DNA from: Candidatus Omnitrophota bacterium
GTDB lineage: Bacteria; Omnitrophota; Gorgyraeia; Duberdicusellales; 4484-171
Assembly (NCBI GenBank): GCA_021735655.1
Contig: JAIPGM010000002.1
Coordinates: forward strand, 258,747-322,746
Direction of reading: 5' to 3'
Length of the DNA stretch: 64,000 nucleotides
The notes under the pieces were generated by a model that saw nothing but the letters and a program-made list of their open reading frames with translations, did no database searches and was not told the origin of the DNA. Shown one piece after another: positions 1-64,000 of this stretch (the stretch's first letter is position 1; the number at the start of each line of letters is the position of its first letter). Made by a program: the position numbers and the translations under genes.

Positions 1-249
1 TATTTATCCATATTAACCGGAAGAAAAACGCCCTGAGGACATTTCTTGTAGGCCAAGGATATCGGCAAGCTTGAATATATCCCAAATTTCCGAGCCTCAT
101 AAGAACAAGTTGAAACCACCCCCCTACCATTTCCTTTTTTGGGGTCAGCACCAATAATTATTGGTTTACCAGCTAAATTCGGATTATCGCGCTGCTCAAC
201 AGCAGCGAAAAAGGCATCCATATCTACATGCAGGATGTACTTTAGCATA
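1..249 (-). CDS. dinB: DNA polymerase IV (DinB/Y-family), N-terminal fragment; gene continues beyond window start
   Basis: Minus-strand translation from ATG at 249 gives [36 protein letters not shown]...[14 protein letters not shown], the canonical Y-family polymerase N-terminus. It is not in the ORF track because it is truncated by the window edge. Confidence 0.6.
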
Positions 250-373
250 ATTTTGGGTTTATTTGGCCTATTTGAAGCCTATCGGTTTTAAATGCCCTAA
301 TTATATATATTATTGATATTGTCCAAAATAGAGCTATTTTTGAGCTAAATAGGGGCATTCTAGGGGGCACTTT

Positions 374-1612
374 TTAGGGCATCTTACGAATAGCTTCGAC
401 CCGTTTCAATACCGGCGGATGACTATAATCCAAAAATACCTTTAATCGATGCGGGCTTAAATTAGAAAGATTGTTTACAGTGAGCTTTTTAAGCGCCGAG
501 ATAAAGGCCTCCGGATTTTGATAGGTCCTTACCGCATAGCGATCAGCTTCATATTCATGTTTTCGCGAAAGCAAATTACCGAATATTGAAAAAATAAAAC
601 TAATTGGTGTATAAAGGAAGCTAAAGAATATAAGCCCAGCGTAAACTGATATTTCATCCATTCTAAAAGCATTGAATAGCCCAGGATTTTTTATAAAAAA
701 TGAAAGCAGGTAAAACATCAGACCTTTAGTTAATGCTGAGAGTAAAAGACGTTTTATAATATGTTTCTTTTTATAGTGGCCAACTTCATGTGCTAAAACA
801 GAAACAATTTCTTCAGTAGTGTGTTTTTGAATTAAAGTGTCAAATAAAGCAATCCGACGAGATTTGCCTAAACCAGTAAAAAAAGCGTTAGACTTACTTG
901 ACCGACGCGACCCATCAATTTTAAAAATACCCTTTATCTTGAACTTTTGCGAATTAGCATAATCGCTAACCGCCTTTTTAAGCTCCCCATCTTCTAAGGG
1001 GGTAAATTTGTTAAAAAGCGGTAAAATTAACACCGGAGCAATAAAAATAAAAAAAGTACTTAAGAGAACCGTAGCCAACCAACACCAAAGCCAAGCTCCC
1101 TGATCGCTAAACTCGACAAAAAGACGTACAATTAAATAGAAAGCCGGACCGGCAATAATTACCAACAATATCCAGTTTTTAATTAGATCAGTAATAAAAG
1201 TTTTTACGGTAGTTTTATTGAATCCATACTTCTCTTCAATAACAAAGGTCTGATAAATAGAAAAAGGTATCTCAATAATTTGAAGTCCGAAAACAATAAT
1301 TCCGGCAAAAATTAAACCGCTAAACTCAATATTTGAGCTCAAATCTCGGGAGATTCGGTCAACTAAATTGAATCCTCCGCTTAGAATAAAAATGATAACA
1401 ACTGTCGTAAAGACGGTTTTTTGAATAAGACTAAAGTAAGTATTTTCTTTAAGGTATTTTTGCGAACGACTATAGTCCTCAGGATTATAATAACCTTCAA
1501 ATTCTGCAGGTAGACTAAAACCAACTGAGGAAATATTTAACATCTCTACGGTCACCCGCAAGACATACTCGCCGATTAAAATAGCTAAAATAATAACTAA
1601 ATAAGGATTCAT
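374..1612 (-). CDS. M48-family zinc metalloprotease, Ste24/CAAX-prenyl-protease-like, multi-TM
   Basis: HEVGH zinc motif plus downstream EYEAD; several predicted TM helices; length 412 aa typical for Ste24-type M48A. Confidence 0.7.
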   Translation of the reverse strand: MNPYLVIILAILIGEYVLRVTVEMLNISSVGFSLPAEFEGYYNPEDYSRSQKYLKENTYFSLIQKTVFTTVVIIFILSGGFNLVDRISRDLSSNIEFSGLIFAGIIVFGLQIIEIPFSIYQTFVIEEKYGFNKTTVKTFITDLIKNWILLVIIAGPAFYLIVRLFVEFSDQGAWLWCWLATVLLSTFFIFIAPVLILPLFNKFTPLEDGELKKAVSDYANSQKFKIKGIFKIDGSRRSSKSNAFFTGLGKSRRIALFDTLIQKHTTEEIVSVLAHEVGHYKKKHIIKRLLLSALTKGLMFYLLSFFIKNPGLFNAFRMDEISVYAGLIFFSFLYTPISFIFSIFGNLLSRKHEYEADRYAVRTYQNPEAFISALKKLTVNNLSNLSPHRLKVFLDYSHPPVLKRVEAIRKMP

Positions 1613-1650
1613 AAAACTATTTATTTTTTGAAGTTGAAACTGACAAGATT

Positions 1651-1840
1651 AAAAAAACCGACAAGGGCTTCACGGTGTGTCTACCGGCAACTCAGCCACC
1701 ATCATAGTCTAAGGCTCATACTCGCAAAGTTGGGGAGCGTTGCGTTTTAGGAGAGCTTGCGAATCATCTCGCCCAAGAACTATCTTAGGTCTGTCAGTTT
1801 TGCGCCCCTTACTTTCGTAAGGTTTGCCCTTATCGGCACC
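1651..1840 (-). ncRNA. Candidate structured small RNA (~190 nt), family unknown (6S-like or novel)
   Basis: GC-rich (~50%) island in AT-rich intergenic DNA between mscS-like and M48 genes. On the minus strand: perfect GNRA hairpin CCUUAC-GAAA-GUAAGG; hairpin CUUGGGCGA-GAUGAU-UCGCAAG; 5' CCGAUAAGGGC pairs with 3' GCCCUUGUCGG (11 bp closing stem) followed directly by a U7 tract. No ORF. Confidence 0.4.
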
Positions 1841-1843
1841 TTA

Positions 1844-1873
1844 ATTATACAATATTTTTGGTGCTAATTTCAA
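1844..1873 (-). promoter_or_regulatory. Sigma70-type promoter for the candidate sRNA (-35 TTGAAA, 18-nt spacer, -10 TATAAT)
   Basis: Minus strand reads ttgaaattagcaccaaaaatattgtataat with consensus-like boxes. Predicted TSS sits about 5-8 nt downstream, at the GGUGCCG that starts the closing stem. Confidence 0.35.
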
Positions 1874-1903
1874 CCCAATATTCAGAATATATATACAATA
1901 TCG

Positions 1904-2962
1904 TTACTTTGTCAGATGAACAGTCTGAGTAGGAAAAGCAAATTCAATCTTTTTCTTCTCAAATTCACCCTTAATGCCCAGGTTTATCTCTTGTTGAATA
2001 TCCATATATTTATTATAATCACTGCTAAGCACGTAATAGACTACCTCAAAAATAAGATTAAACTCACCATAAGAAAAGAAATGAGCTCGATCCAAAGTGG
2101 CACCCTCAACACCTTCAATTATCTCCCCAATAATCTTAGGTATTTCTTTTAACTTAGAAAGAGATGTGTCATAAGTAGTACCCAGCTGAAACATCACTCT
2201 TCGTTTCTGCATTCGCTTATAATTACGTAAGCGAGAATCCGTCAAATCAGAGTTAGAAAAAACTAGCTGTTCGCCGCCTAAACTGCGAATTCGAGTAGTT
2301 TTAATTCCAATGTTTTCTACTGTTCCCAAAAGATCGCCAACAATAACAAAATCGCCAACTTCAAAGGGACGGTCAAAAATAATTGAAAAATAACTAAATA
2401 AATCCTTTAGAACTGCTTGGGCAGCCAAAGCAATGGCTACACCACCAATACCCAACCCGGCAATAACCGTTGATATTTTAAAACCTAAGTTGTCTAAATA
2501 GAAAATAATAGCCAGGGCCCAAATAATAAACTTAGTAACCCTCAAAACACCCTCTAGACTATTCTTTAAAGTTTCACTGCGCCTAGACTTTCGCCAATAA
2601 ACATCTAAACTATAGGTAATTATACGAATCAATAAACGGACCGTAAAAAAAGTTATTAGCGCCATCACTAGAACGCCTAGGCCGCGATTAACCTGTTCAC
2701 TTAAGGTCAAGGTTTTAAGACTTAAGTAGAAGGCCGCAAGGTAAAAAATCGGAATAGCTATTTTCTCAATAATTTCAGCTAAGAAATCATCAATACTAGT
2801 AAGCGTCTTTGCAGCTAAACTTCTGAGTTTTTTTAAAATGATGAGCTCGAATATCTTTATTACAACACAAGCTAACAGGAATGCACCAATATGAACAATA
2901 TAATCCTGTAATGAGTTGCCAAGTATAATGTACTCTGAAAATTCTTGCATAGTTACCCCCAA
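1904..2962 (-). CDS. Small-conductance mechanosensitive channel (MscS family)
   Basis: N-terminal TM helices followed by the MscS beta domain signature (...GTVENIGIKTTRIRSLGGEQLVFSNS...). Confidence 0.75.
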   Translation of the reverse strand: MGVTMQEFSEYIILGNSLQDYIVHIGAFLLACVVIKIFELIILKKLRSLAAKTLTSIDDFLAEIIEKIAIPIFYLAAFYLSLKTLTLSEQVNRGLGVLVMALITFFTVRLLIRIITYSLDVYWRKSRRSETLKNSLEGVLRVTKFIIWALAIIFYLDNLGFKISTVIAGLGIGGVAIALAAQAVLKDLFSYFSIIFDRPFEVGDFVIVGDLLGTVENIGIKTTRIRSLGGEQLVFSNSDLTDSRLRNYKRMQKRRVMFQLGTTYDTSLSKLKEIPKIIGEIIEGVEGATLDRAHFFSYGEFNLIFEVVYYVLSSDYNKYMDIQQEINLGIKGEFEKKKIEFAFPTQTVHLTK

Positions 2963-2981
2963 AAAAATATCAGTTAAACTG

Positions 2982-4175
2982 TTAATTTTCCGAAATCGAA
3001 TACCGAACTTTAGATTTTTGTATTTCCAAAGTGCTAGCCAGTTCGGTTTCAGTTACAAACCCGAGTTCTTTTAAAATTTCTCCAAGCATAATTCCTCTTT
3101 TCCAATGAATTAAAAGAGCTTCATCGAGCTGATTTTGAGAAATTGCCTTTCGTTCAATTAATATCTGACCTAAAGGTTTATCATTGGTTGTCTTTCGATG
3201 ATAGATTTCCGGTGTTGCGTCTTTATTTGTTTTGGTGTCACGACGATCAACCATAAATTTGCTCTCAGGGATAGTTTTGAGGTAACGCTTTATTTCGGTA
3301 ACTTTTTCATTAAGCTGAATCATATTTTCGATACCAGAAGTGTACTCTCGATTGACTACGGCAATCGAAATTGTCATCAAAGGTGTATTTGTTAATTTAC
3401 GAGTTCGATCGCGATTAACCACAAAACCTTGGTTGCGATCTATTTCAGAGTAATGAAAAGGAATAATCGTATCGAAACTTTTAATAAAATTGTGGCATAT
3501 TTGTGCGTATTTATCCATGGTGCTGATAAAAACAAAATCATCTCCTCCAATATGACCGATAAAATCATCAGAATTTCCGAATTTTTTTACCGCGTCAATT
3601 AACAAGTGAGTTGTATGAAGAATTACTCCGTCACCTTTACGGTAGCCATAGACATCATTGAAAGATTTAAAATTATCAATATCTAAATAAGCAAATGAAA
3701 ATGGTTTTCCAGTTTTAAACTTTTCATTTAAGGCATCCTCAAATATTTTAGCACCAGGAAGACCAGTTAAGGAACTCGCATAAATACTGTGTTGGGCGCG
3801 TCTTGCAGCCATTTCAATTCGAATACGTAAATCAAGCGGGTCTGGTGGTTTTATCAAATAATCATCGACTCCTTGCTTTAGACTTAATAATTGAGCGCGT
3901 AATTGCCGCTTATTGATTAAAGTTATGACCGGAGTAAAAGCAGTGGCAAAATTTTCTTTTAAAAGCCGACACATGGCTAATTGTTCTTTACGGGCTGATT
4001 GAATATCAATGACTATGACATCAGGGGAAATTCTTTTTATTTTTTCGATATCTTGCGGTTGAGTAAATTCACGTAGGAAAACTTCGTATCCCCAACCGTC
4101 AAAACAAAAGCGCAGAACCTCTTTTAATTGACTATCCGAAGAGATAATTAAAATTTTATGTATAGTATCAATCAT
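2982..4175 (-). CDS. Response regulator: REC domain + degenerate GGDEF (GGDDF) + C-terminal MshEN/T2SSE_N-like c-di-GMP-binding domain
   Basis: N-terminal receiver (DVIVIDIQ... phospho-acceptor Asp region); central diguanylate-cyclase fold with HIGGDDFVFI; C-terminal LGQILIERKAISQNQLDEALLIHWKRGIMLGEILKELGFVTETEL resembles the GspE-N/MshEN motif. Confidence 0.65.
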   Translation of the reverse strand: MIDTIHKILIISSDSQLKEVLRFCFDGWGYEVFLREFTQPQDIEKIKRISPDVIVIDIQSARKEQLAMCRLLKENFATAFTPVITLINKRQLRAQLLSLKQGVDDYLIKPPDPLDLRIRIEMAARRAQHSIYASSLTGLPGAKIFEDALNEKFKTGKPFSFAYLDIDNFKSFNDVYGYRKGDGVILHTTHLLIDAVKKFGNSDDFIGHIGGDDFVFISTMDKYAQICHNFIKSFDTIIPFHYSEIDRNQGFVVNRDRTRKLTNTPLMTISIAVVNREYTSGIENMIQLNEKVTEIKRYLKTIPESKFMVDRRDTKTNKDATPEIYHRKTTNDKPLGQILIERKAISQNQLDEALLIHWKRGIMLGEILKELGFVTETELASTLEIQKSKVRYSISEN

Positions 4176-4183
4176 TTAAACTA

Positions 4184-7100
4184 TTATACCACTTTCTTCT
4201 GTTCCTCAATTATTTTTTGGGCTATTTCCTTTGGTACCTGGGTGTACTTTTTAAAATGCATTGAGCAACTTGCCCGGCCACTAGATAAAGACCTAAGATT
4301 GGTTACGTAACCAAACATTTCCGAAAGTGGAGCCTCAGCCGAAATTAGCTTTTGGTTACCTTTTGAATCCATACCTAAAATTTTCCCCCGACGCGCACAA
4401 AGATAACCAACAATACCACTAGTATGCTCTTCTGGAGTAAGTACTTCCAAGCTCATGCAAGGCTCAAGAAGAACCGGACTCGCTTTTAAAAAAGCGTTTT
4501 TAAAGCAAGTTCTTGCAGCAATTTTAAACGCTAACTCTGAAGAATCAACTTCATGGTATGAACCATCAACGAGCTTTACCTTAACATCGACCACCGGATA
4601 ACCGGCATAAGAACCTTTTTTCATTGCTTCAATAATACCTTTCTCAACTGCCGGTATATAGTTTTTAGGTATTGCTCCACCTTTAATGCTATCTTTAAAT
4701 TCAAAACCAGCAGCTTCTTCATTAGGAGAAAGCTCAATCGCTACGTGGCCGTATTGGCCTCTGCCTCCGCTTTGCTTAGCATGTTTATACTCTTCGCTAG
4801 TAGACTGAAGGATTGTTTCTTTATAGGCAACTTTAGGCTGACCGGCCTGCGCTGAAACCTTAAATTCTTCCTTCAAACGTTCAACGATTATTTCAAGATG
4901 TAATTCTCCCATACCAGAAAGAATTGTTTCAGAGGTTTCCTCGTCGGTATGAGCGTTAAAAGTGGGGTCTTCTTCTGCTAGTTTAGCTAAACCCTTGGCC
5001 ATCCTATCCTGATCGGAACGACTCTCCGGTTTTATGCTGATTGAAACGACTGGCTCAGAAAATTCAATTGACTCAAGTAATATTGGATTTTGAATGTCAG
5101 AGAGTGTATCGCCGGTTAAAGTGGAACTGAGACCGACAATTGCCGCAATATCACCGGCAAACACTGCGTCAACATTTTCTCGTTGGTTAGCATGCATTCG
5201 AACAATTCTCCCGATACGCTCTTTTTTATTTTTAGTTGCATTTAAAACATAAGTTCCGGCCCTTAAGCATCCCGAATAGATTCGAGCATAGATCAATTTA
5301 CCTACATGCTGGTCAGCTTGGACCTTAAAAGCAAGCGCTGAAAAAAATTCATCATCTTGAGGCTTACGTTCCAAGCTTTTTTCTTTATCATCGGGGTCAG
5401 AACCAATAACTGGCGGAATTTCAGCCGGAGAAGGTAGATAGGCAACAACTGCATCAAGCAAGTCTTGAACACCCTTATTTTTTAATGCTGACCCGCAAAA
5501 AACCGGAACAATCTTATTTGAAACTGTAGCTTTGCGCAAAGCCTCAGTCAGATCGTCTTTGCTGATTGACTCCTCTGACTGTAAGTATTTTTCCATTAAT
5601 TTACCATCATAAGAGGCTACCCGATCAACCAAACTATGGCGGTATCTTTGAGCGATTTCTTTATAGCTTTCATGAATATCTTCCGACCTAATATCTTTGC
5701 CTAAGGATTCGTCATTATAAAGATGCATTTTCATATTAATAAGATCAATTATGCCTTTAAAGTCACCTTCCTTACCGATCGGTATCTGTAAGGCAACTGG
5801 TTTAGCCCCAATAGTATTTTCGATCTCTTCTAAAACCTTAAAAAAATCAGCCCCGACCCGATCCATTTTATTTATAAAGGCTATCTTCGGTACATGATAT
5901 TTATCCGATTGGCGCCATACGGTTTCAGTTTGAGACTCTACTCCTCCCACCGCACAAAATACAGCAACTGCCCCATCTAGGACCCTTAACGATCTTTCAA
6001 CTTCAGCGGTAAAATCAACGTGGCCGGGGGTATCAATAATAGTAATTTGGCAATCTTTCCAACTACAAGTGGTTGCAGCTGAAGTTATAGTTATACCTCT
6101 TTCCTGTTCTTGTTTCATCCAATCCATCTGAGCTGCCCCGTCATGAACTTCGCCGATTTTGTGCGACCGGCCGGTATAGAAAAGAACTCTTTCAGTAAGA
6201 GTAGTTTTCCCAGCATCAATATGGGCCATAATCCCAATATTACGGATCTTGCCCAGTTCTATTTTTCTCTCCGGCAGTGGCTCCTCTACTTTTTTTACTG
6301 CTTCAGGCTTAGGCTCGGCTTGTATTTCTGGTTCTTGAGCCGATAGCTCCGGAGTCACTTCTTCACTTGCGGTTTCAGGTTGCCCTTGGGTCAAATCTTT
6401 AGTTTCACCTTCCTGCCCTTGGATTAAAGATTCGTCTTCCTTTAGCGATTCTTTATCTGAAGGTAACTCTTCAAATTCCTTAGTTTCTGAAATAGGTTCA
6501 CTTGGCTGCGCCTGAACTAACTCATTCTCAAGATTGGAAGATTCTTTTTGAGAATCACCGTCCTCAATTAAAAGAATATCTGCTAACTCATCGTCCTTAA
6601 TAACGCCGCTTCGTTTAATCTCGCGTAATTTATTAAGAATACGAATCCGCTCCTGATCAATTTTTTCGATATCTTTACCTTTTAGCTCCAACTCCTTAGA
6701 TTTAATCTCTAACTCATTTTTTAATTCTTCACTTTGTTCTTCTAAAAGAGAGTACTCTTCTTTAGATACCCATTCGCTTTGACGTTGTTTTTCTTTCATT
6801 TGAGCAACTTCAGCAGCATGTGCGACAGTTTCTTTAGATAGCTGGTGCATTCTTTGAGTCTGATCTTTTAGCTCACTTTCCAAAGAAATAATCTTATCTT
6901 TCAATTGATTGATATTGACTTCACGAATTTTGATTACTTCTTCAGCTTGATCAAGTTCTTTTTTAAACTGCACACTCCGGGAAAACTCTTTCTCTAAATC
7001 CTTTTCCTTAGTAATCAATTTAACTCTCAAAGCCTCATAGGGACCTTTTCCTTTTTTCAAAGTAAGCTGCTGACTATTAAGCCATTTTTTATTGCGGTTA

Positions 7101-7393
7101 ATTTCCTCGCCCAATTCTTTAGCCTTGAGGCTAAGCTTTTGATGCTCATCTTGCAAGCTGAGATACTCAGCCTGAGTTTTTGTTAAGGCGACAATTTCAT
7201 TTTTTAATTTTGTTAGTTCCCTTTTTGAAGATTTAAGGTTTTCTGACAAGGCAGAAATTTTTTGTTGTTGCAAGTCAGGCTTAAGGCCAAACTTTGTACC
7301 CAGAGTACCTTTTAAAACTGAATCATCTTCGTTGTTAACTAAATACAGTACTAGGGCAATCGATACTCCAATTACAACAAAAATTAAAGTCAT
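4184..7393 (-). CDS. fusA: Elongation factor G homolog with ~370-aa N-terminal extension (TM helix + coiled coil + acidic linker)
   Basis: Residues ~375-1069 are full-length EF-G ([38 protein letters not shown], domains II-V). The upstream 370 aa are in the same uninterrupted frame: [19 protein letters not shown] (TM), a long heptad-rich K/E/L coiled coil, then an E/P/Q-rich linker. No ATG/GTG/TTG lies just before the EF-G core. Confidence 0.8.
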
Positions 7394-7464
7394 ATTAAAA
7401 TTATATCATATCTTTGCTATAAACAAAGACTTGAGAGTTAAAATATGCGTGCTATAATAAGACC

Positions 7465-7911
7465 ATGTTAGAAGAAAAAATTTACCAGGATTTTATAGCT
7501 GCCCGCAAAGCCAAAGAAAAGGTGAGTTCTGACCTTCTCGGTATTATTCGCTCAGAACTCAAAAACAAGGCTATTGATTTAAAAAAAGATAAAGTTGATG
7601 ATACGGAAGGTTTAACAGGACTCAAAAAACAGCAAAAACGCCTCCTTGATACTAAAAAAAGTATTGCTCAGTCACAAAGAAACGATTTGATTGCTAACAC
7701 TAATCAAGAAATCGCCCTTTTAGAAAAATATCTGCCTAAACCGCTTGCTGATGATGAATTGATAAAAATTATCGAAATAGCTATTTCGGATGCTAATGCT
7801 TCCTCAATTAAAGATATGGGTCGAGTAATGAAAGAAGTGATCGCTAAGGTTGGCGTTCGGGCTGATTCGAAAAAAGTTAGCCAAATAGTTAAAGAGAAAC
7901 TTTCAGCTTAA
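7465..7911 (+). CDS. GatB/YqeY domain protein
   Basis: 148 aa with a YqeY-like helical repeat pattern and typical size; one of only two plus-strand genes in the window. Confidence 0.7.
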   Translation: MLEEKIYQDFIAARKAKEKVSSDLLGIIRSELKNKAIDLKKDKVDDTEGLTGLKKQQKRLLDTKKSIAQSQRNDLIANTNQEIALLEKYLPKPLADDELIKIIEIAISDANASSIKDMGRVMKEVIAKVGVRADSKKVSQIVKEKLSA

Positions 7912-7912
7912 T

Positions 7913-8236
7913 TTACCACTCTCCAGACCATTCAACATCGCCACTTTTGCCTATGTCTTGAAAAAGCTCCTGAATGAATTCAATAATTGGATGAGTGTTT
8001 TTTTGAGCGGCCTTTTTAATTAGATTTTCTAAACGTTGAGGTTTTTCTATTTCCTCACTAACTTTATCAAAATTAAAATCAACTTCCTTGTCAAAATAGT
8101 TTTCTAGATCTTTCATGAAAATTTTTGAATTGTAGTTTTGACGATAATCAGCTAACCTAGTTATTTTCTCAGCTCTTTGACGACGAAAAGATTCAAGTCT
8201 AGGATCCTCTTTTTCGGGCCTTTTTGAATCACTCAT
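7913..8236 (-). CDS. Hypothetical protein
   Basis: 107-aa ORF, charged and helical, no recognisable motif. Confidence 0.35.
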   Translation of the reverse strand: MSDSKRPEKEDPRLESFRRQRAEKITRLADYRQNYNSKIFMKDLENYFDKEVDFNFDKVSEEIEKPQRLENLIKKAAQKNTHPIIEFIQELFQDIGKSGDVEWSGEW

Positions 8237-8244
8237 CTTAAATT

Positions 8245-8871
8245 TTAAGGGTTAATCTTGTCACGATTCCAAGAATGCCAAGTCCGTTGTTGGTTTTCAA
8301 TTTTCCAAGAACCATCTTTTTGCTTAACAACTGAAAGATAAATCCCGGCTCCAGTAGAGCGATTCCATTGATTAGCGACATGCAAGATAGCACGAGTTCT
8401 TTGACGGTTAAAACCTACCCGAGAAAGAGTTAAAATTCCTCCTGAACTAGGATAACGGTCATAATAACTATCCCAGTGAGGATTATGATCAAAAATATAG
8501 TCAATTTCTTTTTGACTAATAATAATGTAATCGACCCGTTGATTTATAAAGCTCTCTAAAGAATAAGTCCTTACATTCTTGGCCTTAAAATCATTAATAA
8601 TTTCATCTTCTAGGACAGGCATTTGCTGTCTAACGTAGTCTAGCTCAGTTTCAATCGGTCTGCCTAATTGGTAAACGCTGGTATGATCTCGAATCAATAT
8701 CTCTTTATTTTGCTCATTTGAATACCACTCGTCAACCACCGTTGAGTAAATTAAATACTCATCCAGTTCAAAGCCATATTCATTAATACCTAAGGCATTA
8801 CCTTGGGGTAAAATGATTAAGCAGACAATCACTATGAAGATATAGCGCTTGATTTCCATTAAAAATATCAC
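8245..8871 (-). CDS. Hypothetical secreted protein
   Basis: N-terminal signal peptide (IFIVIVCLIILPQGNA); W/Y/N-rich; no recognisable catalytic motif. Confidence 0.4.
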   Translation of the reverse strand: MIFLMEIKRYIFIVIVCLIILPQGNALGINEYGFELDEYLIYSTVVDEWYSNEQNKEILIRDHTSVYQLGRPIETELDYVRQQMPVLEDEIINDFKAKNVRTYSLESFINQRVDYIIISQKEIDYIFDHNPHWDSYYDRYPSSGGILTLSRVGFNRQRTRAILHVANQWNRSTGAGIYLSVVKQKDGSWKIENQQRTWHSWNRDKINP

Positions 8872-8893
8872 TAGCTCTAAAGAGGTGAGCTCT

Positions 8894-9127
8894 TTACATC
8901 AAAGTTACTGCTTCTTGAATGAATGGTAAGATTGCTTCAGCTTCTTCTTTAGAAACTCTTCCTAAACGGGTAAGCCTAAAGTCACCGTTTGAATCCCGAT
9001 TTTCGCGGGTAATTTGCAACTTCTTAGCACCTTTGTTGTAAGAAAATACCCCGACTGTGACTTTTGTTGTTTCTGATTCCCAAGATTTAGAAAAAATCTT
9101 CTCGTCTAAATTGCTATCGTATGGCAT
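8894..9127 (-). CDS. PC4/YdbC-like ssDNA-binding small protein (tentative)
   Basis: 77 aa. Pattern VFSYNKGAKKLQITRENRDSNGDFRLTRLGRVSKEEAEAIL matches the bacterial PC4-like fold signature (xFxG...D IRE..D.dG...gkKGISL..ee...L). Confidence 0.35.
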   Translation of the reverse strand: MPYDSNLDEKIFSKSWESETTKVTVGVFSYNKGAKKLQITRENRDSNGDFRLTRLGRVSKEEAEAILPFIQEAVTLM

Positions 9128-9176
9128 ATGCCCTCCTTTTTAACCGATTTATTATATCACATAATTTACAATTCGA

Positions 9177-9896
9177 CTATTCCTGTGCCGAATGAGTTGT
9201 ATGTTTTTCAACAAAAAGTACTATTTTTTCTTGAATTTCAGGATTTATGTCATTAAATTCAAGCCCCATACCGGGAAAATCTTCCGGCTGTATCTCTTGG
9301 TCAGAAATCCAGACTATTTTAGCATCAACTTCAAGTGTACCTGGTTCAGGAATTAGGTGTATTCGAGTATGTAATAAATCACCCATTGAAAATAATTTTT
9401 GGGCAGCTACAAAAACTCCATCCCCGCTTAAATTGATAATTTTTCCGCTATAGAACTCATCTTGACTAGAAAACTTCTGTCGGTATTCAATACTGGAGTT
9501 AAACGGTATTCGTTTAAAGCGTCGACGAAACTGACTGTCTGATGACTCAATGATATTCTTTTCTTCCTTAATCTTCTTTATCGCATGATCTTCGGTAACA
9601 TGATATTCAAAGATTCGATCTAAACCTACGATTGAAAATAATTTCATTACATGGGAGGGAACATTGCATAGCTTCATTGCTCCCTGATGATTCGATACAT
9701 TTTTATAAATTACGGCAATAAGTGATATGCCTACATAATCAATTAAATTAACACCTTCAAAATTACAAATGACGTTCTTGGATTTATTACTAAGAACCCA
9801 GCCAACAGTTTCAACAAAATTAGAGGCATTGATATCAATATTCCCTTCTAGGTCCAAAATGGCCATGCCCTCTTTTTCACGAATATCTATCTTCAT
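9177..9896 (-). CDS. STAS (anti-sigma-factor-antagonist-like) domain fused to C-terminal PilZ c-di-GMP-binding domain
   Basis: N-terminal SpoIIAA-like STAS region (MAILDLEGNIDINASNF...). C-terminal PilZ motifs RRRFKRIP (RxxxR) and NLSGDGVFV (D/NxSxxG). Confidence 0.6.
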   Translation of the reverse strand: MKIDIREKEGMAILDLEGNIDINASNFVETVGWVLSNKSKNVICNFEGVNLIDYVGISLIAVIYKNVSNHQGAMKLCNVPSHVMKLFSIVGLDRIFEYHVTEDHAIKKIKEEKNIIESSDSQFRRRFKRIPFNSSIEYRQKFSSQDEFYSGKIINLSGDGVFVAAQKLFSMGDLLHTRIHLIPEPGTLEVDAKIVWISDQEIQPEDFPGMGLEFNDINPEIQEKIVLFVEKHTTHSAQE

Positions 9897-9940
9897 TTGT
9901 CTCGACGAAATTACCCCTCTAGGGATTTGGTTAAGTTACC

Positions 9941-10675
9941 TTAGACAATTATGCTCAGAATTGCTACTAAAATACAGTAATAACCAAAAATAGCAAATTT
10001 CTCAGATTTTAGCACTTTTTTGACTATTTTCAAAGCTAAAAATCCTGAAGCAAATGCGGCCACAAAACCTCCACTAGCAGCCAAAATTGACATATTTAAG
10101 TCGGGTAGCTCCTTCATTTTTAGCAAAAATGCCCCTAAGGTAACTGGGATCATCATTAAAAACGAGGTCGTAAACGCCTCTTTTGGTTTAAAACCCCTAC
10201 CGATCAATCCAACGATAGTAATCCCTGAACGAGATATCCCTGGAAATATAGCTAAGCCCTGCAATAACCCGATAAATAATGATTCTTTTGTGGTAACAGT
10301 ATCATAATTTCGCTGTCCGAAAACTTTTTTCATACTAAGCAAAATTAGACCATTTATGATGAGAAGTAAACCAATCCAAAGTTTATTTTCAAAAAAACCA
10401 ACTAAAAAAGTGTTAATAGCTAGGCCAATTATTGCAGTAACTAGGGTAGTTATCCCTAATTGAATCAAAATCCTTCTTTTAGACAAAACTGACAATATGT
10501 CTCGACGTAAAAAAATAACGACTGCCAACAAAGTTGCTAAATGAAGAAGAACAAAGAAAGGAAGTAAATTTTGGCTAAAAGACAAAAGTCTTTTTATGAT
10601 ATAAAGATGTCCGGAGCTACTTATTGGAAGGAATTCAGTTAATCCTTGAGTAATGCCCAAAGCTATGGTTTTCAC
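9941..10675 (-). CDS. uppP: Undecaprenyl-diphosphatase
   Basis: TQGLTEFLPISSSGHL signature near N-terminus, PGISRSG second motif, 8 TM segments. Confidence 0.85.
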   Translation of the reverse strand: MKTIALGITQGLTEFLPISSSGHLYIIKRLLSFSQNLLPFFVLLHLATLLAVVIFLRRDILSVLSKRRILIQLGITTLVTAIIGLAINTFLVGFFENKLWIGLLLIINGLILLSMKKVFGQRNYDTVTTKESLFIGLLQGLAIFPGISRSGITIVGLIGRGFKPKEAFTTSFLMMIPVTLGAFLLKMKELPDLNMSILAASGGFVAAFASGFLALKIVKKVLKSEKFAIFGYYCILVAILSIIV

Positions 10676-10679
10676 TAAA

Positions 10680-11375
10680 TTAACCCTTTAAAAGAAGATA
10701 AAGCAAAGCGCCAAAAATAATTATACCAATAGCCAGTATGGTATATTCAAGAATCCCTGCCTTGCTTTTATTAAGTGGGATATCATCTAACACAAATTCC
10801 TCTTCAGGTTCGCTAACCGGTGTTTTTTTCGGCTCTGGCTCCGGTTCTGGTTCTGGCTCGGGAAGAATTTCCTCTTTTTCTGGTTCGGCCAAAGTTTCAG
10901 CGGGAACTGGCTCAATATTTTCGGAAGGCTTTCCTTGATTAGACTCTGGTTCCAAAGAAGCCAAGGCCTCTTCGGTTTTTTCAGGAACAATTTCAGTTAT
11001 CTCCTCAGAAACAACTGGCGTTTCTTTAATTTCTGGCTCTGGTTCTATAGCTGGTATCTCTGAAGAAATATCAGCTGCACCAGGCACATATTCCATATCC
11101 TCTCTTGGCTCAACCGGCAAAGCCGGTTCAGGAGCTAACTCTGGTTGAATCTCTGGAACTTCTTTTTCAACTGAAGGTGTTATTACTGGCTCTGGCTGAG
11201 CTTCTTCTGATTTTACCGATTCTTCGTCAATAGCCAACTTATCCATGAGTTCGCCTAAAGTACTCCGACAATCATGGCAAACACAAAGATGCTCTTCAAC
11301 ATTTTTTATTTCATCTTCATTCGCAGTGTGATTAAAATATTTAGGAATTATAATTTTAATTTCTTCGCAGTCCAT
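10680..11375 (-). CDS. Zinc-finger (HC2-type) anti-sigma-factor-like membrane protein with Pro/Glu-rich repeat linker
   Basis: N-terminal EEHLCVCHDCRSTLGELMDKL motif (zf-HC2); long PEPEPEPEPEP/EPxPE low-complexity stretch; C-terminal TM helix. Confidence 0.5.
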   Translation of the reverse strand: MDCEEIKIIIPKYFNHTANEDEIKNVEEHLCVCHDCRSTLGELMDKLAIDEESVKSEEAQPEPVITPSVEKEVPEIQPELAPEPALPVEPREDMEYVPGAADISSEIPAIEPEPEIKETPVVSEEITEIVPEKTEEALASLEPESNQGKPSENIEPVPAETLAEPEKEEILPEPEPEPEPEPKKTPVSEPEEEFVLDDIPLNKSKAGILEYTILAIGIIIFGALLYLLLKG

Positions 11376-11484
11376 ACAGCCTCTCCTTTTTTTAAGGATA
11401 TATGATTTTGTAATATTATAGCATAGAGAGACCCTATCGCAAGAAAATATTTTAACCAGAGAGGTTATTTAACTTAAAATAGCC

Positions 11485-13455
11485 CTAAAAGCTTACTTTA
11501 CAACCGGCAAAGAAGTTTCTTTCTGGAGAAGGATAAAGTCCTCGCGTGGTACCGGTAAGATTAGTTGCAGCGTACTCACTGTAAAGTTCGTTAAATAAAT
11601 TATTAACACCGGCAAAAAGCTCTAACTTTTTTCCGGTATAACTTAATTTTATATTAGTTGTGTTGTAACTTTTTAACTTAGGGCTGATATTATTAAGATC
11701 ATTAATTAAATAAACTTTATCTCGATAAAGATAATCAGCAAAAAATGAAAAGCGTTCAAAAAAATCATATTTTACCGAAGCTGTAAGCATAGCCTTAGGA
11801 ACGAAAGGAACTTCCTTTCCAGCGTAAACACCGCCACGGAATTTCGCATCGATAAAGCGATAGCCGAGAGTAAACTTTGTATTGTCAAATGGGGTAAGGG
11901 TTGTAGTGAGATTCGCACCTTGACGACGAATTTTACTATAATTTTCGTTAGCGAACGTCCCTGGGTTGTAGTATATTTCGTTATTAACATTCATTTGAAA
12001 ATAATCCAAAGATGTGGTTAAAAAGTCAGTTAAACGCATATTGGCCCCCAAACTTATAGTTTTAGAACGTTGTGGTTTTAAATTTGTATTAATTGCTGCA
12101 GCCGGCCAAGTAACTAAGTATTCATCGGTCTTACCGACCCTCAAACCTCGCGAAAAATTAAGATAAATATTACTTTCGTTATCGATTTTATAGTTAAGTC
12201 CAGTTTCATACAAGCCTTCTCGAAAATTCAATCCATCATCAGTGCTTGTAGAACCAAAATAATCAAAAGTAAACTTTTCTTTTTGCACCCTAGCCCCTAA
12301 ATGCCCAGCAAGTTTTTCATTAAAGCTAATTTCATCCTGTAAAAACCAAGCTAGGCTCTGTCGATCAATGTCAGTAGCCGCGCTTGAGGTATCAGCTGAT
12401 AAATCCGAACTATAAAATTCAAATCCGGCAATTAGCTCTTGTTGAATTCCTCTAGTATCAAAAGACAATAATAGTTGTGGCCGCGCTTGAAAATTAGTTA
12501 TATGTTTGTCAGTAGACATGCTATAAGAAAGTAAATCCTCCAACTCATTTCGGTTACGATAAAATAAATCAACTGAAGCAATCAGCTCAGGTGAAAACTC
12601 GTTTTTAATAGTTAAGCCTAAAGTATTATCCTCTCGTTGATAGTTATTTAAAGGAGTTGTTGAGTCACGACGTGAAGTTCCAGCTAACCGTTCAGCTTCG
12701 GTTATATCATCTGGCAATCCATAGATATATTCGTGATGAGTCAAGTCAGCACTTATCTCTAACTGTTCGGTAGGCCTAGAGTTTAGTTCTATTGAGCTGT
12801 ATTTTGAGCGGTAATGACTATTTTGACGATAACCACTTGTTGAATGGTACTCAGAAAATGTGCGAAACGATAAAAGGTCTTCTCCACCTGAGGCTGAAAT
12901 AGACTCTTTGGTCGAGCGGTAACTTCCGGCTTCAAAGTTAACTTCAACTGAAAGATCCTTAGCTTGAGGATCTTTTGAAATAATATTAACTATTCCTCCG
13001 GCAGCACCCTCTCCATACAGGACAACTCCGCCACCCCGGATTACTTCTATTCGTTCAACATTTTTTAAGGGCAACTCAGTCCAGTTAACTCCGCTCATAT
13101 CGATTTCATTAATTTTTCGACCATTCACTAAAACCAGCATGTTTGATGCAGCATTATCACCAAAACCCATCATATCAACAGTTGTCTTAACGTTAGTTCC
13201 GTAATAATCGCTGACGTGTAACGACGGAACATTTCTTAAGAAATCAATTACTGTGCTTGATCCGCTAGCCTTGATATGTTTCTCGGTATATACTTTGGTC
13301 GCATAAGGAGTTTCAGAAATTGTTGTTTCTTCTACTCCGGCATAAGGAGTTACTACTATTTGCTCTAAATCTATTTGTCCTTGCGCCAACAAAGGACTTA
13401 ATGATCCAAATTGAATAGTCAAAAATAATATTAAAAATACAAAACACCTTTTCAT
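11485..13455 (-). CDS. TonB-dependent outer-membrane receptor (BtuB-like, cobalamin-riboswitch controlled)
   Basis: Signal peptide MKRCFVFLILFLT...LLAQG; TonB-box/plug region; C-terminal beta-barrel ending in aromatic residue (…GCKVSF). True start set at the ATG 8 nt downstream of the AAGGAGGGGG RBS. The upstream 22 codons of the track ORF overlap a terminator hairpin. Confidence 0.8.
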   Translation of the reverse strand: MKRCFVFLILFLTIQFGSLSPLLAQGQIDLEQIVVTPYAGVEETTISETPYATKVYTEKHIKASGSSTVIDFLRNVPSLHVSDYYGTNVKTTVDMMGFGDNAASNMLVLVNGRKINEIDMSGVNWTELPLKNVERIEVIRGGGVVLYGEGAAGGIVNIISKDPQAKDLSVEVNFEAGSYRSTKESISASGGEDLLSFRTFSEYHSTSGYRQNSHYRSKYSSIELNSRPTEQLEISADLTHHEYIYGLPDDITEAERLAGTSRRDSTTPLNNYQREDNTLGLTIKNEFSPELIASVDLFYRNRNELEDLLSYSMSTDKHITNFQARPQLLLSFDTRGIQQELIAGFEFYSSDLSADTSSAATDIDRQSLAWFLQDEISFNEKLAGHLGARVQKEKFTFDYFGSTSTDDGLNFREGLYETGLNYKIDNESNIYLNFSRGLRVGKTDEYLVTWPAAAINTNLKPQRSKTISLGANMRLTDFLTTSLDYFQMNVNNEIYYNPGTFANENYSKIRRQGANLTTTLTPFDNTKFTLGYRFIDAKFRGGVYAGKEVPFVPKAMLTASVKYDFFERFSFFADYLYRDKVYLINDLNNISPKLKSYNTTNIKLSYTGKKLELFAGVNNLFNELYSEYAATNLTGTTRGLYPSPERNFFAGCKVSF

Positions 13456-13485
13456 ACTACCCCCTCCTTTAAAACTAATCTTAAA

Positions 13486-13516
13486 ATAAAAAAACCCTAT
13501 ACCTTCTGGTATAGGG
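13486..13516 (-). terminator. Rho-independent terminator forming the riboswitch expression platform (attenuator)
   Basis: Minus strand CCCUAUACC-AGAA-GGUAUAGGG followed by UUUUUUU. It sits between the B12 aptamer and the RBS of the TonB-dependent receptor. Confidence 0.6.
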
Positions 13517-13590
13517 TGCACCCTGATTTACTTGGCCCTAAAATAAAAAAATTCAGGTAATGTTTCCACGCAAAACCTAAACTTTGCTTC

Positions 13591-13772
13591 TTACGGCAGG
13601 TCTTCTGACTTCCCTACATCTTTTAGCTACCTTCCCACCTGCATTTTAAAACAGATAGTGGTTTAAATCGCTAAAAGGGCCCTAAAATTATCTCTAGGGG
13701 TCGGGATCACAGCACCGGGAGTGTCTCCGATTCTCACGGAGTTCCCTATTAAGCTCCTTTTGAGCACCGTAA
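13591..13772 (-). promoter_or_regulatory. Cobalamin (B12) riboswitch aptamer
   Basis: Minus strand contains AAUAGGGAAC-UCCGUGAGAAUCGGAG (matches the btuB-type AAUAGGGAA...GUGcGAAUC...GGAG core), CCCGGUGCUGUGA, GGUGGGAAGG and the B12-box-like AAGUCAGAAGACCUGCC. P1 closes with UUACGG/CCGUAA. Located in the 5' UTR of a TonB-dependent receptor. Confidence 0.75.
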
Positions 13773-13974
13773 AATTAGCTACTTTTATACAAAGAACATC
13801 TGTATTATAACTTACAACTTTAACCTGTCAACATAAATAGCTCTTCATTTTCGCTAATTTCAAGGCTTTAATTTTACTGAAACTACTTTCAGCAAAGTTA
13901 AAAACTACCTTGAAATATGCATATAAATATGTTATATTTTCCTGAATCGCTAATATATTTAAATAGCAATAACT

Positions 13975-14127
13975 ATGAAAAAATCATTTACTTTAATCGA
14001 ACTCATTGTAATTATGATAATCACCGCTCTCCTAACGATCATTATTAAGCCTCGGGTTTTTATAAGCGCAGAAAAAGCCTATATGGGGCAAAAAAATAAA
14101 GCCTTCTTCCTTTCATCTTTCCAATAA
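13975..14127 (+). CDS. Small type IV pilin-like protein (prepilin N-terminal helix only, 50 aa)
   Basis: MKKSFTLIELIVIMIITALLTIIIKP... is the class-III signal/N-methylation motif (FTLIEL with Glu at +5). The ORF is only 50 aa and is below the ORF-track cutoff. An A/T-rich promoter-like region lies upstream. Confidence 0.4.
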   Translation: MKKSFTLIELIVIMIITALLTIIIKPRVFISAEKAYMGQKNKAFFLSSFQ

Positions 14128-14146
14128 AATGACCGATTTTAAAACA

Positions 14147-14219
14147 TGCCCCCATCCCGACTCGAACGGGAATTTCAGCCTTAGGAGGGCCGCGCTCTAT
14201 CCTGTTGAGCTATAGGGGC
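14147..14219 (-). tRNA. tRNA-Arg (anticodon CCU)
   Basis: Minus strand GCCCCUAUAGCUCAACAGGAUAGAGCGCGGCCCUCCUAAGGCUGAAAUUCCCGUUCGAGUCGGGAUGGGGGCA. 7-bp acceptor stem (one G-U); D-arm GCUC/GAGC; anticodon stem CGGCC/GGCUG with loop CUCCUAA (U33, anticodon CCU, A37); T-arm UCCCG-UUCGAGU-CGGGA; discriminator A. No encoded CCA. Confidence 0.85.
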
Positions 14220-14228
14220 GACGAATGG

Positions 14229-14741
14229 TTAGTATTTGATGAGGGAATAAACTGGATAGTCTATAATCTTGTCTTTACCTTTAAGGCCAACAAGCTCGAT
14301 TAAAAAAGCAATACCAACAATCTCGGCCTTGAGTTCTTTTGCTAGATTAACCATAGCATTAGCAGTTCCGCCAATTGCCAGTAAATCGTCTAGGATTAAG
14401 ACCTTAGCTCCTTCAGGGAAAGCATCCTTGTGAATTTCTAAGGAGTCCTCTCCGTACTCTAAAGCATAAGTATGACTATGAGTCTCAGCCGGAAGCTTTC
14501 CCGGTTTTCTGACCGGGACAAAACCACAACCTAATTTATAAGCCAATGCTCCACCAAAAATAAAACCGCGAGATTCAGCAGCCACAATATAGTCAAACTG
14601 AAGATCTTTAAGTAATTCTGCCAATTGATCAATCGCCAATCTAAAAGCCTCTTTATTATTCAATAATGTAGTAATGTCACGAAACAAAATACCTTTCCTA
14701 GGGAAGTCAGGAATAGCCCTTATGTATTTGCTAAGTTCCAT
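14229..14741 (-). CDS. apt: Adenine phosphoribosyltransferase
   Basis: PRTase type I fold with VLILDDLLAIGGTANA PRPP-binding motif and FPRKGILFRDIT N-terminal motif; 170 aa. Confidence 0.85.
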   Translation of the reverse strand: MELSKYIRAIPDFPRKGILFRDITTLLNNKEAFRLAIDQLAELLKDLQFDYIVAAESRGFIFGGALAYKLGCGFVPVRKPGKLPAETHSHTYALEYGEDSLEIHKDAFPEGAKVLILDDLLAIGGTANAMVNLAKELKAEIVGIAFLIELVGLKGKDKIIDYPVYSLIKY

Positions 14742-15559
14742 TACTCTACCTCCCTTTTTCGCTCTTCTTGAGTATACTTACGTAATTTCTTTAAAGCTTC
14801 TTGCTCGATTTGTCTTACTCGTTCTCGAGATACATTTAAAACACTCGCCACCTCGGCTAAAGTATGCGGTCGACCATCAGTTATTCCAAAGCGTAGATCA
14901 AGCACCGACTTCTCACGGTCACCAATCGAAGTAAGTAGCTGCTTGACTCTTTCTTTAGTAAAAGCCATCTCAACGTTAGCTTCGGTGTCGGCATATTCGC
15001 TACTCTCGATAAAATCACTTAATTGTGATTCGCCTTCGCTTCCTACCGGGGCCTCAAGCGAGGATTTTTTCTGAGACCAAAGTTCAATCTCAGAAATTTT
15101 ATCAACTTTCATCTTTAGCTTTTTAGAAAGCTCAAGTCTAGTTGGTTCGCGACCATTTTTTTGACGTAACTGCTCGCAAGCTTTCTTATACTTTGATTGT
15201 AGCTCACTCATATATACCGGAATGCGAATAGTTTTACCTTGATCGATTAAAGATCTCGTTACGGCTTGGCGTATCCACCAAGCAGCGTAAGTTGAAAAGC
15301 GGTAGCCTCTGCGAGTATCGAATTTGTCGATCGCCCGCATAAGACCAATATTTCCTTCAGCAATTAAATCCATCAAGGTGAGATTAAAGTGACTGTAGTG
15401 TTTAGAAATATTTACCACTAATTTTAAATTACAATTAATTACTTTACGACGAGCATCTCGGCTGCCTTTTTTTGCCTTTTGAATTAAATCTATCTCTTCT
15501 TTTTTAGTAAGCAGCGGTAGATCTTTGATTCTTTCTAAATAGGCTTTAATTGCGTCCAT
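14741..15559 (-). CDS. RNA polymerase sigma factor, RpoD/SigA family (compact, no region 1.1)
   Basis: Region 2 (DLIAEGNIGLMRAIDKFDTRRGYRFSTYAAWWIRQAVTRSL...TIRIPVYM) and region 4 HTH (TLAEVASVLNVSRERVRQIEQEALKKLR). Confidence 0.8.
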   Translation of the reverse strand: MDAIKAYLERIKDLPLLTKKEEIDLIQKAKKGSRDARRKVINCNLKLVVNISKHYSHFNLTLMDLIAEGNIGLMRAIDKFDTRRGYRFSTYAAWWIRQAVTRSLIDQGKTIRIPVYMSELQSKYKKACEQLRQKNGREPTRLELSKKLKMKVDKISEIELWSQKKSSLEAPVGSEGESQLSDFIESSEYADTEANVEMAFTKERVKQLLTSIGDREKSVLDLRFGITDGRPHTLAEVASVLNVSRERVRQIEQEALKKLRKYTQEERKREVE

Positions 15560-15567
15560 AGTATTTT

Positions 15568-18288
15568 TTACTTTTTAGATTTAGTTTTCTTTTTTTGTCC
15601 GTTTTCCATTATTACTGCTTGAGCAGCAGCCAATTTGGCAATCGGCACTCGGTAAGGAGAGCAACTAACATAATTTAATCCGGCCTTGTGACAAAACTTA
15701 ACTGACTCAGAATCTCCGCCATGCTCTCCACAAATACCACATTTGAGCTTCTCATTGGTTGTTCGGCCTAAGCGTACTGCAGTTTTTACAAGTTGCCCGA
15801 CACCTTCTTGATCAATTGTTTGAAAAGGATCATCAGGTAAAATTTTCTTTTCGATGTATTCCGGAAGAAAAACTCCGGCATCATCGCGACTGTACCCGAA
15901 AGTCATCTGAGTAAGGTCATTTGTACCAAAAGAGAAAAATTCAGCTTTTTTGGCAACTCGGTCAGCAGTTAATGCTGCCCGAGGAATTTCAATCATTGTC
16001 CCAACCATATACTTTACCTTAGATTGCGATTTAGCAAGAACTTCCTCAGCAGTCTTACGAACGATTTCTTCTAAATATTCAAATTCATTAGTTGTTCCAA
16101 TAAGTGGGATCATGATTTCCGGAAGAACTTTTACCCCTTTCTTGGCCATGTTACAAGCAGCTTCGATAATCGCTGTTGTTTGCATAACACAAAGTTCAGG
16201 ATAAGTAATTGATAACCGACAACCACGATGACCAAGCATCGGATTTAACTCGTGTAATTTTTTAACCAACTCATTTACTTTTGCTGGTGTAATATCCAAG
16301 CGTTTTGCCATTTCCTTTTGCCCGGCCTCATCATTAGGTAAAAATTCATGTAATGGCGGATCAAGAAGTCGAATTGTTACCGGCAGACCATTCATCTCTT
16401 TAAAAATCCCTTCAAAGTCTTTTCTTTGAAAGGGAAGTAATTTCTTGAGTGCTGCCTCTCGGCCTTTCAAATCTTGAGCTAAAATAAACTCGCGCACAGC
16501 CCAAATTCTTTCTCCCTCAAAAAACATATGTTCGGTCCGGGTAAGCCCAATGCCTTCGGCGCCCAATTTCCGAGCTGCCGCTGAGTCTTTAGGGGTATCA
16601 GCATTGGTTCGAACATTAAGCTTTCGATATTGATCAGCCCAAGCCATTACCTGAACAAACATTTTGTAAATCGGGCTCTTTTTAGCAATTGGATTGTTCT
16701 CAACAACTCCGGCGATTACTGGACTCACCGTAGCTGTTACATCTCCGAGCATAACTTCTCCGGTTGATCCGTCCAAGGAAAGACAATCACCCTCGTTAAT
16801 TATAATATTGCCAACTGATATTTGTTTTTTAGCGTAGTTAATATTTAAAGCGCTACATCCAGCAATACAACATTTACCCCAACCTCTAGCAACTACAGCT
16901 GCATGGGAAGTCATTCCACCGGTTGAAGTCAATATTCCTTCGGCAGCATGCATTCCAGCCACATCTTCAGGAGAAGTTTCGTGACGGACAAGTATAACCT
17001 TTTTTCCTTTTTTCTTCCAAGCTTCGGCATCTTCAGCGGTAAATACGACTGATCCGGAAGCAGCCCCTGGTCCAGCCGGAAGGCCTTTAGCCACTCTTTG
17101 AGCTTTATTTTTAGCTGCGGGCTCAAAGATTGGAAAAAGAAGCTGATTGAGTTGGTCACCCTCAATCCGCATGATTGCTTCTTTCGGTGTAATCATTTTT
17201 TCTTGTACCATATCATAGGCAATCTTAACTGCCGCAAGCCCAGTACGCTTTCCAGTACGAGTCTGAAGCATAAATAGTCTGCCTTCCTGTATGGTGAATT
17301 CTACATCTTGTATATCTTTGTAGTGTTGTTCGAGTTTTTCCTTAATCGCATAAAGTTGTTTGTAAATTTTCGGCATTTCTGTTTTAAGGTCCTCTATCGG
17401 CTCAGGGGTTCTTATTCCAGCAACCACATCTTCACCTTGAGCATTAATAAGAAACTCGCCAAAGAATTTCTTTTCTCCATTTGAAGGATTACGAGTAAAA
17501 GCCACTCCAGTTCCCGAAGTATTACCCATATTTCCAAAAACCATAGCTTGAACATTAACTGCTGTTCCCAAGAGTCCGGTGATTTTATTTATTCTTCGAT
17601 AAATTACGGCTCGCTCAATATTCCAGGAAGCAAATACGGCATTAACTGCCGCCATTAATTGATCTTTTGCGTCAGTTGGAAATGCCTTCTTTACATGTTT
17701 TTTATACACATCTTTATACTCCGCAACCAACTCTTTAAGCTGTGCGGCGGTAAGATCATTGTCCTGCTTTGCTTTATATTTTTTCTTAATCAAGGTTAGT
17801 TTTTCTTCAAAATGTTCATGGTCAACACCCATAACTACATTTCCAAACATATCAATAAAACGTCGGTAAGCATCCCAAGCAAGACGTTCGTTACCAGTTT
17901 TCTTTGCTAGACCGATTACCGCAGCATCATTTAAGCCTAGATTAAGAACTGTATCCATCATTCCCGGCATTGAAACCGCGGCACCGCTGCGTACTGAAAC
18001 TAACAAAGGGTTATTAGAATCACCCAATTTTGCCTGCATGCTTTTTTCTAAATTGCTAATGTTAGCATCGATTTGTCTTTGCAAATCAGCTGGATATTTT
18101 TTTCCGTGTTTATTATAATAGTCGCAAACTTCAGTCGAAATCGTAAACCCCGGCGGCACCGGTACTCCGATGCTACACATTTCAGCCAAATTTGCACCTT
18201 TTCCACCAAGAATATTCTTCATTTTTGCATTACCATCAGATTTTTCCTTGCTGAAAAAATATACGTACTTTTTCTTCTTGTCAGCCAT
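15568..18288 (-). CDS. ppdK: Pyruvate, phosphate dikinase
   Basis: 906 aa with PPDK N-terminus (KYVYFF...[10 protein letters not shown]), central phospho-His domain ([18 protein letters not shown]) and C-terminal PEP-utilising TIM barrel. Confidence 0.9.
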
Positions 18289-18314
18289 TTTTAGCCTCTC
18301 CTTATTTTGCTGCT

Positions 18315-19646
18315 TTAACCTATTTTTGAAGTAATAAATCCAAGCAATTTATCAATTGAAAGTCTTTCCTGCTTCATGGTGTCGCGATCTCGAACTGTAA
18401 CACACTTATCAGTTAGACTATCAACGTCAACGGTTATACAAAACGGTGTACCAATCTCATCCTGCCTCCGGTAAAGTTTCCCGATCGCGCCGGTATCATC
18501 GTAGGTAGCAGGAACCTTATCTTTTATATCATAAAAAATATTTTTTGCAAGTTCAACTAGCTCGGCTTTATTCTTCAATAAAGGAAATATCGCCGCTGCA
18601 TATGGGGAAAGCTTCGGCTTTATCTTTAGAACCGTTCTAAGCTTACCTTTCACCTCTTCTTCATGGTAAGCATCGGAAATTATGGCGAAAAAGGTCCGAT
18701 CCACTCCAGCTGAAGGCTCAATCACAAAAGGAACTACCTTTTCTTTACTTAGTGGATCAAAAAAAGACAGTTCTTTTTTACTTACCCGAGCATGTTCAGA
18801 TAAATCAAAATCACCCCGGTTAGCTATACCTTCCAATTCGCTCCAACCAAAGGGAAAATTAAACTCAATATCGGTGCAAGCTTTAGCATAGTGAGCCAAC
18901 TCATCCTTTGCGTGCTCACGTAACCTTAAACTATCTTTTCTTAAGCCAATTTTATCAGTATAAAAACTCAAGCGATCGCTTACCCAATTTTTATATGAAT
19001 TATTAGCATCCTTGGGATAAACGAAATACTCTATTTCCATTTGTTCGAATTCTTTCATTCGAAAAATAAAACTACCGGTTGTAACCTCGTTACGAAAAGC
19101 CTTTCCGATTTGGGCAATACCTAAAGGGAGCTTTTTATGGGTAGTGTTTAAAACGTTAGCAAAGTTAACAAATATTCCTTGAGCAGTTTCCGGACGAAGA
19201 TAGCCATAGTAAGGATCGTCTTCGGTTGCGCTCATATTTGTTTTAAACATAAGATTAAAACTACGCGGTTTATTTTTAGTAGTATCTATCTTTTCGCTGC
19301 ATTCAGGACAAATATACAGATCCTCTTTACTCTTCTCCATTTTATCAATTCGGAAGCGTTTTTTACAACCTGGGCAATCGACCAAAGAATCAGTAAAACC
19401 TTCAAGATGGCCAGAGGCCCTAAACACATCCTCATGCATAATAATGCTGGAATCGAGACCAACAATATCTTCGCGGGAGTCAACATAGGTTTTCCACCAA
19501 ATGTCTTTTATCTTTTTTTTAAGACGAGCTCCCAATGGTCCATAGTCCCAAACACTGGAAAGCCCTCCATAGAGCTCAGAACCGCCAAAGATAAAGCCCC
19601 GGCGCTTACATAAAGAAACTATCTTAGATAAACGATCTTCAGCCAT
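18315..19646 (-). CDS. glyQS: Glycine--tRNA ligase (dimeric alpha2 class II type)
   Basis: 443 aa; class II aaRS motifs; GlyRS-type insertion with CPECS zinc-like element; C-terminal anticodon-binding domain. Confidence 0.85.
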
Positions 19647-19714
19647 AAGGGTACAATTATACCTTAAAAATTGATTTTTTTAAGCATTATTTTGAAGTTC
19701 TAAAAGATGGGTTT

Positions 19715-20254
19715 TTACTTCTGCTTCCAGATATATTGGCCATTTTCCGGAACCTGAAACCACCAACCACTAGAGGCTCGATCGTAATCATCTTCCAAGA
19801 ACACCTTTCTTGTCTCGGAAATGCTAACCGAATTTCTGGTAGCGGTGTAGGTATATACAGCCTCACGGTCGAAATTCTCCTGAGCGATTAACTCAGCTGC
19901 ATCAGCCGGAGCGCCCTTGCGTGTCTCAAGCAAAGCGTTCTGATTTTCGCCAATAAATCCTTGATTAAAATAGCTCTCAACCTTTTGAGCCCTAGCTCTT
20001 CTTCTATCAATAATTGCCTGAATGTCGGCCGATAAATCAGAAGCATAGGCTTCAGCAAAGTTAAAAAGAGCATTAAATTTCTTTTCTTTATTACCATAAA
20101 TCTGATCGTTGATTGATTCAGCATCTTTAGCAACATGTTGATAAACATCAATTCGCATATTTATGTCGACTTTAATCGGATTTTTAGTCTCAACGCTTAC
20201 CTTAGCGCAACCGAACACAACTAAAGCTAACAAAATTAAACCAAGTTTCCTCAT
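19715..20254 (-). CDS. Hypothetical lipoprotein
   Basis: Signal peptide with lipobox (LVVFGCAK); no catalytic motif recognised. Confidence 0.4.
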   Translation of the reverse strand: MRKLGLILLALVVFGCAKVSVETKNPIKVDINMRIDVYQHVAKDAESINDQIYGNKEKKFNALFNFAEAYASDLSADIQAIIDRRRARAQKVESYFNQGFIGENQNALLETRKGAPADAAELIAQENFDREAVYTYTATRNSVSISETRKVFLEDDYDRASSGWWFQVPENGQYIWKQK

Positions 20255-21018
20255 TGAACACCTCCACCTTTTAATTCCTTCAATTTAGAACTTATATTTT
20301 TTATCCTCTGATCACTGTTTGGATGTGAACTTAGATAAAAAGGTGGCCTGGCCATCCCTTTATTTGCCTCCTTAAGCTTTTCGAATAAACTAATCGCTGC
20401 CCTAGGATCATACCCAGCATCTGAAACATAGTTAAAAGCTAAATTGTCAGCTTGTAACTCATCGCTTCTAGAATAGCCTTTTGCCACAAGACCAAACAAC
20501 TGATTAACTAACTGTTTTGCTTGAGCCTGATCAGGACTCCTTAAAAGGGTAGTCGCCAAGATGCTAAAGCCCAAAGTTGCCCCTAGTTTTTTCAAACTGT
20601 GTCGAGCAGAAATATGACCAATTTCATGAGCTAAAACAAAAGCTAACTCTGAGTCATCAACCGTATCTAATAAACCTTTATATATAAAGACATGCCCTCC
20701 GGGAATAGCCAAAGCATTCATTTGATCCTGATCAATGATATAAAACTTATAGTTAAGGTTGCTGCGATGACTCACCTTTGCTAAAGACACACCGATATCT
20801 TTAATATAATTGATTCGCTTCTGATCATCAAGAAGTTTATTTTCTTTAATAAATTCATTAGCCATGGCGTCGCCCCAGGAAATCTCTCCTTTTTCATCAA
20901 AAAGATACCATTCCTTTTTACCGGTTACCGGATTATAAACTGAGACACATCCAGTTGAGAAAATAATAAAAGTTAAAAAACCAAACCAACTAATCTTAAT
21001 CCAAAATTTGTATCTCAT
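20251..21018 (-). CDS. M48-family periplasmic zinc metallopeptidase (BepA/YcaL-like)
   Basis: Signal peptide and lipobox-like FSTGC; HEIGH zinc motif (LAHEIGHISARH); about 255 aa. Confidence 0.65.
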   Translation of the reverse strand: MRYKFWIKISWFGFLTFIIFSTGCVSVYNPVTGKKEWYLFDEKGEISWGDAMANEFIKENKLLDDQKRINYIKDIGVSLAKVSHRSNLNYKFYIIDQDQMNALAIPGGHVFIYKGLLDTVDDSELAFVLAHEIGHISARHSLKKLGATLGFSILATTLLRSPDQAQAKQLVNQLFGLVAKGYSRSDELQADNLAFNYVSDAGYDPRAAISLFEKLKEANKGMARPPFYLSSHPNSDQRIKNISSKLKELKGGGVQ

Positions 21019-21757
21019 AAGGGGTATTCACAATAATTTCCGGACCATTATACTCTCTAATTCGGCCGGAAACTTCAACTATTTTATTTCGATAAAAAGT
21101 TATAGGATCTATCTTCTGTTGAGTAAACGCACTAAAAGCGTTGTTAAAAATAACTACAGTGAAATCATGCTTATAGTCACCGCCGAAATTTAAGAATAGA
21201 CACTTAGACGATTTGTAGGTACTGAGAACTCTTCCCCGAACAGTCCTTATTTGACCAATATATTTATAAGCCTGTTCCTGGTCTATAACTTCGTAGCTTT
21301 CCCAAAGCCCTTGTTTTTTTGCCCGGGCTTGCTTTTGTAAGCTAACAAATTTATCGACATATTTTACATTAGGTGGATAGGTGTAAAGCACCGCCAACCC
21401 TTCTTGAATCAATTTAGCATTAACGAAAGTATCTCCGATAAAGCAATAGCCTAGTAGTCGACCGTACTTATCCTGTTTTTCTAAATCAAACTCTATTCTT
21501 ACAGCCTTTCCCTCTACTAATTTTCGGTTATATTCTGTAGCTTCTAACGAAAAAGGTTGAGGATCGTAGATAAATTTTCCATCTTTTTTGCTTCGTACTT
21601 CAGGAGTATCAAGTCCGATATAACGCAAAAGTTTCCCGTTAGAAAGCTTGATCGTATCACCATCAATAACTTTTGAAACAAAGATTTGTGAATAATCCGT
21701 AGGAATTCCCGTGCAGGCAATTAAAAAAAGGGCTAAAAAAAGAAGTTTTTTCTTCAC
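20996..21757 (-). CDS. Secreted thermonuclease (SNase-like) lipoprotein with C-terminal OB-like domain
   Basis: Lipobox LIACTG; SNase motifs VIDGDTIKL...RYIGLDTPE...YGRLLGY...GLAVLYTY. Confidence 0.7.
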   Translation of the reverse strand: MKKKLLFLALFLIACTGIPTDYSQIFVSKVIDGDTIKLSNGKLLRYIGLDTPEVRSKKDGKFIYDPQPFSLEATEYNRKLVEGKAVRIEFDLEKQDKYGRLLGYCFIGDTFVNAKLIQEGLAVLYTYPPNVKYVDKFVSLQKQARAKKQGLWESYEVIDQEQAYKYIGQIRTVRGRVLSTYKSSKCLFLNFGGDYKHDFTVVIFNNAFSAFTQQKIDPITFYRNKIVEVSGRIREYNGPEIIVNTPYEIQILD

Positions 21758-22125
21758 TATAAGTCTTCAACAATCTTAAAAAAGACTTTTTGTGCAAGCT
21801 GTGGCTTAGGAAGGAAATTTCTTCGAGCAGAAACCTTTAAGCGTTGACTCTCAGGAGTAAGCGTATTTATCTTTATCACTACGCTGTGATCAGAAACTTT
21901 AGCCTTAATCATCCCCTTAGATTCATTAACAACTAATATTTCTGCCTCCATCACCTCTAGGGTATCTAAACAAATATCCCAAAGTATCCGGTATTCACTT
22001 TTTACAGTACCATTGGCTGAATCATTGCTTATGCCATAACCGGTAACTACTCCGGCAGCAATCAAGGCCGGTACGCATCCGGCTAACAACAATATACCCA
22101 CCATTAGGGAAATTATATTTTTCAT
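21757..22125 (-). CDS. Hypothetical lipoprotein
   Basis: Signal peptide plus LLAGCV lipobox; 122 aa. Confidence 0.35.
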   Translation of the reverse strand: MKNIISLMVGILLLAGCVPALIAAGVVTGYGISNDSANGTVKSEYRILWDICLDTLEVMEAEILVVNESKGMIKAKVSDHSVVIKINTLTPESQRLKVSARRNFLPKPQLAQKVFFKIVEDL

Positions 22126-22198
22126 AATTTATTCTCTTTCGTATTTACTATACCAAATATTTTTTTCTTTTGCAAGCTATAATCATAAAATATCTCAC

Positions 22199-22834
22199 TC
22201 ATTCGATGATGACCTTTAAATGCTTAAGGCTTTTAATAAGTTGCTGATGATTTTCAAATTGAATACAGTTAAGTCCAAGTTTGCTTGCCTCAATTATTAA
22301 ATCCTGACGATCGTCAATATAGATTATGTCTGAAAACCGGGCCCCAGAGATATTGCTTAAAGTCTGATAGATCTTAAGTTCTGGTTTAACTGATTTAACT
22401 TCATAAGACAAAATCAACCGATCAAAAAGAGAAAATACCTGTTTGTATTCTTGGTAAAGATATTCAAAATGAAGCTGATTAATATTAGAAATTAGATATA
22501 AAGGATATTGACCTTTAAGTAACTTAACTAATTCAATAGTCTCAGTAATCGGTGAAAATATTTTACACCAAACATCAACAAATTCAGAATAAGAAAAATT
22601 AATACCGAATTCATCACAAAAGTTCTTATGGAACTGCTCGCCGGAAACTAGACCTTTTTCAAAAGGAATAGTAAAGTTTTTATCATAAAGCGAATAAATA
22701 ACCTCTGAAATAGACAACTTCATCCTGTCTTTAATCTTATTCAGAGCTAAAGTATAGTCAAACTTAAAAAGAACATTGCCGAGGTCAAAAGCTAAAATTT
22801 TACTTTTATTTTCCATAGTACAGTTTTTCAGCAC
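22199..22834 (-). CDS. HAD-superfamily hydrolase (tentative)
   Basis: N-terminal AFDLGNVLF (HAD motif I-like) and C-terminal IYIDDRQDLI (motif IV-like); about 210 aa. Confidence 0.45.
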   Translation of the reverse strand: MLKNCTMENKSKILAFDLGNVLFKFDYTLALNKIKDRMKLSISEVIYSLYDKNFTIPFEKGLVSGEQFHKNFCDEFGINFSYSEFVDVWCKIFSPITETIELVKLLKGQYPLYLISNINQLHFEYLYQEYKQVFSLFDRLILSYEVKSVKPELKIYQTLSNISGARFSDIIYIDDRQDLIIEASKLGLNCIQFENHQQLIKSLKHLKVIIE

Positions 22835-23738
22835 TGATAATAAGACTTTTTTTGGCCTCGAAATGAGGCTTAAATCCTAAAGATTCTATCCTTTTTAAGC
22901 TGTATATTCGATCTTTCAAAAAAAAGCTAATTTTTTTACCTATACCTGGTAAATTAAGCAATAAAAGTTCGGTTAATTTAAAAAGCCTGCCCGGAGGTTT
23001 TGCGCCTATCCCCTTTGCCAAGGCTTTGAAGATATCTTTAACCCTTAGGGCTTCTTTATCGGCAACAAAAAAAGAACCTTTTAAGAATTCATCACTCTCT
23101 AAGCAAAACAGCATCGCCGAAACAACATTTTCAACATAAGCAAGATGAAGTATATTTTCTCCTTGATTAATTAAAGGCAGAAGCCTTGCCTTAAGCAACT
23201 TGAGTAGAAATTTTAAAGCATGGGGCTCATCCTCGCCATAAACTATTGGCGGTCGGAGTATGGTTATGGCTAAGCCTTTATTTCGAAATTCCAAAGCAAC
23301 TTTTTCAGCCTCAATTTTAGACTCACCATAAGCATTAGTAGCTGCGAAAGGTAAATCTTCCCTCAAGGGAAGTTCAGTATTTCCGCTAATAACGGCAACC
23401 GAGCTCAAGTATACCAACCTCGACACTCGATGCTCTAGGCAAATATCACAAACATTCCTTGTGCCTTGAACATTAACCTGGTGCAGTTTTTTAATATTTT
23501 TATTCTCAACATAGGCTGCACAATGAAAAGCAAGGTCAATCTTATACCCTTTAAGCTTAGCTAACGACTTTTTATCGGTGATATCGCCATAAATAAGCTG
23601 AGCCCCTAACCCTTCAAGTAATTTTGCTTTTTTCGGATTACGAACAAAACAAAAAACATCATATTTTTTATGATGTAGCAACTCACGTACTAGATGTCGC
23701 CCGATAAATCCAGTTGCCCCAGTAACTAATACATTCAT
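22806..23738 (-). CDS. NAD-dependent epimerase/dehydratase (SDR family)
   Basis: MNVLVTGATGFIGRHLV Rossmann motif; YxxxK active-site region (YGESK). Confidence 0.7.
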   Translation of the reverse strand: MNVLVTGATGFIGRHLVRELLHHKKYDVFCFVRNPKKAKLLEGLGAQLIYGDITDKKSLAKLKGYKIDLAFHCAAYVENKNIKKLHQVNVQGTRNVCDICLEHRVSRLVYLSSVAVISGNTELPLREDLPFAATNAYGESKIEAEKVALEFRNKGLAITILRPPIVYGEDEPHALKFLLKLLKARLLPLINQGENILHLAYVENVVSAMLFCLESDEFLKGSFFVADKEALRVKDIFKALAKGIGAKPPGRLFKLTELLLLNLPGIGKKISFFLKDRIYSLKRIESLGFKPHFEAKKSLIISAEKLYYGK

Positions 23739-24703
23739 AGCCCCTCTATTTCTCCTTGACGTTGGGTAAGAATTTTATTTATTTTCTGCATATCAACTTC
23801 AGATATTGTCCAACCTAAGCCACCTAAGTTATCTTTAACTTGTTCTAAGTTCCGCATACCAACGATAGTTGAAGTAACCCCCTTCTGGCTAAAATTCCAA
23901 TTTATCGCTAGTTGAGTTAATGTCTTTTTGTAATTAACGGCAATGGTTTTTAACTGACTAAGTGCTTCTTTATTTATCGAAAAAAGCGGTTCTCGCAAAT
24001 GTCTTTTTTTCATTTTTCTATTAGTATCATTAGGAATTGAAACCTTATCGAAAAAAAACTTACCAGTTAATAAACCACTATAAAGCGGTGCGTAAGCTAT
24101 TACCGCTATATTATTTTTTAGACAAAATGGAATGATCTCCTCTTCGATACCACGATTAAACATGCTGTATTCGGGTTGTAAACAATGTAGTGGTGCATAT
24201 TTCATAAATTCGCGCATTTGAGCAACTGAATGATTACTTACACCAATGGATTTGATAATTCTCCGTTGATATAATTCATAGATCACCTCGGCGGTTTCGC
24301 CAATCGGTATATTAGAATCAGGCCAATGGACTTGGTAAAGATCAAAATAATCAGTTTCAAGACGTTTACGTGATATATCTACCTCTTCTAAAATCCTTTT
24401 TTTACTAAGATTATGTAAAATCTTTGGCCCTTCCCAGGAAAGACCGACTTTAGTAGCCAAAACTACCCTTTCACGAAGTTTCCTTTTTCTAATAAAAGCT
24501 CCGATGATCCTTTCTGAACGACCCTTACCATATATCGGCGCAGTATCAATAAGCGTAATGCCACTAGAAATAGCTTTATCTAAAACCGCTACTGAGTTAG
24601 CATCTTCCTGAGGCCCCCACCAACTATCGCCGCCAAAAGACCAAGTGCCTAAAGATATTGGTAAAATAGCTTGATCCAATCCTTTTATTTTTCGATAATC
24701 CAT
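23735..24703 (-). CDS. Aldo/keto reductase
   Basis: LGTWSFGG...IDTAPIYGKGRSE motifs typical of AKR family; 322 aa. Confidence 0.8.
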   Translation of the reverse strand: MDYRKIKGLDQAILPISLGTWSFGGDSWWGPQEDANSVAVLDKAISSGITLIDTAPIYGKGRSERIIGAFIRKRKLRERVVLATKVGLSWEGPKILHNLSKKRILEEVDISRKRLETDYFDLYQVHWPDSNIPIGETAEVIYELYQRRIIKSIGVSNHSVAQMREFMKYAPLHCLQPEYSMFNRGIEEEIIPFCLKNNIAVIAYAPLYSGLLTGKFFFDKVSIPNDTNRKMKKRHLREPLFSINKEALSQLKTIAVNYKKTLTQLAINWNFSQKGVTSTIVGMRNLEQVKDNLGGLGWTISEVDMQKINKILTQRQGEIEGL

Positions 24704-24717
24704 ATTTATTTTTTAAT

Positions 24718-25716
24718 TTAAATTTTTATCTTAATGCCGTCGGCAATAACTGTTGGTTTTAAAAAAACAAAATCCAAATGAGACGGGCAACTTACACGGC
24801 CACCAAAAGATTTATTATTGCCAAAGGCAATGTGAGCAGTGCCCAAACTCTTCTCATCTTCAAGAATGCTTCCAGTTACCTTCGCCTTAGGATTAAGACC
24901 AATGCCCAATTCAGCGACGTTAAGAATCTTTCTACCGTATAAATGCACTAAAGGCCTCATCTTTGCTATCGGAACATTCTCAGCATAACCATTTTTTATT
25001 TTTATTTTAAGCGACTTTTTTAATTTACCAAGAAATGGAGCACTGCCATCAATAACTAACTGCCCATTAGCAGTTCCCTCTAGAGGACTAATACAAGCCT
25101 CACCGGCCGGTAAATTTCCGAAAGCACCGGATTTTATATATAAGCCGTTATCACTAAAACCGCGCCGACCCTTAACTGACATTGTTAAATGAGTTCCGGC
25201 TTCAGTGTAGACTTCAATCTTTTTTGCTTTAGTCAAAGAATTGGCTAACTTTGTTGTTTTTTTTGCCAAATTTGAATAATTAAGACAAATAGCGCGATTA
25301 AGCATCGCCAGAGTTACCCCCGGAAGACTCCCAATGCGCGTCCCATACTTTTTAGAAGCAATTTTACGAGCCTTAGTGTGAGAAAGGGACATCGAAGTAA
25401 ATAACAATGCGGCATCGGCTTTCTTTAAGGCTTCAGCGACCACAGCCGGAGGTTCTTGGCCGTGCATTTGGCGAGGTTTAATCAAAAAACAACTGCTTTC
25501 TATCCCTTGTGACTGCGCTAAACGATAGAACTCATAAGCAAGTTTACAAAGCTTATCATCACACACAATCAAAAGCTCTTCTGATTTTCTCAAACCAAGA
25601 CATTTTCTCGTTATGGTTTTGACGATTTGCTTTTTCACTAAATTTAGTGTTAGTCGAAGGCTTGAGAAATGCCGTAGGCTGCAGCAGCTGAGATGCCGGC
25701 TCCGATAAGAGCGCAA
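24718..25716 (-). CDS. M29-family aminopeptidase (AmpS/aminopeptidase T-like). True start probably internal, around 25638
   Basis: C-terminal GSILEDEKSLGTAHIAFGNN...HLDFV matches the aminopeptidase T signature (ILEDEKVLGTVHIALGNN...H.D.V). The first ~25 codons of the track ORF are R/S/C-rich and overlap a better small ORF in another frame. An in-frame GTG start at 25638 is plausible. Confidence 0.6.
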   Translation of the reverse strand: MRSYRSRHLSCCSLRHFSSLRLTLNLVKKQIVKTITRKCLGLRKSEELLIVCDDKLCKLAYEFYRLAQSQGIESSCFLIKPRQMHGQEPPAVVAEALKKADAALLFTSMSLSHTKARKIASKKYGTRIGSLPGVTLAMLNRAICLNYSNLAKKTTKLANSLTKAKKIEVYTEAGTHLTMSVKGRRGFSDNGLYIKSGAFGNLPAGEACISPLEGTANGQLVIDGSAPFLGKLKKSLKIKIKNGYAENVPIAKMRPLVHLYGRKILNVAELGIGLNPKAKVTGSILEDEKSLGTAHIAFGNNKSFGGRVSCPSHLDFVFLKPTVIADGIKIKI

Positions 25717-25772
25717 CCCTGCATAAGCGGTAATAATACTAAAATTGAAATGATAACAATTCTTTTAATCAT
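25650..25772 (-). CDS. Small membrane/lipoprotein-like peptide (40 aa) with glycine-zipper tail
   Basis: Strong RBS AGGAGGaaaagagg-ATG; MIKRIVIISILVLLPLMQGC signal-peptide/lipobox-like N-terminus, then ALIGAGISAAAAYGISQAFD. Below the ORF-track cutoff. Confidence 0.3.
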   Translation of the reverse strand: MIKRIVIISILVLLPLMQGCALIGAGISAAAAYGISQAFD

Positions 25773-25813
25773 CCTCTTTTCCTCCTTTAAATAATTATAT
25801 CACAAGATATGCT

Positions 25814-27310
25814 CTAGAAAAAGAGATCTCTTTCGCCTTCTTTAATCCTTCGATAATAACTCATGAATTGGTCAAAAACCTGAGGGATGTTTTTGCGGAC
25901 TTCCTCTATTTCTTTCGTGATTACTTTCTCAGCTATATTTTTAGTTTCCTCGCTGGCAAAATCATCTAACCATTCACGAAAAGTTAAAACAGCATTTAAT
26001 TTACAAAATTTACCTTCTTGACCAGTTTTAAGTAACTCCATAATGCATTCACCCGTTCTGCCGCAGCGATAACCAGCAGTACAAAAAGAACTGATTACCC
26101 CCATTGAGGCAAACTCTCTAATCATCTCATCTAGGCTACGAGTATCAGCCAAAATAAATTGCTGTCGGGGGCTGTCTTGAGTTTTACTCTGATCGCTGTA
26201 TGAACCAATTCCTATTTTGGTAGAAGCATCAGTTTGAGTTATTCCTAGCCTGATTGAATCTCTCTTCATCTGAGGGGTTTCCCGACAAGTAATAATTAGA
26301 CCAGTATGAGGCACAGCCAGTCTAAGCACAGTAATTAACTTTTTAAACTGCTGATCCGAAACCTTATATTTTAAATTATCATTAAAAGGCGTGTTTTCTG
26401 CCGGTTCAAGGCGTGGAAAAGATATCGTATGAGCTCCGACACCAAATTTATCCTCTAATTCACGATTATGCGCAACCAAGCTCATTAGCTCAAACTTCCA
26501 ATCGTAAAGCCCAAATAAAACACCCAAGCCAACATCATCAACCCCAGCCTCAAAGGCACGATGCATCGCATAAAGTCGCCAGAAGTAATTTCCTTTTATT
26601 GTAGTTGGCGGATGAATAGTTTTATAGGTGGTCTTATGGTAAGTCTCTTGGAAAACTTGATAGGTACCAATTCCGACATCTTTTAGACGACCCAATTCCT
26701 CTATCGATAAGGGCGGAGCATTCACATTTACCCGACGAATCTGACCAACGCCATTTTTGGTTTTCTCCCGAACATTATAAATAGTACGAATTGAATCAAC
26801 CATGTAATTTATATCATTCGAAGGATGCTCTCCATAAACGACAATTAAACGTTTATGACCAATCTTACCAGCCAAAACAGCGGTTTCCTTCTCAACCTGC
26901 TTTAAGCTTAAGACTCGGCGTTCACTCTTTGTGTTAGATCGTCTGAAACCACAATAAAGACAATCATTAACACAATAATTCCCAAGATAAAGCGGAGCAA
27001 AGGTGACGATTCGATTGTCATAAACCTTTCGCTTCACCCTTAAGGCGCATTCCTTCATCAATTCTAATGTTTTAGAATCAGTTACCCTTAAAAGGGTTGC
27101 CGTCTCATCAAGAGTTAAAGTTTTAATCGCTAAGGATTTATTTAAAATGTCTTCGACTTCTTTGGAATCAGGCTCCTGAGTGCATGATAATTTCGTAAAG
27201 ATTTCTTTCTGAGGAATAAAATCCTTACCCTCAATCATATAACGCTCAATTTGGTCGCGCTTTATACGTTGAGACTCCCAACTCTGAAATTTATTAGTCT
27301 TAATTAACAT
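25814..27310 (-). CDS. HydG-like radical-SAM tyrosine lyase (ThiH family with C-terminal Cys-containing extension)
   Basis: 498 aa. Radical-SAM CxxxCxxC in ThiH/HydG context (PLYLGNYCVNDCLYCGF). Too long for ThiH (~375 aa); C-terminal ~100 aa carry SFCTAGYRCGRTGEC...C, resembling the HydG C-terminal auxiliary-cluster region. Confidence 0.65.
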   Translation of the reverse strand: MLIKTNKFQSWESQRIKRDQIERYMIEGKDFIPQKEIFTKLSCTQEPDSKEVEDILNKSLAIKTLTLDETATLLRVTDSKTLELMKECALRVKRKVYDNRIVTFAPLYLGNYCVNDCLYCGFRRSNTKSERRVLSLKQVEKETAVLAGKIGHKRLIVVYGEHPSNDINYMVDSIRTIYNVREKTKNGVGQIRRVNVNAPPLSIEELGRLKDVGIGTYQVFQETYHKTTYKTIHPPTTIKGNYFWRLYAMHRAFEAGVDDVGLGVLFGLYDWKFELMSLVAHNRELEDKFGVGAHTISFPRLEPAENTPFNDNLKYKVSDQQFKKLITVLRLAVPHTGLIITCRETPQMKRDSIRLGITQTDASTKIGIGSYSDQSKTQDSPRQQFILADTRSLDEMIREFASMGVISSFCTAGYRCGRTGECIMELLKTGQEGKFCKLNAVLTFREWLDDFASEETKNIAEKVITKEIEEVRKNIPQVFDQFMSYYRRIKEGERDLFF

Positions 27311-27952
27311 CTAACTTCCCTGCTTTACAAAAAATATTAAACTCTCTAACTCACAAGCCATATCAACGTTAGAAACAAATATATTATCAGGAACTTTCAA
27401 GGCAATTGGAGCGAAGTTAAGTATTCCCTTAATATTTGAATCGATTAACTGGTTAGCTATGTCTTGAGCTACTTCAGGCGGCGTAGCTATTATTGCTATT
27501 TTTATTCCATCTTTTTTAATCATTTCACTCAAATTATCAATAGCCTGAACTACGATACCTTTTTTTGTTTTACCAATCTTTTTCTGATCATTATCAAAAA
27601 TTGCAGTAATTTTTATATTAAACTTTGAAAAACCATCGAACCCCAACAAGGCCCCACCGACTCTACCTAGGCCTACCAAAGCAATATTCCAATCAATATG
27701 GGTTCCGACTATTTTTTGGATTTGTCCAATTAAAAAATCTACGTTATAGCCCACACCGCGCTTGCCAAATTCACCAAAATAAGACAAATCCTTTCTAAAC
27801 TGAGACGGAGTTACGTTTAAAAACTTAGTTATTTTATCCGAAGAAATAACTTCAACTCCCTGCTTTTTTATTTTTCGTAAGTTACGTAAATACAGAGTAA
27901 GCCTTCTGATCGTTTCCAAAGAAAAATGTTTCTTGTCTTTACTGTTTTTCAT
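27311..27952 (-). CDS. rex: Redox-sensing transcriptional repressor Rex
   Basis: N-terminal winged-helix domain (RLTLYLRNL...) plus Rossmann NADH-binding domain (IALVGLGRVGGALL); 213 aa. Confidence 0.85.
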   Translation of the reverse strand: MKNSKDKKHFSLETIRRLTLYLRNLRKIKKQGVEVISSDKITKFLNVTPSQFRKDLSYFGEFGKRGVGYNVDFLIGQIQKIVGTHIDWNIALVGLGRVGGALLGFDGFSKFNIKITAIFDNDQKKIGKTKKGIVVQAIDNLSEMIKKDGIKIAIIATPPEVAQDIANQLIDSNIKGILNFAPIALKVPDNIFVSNVDMACELESLIFFVKQGS

Positions 27953-29270
27953 CAGATACTCTAGTATCCCGAGCTATACCTAAATCGGTAGGCGCCCGGC
28001 CTAAAGATTTAAGTAAATTAATAGTCTCAGTAATCTGATCATTAATCTCCGCTTCGCCATAGGCCTTATTAGGATAAATTGCATAATACTTTCGATATTT
28101 ACGCGGAGTTAAATTGAGCATTACCGAATTTCCACCCGAAGACAATCCTTTCTTGCGTGCCTCTAAAGATAAGGTCTCAAAGGCTGTGGTTATAAGAATT
28201 TTAGCCGCTTCTGGATCGATTAAACGAGCCAAAGCAAGGTTTTTTAAAACTTCTTCTTCAGAAGGAGCTTTGCAATTGGCCAAGAGACTATTCGGGTGAG
28301 GCAAAAATGGCCCAAATGAGTACATCTCAGAGCCCAAAGCCTTAGTTAGATAAATATCATTTATCGTATCTTGATTAGTTTGACCAGGCAAACCAATCAA
28401 GGCACCAGTCATAACTAAATACCCTAATTCATGGGCTTTTTTTAGATGATCCAGGCGACTATCTAAAGTTTGGCCAGGATGTAATTTCTCATAGATTTTA
28501 GGATTTGAAGTTTCAAAACGCATCAACAATGCTCTTGCCCCAGCCTGATAAAGCTTAAGCAATCCATCAAGCCCGACTTCACCAAAGCTTATACAAATCA
28601 AAACTGGAACCGTTTCTTTAATTTTTCTTATAATTTCCGCTAGATCATCTATGCTATAGTGTGGGTCTTCTCCCGATTGCAAAACTAAAGCCTGGAAACC
28701 ATACTCTTTAACGGCACCAACTGCCGTCTCAATGATTTCCGCCGCTGACATTCGATAACGCATAAGATTCTGGTTGTCAGCTGAAATACCACAATATTGA
28801 CAACTCTGCTTACAAAAATTAGATATTTCGATTATCCCATGAATACAACATGAATTTTTATGGTACTTTTGACGCAAAAAGTTAGCGGTTCGATAAAGAA
28901 TATCTTGAGCCTCAGGCTTATCTAACTTAAGTAAATAAAATAACTCTTCTTTACTCAATTGAATATTTTCTAAAGCTTTATCTAAAATAAGACTTAGCTG
29001 CCTGTCGATATTTTTTTTGCTAAGATCCAAGCGAGACAATCGTAAGTCCATATCCTGAAGTTCGAAAAAAAGCTCATTCCAAGCTGCCAAGGTCTCCTCA
29101 GCCTCCTTTGGGGAAACTTTTTTAATTACAAACCCGCCTTGAGCCGACACATAATCACCGGGTTTGATATCATAAAACTCATTGATTGCTTTTTTTTCTT
29201 CACCAAAGTAATCAACCAGAACGGTTTTCCCAACTATTTCTTTTACCTTGCCAGGTATTGCATAACACAT
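27939..29270 (-). CDS. HypC-domain (N-terminal) fused to HydE-like (BioB-family) radical-SAM enzyme
   Basis: From the second Met: MCYAIPGKVKEIVGKTVLVDYFGEEKKAINEFYDIKPGDYVSAQGGFVIKKVSPKEAEETLAAWNELF, the HypC/HupF signature (MC-x-A-IP...GDYVLVHVGFAI...EA.ETL). A ~40-aa linker follows, then a HydE-type radical-SAM core (IEISNFCKQSCQYCGISADN; Fe-S/SAM motifs; ~350 aa). A single uninterrupted frame of 443-447 aa. Confidence 0.7.
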   Translation of the reverse strand: MCYAIPGKVKEIVGKTVLVDYFGEEKKAINEFYDIKPGDYVSAQGGFVIKKVSPKEAEETLAAWNELFFELQDMDLRLSRLDLSKKNIDRQLSLILDKALENIQLSKEELFYLLKLDKPEAQDILYRTANFLRQKYHKNSCCIHGIIEISNFCKQSCQYCGISADNQNLMRYRMSAAEIIETAVGAVKEYGFQALVLQSGEDPHYSIDDLAEIIRKIKETVPVLICISFGEVGLDGLLKLYQAGARALLMRFETSNPKIYEKLHPGQTLDSRLDHLKKAHELGYLVMTGALIGLPGQTNQDTINDIYLTKALGSEMYSFGPFLPHPNSLLANCKAPSEEEVLKNLALARLIDPEAAKILITTAFETLSLEARKKGLSSGGNSVMLNLTPRKYRKYYAIYPNKAYGEAEINDQITETINLLKSLGRAPTDLGIARDTRVSDEKQ

Positions 29271-29284
29271 AACAAACTCCAATT

Positions 29285-29527
29285 TTACTCTACATCAAAC
29301 GATAGCACCTGTATCACTGTTCCCGGGAAAAAAGTTAGCTCTAGCTCAGCCTTAGCACAAGGAGTCCCCTCAGCTAAAATTTTAAAGGTTTCTCTAAATG
29401 AATCCTCCTTGATCCCGTTCAGCTCACCGATTTTTATATGTATCTTAGACACTACCTTTGAGCCTTCTTTTTCAGCGTGTTCACAAATTCCTTTAATCAA
29501 TGGTTTTATGATATGGGTTTCGTGCAT
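29285..29527 (-). CDS. hypA: HypA N-terminal (nickel-binding MHE) domain protein lacking the zinc-finger domain
   Basis: Starts MHETHIIKPLIKGICEHAEKEGSKVVSKIHIKIGELNGI, matching the HypA N-domain (MHE Ni-site, ...IGELSGV...). Only 80 aa; no CxxC...CxxC zinc module. Flanking genes leave no room for it. Confidence 0.55.
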   Translation of the reverse strand: MHETHIIKPLIKGICEHAEKEGSKVVSKIHIKIGELNGIKEDSFRETFKILAEGTPCAKAELELTFFPGTVIQVLSFDVE

Positions 29528-29982
29528 GTTTTTACCTCAATAATTAAATTAGTTAATTCCTTTAATGTTTTAGCAACACTTTGTGAAATCTCATCACCAA
29601 ACTCAAGAGTTTTCGGTTGCACCCCTAAAAGAAAAATATCAGCTTCGGTTTCTTTACCCAAAAAATCTAAAAACATCCTTGGTGATAAATCATGAGTAGT
29701 GAATCCCGATTTCACGATATCTTCCTTAACTAAAATCTCATAATCTCCTGGCTCTTTACCAAGATCAACAACATCAACTATTAAAATCGTATTTGGACGT
29801 TCTTTGGTTATTTTGCCAATATAGTTTTCTGGTGCTGAACCAACATCAATACAGGTTGCATCCACTTTCTGGTAAACAGTCTCAATGAACTTAGGACCGA
29901 AAGCATCGTCACCACGCATAATATTTCCTACCCCAACGATAACGACTTTCCCTTTAAAAACATTCCGAAAAATATTATTCAT
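29506..29982 (-). CDS. hycI: [NiFe]-hydrogenase maturation endopeptidase (HycI/HyaD family)
   Basis: VVIVGVGNIMRGDDAFGPKF...DVGSAPENYIG...ILIVDVVD motifs of hydrogenase C-terminal-processing proteases; 158 aa. Confidence 0.8.
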   Translation of the reverse strand: MNNIFRNVFKGKVVIVGVGNIMRGDDAFGPKFIETVYQKVDATCIDVGSAPENYIGKITKERPNTILIVDVVDLGKEPGDYEILVKEDIVKSGFTTHDLSPRMFLDFLGKETEADIFLLGVQPKTLEFGDEISQSVAKTLKELTNLIIEVKTCTKPIS

Positions 29983-30022
29983 AGTGTAAAATAAAATTTA
30001 AATGAAACTGTCTTAGTTGATA

Positions 30023-30634
30023 TTACTCAGCAGTAAGGGTGGTTTCACGTCGACAGCGGGCGCATAGAATCTTAACTCGATCAGAACGCCCATCATCCCT
30101 TAAAGCTGAAACAATATTTTCATCTACAATACCAAGACTTTTAAGATGGGAAAGATAAAGCGTAGGACTTGAGTAGGTAAGCTCACCTAATTTTTGAGAA
30201 ATCCATTTAAGGTGATCTTTGCAGGCTATTACATCGCCGCAAACTTCACAAAGTTGTAGTTCTTTTTCTATTTGTTCTTGGGCTTGAGCGCGGTCAAAAA
30301 ATGATAACTCCCAATCAGTAGATAACTTAATACCTTGCTTATCAGCCAAACAGGCTGCTTCACACTGTCCACAAAAAATACAAGTATCAGTATAATGAAT
30401 CATCAGCCGCTTAGGATCATCTTTATTTTCAGTAATATCCTTATGAGAAATCGCTTCAACTGGGCAAACCTCTTCACAACCGCAACAACCAACACATTTT
30501 TGATCATTAAACTTCGGCTGACCGCGAAAGTTAGGATGAGCCACATGGGCCTCTTTAGGGAACTTTGACGTGTAAGGCCCCTTAATCAATGCCTTGATTG
30601 CTTCAACCAACTCTCTTAATTTTGGCAACTTCAT
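30023..30634 (-). CDS. NuoI/MbhN/HycF-like 2x[4Fe-4S] ferredoxin subunit with C-terminal Cys-rich extension
   Basis: CVGCCGCEEVCP and CIFCGQCEAACL cluster motifs in NuoI arrangement, plus extra CEVCGDVIAC and CARCRRE motifs. Confidence 0.6.
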   Translation of the reverse strand: MKLPKLRELVEAIKALIKGPYTSKFPKEAHVAHPNFRGQPKFNDQKCVGCCGCEEVCPVEAISHKDITENKDDPKRLMIHYTDTCIFCGQCEAACLADKQGIKLSTDWELSFFDRAQAQEQIEKELQLCEVCGDVIACKDHLKWISQKLGELTYSSPTLYLSHLKSLGIVDENIVSALRDDGRSDRVKILCARCRRETTLTAE

Positions 30635-30652
30635 AAATTTATCTTAAAAAAG

Positions 30653-30727
30653 AAGCGTAAAACGTAGTCTAGACTCAATATTCTTGAATCACCCGTGGCT
30701 AAAACTTTTCGTCTACGTTTACGCTTC
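30653..30727 (-). repeat. Intra-operon long-stem inverted repeat (15-16 bp arms, ~44-nt loop) between mrpG-like and nuoI-like genes
   Basis: GAAGCGTAAAACGTAG at 30653-30668 and its complement CTACGTTTACGCTTC at 30713-30727; the right arm overlaps the last codons of the mrpG-like ORF. Confidence 0.35.
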
Positions 30728-31057
30728 TCCTTCCTTATCCTCTTTATATTTATCAATTACACTACCTTCCCAAAGTTTAACCCCGGCCCGATGGGCTCCT
30801 CTGGCTACAGCATGGGCAGCTACCGGCGAGGTTAACAAAAGAAAAACCGCACAAAGAAGCGCCTTAAAGCCCGCGGCAATAAAGCCAACAATTAAAAATG
30901 TTCCAAAAAGAATACTACAAGTTCCTAAAGTAACACACTTGGTGGCTGCTTGAAGACGATTATATACATCCGGAAGTCTTACCAAACCTAAGCAACCAAC
31001 TATATCAAAAGCTAACCCACCGGAAATGAATATCAAACCAATAATATCACTCATCAA
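30719..31057 (-). CDS. Mrp antiporter subunit G-like (MbhC-like) membrane subunit
   Basis: RLPDVYNRLQAATKCVTLG...TSPVAAHAVARGA matches the MrpG/PhaG signature; 3 TM. Confidence 0.6.
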   Translation of the reverse strand: MMSDIIGLIFISGGLAFDIVGCLGLVRLPDVYNRLQAATKCVTLGTCSILFGTFLIVGFIAAGFKALLCAVFLLLTSPVAAHAVARGAHRAGVKLWEGSVIDKYKEDKEGEA

Positions 31058-31442
31058 ACCCTCTTCCCTCTAAATATTTCGAAAGAGCTAAGGTGCTAAT
31101 AAAACTTTGAAGCGCCCAAGCAATTCCAATATCCAGATACCAAGATCTTCCAGTCGAAATAGTTAAAACTGCACAAAGCCCCACAATCATAATCCCTAAA
31201 ATATCAATCGCTACAATTCTGTCGGCTCCGGTAGGACCTTTAGCAATACGATAAAGCGCCAGTACACATCCTAGAATTAGAATGTAAAGTGCCCTCCCAA
31301 CAAGACCACTATAGACGAGATTTTCAGGAAAAAGAAAACCAAAAGGCCTAAAAATAATTAAGCCTAAAACAATACTAAGGGTAGTTGCTCCAAACAGCCA
31401 ATTTAACATCTTTTTGCTTTCAGCTTTTTTCTTTTTAGCCAT
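31047..31442 (-). CDS. Mrp antiporter subunit F-like (MbhB-like) membrane subunit
   Basis: YRIAKGPTGADRIVAIDIL motif typical of MrpF/PhaF. Confidence 0.55.
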   Translation of the reverse strand: MAKKKKAESKKMLNWLFGATTLSIVLGLIIFRPFGFLFPENLVYSGLVGRALYILILGCVLALYRIAKGPTGADRIVAIDILGIMIVGLCAVLTISTGRSWYLDIGIAWALQSFISTLALSKYLEGRGFDE

Positions 31443-31447
31443 AGTAA

Positions 31448-31945
31448 TTATTCAAATATTTTTCTTAATATTTTCTCAAACCGCTCAATAATAACTTTGG
31501 TAGCAGCTTCAGTCTGAGTTTCCTTCACGTCAATCCAATGTACATATAAAACACCATCATCCTTGTCAATATCTACAGTTAAAGTTCCTGGAGTAAGTGT
31601 TATTGAATTCGCTAAAAATGTAAGCGCTGTATCTGTCTTAAGCGTAGTTTTCACCTTAACAATGCCAGGTTTTATCGGTAAATTAGGATGTAGAATCCTG
31701 TAGGCAACATCAATATTTGCTTTAAAACACTCCCATAGAAATCTCGGAAGATAATAAACAAAAAAATACCAGTATCTCAAAGGGTGCTTAAGGACATGAG
31801 GACGTTTTACAAACAAATCTCCGGTTAAAAAAGCACAAAGAGCGGCTGCGAATACACCAATAGCTAGATGCTGCCAATCCGGTACCCAGTTCAATAAGCA
31901 CCATACAACAAAGGCAACTAAAAATAAAACTATTTTTCTTTTCAT
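31448..31945 (-). CDS. Mrp antiporter subunit E-like (MbhA-like)
   Basis: 165 aa with two N-terminal TM helices and soluble C-terminus; position and size match MrpE. Confidence 0.45.
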   Translation of the reverse strand: MKRKIVLFLVAFVVWCLLNWVPDWQHLAIGVFAAALCAFLTGDLFVKRPHVLKHPLRYWYFFVYYLPRFLWECFKANIDVAYRILHPNLPIKPGIVKVKTTLKTDTALTFLANSITLTPGTLTVDIDKDDGVLYVHWIDVKETQTEAATKVIIERFEKILRKIFE

Positions 31946-33441
31946 TGGACTGCTCTGATAATATTTATTGTGTAGTTTTTTGTGCCAAGCAAAACCCCAG
32001 AGGCTTTAAGCAGGAATTGTTCTCTTATCCCCGGAAAAAATAAAAACCCACCTAAAAGGCAAACTAAAACTAAGATAATCATCGAAGCCTTCATGAAAGC
32101 AGGCACTTCAGTAATATTTTCCCACTGTTTCCTAAGATTTCCAAAAAATGCATACTTCATAACCTTGGTAAAAGAAGCAAGGGTCAAAATACTAGCCAAC
32201 ACTGCCCAAAAACCATACCAATACTGGTTGGCCTGAACACAAGCAATAATAATAATTAACTTGCTCCAAAAACCATTAAACGGCGGAATTCCAGCGATTG
32301 ACATAGAAGCTCCAAAAGCAGTAGCTGAGGTAACTGGCATTCTTTGACTTAATCCCCCCATTTTTTTTAAATCTCTGGTTCCGGTTGTGTATTCAACAGC
32401 ACCAGAATTTAAAAAAAGAAGAGATTTGAATATTGAGTGATTGAACAAATGGAATAAGCCTCCGATTATACCTAAAGGAGTGCCCAAACCTATCCCCAAA
32501 ATAACATAACCAATCTGGCTTATTGAATGATAGGCAAGCAAACGTTTCAAATCCCACTGTCCGATAGCCAAAAATACACCAACCACCATTGAGAGCGCAC
32601 CGAGCGCCATCAAAATCATTGAAAGCTGACTATTCACACCTAAAATATTAAAGAATATACGGCAAAGAGTGTATACTCCTAATGATTTAATCAATACCCC
32701 AGAAAGCATAGCTGATATTGGAGCTGGTGCTGAAGGATGAGCATCAGGAAGCCAGGCATGAAACGGCACCAAAGCTGCTTTTAAACCAAAACCCATAAGA
32801 AACAATACACTTACTAATATTAAAACATTTGGGCAGTCGGCTTGAGACAAAACTAAACCCATATCAGCCATATTTAGGGTTGAAGTGCAACTATATAGAA
32901 ATACAATACCTAAAAGAATAAATAATGACCCTACGGTACTCATCAGGGCATATTTAAAGGCGGCTTCAAGCTCATGGCGTTCAGTTCCAAAAGCAACCAG
33001 AGCATAACTAGCAACAGAGGCAATCTCTAAAAAAACAAAAAGGTTAAATATGTCGCCAGTTATCAAAACCCCGTTCATCCCTCCCAACATCAATAGAAAT
33101 AAGGTGTAAAATTTCCATTTAGCGGTGAACTTTTCCATGTAGTTAATTGAAAAAAGAGCTACACAAAAAGCAACTAAATTAACCGTAACTAACATAAAAC
33201 TAGTTAGACCGTCTAAGACAAAAGTTATCCCGATTGGCGGCTTCCAAGATCCAGCAGCATAAACCAACACTCCATGCTCAGCCACAAGTTTTACACTGTA
33301 AAGCGACAAAAATAAAAGAGCTGTTGTGCATAAATTACCAATTAAATCCGGCAGCCATTTACTTTTTTTACCAAACAAAACAGTTAAAAAGGCACCCGAA
33401 AGACAAACTACAACAAAAATTGGTATAATATTAGAACTCAT
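31942..33441 (-). CDS. MrpD/NuoN-like proton-pumping antiporter subunit
   Basis: 499 aa, ~14 TM, conserved antiporter-fold motifs (…AHSSISQIGYV…, NSGAVEY). Confidence 0.75.
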   Translation of the reverse strand: MSSNIIPIFVVVCLSGAFLTVLFGKKSKWLPDLIGNLCTTALLFLSLYSVKLVAEHGVLVYAAGSWKPPIGITFVLDGLTSFMLVTVNLVAFCVALFSINYMEKFTAKWKFYTLFLLMLGGMNGVLITGDIFNLFVFLEIASVASYALVAFGTERHELEAAFKYALMSTVGSLFILLGIVFLYSCTSTLNMADMGLVLSQADCPNVLILVSVLFLMGFGLKAALVPFHAWLPDAHPSAPAPISAMLSGVLIKSLGVYTLCRIFFNILGVNSQLSMILMALGALSMVVGVFLAIGQWDLKRLLAYHSISQIGYVILGIGLGTPLGIIGGLFHLFNHSIFKSLLFLNSGAVEYTTGTRDLKKMGGLSQRMPVTSATAFGASMSIAGIPPFNGFWSKLIIIIACVQANQYWYGFWAVLASILTLASFTKVMKYAFFGNLRKQWENITEVPAFMKASMIILVLVCLLGGFLFFPGIREQFLLKASGVLLGTKNYTINIIRAVQ

Positions 33442-33443
33442 AT

Positions 33444-33779
33444 CTATCCCCGCAACTCTCTAATTTTAGTAATATCAAATGTTTGATACTTTTCATAAAT
33501 TCGCATAGCGATTGCAATAAGCAAAGCTGTTGATGCCAAACCAATAACAATTGAAGTCAAAACTACTGCCTGAGGTAAGGCATCGACCATATTATTAATT
33601 GTTGTGTCTGGTGAATATATCGGAGAACGCCCCTTTATCCGATAAGCAACTAAGATAAATAAAAGATTTACTGCATATTCAGCGATGATAACACCAATAA
33701 TAATCTTAATTATATTACGTTTACGTAAAATACAATAAAGACCAACACAAAAAAGCACCAAACAAAGCAAGTAGATCAT
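33444..33779 (-). CDS. MrpC/NuoK-like small membrane subunit
   Basis: 111 aa, 3 TM, NuoK-like size and hydrophobicity. Confidence 0.55.
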   Translation of the reverse strand: MIYLLCLVLFCVGLYCILRKRNIIKIIIGVIIAEYAVNLLFILVAYRIKGRSPIYSPDTTINNMVDALPQAVVLTSIVIGLASTALLIAIAMRIYEKYQTFDITKIRELRG

Positions 33780-34231
33780 TTTCCTTCGGTTCCTCCATCA
33801 AATTTAAGCAAAGTAAGGGCAATAAATATAGCAAACAAACCGGCCCCGACCTTTAAACTAATTGCAATATTACAAAGTGGAATAATCCCAGCTGAAAAAA
33901 GTCTAAACGGCTCCCCCTTAGGAAGAAAGTTTAAAAAGAAATACCCACCAGTAAACCCCAAAAGGGCAATTGCTAAAAACATTATTGCTCCAAAACCTTC
34001 AAAAAAAGAAATAGCTTTCTTAGGCATTCTTTTTAAAGCCGCGTCTTTACCATAAGCAAGCATTAAATGAATAAAGCTGAGTGCAATAATTACCCCTCCG
34101 GCAAATCCTCCACCGGGGGAAACATGACCATGAGAAAGAATATAAATACCAAAAAGAAGTATTATGCCCACGGTAAGACGAGTAATTGTCTTAACGATTA
34201 CCGACATTCCCTTTTCATGCTCTTTGCTCAT
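33776..34231 (-). CDS. MrpB-like (MbhF/G-like) membrane subunit
   Basis: 151 aa, 4 TM; position between MrpA-like and MrpC-like genes. Confidence 0.4.
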   Translation of the reverse strand: MSKEHEKGMSVIVKTITRLTVGIILLFGIYILSHGHVSPGGGFAGGVIIALSFIHLMLAYGKDAALKRMPKKAISFFEGFGAIMFLAIALLGFTGGYFFLNFLPKGEPFRLFSAGIIPLCNIAISLKVGAGLFAIFIALTLLKFDGGTEGK

Positions 34232-34780
34232 TTATTCATCCTCTGGGTCTACTTTCTCATTAATTTTTTTACGCCCGACCCTGCGCACTAGGGTTAAAAC
34301 ACCTATTACTGCGGTAAATAAAACTGTAGCTTCACCTAAGGTGTCATAGGCTCGATAATCAAGAATAACTGAAGCAACAATATTAGTTGCTCCGGTCTTA
34401 GCTAAGCCTTGCTTAAGATAAGTATCGGCCACCCGCATAATTGGATAACCAAAACGTGGCAAATCACCAATTGCCTTATAGGCTGCAAATAAAAATAAAC
34501 TAACAAAGCCTAAAATAATTGAGGTATTAAGTAACCATCGACCACTAGTTGAAAAAGGTAAATCTTTTTTTAAAGTTGCCCGAATCAAAATGATTAAACA
34601 TAATATCTCAACTACTAATTGAGTAATTGCAACATCGGGAGCTTTGAGAATAATAAACGTTATCGAAAGCCCTAGCCCTACGGCACCGACGGCAATAACT
34701 GAGGAAAGCAGATCTTTAAGCTCAACGGCGACAATTGCCCCAACAATCATAAAAATTAATAAAATATATAGCTCAAACAT
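34232..34780 (-). CDS. Mbh-type small membrane subunit (MbhD/E-like)
   Basis: 182 aa polytopic membrane protein directly downstream of the MrpA-like gene. Confidence 0.4.
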   Translation of the reverse strand: MFELYILLIFMIVGAIVAVELKDLLSSVIAVGAVGLGLSITFIILKAPDVAITQLVVEILCLIILIRATLKKDLPFSTSGRWLLNTSIILGFVSLFLFAAYKAIGDLPRFGYPIMRVADTYLKQGLAKTGATNIVASVILDYRAYDTLGEATVLFTAVIGVLTLVRRVGRKKINEKVDPEDE

Positions 34781-34787
34781 ATTTAAG

Positions 34788-36446
34788 TTACTTTAAAAGT
34801 ATATAAAAAAGTATCCCCATACCTAAAAGACACCAGGACAAATAAGTAGATAAAATGCCATTATGCAAATAACGCAAAATACTGTTAAAGCCAAAAGTAA
34901 TTTTACTACCGACTTCATAAATATCGAATAATTTCTTATTAGCTAAACTATAGATAACCTTTAACAGGCCCAACTCTTTGATTGTGTTATAAAAATCAGT
35001 TCCTGAAACTCTCATCTCGGGATATTTTTCAGTGCTTTCTCCGCCCATAAAAATATTAACCTGGCGACTCTTTGAAACTGTGCCCAAAAGATAAACTATT
35101 AGACCAATGACCATGCCAGCAAGAATCAAAGCCGTAGCTAAACTTGCATTCCAGACTCCGGAAAACTCTACTGGCTGCCAAATAACCGGAAAGATAAAAA
35201 ACTTAAGCGGAAGCCGGTAAGCAAATACACCAAAAACTACACATAGTAAGGCTAAAATTGCTCCCGGTATCCACATCGCTAGCCCAACCTCTTTTTTCTG
35301 ATCTTTACTGAGTGCTTTTACGGTTGTGCTTTCTTGACCCAAAAATACAGCATGAACAAGTTTCATGAAACTTGCCAAAGTTAAGGCACTTCCAAACATG
35401 GCTGAAACTAACCAAACGACCCATAACCCACCACTGTTTTTAGCCGTCTCAATGATACCCTGGTAGATCATCCATTTAGAAACAAAACCATTAAATGGCG
35501 GAACCCCAGAGATAGCAAATGAAGCAATCAAAAAAGTAATAAAAGTAATCGGCATATATTTAGCAAGACCGCCAAGTTTATCTAAATTAGTAGTTTTGGT
35601 CCTTTTTTCTACAGAGCCACTGGTTAAAAATAAACAAGACTTATAAATCGCATTATTCAGCATATGAAATAGTCCACCGGCAATACCGATAATTGTACCC
35701 GTACCAATACCTAAAATCATATAACCAACTTGACTTACCGCATGATAACCAAGGAGTCTCTTTAAGTCATGTTGGACTAAAGCCATCATAACCGCAGCTA
35801 TAATAGTAAAGCTACCGATAAACATCAAAAATGTATTCATGCTTAAACCTAAACGAAACATTTCCAAGGAAATTCTAATTAAAAGATATATTCCCAAAAG
35901 TTTGTCCAAAGAAGCAGGCAAATAAGCCGCAACCGGAGTTGGTGAGTCTTCAGCTGCGTCAGGAACCCAGGTATGAAAAGGCATAGCCCCGGCTTTAGCA
36001 AAAGCTCCGACCGCCAAACAAAGATAGGCAAAAGTAGCCACCTTAGAAGTCAATGGTATTGATATTAAATCCATCTCGAATAAACCGGTAAGTTTCCAAA
36101 TTAAGGCAACTCCCAAAAGCATTAAAGCATCGGTTCCACCAATTATAATAAATGCTTTCTTTGCCGTAGCTGAGCTATTATCCTTTTTACCAAAGCCAAT
36201 TAAAAGATAAAGAAGCAACCCCAAGAATCCCCAGAAAACCATGAACAGAATTAAATTATTGGCAAAAACCACACCCAAAGAAGCAATCAAAGTAAAAAAG
36301 ATATAAAGGTAGTAACGTGAAATTCCACGTTGGGCACGCATGTACCCCATCGAATATACAGTTACCAAAATAGAAAAAAACCAAATAAATATTCCGACAA
36401 ATATCGACAAAGCATCAAATCTAAAATAATTCGCTAAAAAATTCAT
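34788..36446 (-). CDS. MrpA/NuoL-like antiporter subunit (MbhH-like)
   Basis: 552 aa, ~16 TM, NuoL/MrpA family motifs (…HAVSQVGYMILGIG…, WVPDA). Confidence 0.75.
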   Translation of the reverse strand: MNFLANYFRFDALSIFVGIFIWFFSILVTVYSMGYMRAQRGISRYYLYIFFTLIASLGVVFANNLILFMVFWGFLGLLLYLLIGFGKKDNSSATAKKAFIIIGGTDALMLLGVALIWKLTGLFEMDLISIPLTSKVATFAYLCLAVGAFAKAGAMPFHTWVPDAAEDSPTPVAAYLPASLDKLLGIYLLIRISLEMFRLGLSMNTFLMFIGSFTIIAAVMMALVQHDLKRLLGYHAVSQVGYMILGIGTGTIIGIAGGLFHMLNNAIYKSCLFLTSGSVEKRTKTTNLDKLGGLAKYMPITFITFLIASFAISGVPPFNGFVSKWMIYQGIIETAKNSGGLWVVWLVSAMFGSALTLASFMKLVHAVFLGQESTTVKALSKDQKKEVGLAMWIPGAILALLCVVFGVFAYRLPLKFFIFPVIWQPVEFSGVWNASLATALILAGMVIGLIVYLLGTVSKSRQVNIFMGGESTEKYPEMRVSGTDFYNTIKELGLLKVIYSLANKKLFDIYEVGSKITFGFNSILRYLHNGILSTYLSWCLLGMGILFYILLK

Positions 36447-37630
36447 TTTATGCCTAGTTTACTTTTTATCTTTTCGGTTTTACTTTGTGAAAGGCGAACT
36501 AAATCCTCACCGTTATATATTTTTTTACCCTTAGTGTTACGTACCGCCACTCTCTCAGTACAACAATAACAAGGATCAATGGACGCTAAAATTATCGTTG
36601 CATCAGAAATCGTCTCGCCAACCACAGTTGCCTTATAGGTCGGTAAATTCATAAAAGTAGGTGCTCTTACTTTGTGACGAGCCGGTCGATTGGTCCCATC
36701 GCTTTTCACATAATGAAAACATTCACCCCGCGGCGCCTCAATATGACCGATACCTTCACCTGAAGGAATACTTTTAATCTTAGCATCAATTTCTGTATCC
36801 GGAAGGTTTAAAAGGCAATACTTAACCATATCTATCGATTCAAAAGTCTCTAAAATTCTTACTACCGCTTTATCGAAAACATCGCCATTTTTAGTCACAA
36901 TCATATTCCAGTTAAACTGATCATATGCCCCATAAGGAGAATTTTTACGTAGATCTCTGGCCACCCCCGAAGCCCGAGATACCGGACCGAGAGCACAAAA
37001 GTTAATTGCCTCATCCTTAGTGAGGATACCTATTCCTTTAGTCCTAGCATGTAACACCGGGTCATCGATTACTGCCTTTTTAAGCATTTCAAGAGTCGGG
37101 ATAATCGAATCTATCTTTTTTATCGCAAAAGGTATATCTTCTTTTTTTATGTCTCGCCGAACCCCTCCCGGCTTAAACATAGCATAGTTGTTGCGATTTC
37201 CCGAAAGTGCCTCCATAACATCAAGGATTTCCTCACGCAACTTCCAAGCCCACATATAAACAGTATTGTAACCTAAAAAATGTCCGGCAAGACCCAACCA
37301 TAAAAGATGTGAATGAATACGTTCTCCCTCAGCGATAATTGTTCGGATATATTTAGCCCTCATTGGCACTTCTAGAGGGATAACATCCTCAACTGCCCGA
37401 GTATAAGCATAAGGATGACTGGTTGAACAAATACCACAGATTCTCTCAATTACAAAAGTAGATTGGTCGAAGGTTTTTCGCTCAGAAAGCTTTTCAATGC
37501 CGCGATGGTTATAACCAATCTGAACATCGATATCAACAACTGTCTCCCCATCTACAGTTAAGCTGAAAAACTCAGGCTCTTCCTGTAAAGGGTGATATGG
37601 TCCGATTGGAACTATAGTTCGTTTTCCCAT
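36443..37630 (-). CDS. [NiFe]-hydrogenase large (catalytic) subunit, group 4 (Mbh/Ech type)
   Basis: N-terminal L1 motif ERICGICSTSH (RxCGxCxxxH) and C-terminal L2 motif DPCYCCTER (DPCxxCxxR), followed by a ~35-aa extension of the kind removed by HycI-type proteases; NuoD-like fold, 395 aa. Confidence 0.85.
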   Translation of the reverse strand: MGKRTIVPIGPYHPLQEEPEFFSLTVDGETVVDIDVQIGYNHRGIEKLSERKTFDQSTFVIERICGICSTSHPYAYTRAVEDVIPLEVPMRAKYIRTIIAEGERIHSHLLWLGLAGHFLGYNTVYMWAWKLREEILDVMEALSGNRNNYAMFKPGGVRRDIKKEDIPFAIKKIDSIIPTLEMLKKAVIDDPVLHARTKGIGILTKDEAINFCALGPVSRASGVARDLRKNSPYGAYDQFNWNMIVTKNGDVFDKAVVRILETFESIDMVKYCLLNLPDTEIDAKIKSIPSGEGIGHIEAPRGECFHYVKSDGTNRPARHKVRAPTFMNLPTYKATVVGETISDATIILASIDPCYCCTERVAVRNTKGKKIYNGEDLVRLSQSKTEKIKSKLGIK

Positions 37631-38103
37631 TATAATCCTCGATCTCTAATTGATGAGTCGTCCCACTCTTGATAATCGCGTCTCAAAGGATATACACCTT
37701 GTGGCCACTCATCGGGCAAAAGCAACCGCTTCAACTCTGGATGACCGCGAAAATTGACTCCTAACATTTCAGCTATCTCACGTTCAATCCAATTAGCACC
37801 TTCAAATATTGGGGCTAATGAATCTATTTCTAATTTGCTCTTATCCAACTTAACCCGGAAAGAAACTACTAAATTTATATCTTCAAAGGTAAAATGATAA
37901 AGAATTTCTATATGTTTAAATGTATCTACTCCCGAAGCAATATTGAATCTGGCCCCCAAATTTTTAAAAACATAGGTCGCAACCTTAACAATCGCCTGAG
38001 GTTTAATCTCAATATAGACCCGAGTTAAGGTCTTATCGAAAATATCTAAAATATCTTCGTCGAATCTTTTCTTTAAATCTTTAATAACTTCGCTTCTGGT
38101 CAT
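37630..38103 (-). CDS. NuoC/MbhK-like hydrogenase subunit
   Basis: 157 aa with NuoC-like (30 kDa subunit) core motif (FEGANWIEREIAEMLGVNFRGHP). Confidence 0.7.
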   Translation of the reverse strand: MTRSEVIKDLKKRFDEDILDIFDKTLTRVYIEIKPQAIVKVATYVFKNLGARFNIASGVDTFKHIEILYHFTFEDINLVVSFRVKLDKSKLEIDSLAPIFEGANWIEREIAEMLGVNFRGHPELKRLLLPDEWPQGVYPLRRDYQEWDDSSIRDRGL

Positions 38104-38540
38104 TTTGCTTGAGGGTTTCCAGCCCCACTTAATTTATCGATTAACTTAACAACCCCGGCAATAATCGCCTCTGGTTTCGGCGGGCACCCAGGTATATATA
38201 CGTCTACCGGAATAATTTTATCAACTGGCAAAGGACAGTTATAGCTATGAATAAACATACCTCGCGACAAAGAGCACTCACCAACAGCCACTACTACACA
38301 AGGCTTCGGCATCTGCTCATATACTTCTTTAATCCGAGGAATGCACTTTCGATTAGCAGAACCAGTTACTAAAAGCACGTCAGCATGTTTTATGCTTCCG
38401 GCTAAAAGCATGCCAAACCTTTCGATATCAAAGCGTGGGGTTAAACAATCCAATATTTCAATATCGCAATTATTGCAACTACCAGTTGAAAGATGAAAAA
38501 CCCATGGTGACTTGAGTAATGCTTTAAGTTTTATGCTCAT
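38100..38540 (-). CDS. [NiFe]-hydrogenase small subunit (NuoB/MbhJ-like, proximal [4Fe-4S])
   Basis: CNNC...GxCxxxG...PGCPP motifs (STGSCNNCDIE, VAVGECS, YIPGCPPKPE). Likely true start is the internal Met (MSIKLK...), avoiding overlap with the upstream gene. Confidence 0.8.
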   Translation of the reverse strand: MSIKLKALLKSPWVFHLSTGSCNNCDIEILDCLTPRFDIERFGMLLAGSIKHADVLLVTGSANRKCIPRIKEVYEQMPKPCVVVAVGECSLSRGMFIHSYNCPLPVDKIIPVDVYIPGCPPKPEAIIAGVVKLIDKLSGAGNPQAK

Positions 38541-39460
38541 AAACCCTTTAAGGCTAAAATAACTGCGATTATAGCAATAATCAACATTGGCCCCCAAAAA
38601 AATCTTATTGCCTGATCAATTCTAACTCTAGGATTAGTATTACGAATAACGGTGATCAAGGCAACCAAACCAACATACCTCAACACCCCGTATATAAGAT
38701 TTAAGCCGTTTAGTCTTAACCCACCAATAAAAGTAATCATTATAAAGAAAGGCAAGACAAAGAACAACATATTTTTCATAAGTTTGTATACCGCAAGCGG
38801 GGCTCCCGAATACTCAACTAACGGTCCACCAATAATTTCGGTCTCAGCTTCAGGAATATCAAAAGGCACTAAGGCTAGTTTTGCCTGTACACACATAATA
38901 ATTACAATAAAAGCCAAAAACCCCGACCAGCTTCCTAAGATTACGCCATTTTGAGCCTGATAAGTGATAATTTCACCTAAACGCAAGCTAAACCCGCTTT
39001 GAATAACCGGAACTAAAACCGCTAGAATAAATGGCAATTCATAACTTAAAACTAATTTCATTTCTCGTGATGCACCAATACTAGCTAAAGGATTGCCTGA
39101 AGCAAAGCCTCCGATAATTATGCTTATTGAAGGAATAGCCAATAAATAAACTACAACAACAATATCACCAACAAAGGTCCTCAGCGGATTAAAATTATTA
39201 AACCAAAGCACCGTAGACACAACAATAACACTCCCTAAACCAATAATCGGAGCGCTCAAAAAACTAAACTGAGAAGCGCCTTTAGGAACCAAAGTCTCTT
39301 TTCCAAGAAGCTTCACCAAATCAATAAGCGGCTGTAGGATTGGCGGCCCAACGCGATACTGAACTCGAGCGGTAACTTTACGGTCAACCCAGCTAGTTAA
39401 CAAACCAATAATGGCGGTTAACAAGAATCCGAAAATAAAAAGATAAACTAAATAAATCAT
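38537..39460 (-). CDS. NuoH/MbhM/HycD-like membrane subunit
   Basis: 307 aa, 8 TM, NuoH-like loops (…GGPLVEYSGAPLA…, EAETEIIGG). Confidence 0.75.
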   Translation of the reverse strand: MIYLVYLFIFGFLLTAIIGLLTSWVDRKVTARVQYRVGPPILQPLIDLVKLLGKETLVPKGASQFSFLSAPIIGLGSVIVVSTVLWFNNFNPLRTFVGDIVVVVYLLAIPSISIIIGGFASGNPLASIGASREMKLVLSYELPFILAVLVPVIQSGFSLRLGEIITYQAQNGVILGSWSGFLAFIVIIMCVQAKLALVPFDIPEAETEIIGGPLVEYSGAPLAVYKLMKNMLFFVLPFFIMITFIGGLRLNGLNLIYGVLRYVGLVALITVIRNTNPRVRIDQAIRFFWGPMLIIAIIAVILALKGL

Positions 39461-40023
39461 ACTTTTTCTCTATCCCAATGAGTAGAATGTACTATTAAAT
39501 TGTCACCAACTAAAAATGAATCTTTGGTTAATAAATCATCCGAATTTACTAATTTTAATGCTCCGTATGGGCATGATTTTATGCAAAGCGGTTCATTTTT
39601 TTTATCTCTTCGATCAAAACAAAAATCACAATTATGAATTAAATAAGGCACATGCTCAGGATAAATGGTTCCGTAAGGGCAAGCATGAGAACAAGTTTTG
39701 CAACTTACGCAACGCATATTATGCCTAATCAAAAGGTTGTCTTTTTCGGTTTGTTGTTCCAAAGCCTCAAATGGGCAAGCATTAACACAGTGAGGTTCTT
39801 GGCATCTACGACAAACCAAAGCATAAGTTGCCAATTCAGCTACTGAAACTATTCCATTATTTATCGGATCTTGAGTGTGGTAAAAATAGCTGCACTCTAA
39901 CTTACATTTTTTGCATTCTCCGGCCGCACAAATATCAAGATCAACAAAAAGCCGTTGACCACTATCAGATTTAGCTTCGGTATTTAATTTTCCTTGATGT
40001 AGTTGTTCGGCACTTGTATCCAT
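39457..40023 (-). CDS. Polyferredoxin (HycB/CooF-like, multiple [4Fe-4S] clusters)
   Basis: At least four Cys clusters of CxxCxxCxxxCP type (CRRCQEPHCVNACP, CVSCKTCSHACP, CDFCFD...CIKSCP). Confidence 0.65.
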   Translation of the reverse strand: MDTSAEQLHQGKLNTEAKSDSGQRLFVDLDICAAGECKKCKLECSYFYHTQDPINNGIVSVAELATYALVCRRCQEPHCVNACPFEALEQQTEKDNLLIRHNMRCVSCKTCSHACPYGTIYPEHVPYLIHNCDFCFDRRDKKNEPLCIKSCPYGALKLVNSDDLLTKDSFLVGDNLIVHSTHWDREKV

Positions 40024-40030
40024 AATAGCT

Positions 40031-40855
40031 CTAATCCCAAATATTAGGAAAATTCTTTATTTTGTCGTAAGTAAACACTGGTCCATCTTTGCAGGCATAA
40101 TAAGTCCCTAGCCGACAATGACCGCATTTACCAATTCCACAAGACATATTTTTTTCCATTGAAAGATAGATATTCTTCTCCTTAAAACCCAACTCAAGCA
40201 ATTTTTTAGTAGAAAACTTCATGGCGATTGGCGGCCCGCAAACAATAGCTATTGCCTCAGGGCAATTCATATCTAAATCATCCAAAATTGTAGTAACAAC
40301 ACCTACGTTACCTTTCCAATCAGGGCTAGCTTTATCAACAGTAAGTCTTAAATTTAAATCATCTCGCTTTGCCCAGCCGGCTATCTCAGTTTTATAGAGT
40401 AGCTCCTGTGAGGTTTTACAGCCACCCCGAAAAGACAGCTTCTTAAACTCCCCGCTTCGGGCAAAAAACTCATACATCAAACTACGCAAAGGAGCAAATC
40501 CACATCCACCACCGACGACAACGATTTCCTTACCTTTAAATTCATCAATCGGGTAACCAGTCCCAAAAGGGCCTCTCACTCCAATCAAATCGCCTTTTTT
40601 AAGCTGATGAACTTTATCGGTAACCTTGCCAACTTTCATTACCGTGACTTCCATTACATCTCTCACTGATGGCCTCGATGAAGGTGTAAATGGCGCCTCA
40701 CCCACGCCGGGAACAGTTAATTCGATAAATTGACCGGTCTCAAAACCCAAAGGCTCTTTAGGACGAAAACGTATGGTTTTAATCGTTGGCGTTTCGGTTA
40801 TTACATCAAGAACTTCGGCCTCAATCGATCTGTAAGGATTCTCGATTTTATGCAT
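40031..40855 (-). CDS. FAD/NAD(P)H-binding oxidoreductase, hydrogenase/sulfite-reductase gamma-subunit-like (PyrK/AsrB fold) with C-terminal [2Fe-2S] motif
   Basis: FNR-like domains (RFRPKEPLGFETGQFIEL; GPFGTGYP; VVVGGGCGFAPLRS) and C-terminal CGIGKCGHCRLG 2Fe-2S motif. Confidence 0.65.
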   Translation of the reverse strand: MHKIENPYRSIEAEVLDVITETPTIKTIRFRPKEPLGFETGQFIELTVPGVGEAPFTPSSRPSVRDVMEVTVMKVGKVTDKVHQLKKGDLIGVRGPFGTGYPIDEFKGKEIVVVGGGCGFAPLRSLMYEFFARSGEFKKLSFRGGCKTSQELLYKTEIAGWAKRDDLNLRLTVDKASPDWKGNVGVVTTILDDLDMNCPEAIAIVCGPPIAMKFSTKKLLELGFKEKNIYLSMEKNMSCGIGKCGHCRLGTYYACKDGPVFTYDKIKNFPNIWD

Positions 40856-41873
40856 TATCCACCAACTTCTTTAAGACTTTTCGAATATCAATTTTAGCCG
40901 GGCAAGCTGTTATACAACGGCCACAGCCGGTACAAGCATACTCAGCGGCCACCTTGGGAAAAAAATCAAATTTTTTCTCAAACCTATTACGCAATCTCAT
41001 CCAAAGCCTCTCTCGAGGATTGGCTCCGCCAGCAACCCGAGCAAAATCTTTTATCATACAAGAATCCCAAATGCGTAAACGCTCCATCTTGTCTTTATCT
41101 TTTTGATCATACAAAAGAAAACAATGGCAGGTTGGGCAAATTGCATTACAGGCTCCACATTCAACGCAAGTTTTTGCTTCGTCTTCCCAAATTTTAGACT
41201 CATAGTTTTTCTGAACCACATCTTTGAAGCTGCTTTGGTCAGGAACGGTATTTTTACTTAGGTTAGCGTTAGCTTCTCCAGTTATTTTTTCACGCTTCTT
41301 ATCTCTGGTAACAACTAGATCTTCTCGAGTTTGACGAAAAAGAAGAGTATATTGCTTCAGAATACTCTCACCTTTATCGGATCCGCTTTCAACAACAAAG
41401 CCATCATCAACCACAGAAAGATTTAGATCAAAATTATCTTTAGGATACGGTTTTAGACCTAAAGCCGCACAAAAGCAAGTATCAATTACGCAAGTGCAAT
41501 CAGCTGAAATAATAAGGCTATCCTGACGTAACTTTAAATAAAAAGGATCCTGATAATCGGGATTATCAAAAACATAGTCTTGAATTTTAAAACCTTTCAG
41601 ATCACAAGCCTTGACTCCGACAATAGCAAAAGGCTTACTCGGAGACTGCGGAAGATCCGGACTAAAACCAGAAGCTACCTTCTGACGAGCCTTCAAAAAA
41701 AATGATTTTACCGGCTCAAAAGCCCTTACCTCGCCAACAACGAATTCACTAGTCGAGCTATCGAACTTATCGTAAAACCGCTGCTGACCTTTTTTGACCG
41801 GAACAAATACCTGATAATCTTTATTTAGGTTTTCAAGAAATTTAGAAAAATTATCGGAAGAGATATAATACAT
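40848..41873 (-). CDS. Fe-S subunit, sulfhydrogenase-beta/AsrA-like (two ferredoxin-type [4Fe-4S] motifs)
   Basis: CVECGACNAICPTCHC and CTGCGRCITACP motifs; pairs with the downstream gamma-like subunit as in HydBG/AsrAB modules. Confidence 0.55.
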   Translation of the reverse strand: MYYISSDNFSKFLENLNKDYQVFVPVKKGQQRFYDKFDSSTSEFVVGEVRAFEPVKSFFLKARQKVASGFSPDLPQSPSKPFAIVGVKACDLKGFKIQDYVFDNPDYQDPFYLKLRQDSLIISADCTCVIDTCFCAALGLKPYPKDNFDLNLSVVDDGFVVESGSDKGESILKQYTLLFRQTREDLVVTRDKKREKITGEANANLSKNTVPDQSSFKDVVQKNYESKIWEDEAKTCVECGACNAICPTCHCFLLYDQKDKDKMERLRIWDSCMIKDFARVAGGANPRERLWMRLRNRFEKKFDFFPKVAAEYACTGCGRCITACPAKIDIRKVLKKLVDNA

Positions 41874-41919
41874 CAGAAGTCCTTGTTCTGTTTATGATTG
41901 ATACTTAAATTAACCATAC

Positions 41920-41940
41920 TTTGTGATTTTATTCACAAAG
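41920..41940. promoter_or_regulatory. Perfect TGTGA-N6-TCACA palindrome (Rex/CRP-type operator) upstream of the hydrogenase operon
   Basis: cTTTGTGAttttatTCACAAAg, an 8-bp perfect inverted repeat ~50 nt upstream of the first operon gene. It matches the Rex box consensus TTGTGAA-N4-TTCACAA, and Rex is encoded inside the operon. Confidence 0.5.
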
Positions 41941-42002
41941 TATTAAAGGCTAAATTAACATAAATGCTATAATCTGTCAAATATTTTTTATCTAATCGTT
42001 GA

Positions 42003-42296
42003 TTAGGTAGGTTTTTTAATATCTACATAATTCGTTAGGGTCGGGTTAAACTTAGCCAGAAAAAGCATTATCCCCCAAATTATAATCGTAGCTAAAGCAA
42101 TAACTACCCCCAACAGCAAATCTCTGCCTATATTTTCAGTAACCAGAAATAGTTCACGATTCCAAAGGTGATCGATAAAACCAAATAAGGCACCACCGTA
42201 AAACAATAGGGTTAACCACCAAATTTTTACATTTTTACTTTTATACCAAGCTAACGATGTTGCGGCAGCGCCCAGTAAAGATACAGCATAACACAT
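42003..42296 (-). CDS. Hypothetical small membrane protein
   Basis: 97 aa, 3 predicted TM helices. Confidence 0.35.
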   Translation of the reverse strand: MCYAVSLLGAAATSLAWYKSKNVKIWWLTLLFYGGALFGFIDHLWNRELFLVTENIGRDLLLGVVIALATIIIWGIMLFLAKFNPTLTNYVDIKKPT

Positions 42297-42391
42297 TTAA
42301 ACACCTCCGTAGTAAAATTAACCTTTTTATAATTAAACTAACGAAACTTTACCAGATTCGAGTCTCATCAAAAATAGTCACTTATCATACC

Positions 42392-43423
42392 CTAAGTTTT
42401 ATTTAAAATCAAGAGCGATTTTTCAACTACTTCTTGAGGGGTAATTTTTCCAAGGCAAATAAAATCTTCTTTACAATTATGAGCAAAACAAACCGAACAA
42501 CCAGAATCCTTATGAAGGTAAGTTGAATTTTCTCCTAAAGGTTTCCAGCGTTTTGGAGAAAGACCAGAATCCTTTCGACCAAAGATAGAAATTACTGGTG
42601 TATTAACGCTAGCGGCAATGTGTACTGGTCCAGAATCATTAGAAATAAAAAGACTTGCCCGTTGCAGAATGGCCCCAATTTCAGAAATATTAAGTCTTCC
42701 ACGAAAATCAATAACCTTATTTTGCTTAGTAATCTTTTGCGCAAAGCTGGCTTCTTTTTTCGAAGTTATAACTACCACCTTAATCTTTAGTTTATCCTGT
42801 AGAATTTTGATAACTTCTGAAAAATAATCTTGCGGCCAACGCTTAGAAGGACACGACGCTGAAGGATGAATTACAATAAACTCATCCTCTACTCCCAAAT
42901 CGGCTTCTTTAAGTAATTTATCTACCCTCTTTTTCGCCTCAACAGATACTGGAAAAAACAACTCCTTATCTTTTACCGGTATCTTTAAATAACGCAAAAT
43001 ATCTAAGGTGTATTCTAACTCATGCTTCTGGCCTTCTTGTTTAGTATGCGGTAACCTTTCACTAAGTGACCAATCCATATTTTTGGCCCAACCAATACGT
43101 CTAGGAATAGCAGCAAAAAAAGACACCAGATGCATTCGATTCGTCGGATGCAAAATTAAAGCTAAATCAAATTTCTTTTTTTTCAGCTCCCAAGCAAATT
43201 TTATCGTTCCCCAAATACTTTTATGCTTACCATATTTATCATAAACAATAATTTCATCCAGATAAGGATTTCCGATCAAAACTTCTTGCGTGTAGGGACG
43301 GCAGATAAAAGCAATGTGCGCCTTCGGATAGTAAAGACGTAAGTTTTTAATTACTGGAGTCGAAAGAATAACATCACCCAATCGATCGGTTCTTGCGATT
43401 AGTATCTTTTTGGGTATACCCAT
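42392..43423 (-). CDS. Glycosyltransferase family 9 (ADP-heptose:LPS heptosyltransferase)
   Basis: GT9 N-terminal RLGDVIL motif and C-terminal nucleotide-sugar-binding domain (SNDSGPVHIAAS). Confidence 0.75.
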   Translation of the reverse strand: MGIPKKILIARTDRLGDVILSTPVIKNLRLYYPKAHIAFICRPYTQEVLIGNPYLDEIIVYDKYGKHKSIWGTIKFAWELKKKKFDLALILHPTNRMHLVSFFAAIPRRIGWAKNMDWSLSERLPHTKQEGQKHELEYTLDILRYLKIPVKDKELFFPVSVEAKKRVDKLLKEADLGVEDEFIVIHPSASCPSKRWPQDYFSEVIKILQDKLKIKVVVITSKKEASFAQKITKQNKVIDFRGRLNISEIGAILQRASLFISNDSGPVHIAASVNTPVISIFGRKDSGLSPKRWKPLGENSTYLHKDSGCSVCFAHNCKEDFICLGKITPQEVVEKSLLILNKT

Positions 43424-43426
43424 TAG

Positions 43427-44356
43427 CTATTTTCCGATTGTTTTTTCTATTGCCTTAAGCACCTGCTCGGGCTCTATCTCCATCCGCTTGAGCAAAACTT
43501 GATAATTCTGTTTTCTCTGCGCTGACGAAGGCGCCATATATTTATTTTTTTGCAAAACCGAATATTTAGCAGACCAGGGTCCGTATCGAACTGGATCACT
43601 GTGCCCAAAAAGAGCAACTATCGGCAAGTCGAGATAACTAGCCAAATGCATAATGCTTGAATCAACACAAAGAAGCAAATCAACATAATTTTTGAGTAAG
43701 AAATAAACCTCGTTCATTTCAGTTTTGCCAACAAGATCAATCACCCCCGGAAAATATAAAATATCCTTATAAAAATCCCGGTCCTTAGCCACACCAAGAA
43801 TGGCCACTGAATGCTTAGCAATTAATTCGCTAACTACCACTTTTAAATATTCGTAAGGATATTGTTTGAGTTTTTCTCTGGAAGAACAAGCAATAAACAC
43901 GGATTTTTTTAACTTTAAACTCTCTAAATTTTTCTTTTTGGACTCCTCAAGGATAAGCTCACTTTTCAATCTCGCTTCTTTAGGGGCAACTTTAGCAATC
44001 AGACTTAAAACTTCATCTTTTGCATGCATTCCTTTAGGGAATTTGCGCACGAATGATGTGCTTTTTCGAACCCCTAAAGCAACCGGAAGAAAAGTGTTTT
44101 TTAAATCAATCATTAAATCATATTTTCCACGAAGATCTAAAACGAACTTCAATTTTTGACCCCAAGGCCAAAGTTTATTGTAAAGAATAACTTCGTCAAT
44201 AAAATTATTCTCAAGAAGAAAAGTTTTTGTTTTTAAAGACGCAATTGCGGTTATTTTTGAATCAGGGTAATTAGTCTTCAAGCGATCGAGTGCCGGCAAG
44301 CTGACAATCGTATCGCCAAGATTACTAAGAAAATTTATCAGTATACTTTTAACCAC
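43427..44356 (-). CDS. Glycosyltransferase family 9 (heptosyltransferase-like)
   Basis: NLGDTIVSLP N-motif; C-terminal CVDSSIMHLAS matches GT9 D-S-G-x-x-H region. Confidence 0.6.
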   Translation of the reverse strand: MVKSILINFLSNLGDTIVSLPALDRLKTNYPDSKITAIASLKTKTFLLENNFIDEVILYNKLWPWGQKLKFVLDLRGKYDLMIDLKNTFLPVALGVRKSTSFVRKFPKGMHAKDEVLSLIAKVAPKEARLKSELILEESKKKNLESLKLKKSVFIACSSREKLKQYPYEYLKVVVSELIAKHSVAILGVAKDRDFYKDILYFPGVIDLVGKTEMNEVYFLLKNYVDLLLCVDSSIMHLASYLDLPIVALFGHSDPVRYGPWSAKYSVLQKNKYMAPSSAQRKQNYQVLLKRMEIEPEQVLKAIEKTIGK

Positions 44357-45359
44357 AGGACAATTGTTTGGCCGCAGCAGCTGCGACCTCTTCTACGGTT
44401 ATATTGCTCATACATTTATTATTTAAACAATTAAGATCATAACAAGGAATTTTACAGTCAAAATCTTTTTGGATTATAATAACTTTTCTGCCACGGGGAG
44501 CTGTTAATTCCCTTGCTGTGGGTCCAAAAAGAGCTATCGTTGTAACACCCAAAGAAGCGGCTAAATGCGCCGGACCAGAGTCATTAGAAATAAAAAGTTC
44601 ACTATTTTTTATTAAAGCACCTAACTCCTTAAGGCTGGTTTTACCGCAAAAATCATAAGCCTTAAACTCCATATTTTTTATAACTTCATCGACAATCGAC
44701 CTCTGATCTTTGGCTCCGATAAAAATTATCGCTGCCCTATGCTTCTTGATTAAAAAATCCGCAAGCCTGGAAAAATTTTTGGCTGGCCAACGCTTCAGCT
44801 TCCAATTTGCCGAAGGATTAATCCCAACAATTAAGCTATGTTTTTGTTTTAAAACCTGCAAGGATACGTCTACCTGTTGCTGTGTTTTACGGTCAATAAA
44901 AAAAGTAGGTATTTTTTCGTTAATTACTATATCCTGACTCTCAAAAAGATTCAAATAGTAATCCTGTCGATGAAGAAAACCTTGAGGCACTGAAACCGTT
45001 TTAGTTAAGAAAAATAAATTTTTGAGTCGCTTGTAACCAATTCGCAAGCTAATACCAGACAACCAGCAAATAATGGCCTTAGTTGCTGAGCGATGTATAA
45101 GAAACGCCGTATCAAACTTTTTTTCTTTTAAAAACTTAATAAACCGTAACTTAGCGATCAATCCCTTCTGATTATTTTTCTCATCAAAAACAATAACTTC
45201 GTCAATAAATGGATTATCATCAAAAACGCCTCGCACTCGCTCAGGAACCATTACCCCTAAATAAGAAGAAGGAAATTGGTCCTTAATCGCCTTAAAAACC
45301 GGGGTAGTCATTAACGCGTCACCTAACCAATTAACCGTAACTATCAGTATTCTTTCCAT
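44349..45359 (-). CDS. Glycosyltransferase family 9 (ADP-heptose:LPS heptosyltransferase)
   Basis: WLGDALMTTPVFKAIK and SNDSGPAHLAASLG motifs. Confidence 0.75.
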   Translation of the reverse strand: MERILIVTVNWLGDALMTTPVFKAIKDQFPSSYLGVMVPERVRGVFDDNPFIDEVIVFDEKNNQKGLIAKLRFIKFLKEKKFDTAFLIHRSATKAIICWLSGISLRIGYKRLKNLFFLTKTVSVPQGFLHRQDYYLNLFESQDIVINEKIPTFFIDRKTQQQVDVSLQVLKQKHSLIVGINPSANWKLKRWPAKNFSRLADFLIKKHRAAIIFIGAKDQRSIVDEVIKNMEFKAYDFCGKTSLKELGALIKNSELFISNDSGPAHLAASLGVTTIALFGPTARELTAPRGRKVIIIQKDFDCKIPCYDLNCLNNKCMSNITVEEVAAAAAKQLSCG

Positions 45360-45370
45360 TATTGCAATAC

Positions 45371-46135
45371 TTAATAAGGATGCTTGGGTTTTCTAAAAAT
45401 ATCATAAAAACCGCTTAATTTAGCCCAAAGCCTTACTCCGCGATCGCGATCAGTGATTTTAATCCTTCGAAGAGTGAACGGAGTTAACTTTTTAGAAAAA
45501 CCACGATTGGTAGTGCAAGCACATAAATAACCTGCCAATTCAACCTCTTTTAATGTTTGCCGATTATACCCACCAATCGTATAAGAAAAAAATTTAATCG
45601 TTTTCGAAAACAGATCCTCTAAGGCTGCCTTTGAATTTCTAATTTCATAGCTAAGCTCATTCGGCCCTAAACTCGGCAAATAAGCCTCGCTTACTGTATG
45701 AGAACCAATAGTTATTTTAGGATTCTCTAAGGCCTGGGCGATATCAACTCTTGATAGATAGCTCGGACTATTTAACTTATCGACAATAATAAAAAATGTA
45801 GCCGGAAAATTAAATCTTTTCAATACCTCAAAAGCAACCAGATTATCTTTATGCCCGTCGTCAAAAGTTATAACCAATGACTTTTTAGGAACTGGTGCTC
45901 CGGCTCGGCGCAAGCGACAATATTCATCAAGCTCAATCACCCGATAACCATGTCTGTCGATATACTCCATCTGCTTAATAAAATTATCCGGAGCAACAGC
46001 CGCATAGTTATCTATCCTTTCTGGGTCAAGTGAATGATACATAAAAATCGGAGTTTCGTAGTTACGATTAAGATACCAAAAAAACGAAAAGAAGATAATC
46101 CATACAATTAACAAAGGAATAAAAATCTTTTTCAT
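45371..46135 (-). CDS. Polysaccharide deacetylase (NodB/CE4 domain)
   Basis: LVITFDDGHKDN (TFDDG motif) and HT...SHT region; N-terminal TM anchor. Confidence 0.7.
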   Translation of the reverse strand: MKKIFIPLLIVWIIFFSFFWYLNRNYETPIFMYHSLDPERIDNYAAVAPDNFIKQMEYIDRHGYRVIELDEYCRLRRAGAPVPKKSLVITFDDGHKDNLVAFEVLKRFNFPATFFIIVDKLNSPSYLSRVDIAQALENPKITIGSHTVSEAYLPSLGPNELSYEIRNSKAALEDLFSKTIKFFSYTIGGYNRQTLKEVELAGYLCACTTNRGFSKKLTPFTLRRIKITDRDRGVRLWAKLSGFYDIFRKPKHPY

Positions 46136-47205
46136 TGCCCAGCCTCCTGATATACTTTTACGGTTTCAGAAACCATACGTTGCAAGGAAAAATTAAAAAC
46201 GTCCCTATAGGCCTGTTCAACGATTCTCTCTCTCAATTCTTTACCCGAAATAACTTCCTCAATCGCCGAAGCTAAAGCAAAAGGTTTATAGTCATAAAAT
46301 AAAATTCCATTTTCACCGTTCCTAATAATTTCTGATATTCCTCCAGTATTGTAGCCAACTACCGGAACCTTTTTAGCAAAAGCTTCAACCACTGAATAAC
46401 CAAAACCTTCTTTTATCGAAGGAGCAATCAATAAATCTACCAGGTCAAGAAACTCCTCGGAAGTAGTTTGAATAAACTTTACATTGCGATTAAGCTCACT
46501 AGCCTCTATCGCCTCTTTTAATTCGTCTTTTAATTTACCTTCACCAGACACTAAAAGATAGGCATCCTTATGCCGGGGAAGTAATTTTTTCATTGCTTCA
46601 AGAGCTAAAAAATGTCCTTTCTCTTGAGATATTCTACCAAGAATCCCAATTAGATAATCTCCGGATCCAAACCCATACTGCTTACGATTGATAACCTTAG
46701 GAGAAAACTCTTCGGCGTCAATACCATTATAAACCACCCGAATCTTTTTTTCACTAATCCCTAAATCATCAACTAAGTGATGCTTTACTTTTTTACTAAC
46801 AGCAATTGACAGAACTCCCGAAAACGAAAATAATTTTCGAAACAACCCCGGCTTATAGAACCCGTGGAATGCACAAATGTAAGGAACCTGATATCTTTTC
46901 TGAATCAAAGCTCCAAGGCTTTGAGTCGCCCGAGTATTAGCATGAATTAGATCAATTTTAGTTTTACGGATTAATCTTTTCAAAACAAAACAAGAAAACA
47001 ATATTTTAAAACTAAAAATAGCCTTTGTTTTTATTGGAATATATTTATGTACTATGCCAACTTTCACTAATTCCGGAACCCAACTCCCACCGCTTGAAGC
47101 CACGAAAACCGTATGTCCTTGTTTAACCAATCCTTTAGCTAAATTTAAAACATAGCGAGAAACTCCACCGGGATTTAGATGGGTCGCTAAAATCAGAATA
47201 TTCAT
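46132..47205 (-). CDS. Glycosyltransferase family 4
   Basis: GT-B fold; C-terminal EGFGYSVVEAFAKKVPVV (E-x7-E motif) typical of GT4. Confidence 0.75.
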   Translation of the reverse strand: MNILILATHLNPGGVSRYVLNLAKGLVKQGHTVFVASSGGSWVPELVKVGIVHKYIPIKTKAIFSFKILFSCFVLKRLIRKTKIDLIHANTRATQSLGALIQKRYQVPYICAFHGFYKPGLFRKLFSFSGVLSIAVSKKVKHHLVDDLGISEKKIRVVYNGIDAEEFSPKVINRKQYGFGSGDYLIGILGRISQEKGHFLALEAMKKLLPRHKDAYLLVSGEGKLKDELKEAIEASELNRNVKFIQTTSEEFLDLVDLLIAPSIKEGFGYSVVEAFAKKVPVVGYNTGGISEIIRNGENGILFYDYKPFALASAIEEVISGKELRERIVEQAYRDVFNFSLQRMVSETVKVYQEAGQ

Positions 47206-49259
47206 TACTTAAACAAGCTCCTAAGCTTATTAAATACTTCCTGCGGTGTTATTTTTTCTAAACAAAGTGAACTTTCAGAAAATTTACATTTTGGTTTATA
47301 GCAAAAGGAACAAGGTAATTTTTGACAGAAAGTACTAAGGTTACTAGCCTCCACAGTATGCCGACTAGGGTCAGTTGGTCCAAAAAGAGCAACCACTGGT
47401 ATTCCGATAGCCATCGCTAGATGAAGAGTTGCTGTGTCGGGGGTGATAAAGACTTTAAGCCTACGCAAGGCTTGAGCTAAACCGCCAAGAGTAGTTTTGC
47501 CGCAAAGGCTGATTGGCGGAATTTTCAAAGCAGCTTCAATCTCGGTGGCTAGTTTCTTAGACTGTTCTTCACCGAAAAGCAGAACTTTAGTTCCTGGTAA
47601 ATTTTTTTGAATCAATTCAATTAACCTAACAATATGTCTAGCCGGCCAATTCTTTGAAACCCAACGTGAAGAGGCCGCTATATTGATTCCAATAAGATTA
47701 GCCTCGGGTAAATTAACCTCAGCTCGATTGTTAGTTTCCCAAAAAATTAACTTTTTTTCTTTAAGCCTTACGCCCAATAATTCTAAAATTGACTCTTGAG
47801 AGCTAAGCGGATCTAAGTTACGTTTACAAGTTATTCGATTGGAGAGCAACTTACCCCAACGAAGACTATAGCCAAATGAGTAGCGTCCAAAACTTAAAAA
47901 AGAAATTAAATGCGAAGCATGATTATTCTGAAAATCAATTATATAATCAAAACTCTCGCGACGTAAATTCTTTGAAAGCTTACAAAGATTAGTAAATTTC
48001 TTATAATTATCCTCCACGGTAATAATCTTATCGACATAAGGGCACCCGTCTAATAAGGAATAATACTTCCTTGAAGTCAAAAGAGAAATTTTAGCCTTCG
48101 GGTAGGCTTGACGAATCGCTTTAAGCGAAGGGAAACTTAAAATAAGATCACCCAAAGAAGAAATTTTAACTACTAAAATATTTAAACCGCTAATCGTGGA
48201 CTCATAAACTTTTTTGGTCTCATCTAAACATTGCTCTGAAGCATAAAACCGTTCTACCTTCCTGCGTGCGCACTCAGTAAGCCTTTGGGCATATTGCGGA
48301 TCCTTCACTAGTTGTAAAATAGCTTGGCCTATTGCTTCAGAGTTTTTAGGTTCAACCAAAATACCATCTTTACCCTGTTCAATTATCTCCTTGAATCCTC
48401 CAAGGTTGCTTGCAATTACCGGAACTCCACAAGCAAAAGCCTCAATCACCACCCGGCCAAATGACTCCTCAATTACTGAAGGTGCAATCAGGACTCGTGC
48501 TTTACTCAAAGCATCTTCGATATCTTTCTTAAAACCAATAAACTCAACATTGTAATTTAAAGAAAAACGGCTTACCAAACTTTTCAAATAATCCAAATAT
48601 CTTAGCTTAGATTTATCGGCCGAACCTATTATTTTTAACTTAAAATAAGGATTAAATCGCACCACTCGCCTAAAACCCTCTATCAAATATTCATAACCCT
48701 TAGTCGATGAAATACGCCCAATACTAACAATCAAATTACTTTGAGCTCTACTCTGATAATCACAAAAGTTAAACTTAGCTAAATCTACCCAACGTGGTAT
48801 AACTTTAATCTTCTCGTCACTAACCCCAAACTGTTCCTTCATATGGCGAGCAACTACTTTGGAAGGACAAATAACATATTTACCCCAGCCCATAACATCA
48901 CTAGACAAAGGGCTTTTGTAAACACCGTGAGCCGTGGTAATAAAGTGGGTCTGAGTTGTCCGTGTTGCAAAAAAGCTTATCCAGGCTGGCACGCGGCTTC
49001 GAGCATGAACAATATCAATATTTTCTTTACGAATAATCTCTCTTAATTTTCGTATATAGAGCAAACTAAAGATAGATTTCCTATGCACTGGTAGTTTATA
49101 GTGAGTAATACCTTGCTTTTCTAGCTCCTCAACGAGTCTCCCTCCGGAGCTAACCACAATATTGTCCACCCCGCGGTCCTTAAAATATTTTACTAAATCG
49201 ATCACTCCCCGCTCGATACCACCAATATTCATAGCTGGAAGAATCTGCATTATGCGCAT
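47205..49259 (-). CDS. Bifunctional fusion: GT4 glycosyltransferase (N) + GT9 heptosyltransferase (C)
   Basis: N-terminal 360 aa: GT4 with ESFGRVVIEAFACGVPVIA. C-terminal 320 aa: GT9 (ISSLGDLILSFP; TPDTATLHLAMAIGIP). Confidence 0.7.
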   Translation of the reverse strand: MRIMQILPAMNIGGIERGVIDLVKYFKDRGVDNIVVSSGGRLVEELEKQGITHYKLPVHRKSIFSLLYIRKLREIIRKENIDIVHARSRVPAWISFFATRTTQTHFITTAHGVYKSPLSSDVMGWGKYVICPSKVVARHMKEQFGVSDEKIKVIPRWVDLAKFNFCDYQSRAQSNLIVSIGRISSTKGYEYLIEGFRRVVRFNPYFKLKIIGSADKSKLRYLDYLKSLVSRFSLNYNVEFIGFKKDIEDALSKARVLIAPSVIEESFGRVVIEAFACGVPVIASNLGGFKEIIEQGKDGILVEPKNSEAIGQAILQLVKDPQYAQRLTECARRKVERFYASEQCLDETKKVYESTISGLNILVVKISSLGDLILSFPSLKAIRQAYPKAKISLLTSRKYYSLLDGCPYVDKIITVEDNYKKFTNLCKLSKNLRRESFDYIIDFQNNHASHLISFLSFGRYSFGYSLRWGKLLSNRITCKRNLDPLSSQESILELLGVRLKEKKLIFWETNNRAEVNLPEANLIGINIAASSRWVSKNWPARHIVRLIELIQKNLPGTKVLLFGEEQSKKLATEIEAALKIPPISLCGKTTLGGLAQALRRLKVFITPDTATLHLAMAIGIPVVALFGPTDPSRHTVEASNLSTFCQKLPCSFCYKPKCKFSESSLCLEKITPQEVFNKLRSLFK

Positions 49260-51064
49260 TAAATTAACTCCTTTAAAGCAAAGGCTAGCTTCTCTTTATT
49301 CTTTAAAAACATATTCGAAGAGCGCAAGGTTATTGATTCTAAGTCATAGGGTGGCTTGAGAAAATTAATCTCATCCTTTATCGAATCTAAAAACACTTTA
49401 TGCTTATCATCTTCAATGCCCAGCCAAACACAAACAGTAAACGGATTAATTGAAACACTTTCTGATATCATTGAAATACTATCATTGGATACAAAAGCAA
49501 TATCCGCTAAAGCATTAAAACCTTCAAAAACAAAATCGAAATTAGCTTGACTTGCCCTGACCCAAGCCTCGGTGTGAGAAAAATGATTAAACTCTTGCTG
49601 TAGATATTCCTCAACCTCCTTAGGCGTACGCCGTGAGCTACTTAAAATGATTTTATAATTATTTTTCTCAGCAAATATTTTCAATCCAAACACGAAAGAC
49701 CTTAAGTTTGTAAAAAACTCTTTTCCGTCTAACAATGGTCCACCGACAAAAAAAGAAATCTTTTTTTCTTCACTTAGTTGAAAAATACTTTTACATTTAT
49801 TAATTTTATCAGTTAAATTTTCAGGATAGCAAAGTGCTCCTTTAATTGACACTGCTTGTGGGCTACGAATTCGATCATGTTCAGGAATAACTGCTAAATC
49901 AAATTTTCGCAATGGCACGTTGGGACGTAAAATAACCGCTGACCTTGCACCTAGATATGAAGCCAGTAACTTATTAACTGGAGCAACAATGCTTCCAGTG
50001 CTTATTACAATATCCATGCAAACGCTATCTAAAGCCTGCCAGCTCTTTTTATCAACCAACAACGAAAGCAACCTTCCGGCAAAAACCATATTTGATCCGA
50101 TACAAGTTGCTAAGATATCGGCAATAAATCTATGCACTTGGCTACGGTAAGTAATTTTAATCACTTGGCTACGTACCGGGTTTTCTCCTTCTTCCAATAT
50201 TTTAAGTAAAGCTTTGGACTGCTTAAGGTGACCAATCTTACCATCGCTTAAAATTACAACATCGCGATTTATCTTGCGCTTGAAGCGTTTATAATACCAA
50301 AAATATTCCCAGGGGTACTTTCTCAAATAATTTTCATAAATCTTATATAAAGATCTCAGAACTTCCTTATCGTCCCTACCAACAACATCAATCGGCTTTC
50401 CAATCTCGCTTACATGATAAAAACGTTCCTTGCGATAACAAAAATCAGGAAATATTTTTTTATTAAACTTTTTAGCTAAATATACCGACCCCCTCGGGGT
50501 AGGAACTAAATGAGAAAAAAACTCAACTACCGGTGCATCTTTTTCAGCGCCATGATCAATAACTATGCCGATTAAATTCTTCTGCTTTAAATAGCGAATT
50601 AATTCCTTTAGGGAAAAAACTACATTGATTTTACCGTCCTGACGTACTTCATTTAAAAAACGGTCCAGCTCTTTATTTTTTTGTTGCTTGGCGAAAACAG
50701 CAAAAGTATGCTTATGAGCGAACAAAGATATTGCTGTCTCCCAATTTCCGGCATGGATTCCGACAAAGATACCACCATCAGCAGTAAGGTTTTCCTCTCC
50801 TTTTATCGTCACATAAGGATATATCCTAGAAGCAATAAGATTTTCAATAACATCTAAAGCTAAATAACAAAAACTCCGCTTAAGAATTGAATGTACCTCT
50901 GAATAAGATTTCTCAGGAAAGGCTAATTTTATGTTTCTAAAAGCTACCCGCCGCTTGCGTGGATGGTAATAAAACCCAAGTCCGATCGTTTTTCCTAAAA
51001 ACCAAATAATCCAAAGTGGCGTTTTTAATAATATTTTTTGCAGCTGCTTACAAAAACGATACAT
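49259..51064 (-). CDS. Lipid A biosynthesis (Kdo2-lipid IVA) acyltransferase LpxL/HtrB-like domain fused to a C-terminal ELM1/DUF1022-like putative transferase domain
   Basis: N-terminal ~290 aa resemble LpxL/LpxM (TM anchor, LKRSFCYLALDVIE, GGIFVGIHAGNWE). C-terminal ~300 aa are a separate alpha/beta domain (VVILSDGKIGHLKQSKALL...) of uncertain function. Confidence 0.55.
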   Translation of the reverse strand: MYRFCKQLQKILLKTPLWIIWFLGKTIGLGFYYHPRKRRVAFRNIKLAFPEKSYSEVHSILKRSFCYLALDVIENLIASRIYPYVTIKGEENLTADGGIFVGIHAGNWETAISLFAHKHTFAVFAKQQKNKELDRFLNEVRQDGKINVVFSLKELIRYLKQKNLIGIVIDHGAEKDAPVVEFFSHLVPTPRGSVYLAKKFNKKIFPDFCYRKERFYHVSEIGKPIDVVGRDDKEVLRSLYKIYENYLRKYPWEYFWYYKRFKRKINRDVVILSDGKIGHLKQSKALLKILEEGENPVRSQVIKITYRSQVHRFIADILATCIGSNMVFAGRLLSLLVDKKSWQALDSVCMDIVISTGSIVAPVNKLLASYLGARSAVILRPNVPLRKFDLAVIPEHDRIRSPQAVSIKGALCYPENLTDKINKCKSIFQLSEEKKISFFVGGPLLDGKEFFTNLRSFVFGLKIFAEKNNYKIILSSSRRTPKEVEEYLQQEFNHFSHTEAWVRASQANFDFVFEGFNALADIAFVSNDSISMISESVSINPFTVCVWLGIEDDKHKVFLDSIKDEINFLKPPYDLESITLRSSNMFLKNKEKLAFALKELI

Positions 51065-51066
51065 AA

Positions 51067-52086
51067 CTACTCACCCTTGCCAATAACCTTCGACCTTACC
51101 TCAGCCAAAAATTCAAGTTCATTCTCAATTTGCAGTTCTATTTCCATAACAATAATATTAAGCTTACAACTCATAGCCGGAAGATGATATCTATCCTTAC
51201 TGGTAATTATTAAGTCATGAATATCTTGCGACAATAAATCAGTTTCAATCTTTTTATATTCTAAATCCGAAAGCTCATGATGATCCGGATAGATAATTTC
51301 AGATACAAGATTCAACCCCGACTCTTTTAACTTATTAAGAAAACCTTGTGGATATCCAATCGCCGTAAAAACTGCTACCCTTTTATTTTGAAGTTTTTTA
51401 GTCTCAATTACTTTCGAACTTAAATCGATAAATTGCCCGAGTCTATAATTAGAAAAATACAAAGAACTGTTACCTGTCAACCGCTTGATTTCTGATATAA
51501 TTTTGTCGCGATCGGAAATCTCATCCGCATAGTTAATAAGCACCAAATCTGCTCTCTTTAGGGAACTCCAAGGTTCCCTAAAAAAATCTGCTGGGATTAG
51601 CTGCCGGCTTCGTGAAAACTCCCTGGCCCCGATAACAACAAGATTAAGCTCCCTTTTTAATCTACGATACTGAAATCCATCATCAAGGATCAGAATCTCA
51701 AATCGAGAACCTAACTCTTTTGCTAGGCGACACCTGTCGGGGCTTGAGTATACATTTTGAGATATCTCTTTGAGCAGCAACTCTTCGTCCCGACCGTAGC
51801 CGCGACGCAATATCGCAACTTTAAATTCAACCGATAGTCTTTCGTTCAGCCAAATCGCTAAAGAAGTTTTTCCTGAACCTGCCCAAGAAATATTACCGAT
51901 ACTAATAACTTTTGCCTGCGACCGATAAGAACTAAACATATTGTGGTCGTAGAAAAAATTACGTAAGCCTACTACAGCTCCATAAACCCAAGAAAGTATC
52001 TCCAAAAACCAATGAAAAACTATTTCCGCTGCGTTTTTTTTATCTTTTTCTAAAAAGCTCAAATAAAGCTGTTTTAATTTAAACAT
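51067..52086 (-). CDS. lpxK: Tetraacyldisaccharide 4'-kinase
   Basis: P-loop in LpxK context (VISIGNISWAGSGKTSLAIWL) and typical length (339 aa). Adjacent to waaA. Confidence 0.75.
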   Translation of the reverse strand: MFKLKQLYLSFLEKDKKNAAEIVFHWFLEILSWVYGAVVGLRNFFYDHNMFSSYRSQAKVISIGNISWAGSGKTSLAIWLNERLSVEFKVAILRRGYGRDEELLLKEISQNVYSSPDRCRLAKELGSRFEILILDDGFQYRRLKRELNLVVIGAREFSRSRQLIPADFFREPWSSLKRADLVLINYADEISDRDKIISEIKRLTGNSSLYFSNYRLGQFIDLSSKVIETKKLQNKRVAVFTAIGYPQGFLNKLKESGLNLVSEIIYPDHHELSDLEYKKIETDLLSQDIHDLIITSKDRYHLPAMSCKLNIIVMEIELQIENELEFLAEVRSKVIGKGE

Positions 52087-53383
52087 TGCCTTTATTTAGT
52101 GCTAACGACTGTAAAACTATTTTTAAATTTTTATCTAAGCTTTGTCGCTCTTGCTGAAAAACCTCATGACAACGACTGCTTAAATTCTTACGTAATGCTT
52201 CATCCTTAACTAACCTTAAGAGAACCTGTCTTAATTGCTCCTTATCCTCTACTTTAATTCCAGCCCCCTTTTCCAAAACAACTTCTTCAACATCGAGAAA
52301 GTTATCCATATGACAGCCAAAGATAGTCGGCTTCTCGAGGTAAATCGGCTCCAGGATATTGTGTCCTCCATCGGGAGATAAACTCCCGCCAACAAAACAA
52401 ATATCAGCAAGACCGTAAAAATAAAATAGTTCACCTATTGTATCTAGAATAAAAACTGGATTTTTGCTCTTGTTTGCGCCCTGCAAAAAGCAATTAGAGA
52501 TTTGACTTACCTTGAAGGGTTCAAAACCTTTAAAACGAGCCAACTTTTCAACAGCTGCCACTCGTTCAGGATGCCGCGGAGCAATCAAAAACCGGAAATT
52601 ACCCGACGGCTCAACAACATCTTTATATACCTCTAACAAAATCTCTTCTTCCCCGGGATGAGTACAACCAGCAACAAAAAGAAGTTTATCACTGCCCTTG
52701 AGAATTGGCTCATAAACTTTTTTGATGTTGGCGGAAACCTTTTGATCAATCGAAATGCTTTCAAATTTCATATTTCCACTAACCACTATCTTACCTTCAT
52801 CGGCTCCCAAAAAACAAAAACGCTCTTTATACATTTCATTTTGAACCGCTATGTAACTACACTTATTAATTACCACCTTAAGTACCGACCGAATTAGCTT
52901 ATAGCGCTTAAAGGCCTTATCGGAAATCCTCCCGTTAATAATCAGAATTGGTATTTTACGAGCTGCCAGCTGAAAAAAAAGGTTTGGCCAAATTTCAGTT
53001 TCAACGGCAATAAAAACCTTTGGCCGGAACACCTTTATGAAATGCTTAATAACAATAGAAAGGTCTAAAGGAAAAAAGACTACTTGAGCGCAATCAGAAT
53101 ATTTATTTTTCGCTATTCTGTTTCCGGTTAAGGTCGTAGTTGATATGATAATTTGATTATCGTAATATTCCCTTATTTTTTGAATTAAACTTCCAATTAC
53201 ATTTGCCTCGCCAACACTAACTACCTGTATCCAGATAGCTTCTCCGGAAGCTAAATTCTTTACTAATCCAAATTTCTGGCAAAAAGCTGAAAAATTTATT
53301 TTCTTACGCCAAATATAAACCGGAAGATAAATAATAAAACCTAGAAAAAAAATACAATCATAAAGTAAAAGTAGTACCTTCAT
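52079..53383 (-). CDS. waaA: 3-deoxy-D-manno-octulosonic acid (Kdo) transferase
   Basis: GT30 family: N-terminal TM, WIQVVSVGE motif (WxHxxSVGE-like), C-terminal GGSL...GGHNILEP. Confidence 0.8.
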   Translation of the reverse strand: MKVLLLLYDCIFFLGFIIYLPVYIWRKKINFSAFCQKFGLVKNLASGEAIWIQVVSVGEANVIGSLIQKIREYYDNQIIISTTTLTGNRIAKNKYSDCAQVVFFPLDLSIVIKHFIKVFRPKVFIAVETEIWPNLFFQLAARKIPILIINGRISDKAFKRYKLIRSVLKVVINKCSYIAVQNEMYKERFCFLGADEGKIVVSGNMKFESISIDQKVSANIKKVYEPILKGSDKLLFVAGCTHPGEEEILLEVYKDVVEPSGNFRFLIAPRHPERVAAVEKLARFKGFEPFKVSQISNCFLQGANKSKNPVFILDTIGELFYFYGLADICFVGGSLSPDGGHNILEPIYLEKPTIFGCHMDNFLDVEEVVLEKGAGIKVEDKEQLRQVLLRLVKDEALRKNLSSRCHEVFQQERQSLDKNLKIVLQSLALNKGNV

Positions 53384-54261
53384 CGTGCTCGTGGGTGCGC
53401 TTTTTGGTAAACGTTTTTTAAAGAATCTATCGTAAGATGGGTATATATTTGAGTAGTAGCTATTGTTGAATGACCTAAAAGCTCTTGGACACTTCGCAAA
53501 TCAGCCCCTCGGTTAAGAAGATGGGTTGCGAAAGAATGCCGAAAAGTATGTGGTGACACATGTAAATTAAGCGCAGCTTTTTTTATATACTTAGAAATAA
53601 TTAACCTAACTCCGCGATCGCTTAGAGGGCCGTTTCTTCGATTCACGAATAAAGCCTTAGTGTCATCCAGACGGGCATCTACGTATTGCTTAATACTAAC
53701 CACTGCCGGTTCCCCCAAAGGAAGAAGTCGTTCCTTGCGCCCTTTTCCCTTAACTTTGACAATTCCTCCAATAAGATCTACCTCATCTATTTTTAAGGCG
53801 GTCATTTCAGAAACTCGGGCCCCAGTTGAATAGAGAAACTCTAAAATTGCCTTATCGCGAAGAACTAAAACACCATCTCCTTTAGGGAGATTCAAAACCA
53901 GGCCAACTTCTTTTTCAGTTAAAAATTTAGGTAACGGCTTATCAAGACGGGGGTAAATTAACGAAGCTGCCGGATTATTCTTCATAATACCTTCGCGTAG
54001 AATAAATTTAAAAAAACTTTTAAGAGTAGATATCTTGCGCGATATGGTTCGCTTATCCAATCTCTTTTCACTCAAAACCCCCAGGAACTTACGTAGCAAA
54101 AAGTAATCAATGCTTTTAATATCCCTGCAGTTACGTGAGTCCAAAAATTCGGAAAACTCGTTTAAGTCCCGTTGATAATTAATAGCCGTATGCTGGGAAT
54201 AATTTTTCTCAATAGTTAGATAATTAATAAATTTATCGATATAGTATGAAAAAGAGTTCAT
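53380..54261 (-). CDS. Tyrosine recombinase XerC/XerD family
   Basis: R...HxxR...Y catalytic signature (ARVSE..., HTFRHSFATHLL, LLGHSTIATTQIYTHL); 293 aa. Confidence 0.8.
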   Translation of the reverse strand: MNSFSYYIDKFINYLTIEKNYSQHTAINYQRDLNEFSEFLDSRNCRDIKSIDYFLLRKFLGVLSEKRLDKRTISRKISTLKSFFKFILREGIMKNNPAASLIYPRLDKPLPKFLTEKEVGLVLNLPKGDGVLVLRDKAILEFLYSTGARVSEMTALKIDEVDLIGGIVKVKGKGRKERLLPLGEPAVVSIKQYVDARLDDTKALFVNRRNGPLSDRGVRLIISKYIKKAALNLHVSPHTFRHSFATHLLNRGADLRSVQELLGHSTIATTQIYTHLTIDSLKNVYQKAHPRAR

Positions 54262-56234
54262 TAGTTAACTATAGTTTGTTCTTCTTCTCCTGGCGACTTA
54301 TCATCAGGAAGACTACGGTTAGTATAAGTACACTTTGGAAAAGAACTGCAACCAAAGAATATTTGACCACGCCGGTTTCTACGCTCAACCAACTCTCCCT
54401 GTTTACACTCCGGACAAACTATTCCAGTGGTAATACTTTCAGCATACTTACATTTAGGAAAATGCTCGCAACTCAAGAAACGACCCTTTCTTGACCATTT
54501 AATTATCATTCGGCCATCACACTTGGTGCAATTTTTATCCGAATATTCAATTTCTTTTTTCGCTAAAATTAATGACCTGTCCACTCGTTCCTTAAACTGC
54601 GGATAAAAATCCTTCAAAATCTTATGCCACTCTATTTTGCCACGCTCAACTTCATCTAGCTTTTCTTCCATCGAAGCGGTGAACCCTTCATCCATAATCT
54701 TAGGAAAAAACTCTACTAAAAGTTTAATTACCTTTGCCCCTAAATCAGTCGGAATAAAAGCACGTTTTTCTCGACGGGCATAATTCCTTCTAATCAAAGT
54801 AAATATAGTCGGCGCGTAAGTGGATGGCCTACCGATACCTTTTTCTTCAAGCAAGCGCACCAAAGATGCATCGTTATAGCGCGGTGGGGGCTTAGTTACG
54901 TGTTCAATCACGTTAAATTCCCCAGCCTCTAAATCTTGCCCTTTTTTAAGGTCGGGCAAAGGGTTATCTTCAGCTCCCGAATCAAGAACTTTAAGATATC
55001 CCGGAAAAACTACCCGCCTCCCATCGGCGGCAAATTCACTGTCCTTTGACAAAATTATTGCTTTTTTTTGCTCCAACAAAGCCTCTTTCATAACTGTCGA
55101 GAGAAATCTTCGCCAAATTAGTTCATACAGCCGTAGTTCATCATCAGAAAGAGAAGAGGCTAAATCCTCAGGTCTACGATATACGCTAGTCGGTCGTATG
55201 GCTTCATGGGCAAGCTGAGCCCCCTTTTTCTTTTTGTAGCGATACTCTTTATCGGCAATATAATCCTGACCAAAGGTTTCACCAACGAACTCTTTAGCTT
55301 CATTTTTAGCTTTTGAGCTTACATGAAAAGAATCAGTACGCATATACGTGATCAGACCGACGCTTTCATCATTAATTTGGATACCTTCGTATAGCTTCTG
55401 GGCAATCATCATTGTTTTTTGAGCCGAGAAATGTAATTTGTTAAAAGCTTCTTGCTGTAAAAGTGAAGTAATATGTGGCGAAGGTGGTTTTCTCGTAGAG
55501 TTTTTCTTTATTATATCTTTTACCGAAAAATCTTGATCTTTAACTATCGCTATACACTGATCGGCATCGGTTATTTTAGTAAATATTCCTTTTTTACTTC
55601 TGTACTTATTAAGTTTGGCCTTAAAAGTTAAATCCTGAGTCTTAAATTGAGCTTCAACTGAATAAGTAGTTTGTGGTTTAAATTTTTCTATTTCTTTTTC
55701 ACGCTCAACGATAAACTTTAAAGCTATCGACTGTACTCTTCCGGCTGAAAGACCGCGAACTATCTTTTTCCACAAAAGCGGTGAAAGACTATAACCAACA
55801 ACTCGGTCTAAAACTCTTCGGGCAATCTGTGAATTAACCCTATTAACATCTAGCTTACTCGGATGCTTAAAAGCCTCAATTAAAGCCTCCTTAGTAATTT
55901 CATGAAAGGTCACCCGACTGAACTTCGTTGTTACTTCTGATAGCTGTTCTTTTATATGCCAACTTATCGCCTCCCCTTCTCGATCCGGGTCAGTAGCCAA
56001 ATAAACTACCTTTTTCTTTTTGGCTTTTTTCTTTAACTGCTTTACTGCTTTTTCTTTTCCCGAAATAATCTTATAGTTTGGTTCAAAATTATTTTCGATG
56101 TCTATTGAAATTTTATTGACCGGTAAATCTACTAAATGCCCCATTGAAGAGACAACTTCGTAATCTTTTCCTAAAATCGAGCCAATGGTCTTTGCTTTTG
56201 TCGGCGATTCAACTATAACTAAATACTTACTCAT
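54261..56234 (-). CDS. topA: DNA topoisomerase I
   Basis: TOPRIM (YLVIVESPTKAKTI), catalytic Tyr region (GLITYMRTDS) and C-terminal Zn-ribbon repeats (CTKCDGRM..., CPECKQGE...). Confidence 0.9.
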   Translation of the reverse strand: MSKYLVIVESPTKAKTIGSILGKDYEVVSSMGHLVDLPVNKISIDIENNFEPNYKIISGKEKAVKQLKKKAKKKKVVYLATDPDREGEAISWHIKEQLSEVTTKFSRVTFHEITKEALIEAFKHPSKLDVNRVNSQIARRVLDRVVGYSLSPLLWKKIVRGLSAGRVQSIALKFIVEREKEIEKFKPQTTYSVEAQFKTQDLTFKAKLNKYRSKKGIFTKITDADQCIAIVKDQDFSVKDIIKKNSTRKPPSPHITSLLQQEAFNKLHFSAQKTMMIAQKLYEGIQINDESVGLITYMRTDSFHVSSKAKNEAKEFVGETFGQDYIADKEYRYKKKKGAQLAHEAIRPTSVYRRPEDLASSLSDDELRLYELIWRRFLSTVMKEALLEQKKAIILSKDSEFAADGRRVVFPGYLKVLDSGAEDNPLPDLKKGQDLEAGEFNVIEHVTKPPPRYNDASLVRLLEEKGIGRPSTYAPTIFTLIRRNYARREKRAFIPTDLGAKVIKLLVEFFPKIMDEGFTASMEEKLDEVERGKIEWHKILKDFYPQFKERVDRSLILAKKEIEYSDKNCTKCDGRMIIKWSRKGRFLSCEHFPKCKYAESITTGIVCPECKQGELVERRNRRGQIFFGCSSFPKCTYTNRSLPDDKSPGEEEQTIVN

Positions 56235-56239
56235 AATTA

Positions 56240-57154
56240 CTAATTACTCTCCAGTTTTACTAAATTTTCCTCTTTATCTTTAAATTTATCAAAATTAATA
56301 TTTAATTCATCTAAAATATCCTCTAAAGTCTCAACTAATTTTGCTCCATCTTTGATTAAAAAATGCGGCCCTTTGCTCAAAAGAGAATTGACTGGCCCCG
56401 GAATAGCGAACACTTCACGATTCTGTTCGCAAGCTAACCGAGCAGTAATTAAGGCGCCGCTTCTTTTGGCTGCCTCAACAACTAATACCCCACATGAAAG
56501 ACCGCTAACAATTCGGTTACGTCGCGGAAAATTTTCCGGTAAAGGCGGGGTATTAAGCGGAAACTCGCTAATAACCACTCCCTTTGCGGTAATTTTTTCA
56601 AAAAGAGCCTGATTTTCCCGAGGATAAACATTAAGCAAACCACTACCTAAAACCGCAACCGTCTCACCGGTCTCTATTGCTCCTTTGTGAGCTGCGGTAT
56701 CAACCCCCCTAGCTAAACCAGAAATAATAACAATACCTAAAGAAGAAAGCTTAACAGCATAATCGTGAGCCAAAGAAATTCCATAATTAGTCGCATTTCT
56801 ACTTCCAACGATAGCAAATAAGGGCTTATTCAAAACAGTTAAATCACCCTCCAGATAAAGAAGTAGCGGCGCTGAATCGATTTCTCTTAATAGGCTCGGA
56901 TAACCAGGGTCAAAAATATCCAGACAAATAACTTTATTCTTTTCAATCAAACGTAGTTCATCATCGAAAACTTTAGAATTTCGAAACTTTAAAATTTTTT
57001 CGATATCATTATTAGTTAAAGAAGAAATCTCCCTTAACTCAGCAACATTTACTCTCAATAGTGAATCTAAATCCGAAAAACTAGCGACTAAGTCTTTTAT
57101 CTTCTTAGGTGAAAGATTTATAAGATTAAGTAAAATTGAACTTTTTTTAGCCAT
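56240..57154 (-). CDS. dprA: DNA processing protein DprA (Smf)
   Basis: Rossmann-like DprA core (AIVGSRNATNYG...ISGLARGVDTAAHKGA...GSGL). Confidence 0.85.
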   Translation of the reverse strand: MAKKSSILLNLINLSPKKIKDLVASFSDLDSLLRVNVAELREISSLTNNDIEKILKFRNSKVFDDELRLIEKNKVICLDIFDPGYPSLLREIDSAPLLLYLEGDLTVLNKPLFAIVGSRNATNYGISLAHDYAVKLSSLGIVIISGLARGVDTAAHKGAIETGETVAVLGSGLLNVYPRENQALFEKITAKGVVISEFPLNTPPLPENFPRRNRIVSGLSCGVLVVEAAKRSGALITARLACEQNREVFAIPGPVNSLLSKGPHFLIKDGAKLVETLEDILDELNINFDKFKDKEENLVKLESN

Positions 57155-57659
57155 TAGTTAACTTTAACAACTCGATAATTTTATAAACTACTCCCTCTGG
57201 GTCTAGTTTATCAGTGTCAACTGTATAGTCAGCCTGTTCATAGTATGGTTTTCGAGCAACAAGTAACCTTTCGATTACCGCCAAAGGATCCTTAGTGTTT
57301 AGCAACGGTCGGTGAATCTTATGCTTAGTTCTTTCATGAATTGTTGAAGCCTTTGCCGAAAGAGAGACCACTACTCCGCTTTCTTTTAAAATACCTAGAT
57401 TATCTTCATTACAGATAAGCCCACCGCCACAGCTAATCACTAAATCACTTTTTGCTGACAATTCCCTAAGTAATTCTTGCTCGAGACGACGAAAATGGGC
57501 TTCGCCCGAATCGGCAAAAATGTTCGTAATCGACTTGCCTTGGTCTTCTTCAATGGCTACATCCATATCAACAAAGCCACGATTTAACTTCTTAGCCAAA
57601 AAACTAGCAACCGTCGTCTTACCGGTTCCCATAAACCCTACGATATATATATTATTCAT
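57147..57659 (-). CDS. aroK: Shikimate kinase
   Basis: P-loop GFMGTGKTT and shikimate-kinase LID/SB regions; 170 aa. Confidence 0.8.
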   Translation of the reverse strand: MNNIYIVGFMGTGKTTVASFLAKKLNRGFVDMDVAIEEDQGKSITNIFADSGEAHFRRLEQELLRELSAKSDLVISCGGGLICNEDNLGILKESGVVVSLSAKASTIHERTKHKIHRPLLNTKDPLAVIERLLVARKPYYEQADYTVDTDKLDPEGVVYKIIELLKLTNG

Positions 57660-57700
57660 AAAAATAAAATGGTTTCTTGTGTGCTATATAGGTAAGTAGT

Positions 57701-57729
57701 ATTATCAACAGATTTATGAAAAAAGTCAA
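57701..57729 (-). promoter_or_regulatory. Putative sigma70-type promoter for aroK-dprA-topA... operon (-35 TTGACT, 17 nt, -10 GATAAT)
   Basis: Minus strand TTGACTttttttcataaatctgtTGATAAT about 40 nt upstream of the aroK start. Confidence 0.35.
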
Positions 57730-57755
57730 GCTGGAGATTAAAAAGACAGTAAATT

Positions 57756-57801
57756 ATAAAAAATAAAACCCTAACCGATTGATTAACAGTCAGTTAGGGT
57801 T
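57756..57801 (-). terminator. Rho-independent terminator downstream of the acyl-CoA dehydrogenase gene
   Basis: Minus strand AACCCUAAC...GUUAGGGUU 9-bp GC-containing stem (extendable) followed by UUUUAUUUUUU. Confidence 0.5.
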
Positions 57802-57833
57802 AGTAAACCGATATCTGGTTTCTTTAGGCTCGT

Positions 57834-59003
57834 TTACTTACCGTATTTCTTTATCAGTTCAAGAGCAATAATATTCCTCTGAATTTGGTTTGTGCCTTCA
57901 TAAATTTGAGTAATTTTGGCATCGCGCATAAATTTCTCAATCGGATAGTCACGCATATAGCCATAGCCACCATAGATTTGAACAGCATTGGTAGTAACCT
58001 CCATGGCCACATCTGAAGCAAACATCTTAGCGGCAGCCGAAGCTACCCCAACATCCTTTGACCCCCGATCAACCATCGAAGCGCAAGCATAAACTAGGCT
58101 TCGAGCAGCCTCAATCTTAGTAGCCATATCCGCCAACATCCATTGTATACCCTGAAATGAGCTTATCGGTTTGCCAAACTGTATACGTTCATGTGCATAT
58201 TTGGTTGCAAGTTCTAAAGCTCCTTGAGCAATACCAACAGCCTGAGCAGCTACCCCCGGACGAGATTGATCAAAAGTCCTCATAGTAGCAATAAAACCTA
58301 ATCCTTCACGGCCACCAAGTAGATTTTCCTGAGGAACCTTAACATCATTAAAAACAAGTTCTCCAGTAGAAGAAGCTCTTATGCCTAATTTTTCTTCCTT
58401 TTTACCAAAAGTAAATCCCTCAGCCCCTTTCTCGACTATAAACGCTGAAACTCCTCGCGGCCCCCTGGATTTATTGGTTACTGCAACAACCGTATAAACT
58501 TGAGCATCACCAGCATTAGTAATAAAATGCTTAGTGCCATTTAAAATATAATAATCACCGTCTTTTTTAGCAGTTGTTTTTACCGCTGCGGCATCTGATC
58601 CGGCCTCTGGTTCAGTTAAACCAAAAGCAGTCAAATGTTTGCCGGAAGCAATGTCCGGTAAATATTTCTTTTTTTGATCTTCAGTTCCATGTAGTAAAAT
58701 TGGAAACATACCCAAAAATGATGCTGCATAAGAAGTTGCCACGCCTCCGTCAACACGAGATATCTCTTCAGTTGCAATACACAGCTCAGCTAGCCCCGAA
58801 CCCATTCCGCCATAGGCCTCTGGGATACAAAGTGAAAAAAGATCCGATTGAGCAAGGATTTGCATAATATCTTTAGGAAATTCCTCCTTCTCATCGAGTT
58901 CCCTGGACTGAGGACGAATCTTTTCCTCAGCAATTTGGCGACATAGCTCCCGTAACATTTTTTGATCTTCAGTTAGATTATGATCAACAATAAACATAAT
59001 CAA
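57834..59003 (-). CDS. Acyl-CoA dehydrogenase (short/butyryl-chain type)
   Basis: ACAD N-terminal, middle and C-terminal domains; catalytic region YEGTNQIQR near C-terminus; 389 aa. Confidence 0.85.
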   Translation of the reverse strand: MIMFIVDHNLTEDQKMLRELCRQIAEEKIRPQSRELDEKEEFPKDIMQILAQSDLFSLCIPEAYGGMGSGLAELCIATEEISRVDGGVATSYAASFLGMFPILLHGTEDQKKKYLPDIASGKHLTAFGLTEPEAGSDAAAVKTTAKKDGDYYILNGTKHFITNAGDAQVYTVVAVTNKSRGPRGVSAFIVEKGAEGFTFGKKEEKLGIRASSTGELVFNDVKVPQENLLGGREGLGFIATMRTFDQSRPGVAAQAVGIAQGALELATKYAHERIQFGKPISSFQGIQWMLADMATKIEAARSLVYACASMVDRGSKDVGVASAAAKMFASDVAMEVTTNAVQIYGGYGYMRDYPIEKFMRDAKITQIYEGTNQIQRNIIALELIKKYGK

Positions 59004-59013
59004 TCCTCCTAGA

Positions 59014-59475
59014 TTATTTACCCTTTAATTTTAAAATTACCGCCTCCTCAGAACAATTAGGAAAACTCATACAATGTATGCAGTCACTCCAAATTTTATG
59101 CGGTAACTTCTTACGAGATATTTTTTTAAAACCTAACTTTTTAAAAAACTGAGGAACAAAGGTTAATGCAAAAATATTACTTACCTCTAACCTTCTAGCT
59201 TCCTCTAAACATTTTAAAACTAGTTTTTTTCCAATGCCGCGGCCTTGAAAACTCTTAGCAATGGCTAAAGACTTTACTTCACCGAGATCTTGCCAACCGA
59301 CAACGCTAAGAGCGCAACAGCCAATTATTCGTTTACCCTGGGTATAAACCCAAAAATCACGTATATGCTCATAGATATAATTTAAAGAACGCTCTAAAAC
59401 TCTGCCCTCTTTGGCCCAAGCATTAATAAGAGCTTGAATTTTTTTACTATCAGTTAGAGTAGCTTTTCTTATCAT
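59014..59475 (-). CDS. GNAT-family N-acetyltransferase
   Basis: Acetyl-CoA-binding motif QGRGIGKKLV; 153 aa. Confidence 0.7.
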   Translation of the reverse strand: MIRKATLTDSKKIQALINAWAKEGRVLERSLNYIYEHIRDFWVYTQGKRIIGCCALSVVGWQDLGEVKSLAIAKSFQGRGIGKKLVLKCLEEARRLEVSNIFALTFVPQFFKKLGFKKISRKKLPHKIWSDCIHCMSFPNCSEEAVILKLKGK

Positions 59476-60107
59476 TCAAAAAAGAATGTGATGCCAGCTA
59501 AATACATTTTTGCATCTATACCTTTGTTCGGATGTTTTATGCTGGCATTAGAAAGGTGGCGGTGACGATATTCACAACTAAAAGCAATATTATCCTTCAA
59601 GCTCCAATGAAACCCAACCGACCCCTGAGGTAAAAAATTCCACTGTGTTCCCTGCTCTTTCGTCTCCTGAGACATATAAATTAAACCAAGACCGCCTTTA
59701 ATATAAGGTTGGAACCAATCAGTAAGCGGAAAATCATATTCAACTAGAAAATTCGAACCTACCTCAAACTCATCGCTGGGACTGGTAATAACATTAAAAA
59801 ATGGTTCGAGTACAAAATCTAGGTAACCTTTAGTGCTAATGCCAACTTTTGAAAAAAAAGGCCTTGCATCGTAACCCAAAGAAACCAAAAGAGATACGCC
59901 TCGATTATCATGCTCGTGCTTCATTCGCTCGTCTAAAAACCCGGTAAAGATTCCAATTTTACGCAAGCCTCCTTCTTTGGCGGTTGGGACTTCAGTAGCA
60001 ACTTTAGCCTGGCCTTTACCTTCAATGCTATCTAAAGTGTCGCTAATACCGGCATAAGTAAAACCTGGAATAAAAAGAAAAACTAAAACAACTACTATCT
60101 TTTTCAT
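59472..60107 (-). CDS. Outer-membrane lipid A deacylase PagL-like / acyloxyacyl hydrolase (tentative)
   Basis: Signal peptide; beta-strand-rich; C-terminal HRHLSNASI...NKGID...AGITFFF resembles the PagL catalytic His/Ser region (HxSNA) and terminal aromatic residue. Confidence 0.45.
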   Translation of the reverse strand: MKKIVVVLVFLFIPGFTYAGISDTLDSIEGKGQAKVATEVPTAKEGGLRKIGIFTGFLDERMKHEHDNRGVSLLVSLGYDARPFFSKVGISTKGYLDFVLEPFFNVITSPSDEFEVGSNFLVEYDFPLTDWFQPYIKGGLGLIYMSQETKEQGTQWNFLPQGSVGFHWSLKDNIAFSCEYRHRHLSNASIKHPNKGIDAKMYLAGITFFFE

Positions 60108-60146
60108 CGTTATATTGTAGCAAAAATACTTACTATTGCAACTTTT

Positions 60147-61379
60147 TTATTGCACTAATAAGGGAATGATTTCAGAAAGGGTAGGATGAATAAAAAGGCA
60201 TTTCTTTAAATCATTCAAATTTAATTGATTCTTTATGCAAAGCGAAAAAATACTGATTAGCTCGCCAGCATGCTTTGAAATTATCCCGGCACCAATTATC
60301 TTCCCCTGGTCATCGATCAAAACCTTCATAAATCCGTCGCTATCGTCATAGACATGAGCCGAAGAAAACTTTAAAAAGTTTGACTTTATAACTTTAAAAT
60401 TAATTCCTTCTAACTTAGCCTCAGCTTCTAAAATACCAACCTTAGCTAGCTGGGGTTGAGAAAATACACATTCCGGTAATCCACTATAATCTTCAAGAAT
60501 ATTTTTACCGCTTATATTGTCAACCGCAAGACGCCCTTGATATTCCGCCACATAGGCCAGAAGGCGTTTTCCAATCACGTCGCCACAAGCATAAATATTA
60601 TCCTGAGAAGTTTTAAGGTAATTGTCTGTTTTAATCCAGCCATTACCGTCAACTAAAACAGCAGCATTTTCTAATTTTAAGCCTTCCAAGCTCGGGCTTC
60701 GGCCAACTGCTTGGACGATCATAGAAAACTTACTGAAATCATACTTATTAGCATCGACTCCGGTTTCCAGCTCAACCCCCTGCCGCTTGAGAATTACTTC
60801 TAAACGCGAGCTAAGTTGGCTATCAAAACTAGGTAAAATCTGATTTTCTTTTTCAATCAGAAGTACTTTTTTACCGAATTTGTGTAAAAGCGAAGATAAT
60901 TCTACCCCCACATAGCCGGCTCCAATAATTAAAATATTATCAGCTAAAATTTTTTGATCAAGAACCGATTCAACTGAAATAGTTTTTGATGATTTAAAAA
61001 TATCTTTGGAAAGAGACCCTGAAGCGATAATAATATTTTTAGCTAAGACTTTTTCTCCGTTTACAGCTAAAGTATTTTTATCGACAAAAGAAGCTTCCCC
61101 GAAAATAATATCTAACCCTTGCTTCTTTAGAGAACCGATTATCGGTAACTTAATTTTTTCAATCAGAGCTTGCTTTAATACCAATAAGTCAGACCAAGAT
61201 TTACTTGAGTTAGAATTTTGAATAAAAAATTTGGTAGGAATGCAACCTTGATTCAAGCAAACACCGCCGAAAGCATTTTCGCTTTTATCAATCAAGATTG
61301 ACTTTAAACCCGCGGCTAAGGCGCTCTTGGCGGCAGATATCCCAGCCGGGCCTGCTCCGATAATCGCTAGATCATACAT
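60147..61379 (-). CDS. Pyridine nucleotide-disulfide oxidoreductase, dihydrolipoyl-dehydrogenase-like
   Basis: FAD motif IIGAGPAGISAA; redox-active disulfide GGVCLNQGCIPTK; NAD motif IIGAGYVGVE; C-terminal HPTLSE. Shorter (410 aa) than canonical LpdA. Confidence 0.75.
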   Translation of the reverse strand: MYDLAIIGAGPAGISAAKSALAAGLKSILIDKSENAFGGVCLNQGCIPTKFFIQNSNSSKSWSDLLVLKQALIEKIKLPIIGSLKKQGLDIIFGEASFVDKNTLAVNGEKVLAKNIIIASGSLSKDIFKSSKTISVESVLDQKILADNILIIGAGYVGVELSSLLHKFGKKVLLIEKENQILPSFDSQLSSRLEVILKRQGVELETGVDANKYDFSKFSMIVQAVGRSPSLEGLKLENAAVLVDGNGWIKTDNYLKTSQDNIYACGDVIGKRLLAYVAEYQGRLAVDNISGKNILEDYSGLPECVFSQPQLAKVGILEAEAKLEGINFKVIKSNFLKFSSAHVYDDSDGFMKVLIDDQGKIIGAGIISKHAGELISIFSLCIKNQLNLNDLKKCLFIHPTLSEIIPLLVQ

Positions 61380-62284
61380 TCTTTAAACAGTTTTTCAGCT
61401 TTTTTAAGAGCGGTTTTTTCTTTTTTAGTCAACTCTACTTCGATAATCTTGGCGATTCCTTTGCGATTAATAAAACAAGGCACGCCTAAACAAATATTAT
61501 TTAAACCATACTCACCCTTAAGCATCGCTGATACTGGAATAAGCTCATTTTTATTGTAAACAATAGTTTCAATCAACCGCGAGCAAGCAGCAGCCGGTCC
61601 AAAACGAGCGCTAGACTTTTTTAAAACACTGACTATTTCAGCCCCGCGAAGCTGAACTCTCTCTTCGATTGTTTTAGCCTTAGATTTACCAACTACGGAC
61701 TCTAAACTTTTTGTAGCAATAGTTATTCGTTTAGACTCAACAATCATATCCTTACTATGCGGTCCATAAGCAAACCCTTGCATCGAAAGTGTCGAAGCTC
61801 CAGTCGAATTGTGTAAAATATTAAAAAGACGGCTCGTATCTAAAGAAGACCCCATGCCAATGACTCGATTACGCGGGAAACCAGTCTCCTTGGCAACTAT
61901 ATAAGTAATAAAATCTAAAGGATTAGTTACGGCGATAACTATCGCATTCTTAGCGAGCTTTTTTATCTTTTCGGAAATTTCTTTAGCAATTTTTGAGTTA
62001 ATTTTTAAAAGGTCAAGACGGGTCATACCTTTTTTACGCGCAAGACCTGCGGTAATAACAACTATATCTGAATTTTTGATATCAGACAGTCTGTTGCTTC
62101 CTTTAATTTTAGTTGAAAATCCAAAAGATCCCCGACAATCCTCCAAATCTAAACCCGAACCCTTGGCCAGATCAGCGTCAATATCAATAAGTGCTAACTC
62201 ATTAACCGGCAGTCGGTTAAGAATAGTAAACGCAAGGGTAGCACCAACTCCACCAACACCAACTATCGAAATCTTATTAACCAT
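61367..62284 (-). CDS. mdh: Malate dehydrogenase (LDH-like MDH family)
   Basis: ISIVGVGGVGATLAF NAD motif; substrate loop ITAGLARKKGMTRLDLL with Arg at the MDH/LDH specificity position; catalytic His region. Confidence 0.7.
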   Translation of the reverse strand: MVNKISIVGVGGVGATLAFTILNRLPVNELALIDIDADLAKGSGLDLEDCRGSFGFSTKIKGSNRLSDIKNSDIVVITAGLARKKGMTRLDLLKINSKIAKEISEKIKKLAKNAIVIAVTNPLDFITYIVAKETGFPRNRVIGMGSSLDTSRLFNILHNSTGASTLSMQGFAYGPHSKDMIVESKRITIATKSLESVVGKSKAKTIEERVQLRGAEIVSVLKKSSARFGPAAACSRLIETIVYNKNELIPVSAMLKGEYGLNNICLGVPCFINRKGIAKIIEVELTKKEKTALKKAEKLFKECMI

Positions 62285-62294
62285 GCAATTAAGC

Positions 62295-62798
62295 TTATTT
62301 GATTTTAAATCCTTTATTTTTCTTAAGATAGCTTAAAATACCCCCACAGTAGATTAACTCCTTCCTAAAGCTATCCCAAGGTTTAAACTCCAGGCAGGCA
62401 GAGCTTTTTTCTTTAGTAATTATGCCTTTATCAAAATTTATGCTGATCTTATCGGCTTCTTTTAAAGAATTAGTATTTGCCTCAACTAAAGCTAAGCCAA
62501 TGTTAAAAGCGTTTCGATAAAAAATTCTAGCAAAGCTCTTGGCCACAACGCAAACTACGCCAGCCTCTTTTATAACCCAGGGAGCTTGTTCGCGCGACGA
62601 ACCCATACCAAAGTTTTCGCCGGCTACAATTATTGACTTTTTCGGTTCAAGTTCATCATAAAACCCCGGACGTATGTCTTCAAAAAGATAATGAGCCAAT
62701 TCTTTCATGTCAGTAATTGAAAACTTATACCGCCCAGAGATTATCCAATCAGTATTGATGTTGTTACCGAATTTAAATACTTTTCCTTTTAAAGTCAT
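62295..62798 (-). CDS. 3-isopropylmalate dehydratase small subunit-like (LeuD/aconitase swivel domain)
   Basis: [15 protein letters not shown] and [17 protein letters not shown] motifs of LeuD type 2; 167 aa. No LeuC adjacent. Confidence 0.65.
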
Positions 62799-62807
62799 TG
62801 CTGTTCT

Positions 62808-63857
62808 CTATAAACTTTCAAACTCGACAACGTTTTTAACCTTTCGCAGGGCTACATCTTTAGTGATAATTTTCTTTTTATAAAGCTCTTTTAAGCTTTT
62901 ATCCATTGTATGCATTCCATATTGTGCACCCATCTGAAGCAAAGAAGGAATCTGGGCGATGTCATTCTCTCTAATTAAATTACGTATACCCGGAGTTGAC
63001 ACCATAACCTCAGTAGCAAGAACCCTTCCTGCATTGTCAGCTCTGGGAAGTAGCACCTGAGATAAAACTCCCTGTAAGCATTCAGCTAGTTGAACAGTAA
63101 CTTGACGTTGTTGGTGCGGTGGAAAAACATCGATGATTCTTTGAACTGTCTGGGGAGCATCTGGTGTGTGCAAAGTAGCTAAAACTAGATGTCCAGTTTC
63201 AGCTGCCGTAAGGGTAGTTGAAATAGTATCTAAATCTCTCATCTCACCGACCACGATAACATCAGGATCCTGGCGCAAAATTCGCTTTAAAGCCTCTGGA
63301 AAGGAGTGGGTGTCAGAATATACTTCTCGTTGTTTTATGATACTCTTTTTATTAACGTGAATAAATTCAATCGGATCTTCTACGCAAATAACCATCTCTT
63401 CACGTTCTTTATTGATAAAATCGATCATCGAAGCAAGGGTCGTACTTTTTCCGGTTCCGGTAGGCCCAGTAACTAAAACCAATCCATTAGGCCTTTTAAC
63501 AAAATCATAAACTACATCCGGCAATCCCAAGCTATCAATGGATGGGATTTCCATCGGTACCCGACGCATCGCCGCCTCAACACTACCCTTTTGAATATGA
63601 ACGTTTACTCTATAGCGGTCCATATCCGGCAAGGCAAAGGAAAAATCTAACTCCTTATCTCGTTCAAATAAAGCCTTCTGCTCATTATTAAGCATACTGT
63701 AAATTAAATGCTTAGTTTCCTCACTGTTAAGCGGATCAAACTCACCGATACTTAACTTGCCGTCAACTCGAAAAATAGGAGGATTATCTGCGCTGAGATG
63801 AAGATCGCTCGCCCCTTTATCCTGTGTTTGTTTAAGAAGCTGATTTATATTAACCAT
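62808..63857 (-). CDS. pilT: Twitching-motility ATPase PilT
   Basis: Walker A GPTGTGKST, Asp box, Walker B DVIVVGEMRD, His box TLHTPDAPQ; 349 aa. Confidence 0.85.
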   Translation of the reverse strand: MVNINQLLKQTQDKGASDLHLSADNPPIFRVDGKLSIGEFDPLNSEETKHLIYSMLNNEQKALFERDKELDFSFALPDMDRYRVNVHIQKGSVEAAMRRVPMEIPSIDSLGLPDVVYDFVKRPNGLVLVTGPTGTGKSTTLASMIDFINKEREEMVICVEDPIEFIHVNKKSIIKQREVYSDTHSFPEALKRILRQDPDVIVVGEMRDLDTISTTLTAAETGHLVLATLHTPDAPQTVQRIIDVFPPHQQRQVTVQLAECLQGVLSQVLLPRADNAGRVLATEVMVSTPGIRNLIRENDIAQIPSLLQMGAQYGMHTMDKSLKELYKKKIITKDVALRKVKNVVEFESL

Positions 63858-64000
63858 ATTGTCCTCCTATGTTAATTGTCCAGTATATTCTACTCTCAAA
63901 ATATCAAGCCATTTATCGCAAGCCCTACATTAGGCTGGAGATAAATGGTAAACTTTTTTATCAGATTGTAATTTAAAATTACTAAAATCTTCAAATACCC

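Follow-up and report, generated by a model that had tools for sequence, protein, structure and literature searches.

A HypC–HydE fusion protein in [NiFe] hydrogenase operons suggests a hybrid route to the [NiFe] active site

[NiFe] and [FeFe] hydrogenases are a textbook example of convergent evolution, and their maturation machineries are unrelated. A gene from Candidatus Omnitrophota raises the question of whether parts of the two machineries can work as one protein. In the window (the whole stretch of 64,000 nucleotides analyzed here, from contig JAIPGM010000002.1), a HypC domain of the [NiFe] type is continued by a HydE-type radical-SAM domain of the [FeFe] type. Comparison with homologous sequences confirms the HypC–HydE fusion as a real and widely conserved gene, and its position beside [NiFe] hydrogenase genes and HydG suggests a hybrid route of [NiFe] active-site assembly, so far undescribed, in some bacteria.

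The fusion gene and its two domains

The open reading frame of the fusion (27939..29282, minus strand) encodes 447 aa if translated from a TTG codon; with the ATG at 29270 as the start, the product has 443 aa. The ATG is likely the true start, because GGAG lies 7 nt upstream of it and it yields the MCY[A/S]IP beginning common to the homologues, which is found in 39/39 species-genome copies. The first-pass annotation had described one frame leading from HypC into a radical-SAM enzyme, had considered a 1.3-kb frame improbable by chance, and had raised the possibility of a frameshift or missing stop. The GC content of the window is 37.4%, and the probability of 443 stop-free codons is indeed only about 4e-13. 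The same architecture is also found elsewhere: HupF_HypC (PF01455) and Radical_SAM (PF04055) occur together in 118/120 top database clusters (identity 59–80%), and over 100 protein clusters contain the full-length fusion, as do 39 species genomes, almost all of them from Omnitrophota. In the 39 species-representative genomes the match extends from residue 1 to about 430, and the covalent fusion is kept down to 47% identity. It is hardly credible that a frameshift or a lost stop in the assembly merged two separate genes, since the continuous architecture recurs in independent clusters and in genomes from many studies, and the linker helix carries invariant residues; such an origin is refuted by this conservation. 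The features of the locus are listed in Table 1.

Table 1. Features of the fusion gene and the surrounding operon (positions in the window).
Feature	Position	Strand	Basis
HydG tyrosine lyase, 498 aa, variant C-terminal cluster motif	25814..27310	-	TIGR03955, 4WCX
Rex redox-sensing repressor	27311..27952	-	NCBIfam Rex, 257.6 bits
HypC–HydE fusion, 443 aa	27939..29270	-	ORF, Pfam, NCBIfam, PDB matches, AlphaFold
HydE-type radical-SAM TIM barrel (aa 96–428)	27987..28985	-	5FEW alignment, invariant columns, Foldseek
Connecting helix and short linker (aa 65–95)	28986..29078	-	model secondary structure, invariant columns
HypC domain, OB-fold, N-terminal Met-Cys (aa 1–64)	29079..29270	-	PF01455, 55-sequence alignment
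Mini-HypA, 80 aa	29285..29527	-	PF01155, 54.8 bits, profile positions 1–70 of 112
HycI-type hydrogenase maturation endopeptidase	29506..29982	-	PF01750, 64.3 bits; TIGR00072, 103 vs 47.45
Mrp-type membrane module and MbhN Fe-S subunit	30023..36446	-	Pfam
[NiFe] large subunit, MbhL-like, 395 aa	36443..37630	-	6CFW_L, motifs
MbhK (30 kDa), MbhJ (small subunit), MbhM (NuoH-like)	37630..39460	-	PF00329, PF01058, PF00146
Operon genes 1–3	39457..41873	-	Pfam, gene spacing
Predicted Rex operator TTGTGATTTTATTCACAA, perfect palindrome	41921..41938	.	motif match

With regard to the N-terminal domain, PF01455 matches aa 1–64 with 55.9 bits (gathering cutoff 28.5) and its profile is fully covered (positions 1–65), while NCBIfam hypC (TIGR00074) gives 43.3 bits and does not reach its cutoff of 48; thus, one of the two HypC thresholds is passed and the other is not. 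HypC from T. kodakarensis (PDB 2Z1C) matches aa 1–67 (E = 1e-10). The N-terminus reads MCYAIPG, and M1, C2, Y3, I5, P6, and G7 are invariant among 55 homologues, in agreement with the HypC-like N-terminus and N-terminal cysteine noted at first. His51 of E. coli HypC, a residue required for Fe/CO2 binding, aligns with Gln44 of the fusion; Gln44 is invariant in A1 and replaced by Ala in L006. In the AlphaFold model of the fusion (pLDDT 89.5, pTM 0.88), the junction between HypC and HydE spans aa 54–95 and consists of a helix (54–78) followed by coil (79–89); W64, F68, F69, D75, and S79 in this helix and linker are invariant in the 55-sequence alignment.

The remainder of the protein was correctly assigned to the HydE type in the first-pass annotation, although the HydE part comprises about 333 aa and not about 350. 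Pfam Radical_SAM matches aa 147–302 (66.1 bits), and NCBIfam HydE (TIGR03956) matches aa 97–422 with 248.9 bits, narrowly under the equivalog cutoff of 254.6, with PylB and BioB as the next-best matches. In a search of solved structures, T. maritima HydE matches aa 96–428 (E = 4e-64), and the modelled barrel superposes on it in Foldseek with TM 0.94–0.96, an rmsd of 1.5–1.8 Å, and 36–38% identity. The sequence IEISNFCKQSCQYCG, already quoted in the first reading, is the CX3CX2C radical-SAM motif, whose cysteines (C153, C157, and C160) are invariant in the 55 homologues. M316 and M384 align to Met224 and Met291 of T. maritima HydE, and R246, R251, and R272 to Arg155, Arg159, and Arg180, which, by our numbering, are presumably the S3-site arginines; each of the five is either invariant or conserved to at least 90%. 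It was reported that Met224 and Met291 of HydE handle Fe(CO)2CN intermediates and that the S3 site is made up of two arginines and a threonine (PMC10114646). In the residue alignment with 5FEW, the fusion lacks the auxiliary-cluster cysteines found in T. maritima HydE. The fused HydE domains form one clade in the tree; the plain HydE of locus L023, from the same phylum, scores 359.6 bits on TIGR03956 vs 248.9 for the fused domain. As far as can be judged from sequence and model, both domains look functional, because C2, the CX3CX2C motif, and the counterparts of M224/M291 and R155/R159/R180 are conserved and the HydE fold is retained.

Alternatively, the radical-SAM domain could have diverged towards another substrate (for example, in large-subunit modification, non-standard ligand synthesis, or sulfur-donor processing), with HypC serving only as a targeting domain. 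Such different chemistry would fit the score just under the HydE equivalog cutoff with PylB and BioB following, the missing auxiliary-cluster cysteines, and a deeper HypC–radical-SAM sister group (P0143/P0144) that has no link to hydrogenase genes. It is nevertheless distinctly improbable, given that the fusion keeps the counterparts of Met224, Met291, and the S3-site arginines and that HydG, the only known product of which is, to our knowledge, the substrate of HydE, lies next to the fusion or is even joined to it.

The operon and its [NiFe] hydrogenase neighbourhoods

The window contains, in order, a Mbh/Mrp-type group 4 [NiFe] hydrogenase, HycI, a zinc-less mini-HypA, HypC–HydE, Rex, and HydG. 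From the Fer4_22 gene through HydG, neighbouring genes either overlap or are separated by no more than 84 nt; the Rex gene overlaps the stop of the fusion by 14 nt and abuts HydG. The predicted Rex box is the sole zero-mismatch match in the window and is located 48–65 nt upstream of the first start codon. The cluster would thus be transcribed as one Rex-controlled operon, in which case maturation capacity would follow the NADH/NAD+ ratio.

The first three genes encode a Fer4_22 protein (AsrA/ShyB-like), a FAD/NAD-binding protein (AsrB/ShyC-like), and a 2x[4Fe-4S] ferredoxin, and the Mrp-type module consists of MbhH, MbhD/E, MnhB, MnhC, MrpD, MnhE, MrpF, and MnhG. The MbhL-like subunit matches the alpha subunit of P. 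furiosus MBH (6CFW_L; E = 6e-90) and carries both CxxC Ni-Fe motifs (RICGICSTSH and DPCYCCTER) and a 35-aa C-terminal extension; with E. coli HycE, the large subunit of Hyd-3, it shares 39% identity. This group 4 Mbh-type [NiFe] hydrogenase is the presumed client of the fusion. Mini-HypA keeps the N-terminal MHE nickel-binding motif and lacks the CxxC pairs of the zinc finger, and an 80-aa HypA without CxxC is conserved in Mbh-type and group 3b-like loci. HydG is well supported (TIGR03955, 448.5 bits vs a cutoff of 312; 4WCX, E = 4e-128), but its C-terminal motif, FCTAGYRCGRTGEC...FCKLN (FCTAGYRCGRTG...FCKLN), has the pattern C-x6-C...C, whereas the canonical one is CTACYR...C (CX2CX22C). The variant motif recurs in at least 16 loci and is kept in the Mbh-linked lineage. 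A variant-type HydG from Marinimicrobia (P0138) has no hydrogenase context.

Gene neighbourhoods were surveyed within ±10 kb of each fusion in 39 species-representative genomes. In 36/39 loci, the fusion directly follows [NiFe] hydrogenase genes, which belong to an Mbh-Mrp, a group 3b-like, or an Ech-like class; two loci (L026 and L036) have no hydrogenase genes within 10 kb. HycI lies at most three genes upstream in 30/39 loci. HydG is found in 25/39, in 20 of these at most three genes downstream of the fusion, and is absent within ±10 kb from the other 14, including all Ech-like ones; in four Ech-like loci, the fusion is followed by a Ni/Co transporter of the CbiM type. An operon for [FeFe] hydrogenase (HydA) adjoins the fusion in only 3/39 loci, and the genomes concerned have a separate plain HydE that is 33–37% identical to the fused HydE. 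HydA was not found in the 64-kb window, and no locus has a HydF-like GTPase ORF according to a crude GTPase-motif regular expression, which a divergent HydF could escape.

With E. coli probes, of which those for HypD/E/F had no positive control in these phyla, about 0.87 Mb (the window and 45 loci with their flanks) yielded no HypB, HypD, HypE, or HypF and no standalone HypC. The same probe set does find HycI, HycE, HypA, and HypC. Precomputed Pfam annotations of the Nitrospirota loci likewise contain no HypB/D/E/F.

Size-matched candidates for HypD/E/F/HydF near the fusion proved to be other proteins: an MFS transporter, an epimerase, GcvT/GcvH, CbiM, an H+-PPase, and a dicarboxylate symporter; a YkuD transpeptidase, a histidine kinase, NuoF/HydA, a GltD-like protein, GDH, an HD protein, and an aldolase; and ADH, ABC transporter components, a transposase, a BadF-type ATPase, PurU, and a glycosyltransferase.

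Full-length HypC–HydE–HydG triple fusions were detected in 12 proteins of 895–946 aa. They fall into two groups: one is Omnitrophota-like, and in the other, at 43–45% identity, all named members are Nitrospirae/Nitrospirota. Two origins of the triple fusion, one in Omnitrophota and one in Nitrospirota, are suggested by the tree and by the type of HydG motif. In both Nitrospirota contexts that include upstream sequence, the triple fusion is again preceded by a group 3b-like [NiFe] hydrogenase and HycI. In a model of the triple fusion (pTM 0.53), the modules fold and the linker between HydE and HydG is predicted to be disordered.

These neighbourhoods also bear on whether the HydE domain and HydG mature an [FeFe] hydrogenase whose gene lies elsewhere, with both the attachment to HypC and the location in [NiFe] operons reflecting shared regulation of hydrogen metabolism, for example by Rex, and no mechanistic coupling. 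This is improbable. It would agree with the best NCBIfam match of the domain (the [FeFe] maturase HydE), the bona fide HydG next to it, the adjacent [FeFe] operon in three loci, and the common control of hydrogenase genes by Rex. In addition, some Omnitrophota carry [FeFe] hydrogenases (PMC8542988). On the other hand, co-regulation by itself hardly accounts for a covalent fusion that persists to 47% identity and to which HydG was apparently added more than once, and the association spans three unrelated [NiFe] operon types. The fused HydE is probably not the [FeFe] HydE, because HydA occurs in only 3/39 loci, the canonical plain HydE is retained there, the fused domains form a distinct clade under the HydE equivalog cutoff, and the GTPase-motif screen revealed HydF in no locus.

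Proposed route of maturation

We lean, by a narrow margin of belief, towards the fusion being a dedicated [NiFe]-hydrogenase maturase that merges two normally separate assembly lines. HydG, encoded two genes downstream, would cleave tyrosine to give an Fe-carbonyl-cyanide synthon, and the HydE domain would take this organometallic unit and strip its cysteine scaffold by 5′-deoxyadenosyl radical chemistry. The Fe(CO)x(CN)y fragment would then be transferred to the Cys2 thiolate of the tethered HypC domain, not to HydF. Subsequently, the HypC domain would dock onto the apo form of the large subunit, MbhL in this operon, and hand over the fragment, mini-HypA would aid nickel insertion, and HycI would cut off the 35-residue C-terminal tail. 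The first-pass annotation had proposed that the fusion physically links the Fe-ligand carrier of the [NiFe] system with radical-SAM chemistry. Synteny and the triple fusions support this coupling, and the case is stronger than the one first made owing to HydG two genes downstream, Rex and its operator, and the lack of HypD/E/F nearby; as for the chemistry, we infer the substrate, the product, the hand-over to Cys2, and the delivery to the large subunit.

A broader claim is made more tentatively, as one that we hold possible and somewhat short of probable: Omnitrophota and some Nitrospirota, together with a few other lineages, may build the Fe-CO/CN half of the [NiFe] site without HypD/E/F, using tyrosine-derived CO and CN from HydG, processing by HydE, and insertion by HypC. 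Several observations speak against the dedicated maturase: HydG is absent from 14/39 loci, two loci have no hydrogenase genes within 10 kb, three adjoin an [FeFe] operon, Gln replaces E. coli His51, and the linker between HydE and HydG in the triple fusion is predicted to be disordered. The known product of HydG has two CO and one CN, and the [NiFe] site has one CO and two CN; because of this mismatch, an extra ligand-exchange step must be assumed in the proposed route.

No such step is called for if the HypC domain works classically with HypD/E/F encoded elsewhere, with CN derived from carbamoyl phosphate, and HydE and HydG add a single ingredient, most plausibly CO or iron. We consider this rather unlikely, although membership in the HypC family and the invariant Cys2 would be expected from it, and hyp genes are frequently unlinked and scattered, the inspection here having spanned ±10 kb. 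Besides, where the CO comes from in anaerobic [NiFe] maturation has not been settled (PMC12134894), which makes a lineage-specific CO source plausible. However, HypD is not found beside the HypC of the fusion in the 39 species loci and the Nitrospirota loci, whereas classical hypC and hypD are usually neighbours, as in E. coli; moreover, E. coli His51 is replaced by Gln, and the description of a closed symbiont genome with such a fusion (Ca. Centrionella) names no HypD/E/F.

Since the fusion sits in [NiFe] operons (36/39 loci), it points, together with the HydG joined to it in a dozen cases, to a natural bridge between the [NiFe] and [FeFe] maturation systems. It also offers a testable source of CO, i.e., tyrosine via HydG, at least in these lineages. 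Should the broader claim be true, the [NiFe] cofactor would have a second biosynthetic route, based on radical-SAM chemistry, the site could have a non-standard CO/CN ratio, and the two maturation systems would be linked in evolution. If HypD/E/F are dispensable, the minimal gene set for heterologous [NiFe] hydrogenase production could shrink to a few genes, and predictions of hydrogen metabolism that rely on a full hyp set would need revision for Omnitrophota and their relatives.

Comparison with known maturation systems

[quoted passage not shown] Centrionella anaeramoebae (bioRxiv 10.64898/2026.04.11.717937). This single sentence gives no analysis, distribution, HydG link, or mechanism, and HypD/E/F are never mentioned in the preprint. 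As here, the fusion of Ca. Centrionella belongs to an operon that encodes a [NiFe] hydrogenase together with a maturation protease and HypA; HypB is encoded there as well and is missing from the operon described here. The Ca. Centrionella fusion may be related to locus L038.

Compared with HypC/HybG/HupF, the fusion shares an OB-fold (about 65 residues) that leads into a helix, a Met-Cys-x-x-[IV]-Pro N-terminus with invariant Cys2, and a gene position near the [NiFe] large subunit and its endopeptidase. It differs from these proteins in the covalent attachment to a radical-SAM enzyme, from E. coli HypC in the Gln at the His51 position and the invariant aromatics W64, F68, and F69 of the helix, and from classical HypC in that HypD adjoins it in none of more than 40 loci. 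The end point proposed here is the same as in the classical HypCDEF pathway, namely an Fe-carbonyl-cyanide unit on Cys2 of HypC that is passed to the apo large subunit. The proposed ligand source is different (tyrosine via radical-SAM chemistry instead of carbamoyl phosphate via HypE/HypF), and the HypD scaffold of that pathway is not seen locally at the fusion loci. HypX, a lineage-specific aerobic source of CO from formyl-THF, provides a precedent for an add-on CO module.

With HydE (TIGR03956; 3CIX, 5FEW, and 7O1O), the fusion has in common the barrel, the CX3CX2C motif, the Met and Arg counterparts, and the partnership with HydG. Unlike T. maritima HydE, it has an N-terminal HypC domain and no auxiliary-cluster cysteines, and it is located in [NiFe] rather than [FeFe] operons with no HydF nearby. 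HydE is also found tied to the receiver of its product in HydE–HydF fusions (P0145/P0146), and HydEF of Chlamydomonas is a fusion protein of this kind. In HydEF, the partner is the C-terminal HydF GTPase scaffold, whereas in the present fusion it is the N-terminal HypC, the [NiFe] carrier, which may therefore be read as the acceptor or scaffold of the HydE product.

The HypC-HydE protein

The minus-strand frame opens with TTG, and four codons on an ATG (29270) yields a protein starting MCYAIPGKVKEIVGK. This ATG is likely the true start, since GGAG lies 7 nt upstream, all homologues from the 39 species genomes begin with MCY[A/S]IP, and HypC function requires Cys immediately after the initiator Met. 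At the window's G+C content of 37.4%, the chance of a 443-codon open frame is ~4e-13.

In Pfam, HupF_HypC matched aa 1-64 (55.9 bits; cutoff 28.5) and Radical_SAM aa 147-302, while the top NCBIfam model was the [FeFe] maturase HydE (aa 97-422; 248.9 bits, slightly below the equivalog cutoff of 254.6). Solved-structure matches were Thermococcus kodakarensis HypC (aa 1-67, E = 1e-10) and Thermotoga maritima HydE (aa 96-428, E = 4e-64). Cys2 is kept in the HypC domain, and Gln occupies the position of Escherichia coli His51. Modelling with AlphaFold on 55 homologues gave high confidence (pLDDT 89.5, pTM 0.88): an OB-fold of five strands leads into a long helix (aa 54-78), which is followed by a short coil and then the barrel. 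The barrel superposes on T. maritima HydE with TM 0.94-0.96 and an rmsd of ~1.6 A, and Foldseek returned no solved chain spanning both domains. Invariant in the 55-sequence alignment are M1, C2, Y3, I5, P6, and G7, the radical-SAM cysteines C153, C157, and C160, and W64, F68, F69, D75, and S79 of the connecting helix. Conservation of the connector aromatics and the high pTM suggest that the two domains are held in a fixed relative position.

It was also considered whether a frameshift or assembly artefact had joined the two segments. Among 120 listed clusters (59-80% identity) from a search space of 5.8 billion proteins, PF01455 and PF04055 occur together in 118, with lengths of 431-454 aa, and the named members are almost all Candidatus Omnitrophota MAGs. 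Scanning a single genome for each species gave 39 loci that align from residue 1 to ~430 (47-72% identity). This continuous architecture rules out the artefact. The fusion is real, and the first-pass annotation, which read it as a HypC chaperone with its essential cysteine joined in frame to a HydE-type radical-SAM enzyme, is supported and can be extended.

Divergence of the HydE domain and fusions with HydG

In HydE crystals, an Fe(CO)2CN species is ligated by Met224 and Met291 (PMC10114646). By alignment to T. maritima HydE, their counterparts in the fused domain are M316 (at least 90% conserved) and M384 (invariant). Likewise, Arg155, Arg159, and Arg180, which we take to be S3-site residues of the T. 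maritima enzyme, align with R246, R251, and R272. Auxiliary-cluster cysteines were not found in the fused domain by this alignment; they are likewise missing from many HydEs. On the same HydE model, a plain HydE from Omnitrophota (genome L023) reaches 359.6 bits; its identity to the fused domain is just 35%. In a tree built by neighbour joining, every HydE domain fused to HypC falls in a single clade, separate from plain HydE and HydE-HydF fusions. On these comparisons, the fused domain is a diverged lineage. Other HypC-radical-SAM fusions (P0143, P0144; 517-530 aa) make up a sister group that branches deeper; they start with MCLTIPGK and have a longer, low-complexity linker, and hydrogenase genes do not adjoin them in the single context inspected.

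The complete Omnitrophota chromosome CP070797.1 (locus L006) encodes a 921-aa protein with HypC, two radical-SAM domains, and BATS, i.e., HypC-HydE-HydG. Searching with it gave 12 full-length triple fusions of 895-946 aa, of which four are Omnitrophota-like (66-100% identity) and eight are 43-45% identical, their only named members (P0126 and P0129) being Nitrospirae/Nitrospirota. The Omnitrophota triples nest next to the window's protein in the neighbour-joining tree and carry a variant HydG motif, whereas the Nitrospirota triples branch elsewhere with the canonical motif. These separate positions and motif types suggest that HydG was joined to the fusion at least twice. For two of the Nitrospirota triples the upstream sequence could be read: each comes after genes for a group 3b-like [NiFe] hydrogenase, HycI, and a small cNMP-binding protein, and precomputed Pfam matches show no Hyp family within 10 kb on either side. 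The triple-fusion model (pLDDT 82.1, pTM 0.53) has well-folded single modules and a disordered linker between HydE and HydG.

Operon context and maturation genes

All genes from 41873 down to 25814 lie on the minus strand, overlapping or at most 84 nt apart. The large subunit best matches Pyrococcus furiosus MbhL (E = 6e-90); both Ni-Fe binding motifs are present, and it ends in a 35-residue tail such as HycI cuts off. A perfect palindromic Rex operator, TTGTGATTTTATTCACAA, the only zero-mismatch Rex site in the window, precedes the first gene by ~50 nt; rex itself overlaps the fusion stop by 14 nt.

Features discussed in the text (window positions unless a locus handle is given; L, genome loci with flanks; P, database proteins)
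Feature	Location	Strand	Basis
Rex operator	41921-41938		
Operon start: Fer4_22 protein (AsrA/ShyB-like), FAD/NAD-binding protein (AsrB/ShyC-like), ferredoxin	39457-41873	-	Pfam
Then MbhM, MbhJ, MbhK, [NiFe] large subunit		-	Pfam
Then eight-gene Mrp-type membrane module, MbhN		-	Pfam
Then HycI endopeptidase, 80-aa HypA, HypC-HydE fusion, Rex, HydG		-	Pfam, NCBIfam
Mini-HypA	29285-29527	-	
Fusion open reading frame (from TTG)	27939-29282	-	
Fusion from ATG, 443 aa	27939-29270	-	
HydG	25814-27310	-	
M29-like peptidase	24718-25716	-	weak Pfam match
EF-G-like protein, 1069 aa	4184-7393	-	
Triple fusions (proteins P0121-P0132)	L006:10001-12766 (CP070797.1); L041:10001-12721; L044:10001-12769		
Sister-group fusion	L045:10001-11593		
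CbiM-type Ni/Co transporter	L030:7378-8229 (homologues L031-L033)		
Solitary fusions	L026:10001-11299; L036:9989-11302		
Glycine-cleavage T and H proteins	L016:15747-17241		
PurU-like deformylase	L024:192-1112		

Electron-input subunits such as those at the operon start are typical of soluble group 3b enzymes, which hints that the membrane-bound hydrogenase may be NAD(P)H-linked. The mini-HypA keeps the MHE nickel-binding N-terminus and lacks the whole zinc-finger domain (no CxxC); no HypB was found near it. Its length is conserved in Mbh-type and 3b-like loci, and the Ech-like loci L033 and L034 have a normal HypA (111-115 aa, two CxxC pairs). In the adjacent HydG, the C-terminal auxiliary motif is FCTAGYRCGRTGEC...FCKLN instead of the canonical CTACYR...C. 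This change from CX2C to CX6C, which might affect what the dangler-iron site yields, is conserved across the Mbh-linked lineage; HydGs of 3b-like operons and Nitrospirota triples have the canonical form. The M29-like frame (TTG start) separates HydG from an aldo-keto reductase, which directly follows HydG in syntenic Omnitrophota loci. Elsewhere in the window, the GTPase domain of an EF-G-like protein begins only at residue 382, and its ~380-residue N-terminal extension has no Pfam match.

Nearly every window ORF of at least 90 aa was compared with Pfam or NCBIfam, and none of those scanned encodes HypB, HypD, HypE, HypF, HydF, or HydA. E. coli Hyp proteins were also used as tblastn probes: HypB, HypD, HypE, and HypF gave no match in the window and all loci (~0.87 Mb), the probe set did detect HycI, HycE, and HypA there, and HypC matched the fusion N-terminus only.

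ORFs of the 39 loci were called and labelled against the window proteins. The fusion immediately follows [NiFe] hydrogenase genes in 36 loci (14 Mbh-Mrp type, 14 four-gene type, 6 Ech-like, and 2 truncated); the four-gene type is considered group 3b-like because its subunits best match the sulfhydrogenase subunits ShyA/B/C. HycI lies at most three genes upstream in 30/39 loci, and HydG is present in 25/39, at most three genes downstream in 20 of these. In four Ech-like loci, the next gene after the fusion encodes a CbiM-type transporter. An [FeFe] hydrogenase occurs in just three of the 39 loci (L012, L015, and L029), where a separate plain HydE stands with HydG by the [FeFe] genes and the fused copy by the [NiFe] genes.

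Some single loci are also worth recording. Two contigs labelled Spirochaetota (2.0-2.7 Mb) carry the fusion by itself, beside ABC-2 transporter genes or a Mutator-family transposase, with no hydrogenase found within 10 kb. At L016, glycine-cleavage proteins lie a few genes downstream of HydG, which may be coincidence; the H-protein is the donor for the [FeFe] dithiomethylamine bridge. In an Auribacterota MAG (L024), a PurU-like formyl-tetrahydrofolate deformylase (ACT and Formyl_trans_N) directly 5' of HycI and the fusion recalls HypX, which makes CO from formyl-THF.

A possible route to the [NiFe] cofactor

HydG has one known role, synthesis of the Fe(Cys)(CO)2(CN) synthon, and HydE one, the processing of that synthon (PMC10114646); HypC is known to bring Fe(CN)2CO, bound at Cys2, to the apo form of the large subunit (PMC12134894 and related papers). 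Given these roles and the encoding inside [NiFe] operons, the covalent HypC-HydE(-HydG) chain is most simply read as a pipeline that would supply the [NiFe] large subunit with an iron-carbonyl-cyanide unit derived from tyrosine; what it acts on, the transfer to Cys2, and which hydrogenase it serves are inferred. The proposed coupling of radical-SAM chemistry to the [NiFe] Fe-ligand carrier is supported by [NiFe]/HydG synteny and the triple fusions, its chemistry being presumed. The main chemical difficulty of the pipeline is stoichiometry, as two CO and one CN would have to become one CO and two CN.

In a full-text literature search, no study of a HypC-HydE protein was found, the sole trace being one sentence in a 2026 preprint on the closed 1.52 Mb genome of a Legionellales symbiont (bioRxiv 10.64898/2026.04.11.717937). 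HypD, HypE, HypF, and HydG go unmentioned there, a silence rather than a stated absence, which fits the hypothesis. Neither radical SAM nor HydG or HydE comes up in the 2025 review of [NiFe] cofactor biosynthesis, for which the source of CO under anaerobic conditions is the most pressing question (PMC12134894). Omnitrophota genomics reported a single hydrogenase for each MAG, group 4g Mbh-Mrp among them, and nothing on maturation (PMC8542988). The domains are known; the architecture and operon logic are new. That the fusion signals a route to the [NiFe] cofactor of a categorically new kind, independent of HypDEF, is a serious but tentative possibility, which we hold somewhat short of probable. 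A parallel is offered by the HydE-HydF fusions (P0145 and P0146), in which HydE is tied to the acceptor of its product.

Follow-up and report, generated by a model that had tools for sequence, protein, structure and literature searches.

The window analysed here, a 64-kb stretch of DNA from a Candidatus Omnitrophota MAG, carries a hydrogenase operon whose leader holds a perfect palindrome, and the question that this locus raises is which factor reads the palindrome and which signal it would pass on to the operon. The palindrome resembles the operator of Rex (ROP) and also the sites of the CRP/FNR family; alternatively, it could fold as an RNA hairpin or have arisen by chance. From the sequence and its conservation we consider that it probably serves as a functional Rex operator, placing the whole operon, including rex itself, under NADH/NAD+ control, and we put the probability of this reading at roughly 0.87.

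The palindrome and the operon leader

The intergenic region at 41874-42002 lies between the stop codon of a 97-aa ORF (42003-42296) and the ATG at 41873; like almost all genes of the window, both are encoded on the minus strand. On this coding strand the palindrome reads ATACTTTGTGA-ATAAAA-TCACAAAGTAT, and no other perfect inverted repeat in the 64 kb has arms of 11 nt or longer around a spacer of 3-10 nt (Table 1). The Rex consensus, as given in PMC6391272, PMC5317091 and PMC8376106, is TTGTGAA-N4-TTCACAA, an 18-bp inverted repeat. Allowing one mismatch to TTGTGAANNNNTTCACAA, the 64-kb window yielded a single match, against 0.01 expected from 100 dinucleotide shuffles. The window has no second Rex box at 0-1 mismatch, the two longer internal gaps (84 and 97 nt) contain no box, and the relaxed search at 2-3 mismatches gave only chance-level matches in the 64 kb, all of them within genes.

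Table 1. Features of the hydrogenase operon and its leader, by position in the 64-kb window
Feature	Position	Strand	Remarks
Perfect inverted repeat, 11+11 bp, 6-bp spacer	41916..41943	.	arms ATACTTTGTGA and TCACAAAGTAT, 100% complementary
Candidate core Rex operator (ROP), TTGTGA-N6-TCACAA	41921..41938	.	13/14 positions as in TTGTGAANNNNTTCACAA
Predicted -35 hexamer, TTGACA	41975..41980	-	sequence reading; invariant in 12/12 aligned leaders
Predicted extended -10, TGtTAATTT	41952..41960	-	17 nt past the -35; TG and A/T hexamer positions invariant
Shine-Dalgarno-like AAGGA	41880..41884	-	6 nt ahead of ATG 41873; sequence reading
Hydrogenase operon, 16,060 bp	25814..41873	-	gaps <=84 nt, many gene overlaps; gene order kept in relatives
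Operon head gene, ShyB/AsrA-like Fe-S protein (Fer4_22)	40848..41873	-	
Start of operon			ShyB-like, ShyC/AsrB-like FAD/NAD subunit, Fer4_11, NuoH-, NuoB- and NuoC-like
[NiFe] large subunit	36443-37630	-	RICGICSTSH and DPCYCC ligand motifs
Rest of operon			Mrp/Mbh membrane subunits, Fer4, HycI, HypA, HypC-HydE-like fusion, Rex, HydG-like
rex, 213 aa	27311..27952	-	overlaps the HypC-HydE-like gene by 14 nt; abuts the HydG-like gene

A preliminary description of this DNA had reported a perfect 8-bp inverted repeat that matches the Rex operator and is also CRP-like, lies about 50 nt upstream of the first hydrogenase gene and has no second copy in the window. The palindrome is indeed perfect and the quoted arms cTTTGTGA (41919-41926) and TCACAAAg (41933-41940) are present, but the arms extend to 11 bp rather than 8 and the start had been placed one position off. 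Both motif matches were borne out, the Rex core departing from TTGTGAANNNNTTCACAA at one position and the TGTGA-N6-TCACA core, which satisfies the CRP/FNR-type pattern, occurring without mismatch at 41922-41937; the searches at 0-1 mismatch likewise returned one site. The distance was also about right, with 47 nt between the box edge at 41921 and the ATG of the first gene, and 'upstream' was correct for minus-strand genes, although the sequence had been quoted from the plus strand.

Could such a palindrome be present by chance and without function? In favour of this reading, first-order Markov simulations put the number of perfect 11-bp inverted repeats expected in 64 kb at about 0.4; against it stands the expectation of 0.01 Rex-consensus matches per window. 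Moreover, the site does not vary among leaders whose identity is otherwise 56%, and it recurs at operon heads in different gene arrangements. Such conservation effectively refutes the chance reading, to which we attach almost no probability.

The spacer of the palindrome (41927-41932) differs between the window and its relatives, reading ATAAAA on the coding strand here and TTTTAT in the eight closest relatives that share the operon layout of the window. The window spacer is the exact reverse complement of that of the relatives (for example, L001 at 5749-5754), with collinear flanks and with arms perfected to 11 bp in the window. This looks like a loop inversion or a template-switch event in a quasi-palindrome, and it fits a symmetric dimer site that is indifferent to orientation.

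A conserved sigma-70-type promoter of the form TTGACA-17-TGnTAATTT is predicted ahead of the box. The promoter scan did not list it, TAATTT agreeing with TATAAT at 3/6 positions, and it was recognised by reading of the sequence together with conservation. Past the predicted -10 come 13 nt (41951-41939), the core box (41938-41921), 36 nt (41920-41885) and AAGGA; the full palindrome begins ahead of the core box, at 41943 on the coding strand. Transcription is predicted to start at ~41944, about 7 nt past the -10, in which case the palindrome would span approximately +1 to +29. The box thus adjoins the predicted core promoter, as a ROP does, and its position 3' of the -10 is the place expected for a repressor.

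With a start at ~41944 the palindrome would also stand at the extreme 5' end of the mRNA, where it could act as an RNA hairpin, either as a weak intrinsic terminator or attenuator against read-through from the LPS genes upstream or as a 5' stem-loop stabilising the operon mRNA. The terminator scan flagged 11 pairs with the tail GGTTAATTTA, and the predicted fold of the 92-nt leader has an energy of -22 kcal/mol (z = -5); however, any perfect palindrome folds well, and the z-score of the leader is therefore a by-product. The stem has 3/11 G-C pairs, the T-run is interrupted and is lacking beside the stem in the relatives, and the element lies 3' of the conserved promoter rather than before it. 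Among the relatives the inner 6 pairs are invariant and thus show no covariation, while the outer 5 pairs are unpaired in one quarter to more than half of them (more than half for three of the pairs), which argues that the sequence and not the structure is conserved. Degenerate right halves in the boxes of relatives with rex as first gene further weaken the pairing, and no Rfam match at E <= 1 was found in 41600-42400. In these features the palindrome resembles neither an intrinsic terminator nor a known structured RNA, and we consider a hairpin function very improbable. Across the operon, terminator-like matches are at chance level (19 versus 14.6 +/- 3.6) and are uninformative on its 3' end.

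The hydrogenase operon and its Rex protein

The operon behind this leader, which the preliminary description had given as 16 kb long, runs from 41873 to 25814 with the box at its promoter. It encodes a group 4g [NiFe] Mbh-Mrp hydrogenase with ShyBC-like subunits, a type that has been named 'group 4g Mbh linked to Mrp' or 'Mbh-Mrp-oxidoreductase' and whose oxidoreductase function has been stated as unknown (PMC8542988; bioRxiv 10.1101/765248). The host MAG also encodes LPS and lipid A biosynthesis in the same window.

Several genes of the window deserve a description in their own right. A HypC-HydE-like radical-SAM fusion (27939-29282) and a HydG-like gene (25814-27310; TIGR03955, 448 bits) lie within this [NiFe] group 4g operon, while HydE and HydG are normally maturases of [FeFe] hydrogenases. 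The arrangement is kept in relatives of the same layout, and our literature search found no description of HypC-HydE-like and HydG-like genes in a [NiFe] group 4g operon. HypB, HypD, HypE and HypF had no match among the window ORFs scanned. HypA (29285-29527), possibly a truncated or minimal form, has only 80 aa and covers positions 1-70 of the 112-position Pfam profile; its gene shares 22 nt with hycI. Outside the operon, an EF-G homologue of 1069 aa (4184-7393) has its GTPase domain from residue 382, preceded, in the ORF as called from the longest start, by an N-terminal extension of ~380 aa without Pfam match. A lactate/malate dehydrogenase-like gene at 61367-62284 is operon-internal, 10 nt behind the preceding gene, and is without a Rex box; ldh/mdh-like genes are a classic type of Rex target in Firmicutes. 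The occurrence of a single box per 64 kb, together with this box-less gene, was counted against the Rex reading.

The presence of a rex gene between the two radical-SAM genes, as had been proposed, was confirmed: what lies between the HypC-HydE-like and HydG-like genes does encode a Rex. With 249 bits the protein passes the equivalog threshold of NCBIfam NF003993 (cutoff 217), and it contains the Pfam domains Put_DNA-bind_N and CoA_binding. It matches Rex structures in the PDB over its full length with E-values of 1e-46 to 1e-36, among them 5zz5 from T. maritima (E = 1.5e-46) and 3ikt, a complex of T-Rex with DNA (E = 1.2e-43). Its recognition-helix and wing segment QFRKDLSYFGEFGKRGVGY is nearly identical to QVRKDLSYFGSYGTRGVGY of T-Rex and QIRKDLSYFGEFGKRGVGY of T. 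maritima. The Rossmann motifs GLGRVGG (GxGxxG) and FDND are kept. In S. agalactiae Rex, the bases are contacted by Arg50/Arg51 of the recognition helix and by Arg62 of the wing (PMC8376106). The window Rex has an Arg-Lys pair in the recognition helix and an Arg in the wing, which, to judge by sequence similarity, would correspond to these contacts. Just past the Rossmann motif, the structure alignment places a Phe in the window Rex where T-Rex has a Tyr, a residue important for NADH sensing, and this change may count against a Rex operator under NADH/NAD+ control.

Co-occurrence of the box and rex in related loci

A large-subunit search, with one genome kept per species, assembled 80 orthologous loci from Omnitrophota, Atribacterota, Fermentibacteria/Aegiribacteria, Hydrogenedentota and others, which fall into four layouts. 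In layout A, to which the window belongs, rex is flanked by the HypC-HydE-like and HydG-like genes. Layout B (~20 loci; Rex 38-46% identical) opens with rex, and the ShyB-like gene follows immediately. Layout C, which is Atribacterota-like, has rex after a Fer4 gene or before the ShyB-like gene, and layout D is without rex.

A consensus scan of the 1.245 Mb of related loci at <=2 mismatches returned 34 sites, and by our reading of the site table 29 of them stand at operon heads. The site matrix built from these boxes reflects sites chosen for their resemblance to the consensus. In layout A, where the eight closest loci keep the TTTTAT spacer, 44-79 nt separate the box from the ShyB ATG. In layout B the box precedes rex by 28-91 nt and is usually a pair, spaced by 21 bp, that overlaps the -10 and the start site. 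Layout C has one box ahead of the operon and a second after rex, before a NuoF/HydB-like gene, while layout D has no box. Where rex opens the operon, the box has moved to the head along with it. Overall, it was present in 24/29 rex-linked loci versus 1/11 rex-less loci with adequate coverage, for which the Fisher p of 3e-5 is only indicative, as the loci are phylogenetically dependent and independence is overstated. Of the five rex-linked loci without a box, four have 3-mismatch boxes and L069 has none. We regard the recurrence in three independent gene arrangements as a stronger argument than the Fisher p.

Alignment of 12 layout-A leaders (56% mean column identity) left three blocks invariant, namely TTGACA, the TG of the extended -10 together with the A/T positions of its hexamer, and TTGTG...TCACAA, so that besides the promoter the box is the only conserved element of the leader. 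The box also varies with the type of Rex. Proteins with the wing FGKRG[VIT]GY go with a single symmetric TTGTGAT-W4-TTCACAA box, and those with the wing FGVSG[SA]GY go with tandem boxes whose right half is degenerate; all the proteins of both wing types score as Rex. Taken together, the box is conserved in orthologous promoters and co-occurs with rex, as comparative genomics would expect of a Rex operator.

The individual loci showed further detail. The tandem boxes, two helical turns apart, occur in L007, L017, L023, L043, L067, L070 and others, with one box on the -10 and the other on the predicted start. In the rex-first lineage (L007-L072, layout B), wing residues ~60-68 read FGVSG[SA]GY and lack the wing Arg, while the window Rex and those of layout A and of the Atribacterota-like loci have FGKRGVGY. 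The Atribacterota-like rex adjoins the group 4g operon, standing after Fer4 in L028 and before the ShyB-like gene in L054. A box just after rex was located in L028 (13586), L054 (1933) and L185 (8839), and in L185 the NuoF/HydB-like gene then follows. In L050, a box (15624) comes after Fer4, with no rex inside the locus.

These patterns bear on whether the palindrome might instead be a site of the CRP/FNR family, CRP-like or HcpR1-like, with rex as a merely coincidental neighbour. Its 10-bp core, TGTGA-N6-TCACA, is exactly that of the CRP/HcpR1 consensus. In E. coli, however, the CRP consensus is flanked by A before TGTGA and T after TCACA, whereas our boxes conserve a T on the left and an A on the right of the core, the flanks of the Rex consensus. 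Neither the A-TGTGA...TCACA-T flanks nor a CRP-type position (near -41.5 or -61.5) was found, and a site 3' of the -10 suits a repressor but not class I/II CRP activation. No CRP/FNR protein was detected with Pfam among the window ORFs scanned. Across the 80 loci, tblastn with E. coli CRP and FNR gave one cNMP-binding ORF, in the box-less L073; this is a weak negative control, and the regulator co-occurrence test, which covers the window and the 80 loci only, is itself weak. The overlap between Rex and CRP/HcpR1 sites has been acknowledged (PMC5701242), and the HcpR1/CRP sites described there, for all their identical core, belong to another regulator family (cNMP-binding plus HTH), differ in flanks and promoter position, and have their regulator in a gene of a kind that does not accompany our box. 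Among the 80 loci, whether a box is present, where it lies and which form it takes all go with rex. This upholds the earlier preference for Rex over CRP/FNR, and we judge a CRP/FNR site improbable.

At 5417-5773 of L073, an Omnitrophota relative, the CRP-like cNMP-binding ORF lies directly upstream of the ShyB-like gene in place of rex, and the TGTGA-N6-TCACA box is absent from this locus. This may represent a regulator replacement.

A metagenome scan with the exact 18-mer TTGTGATTTTATTCACAA returned many unrelated or coding matches, and only the intergenic subset is informative. The neighbours of the intergenic matches included ShyB-like genes (L084, L108, L113, L123, L160), NuoBCD-like genes (L150), pyruvate formate-lyase (L130), FocA (L175), a Rex-like gene (L134), a NuoF/HydB-like gene beside rex (L185) and an oxidoreductase of the pyridine-nucleotide type (L188). 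Rex regulons typically contain genes of such classes, although the sample is small and uncontrolled. The 18-mer was also encountered within a conserved ORF of ~187 aa on ~30 contigs (L082 at 7253-7831, L086, L088, L094), which was set aside as a coding coincidence; these contigs have 45-47% G+C and several are labelled human-gut metagenome. This shows that the 18-mer sequence alone is undiagnostic outside a promoter context.

Proposed control and relation to known Rex systems

At low NADH/NAD+, Rex dimers bind the ROP, and binding of NADH releases Rex (PMC8376106, PMC5317091). By homology with the Rex family, NADH-responsive repression and autoregulation can be proposed for the operon. When reductant is scarce, bound Rex would block RNA polymerase and all 21 operon genes would be repressed. 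As NADH builds up, it would close the Rex dimer, the DNA would be released and the operon transcribed, so that the membrane-bound group 4g [NiFe] hydrogenase, which includes a ShyBC-like module of NAD(P)H type, would be made along with the products of the maturation genes, allowing reductant to be disposed of as H2. Newly made Rex would then repress the promoter again after NAD+ has been restored, which would constitute negative autoregulation. We infer both the single transcript and the catalytic direction of the hydrogenase.

The mechanism of Rex is textbook knowledge, and links between Rex and hydrogenases have been shown experimentally in Clostridia-like thermophiles. In Caldicellulosiruptor bescii, EMSA demonstrated binding of Rex upstream of the [NiFe] Ech genes, the [FeFe] hydrogenase genes, hydG and rex (PMC6391272). 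Our operon would resemble the systems of C. bescii and C. saccharolyticus in autoregulation by Rex, whose binding is EMSA-proven there (PMC6391272). These hosts are Gram-positive thermophiles with a monocistronic rex and separate target units; in Omnitrophota, by contrast, the structural genes, the maturases and rex apparently form one 16-kb unit behind a single box, as far as sequence tells. In Caldithrix abyssi, rex-hydABC likewise has rex in the hydrogenase cluster, with a candidate box 38 bp upstream of rex (PMC5317091), and its layout is that of the rex-first relatives (L007, L017, L043 and others). The enzyme there is of the [FeFe] bifurcating type, however, while rex in the window is second-to-last, ~14 kb from the operator. 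The Ni-CODH/ECH operons of Parageobacillus and Calderihabitans are comparable in having a Rex consensus 31-37 bp upstream of group 4 [NiFe] operons, and their expression follows electron-acceptor limitation (PMC13077300, PMC7306483). They differ in that the Ech is linked to CO dehydrogenase, the hosts are Bacillota and rex is located elsewhere in the genome.

The original Rex/ROP systems of S. coelicolor, B. subtilis, S. aureus and S. agalactiae share with ours the 18-bp inverted repeat near the -35/-10 and the combination of winged-helix and Rossmann folds; their Rex is a dimer that releases DNA upon binding NADH and frequently regulates itself, as would be the case here (PMC2883068, PMC8376106). 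Their hosts are Gram-positive and their targets are respiratory or fermentation genes such as cyd, ldh, adhE and pfl. Rex is apparently absent from most Gram-negative bacteria (PMC8376106), whereas the Omnitrophota host has LPS and lipid A genes in the very window that encodes Rex.

Our literature search found no report of a Rex-controlled hydrogenase in Omnitrophota or Atribacterota. What is new, then, is the host (Omnitrophota, Atribacterota) and the enzyme class, a group 4g hydrogenase with an oxidoreductase module; also new is the layout as a single unit with rex near the 3' end and with the HydG-like and HypC-HydE-like genes included. A wider generalisation, which we offer as a tentative and rather doubtful idea, is that Rex and its ROP, more than a single target within a global regulon, form an operon-embedded NADH sensor that travels with the group 4g hydrogenase in Omnitrophota and Atribacterota, shifting in position and co-evolving with its operator.

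Since Rex senses NADH and the operon starts with an NAD(P)H-type ShyBC-like module, the proposed regulation hints at what the oxidoreductase module of group 4g hydrogenases may do. If the generalisation is true, the Mbh-Mrp-oxidoreductase enzymes of group 4g would physiologically draw their electrons from NAD(P)H through the ShyBC-like module, and the complex would be NADH-oxidising, H2-evolving and ion-coupled. Through the shared promoter, redox control would extend to the maturase genes, the unusual HydG-like and HypC-HydE-like ones, and the signal that turns on the hydrogenase would turn them on as well. Rex, usually described as a Gram-positive regulator, would thereby be extended to LPS-bearing candidate phyla, and the operon would provide a concrete regulatory model for the H2 metabolism of Omnitrophota, an uncultured and poorly understood phylum.
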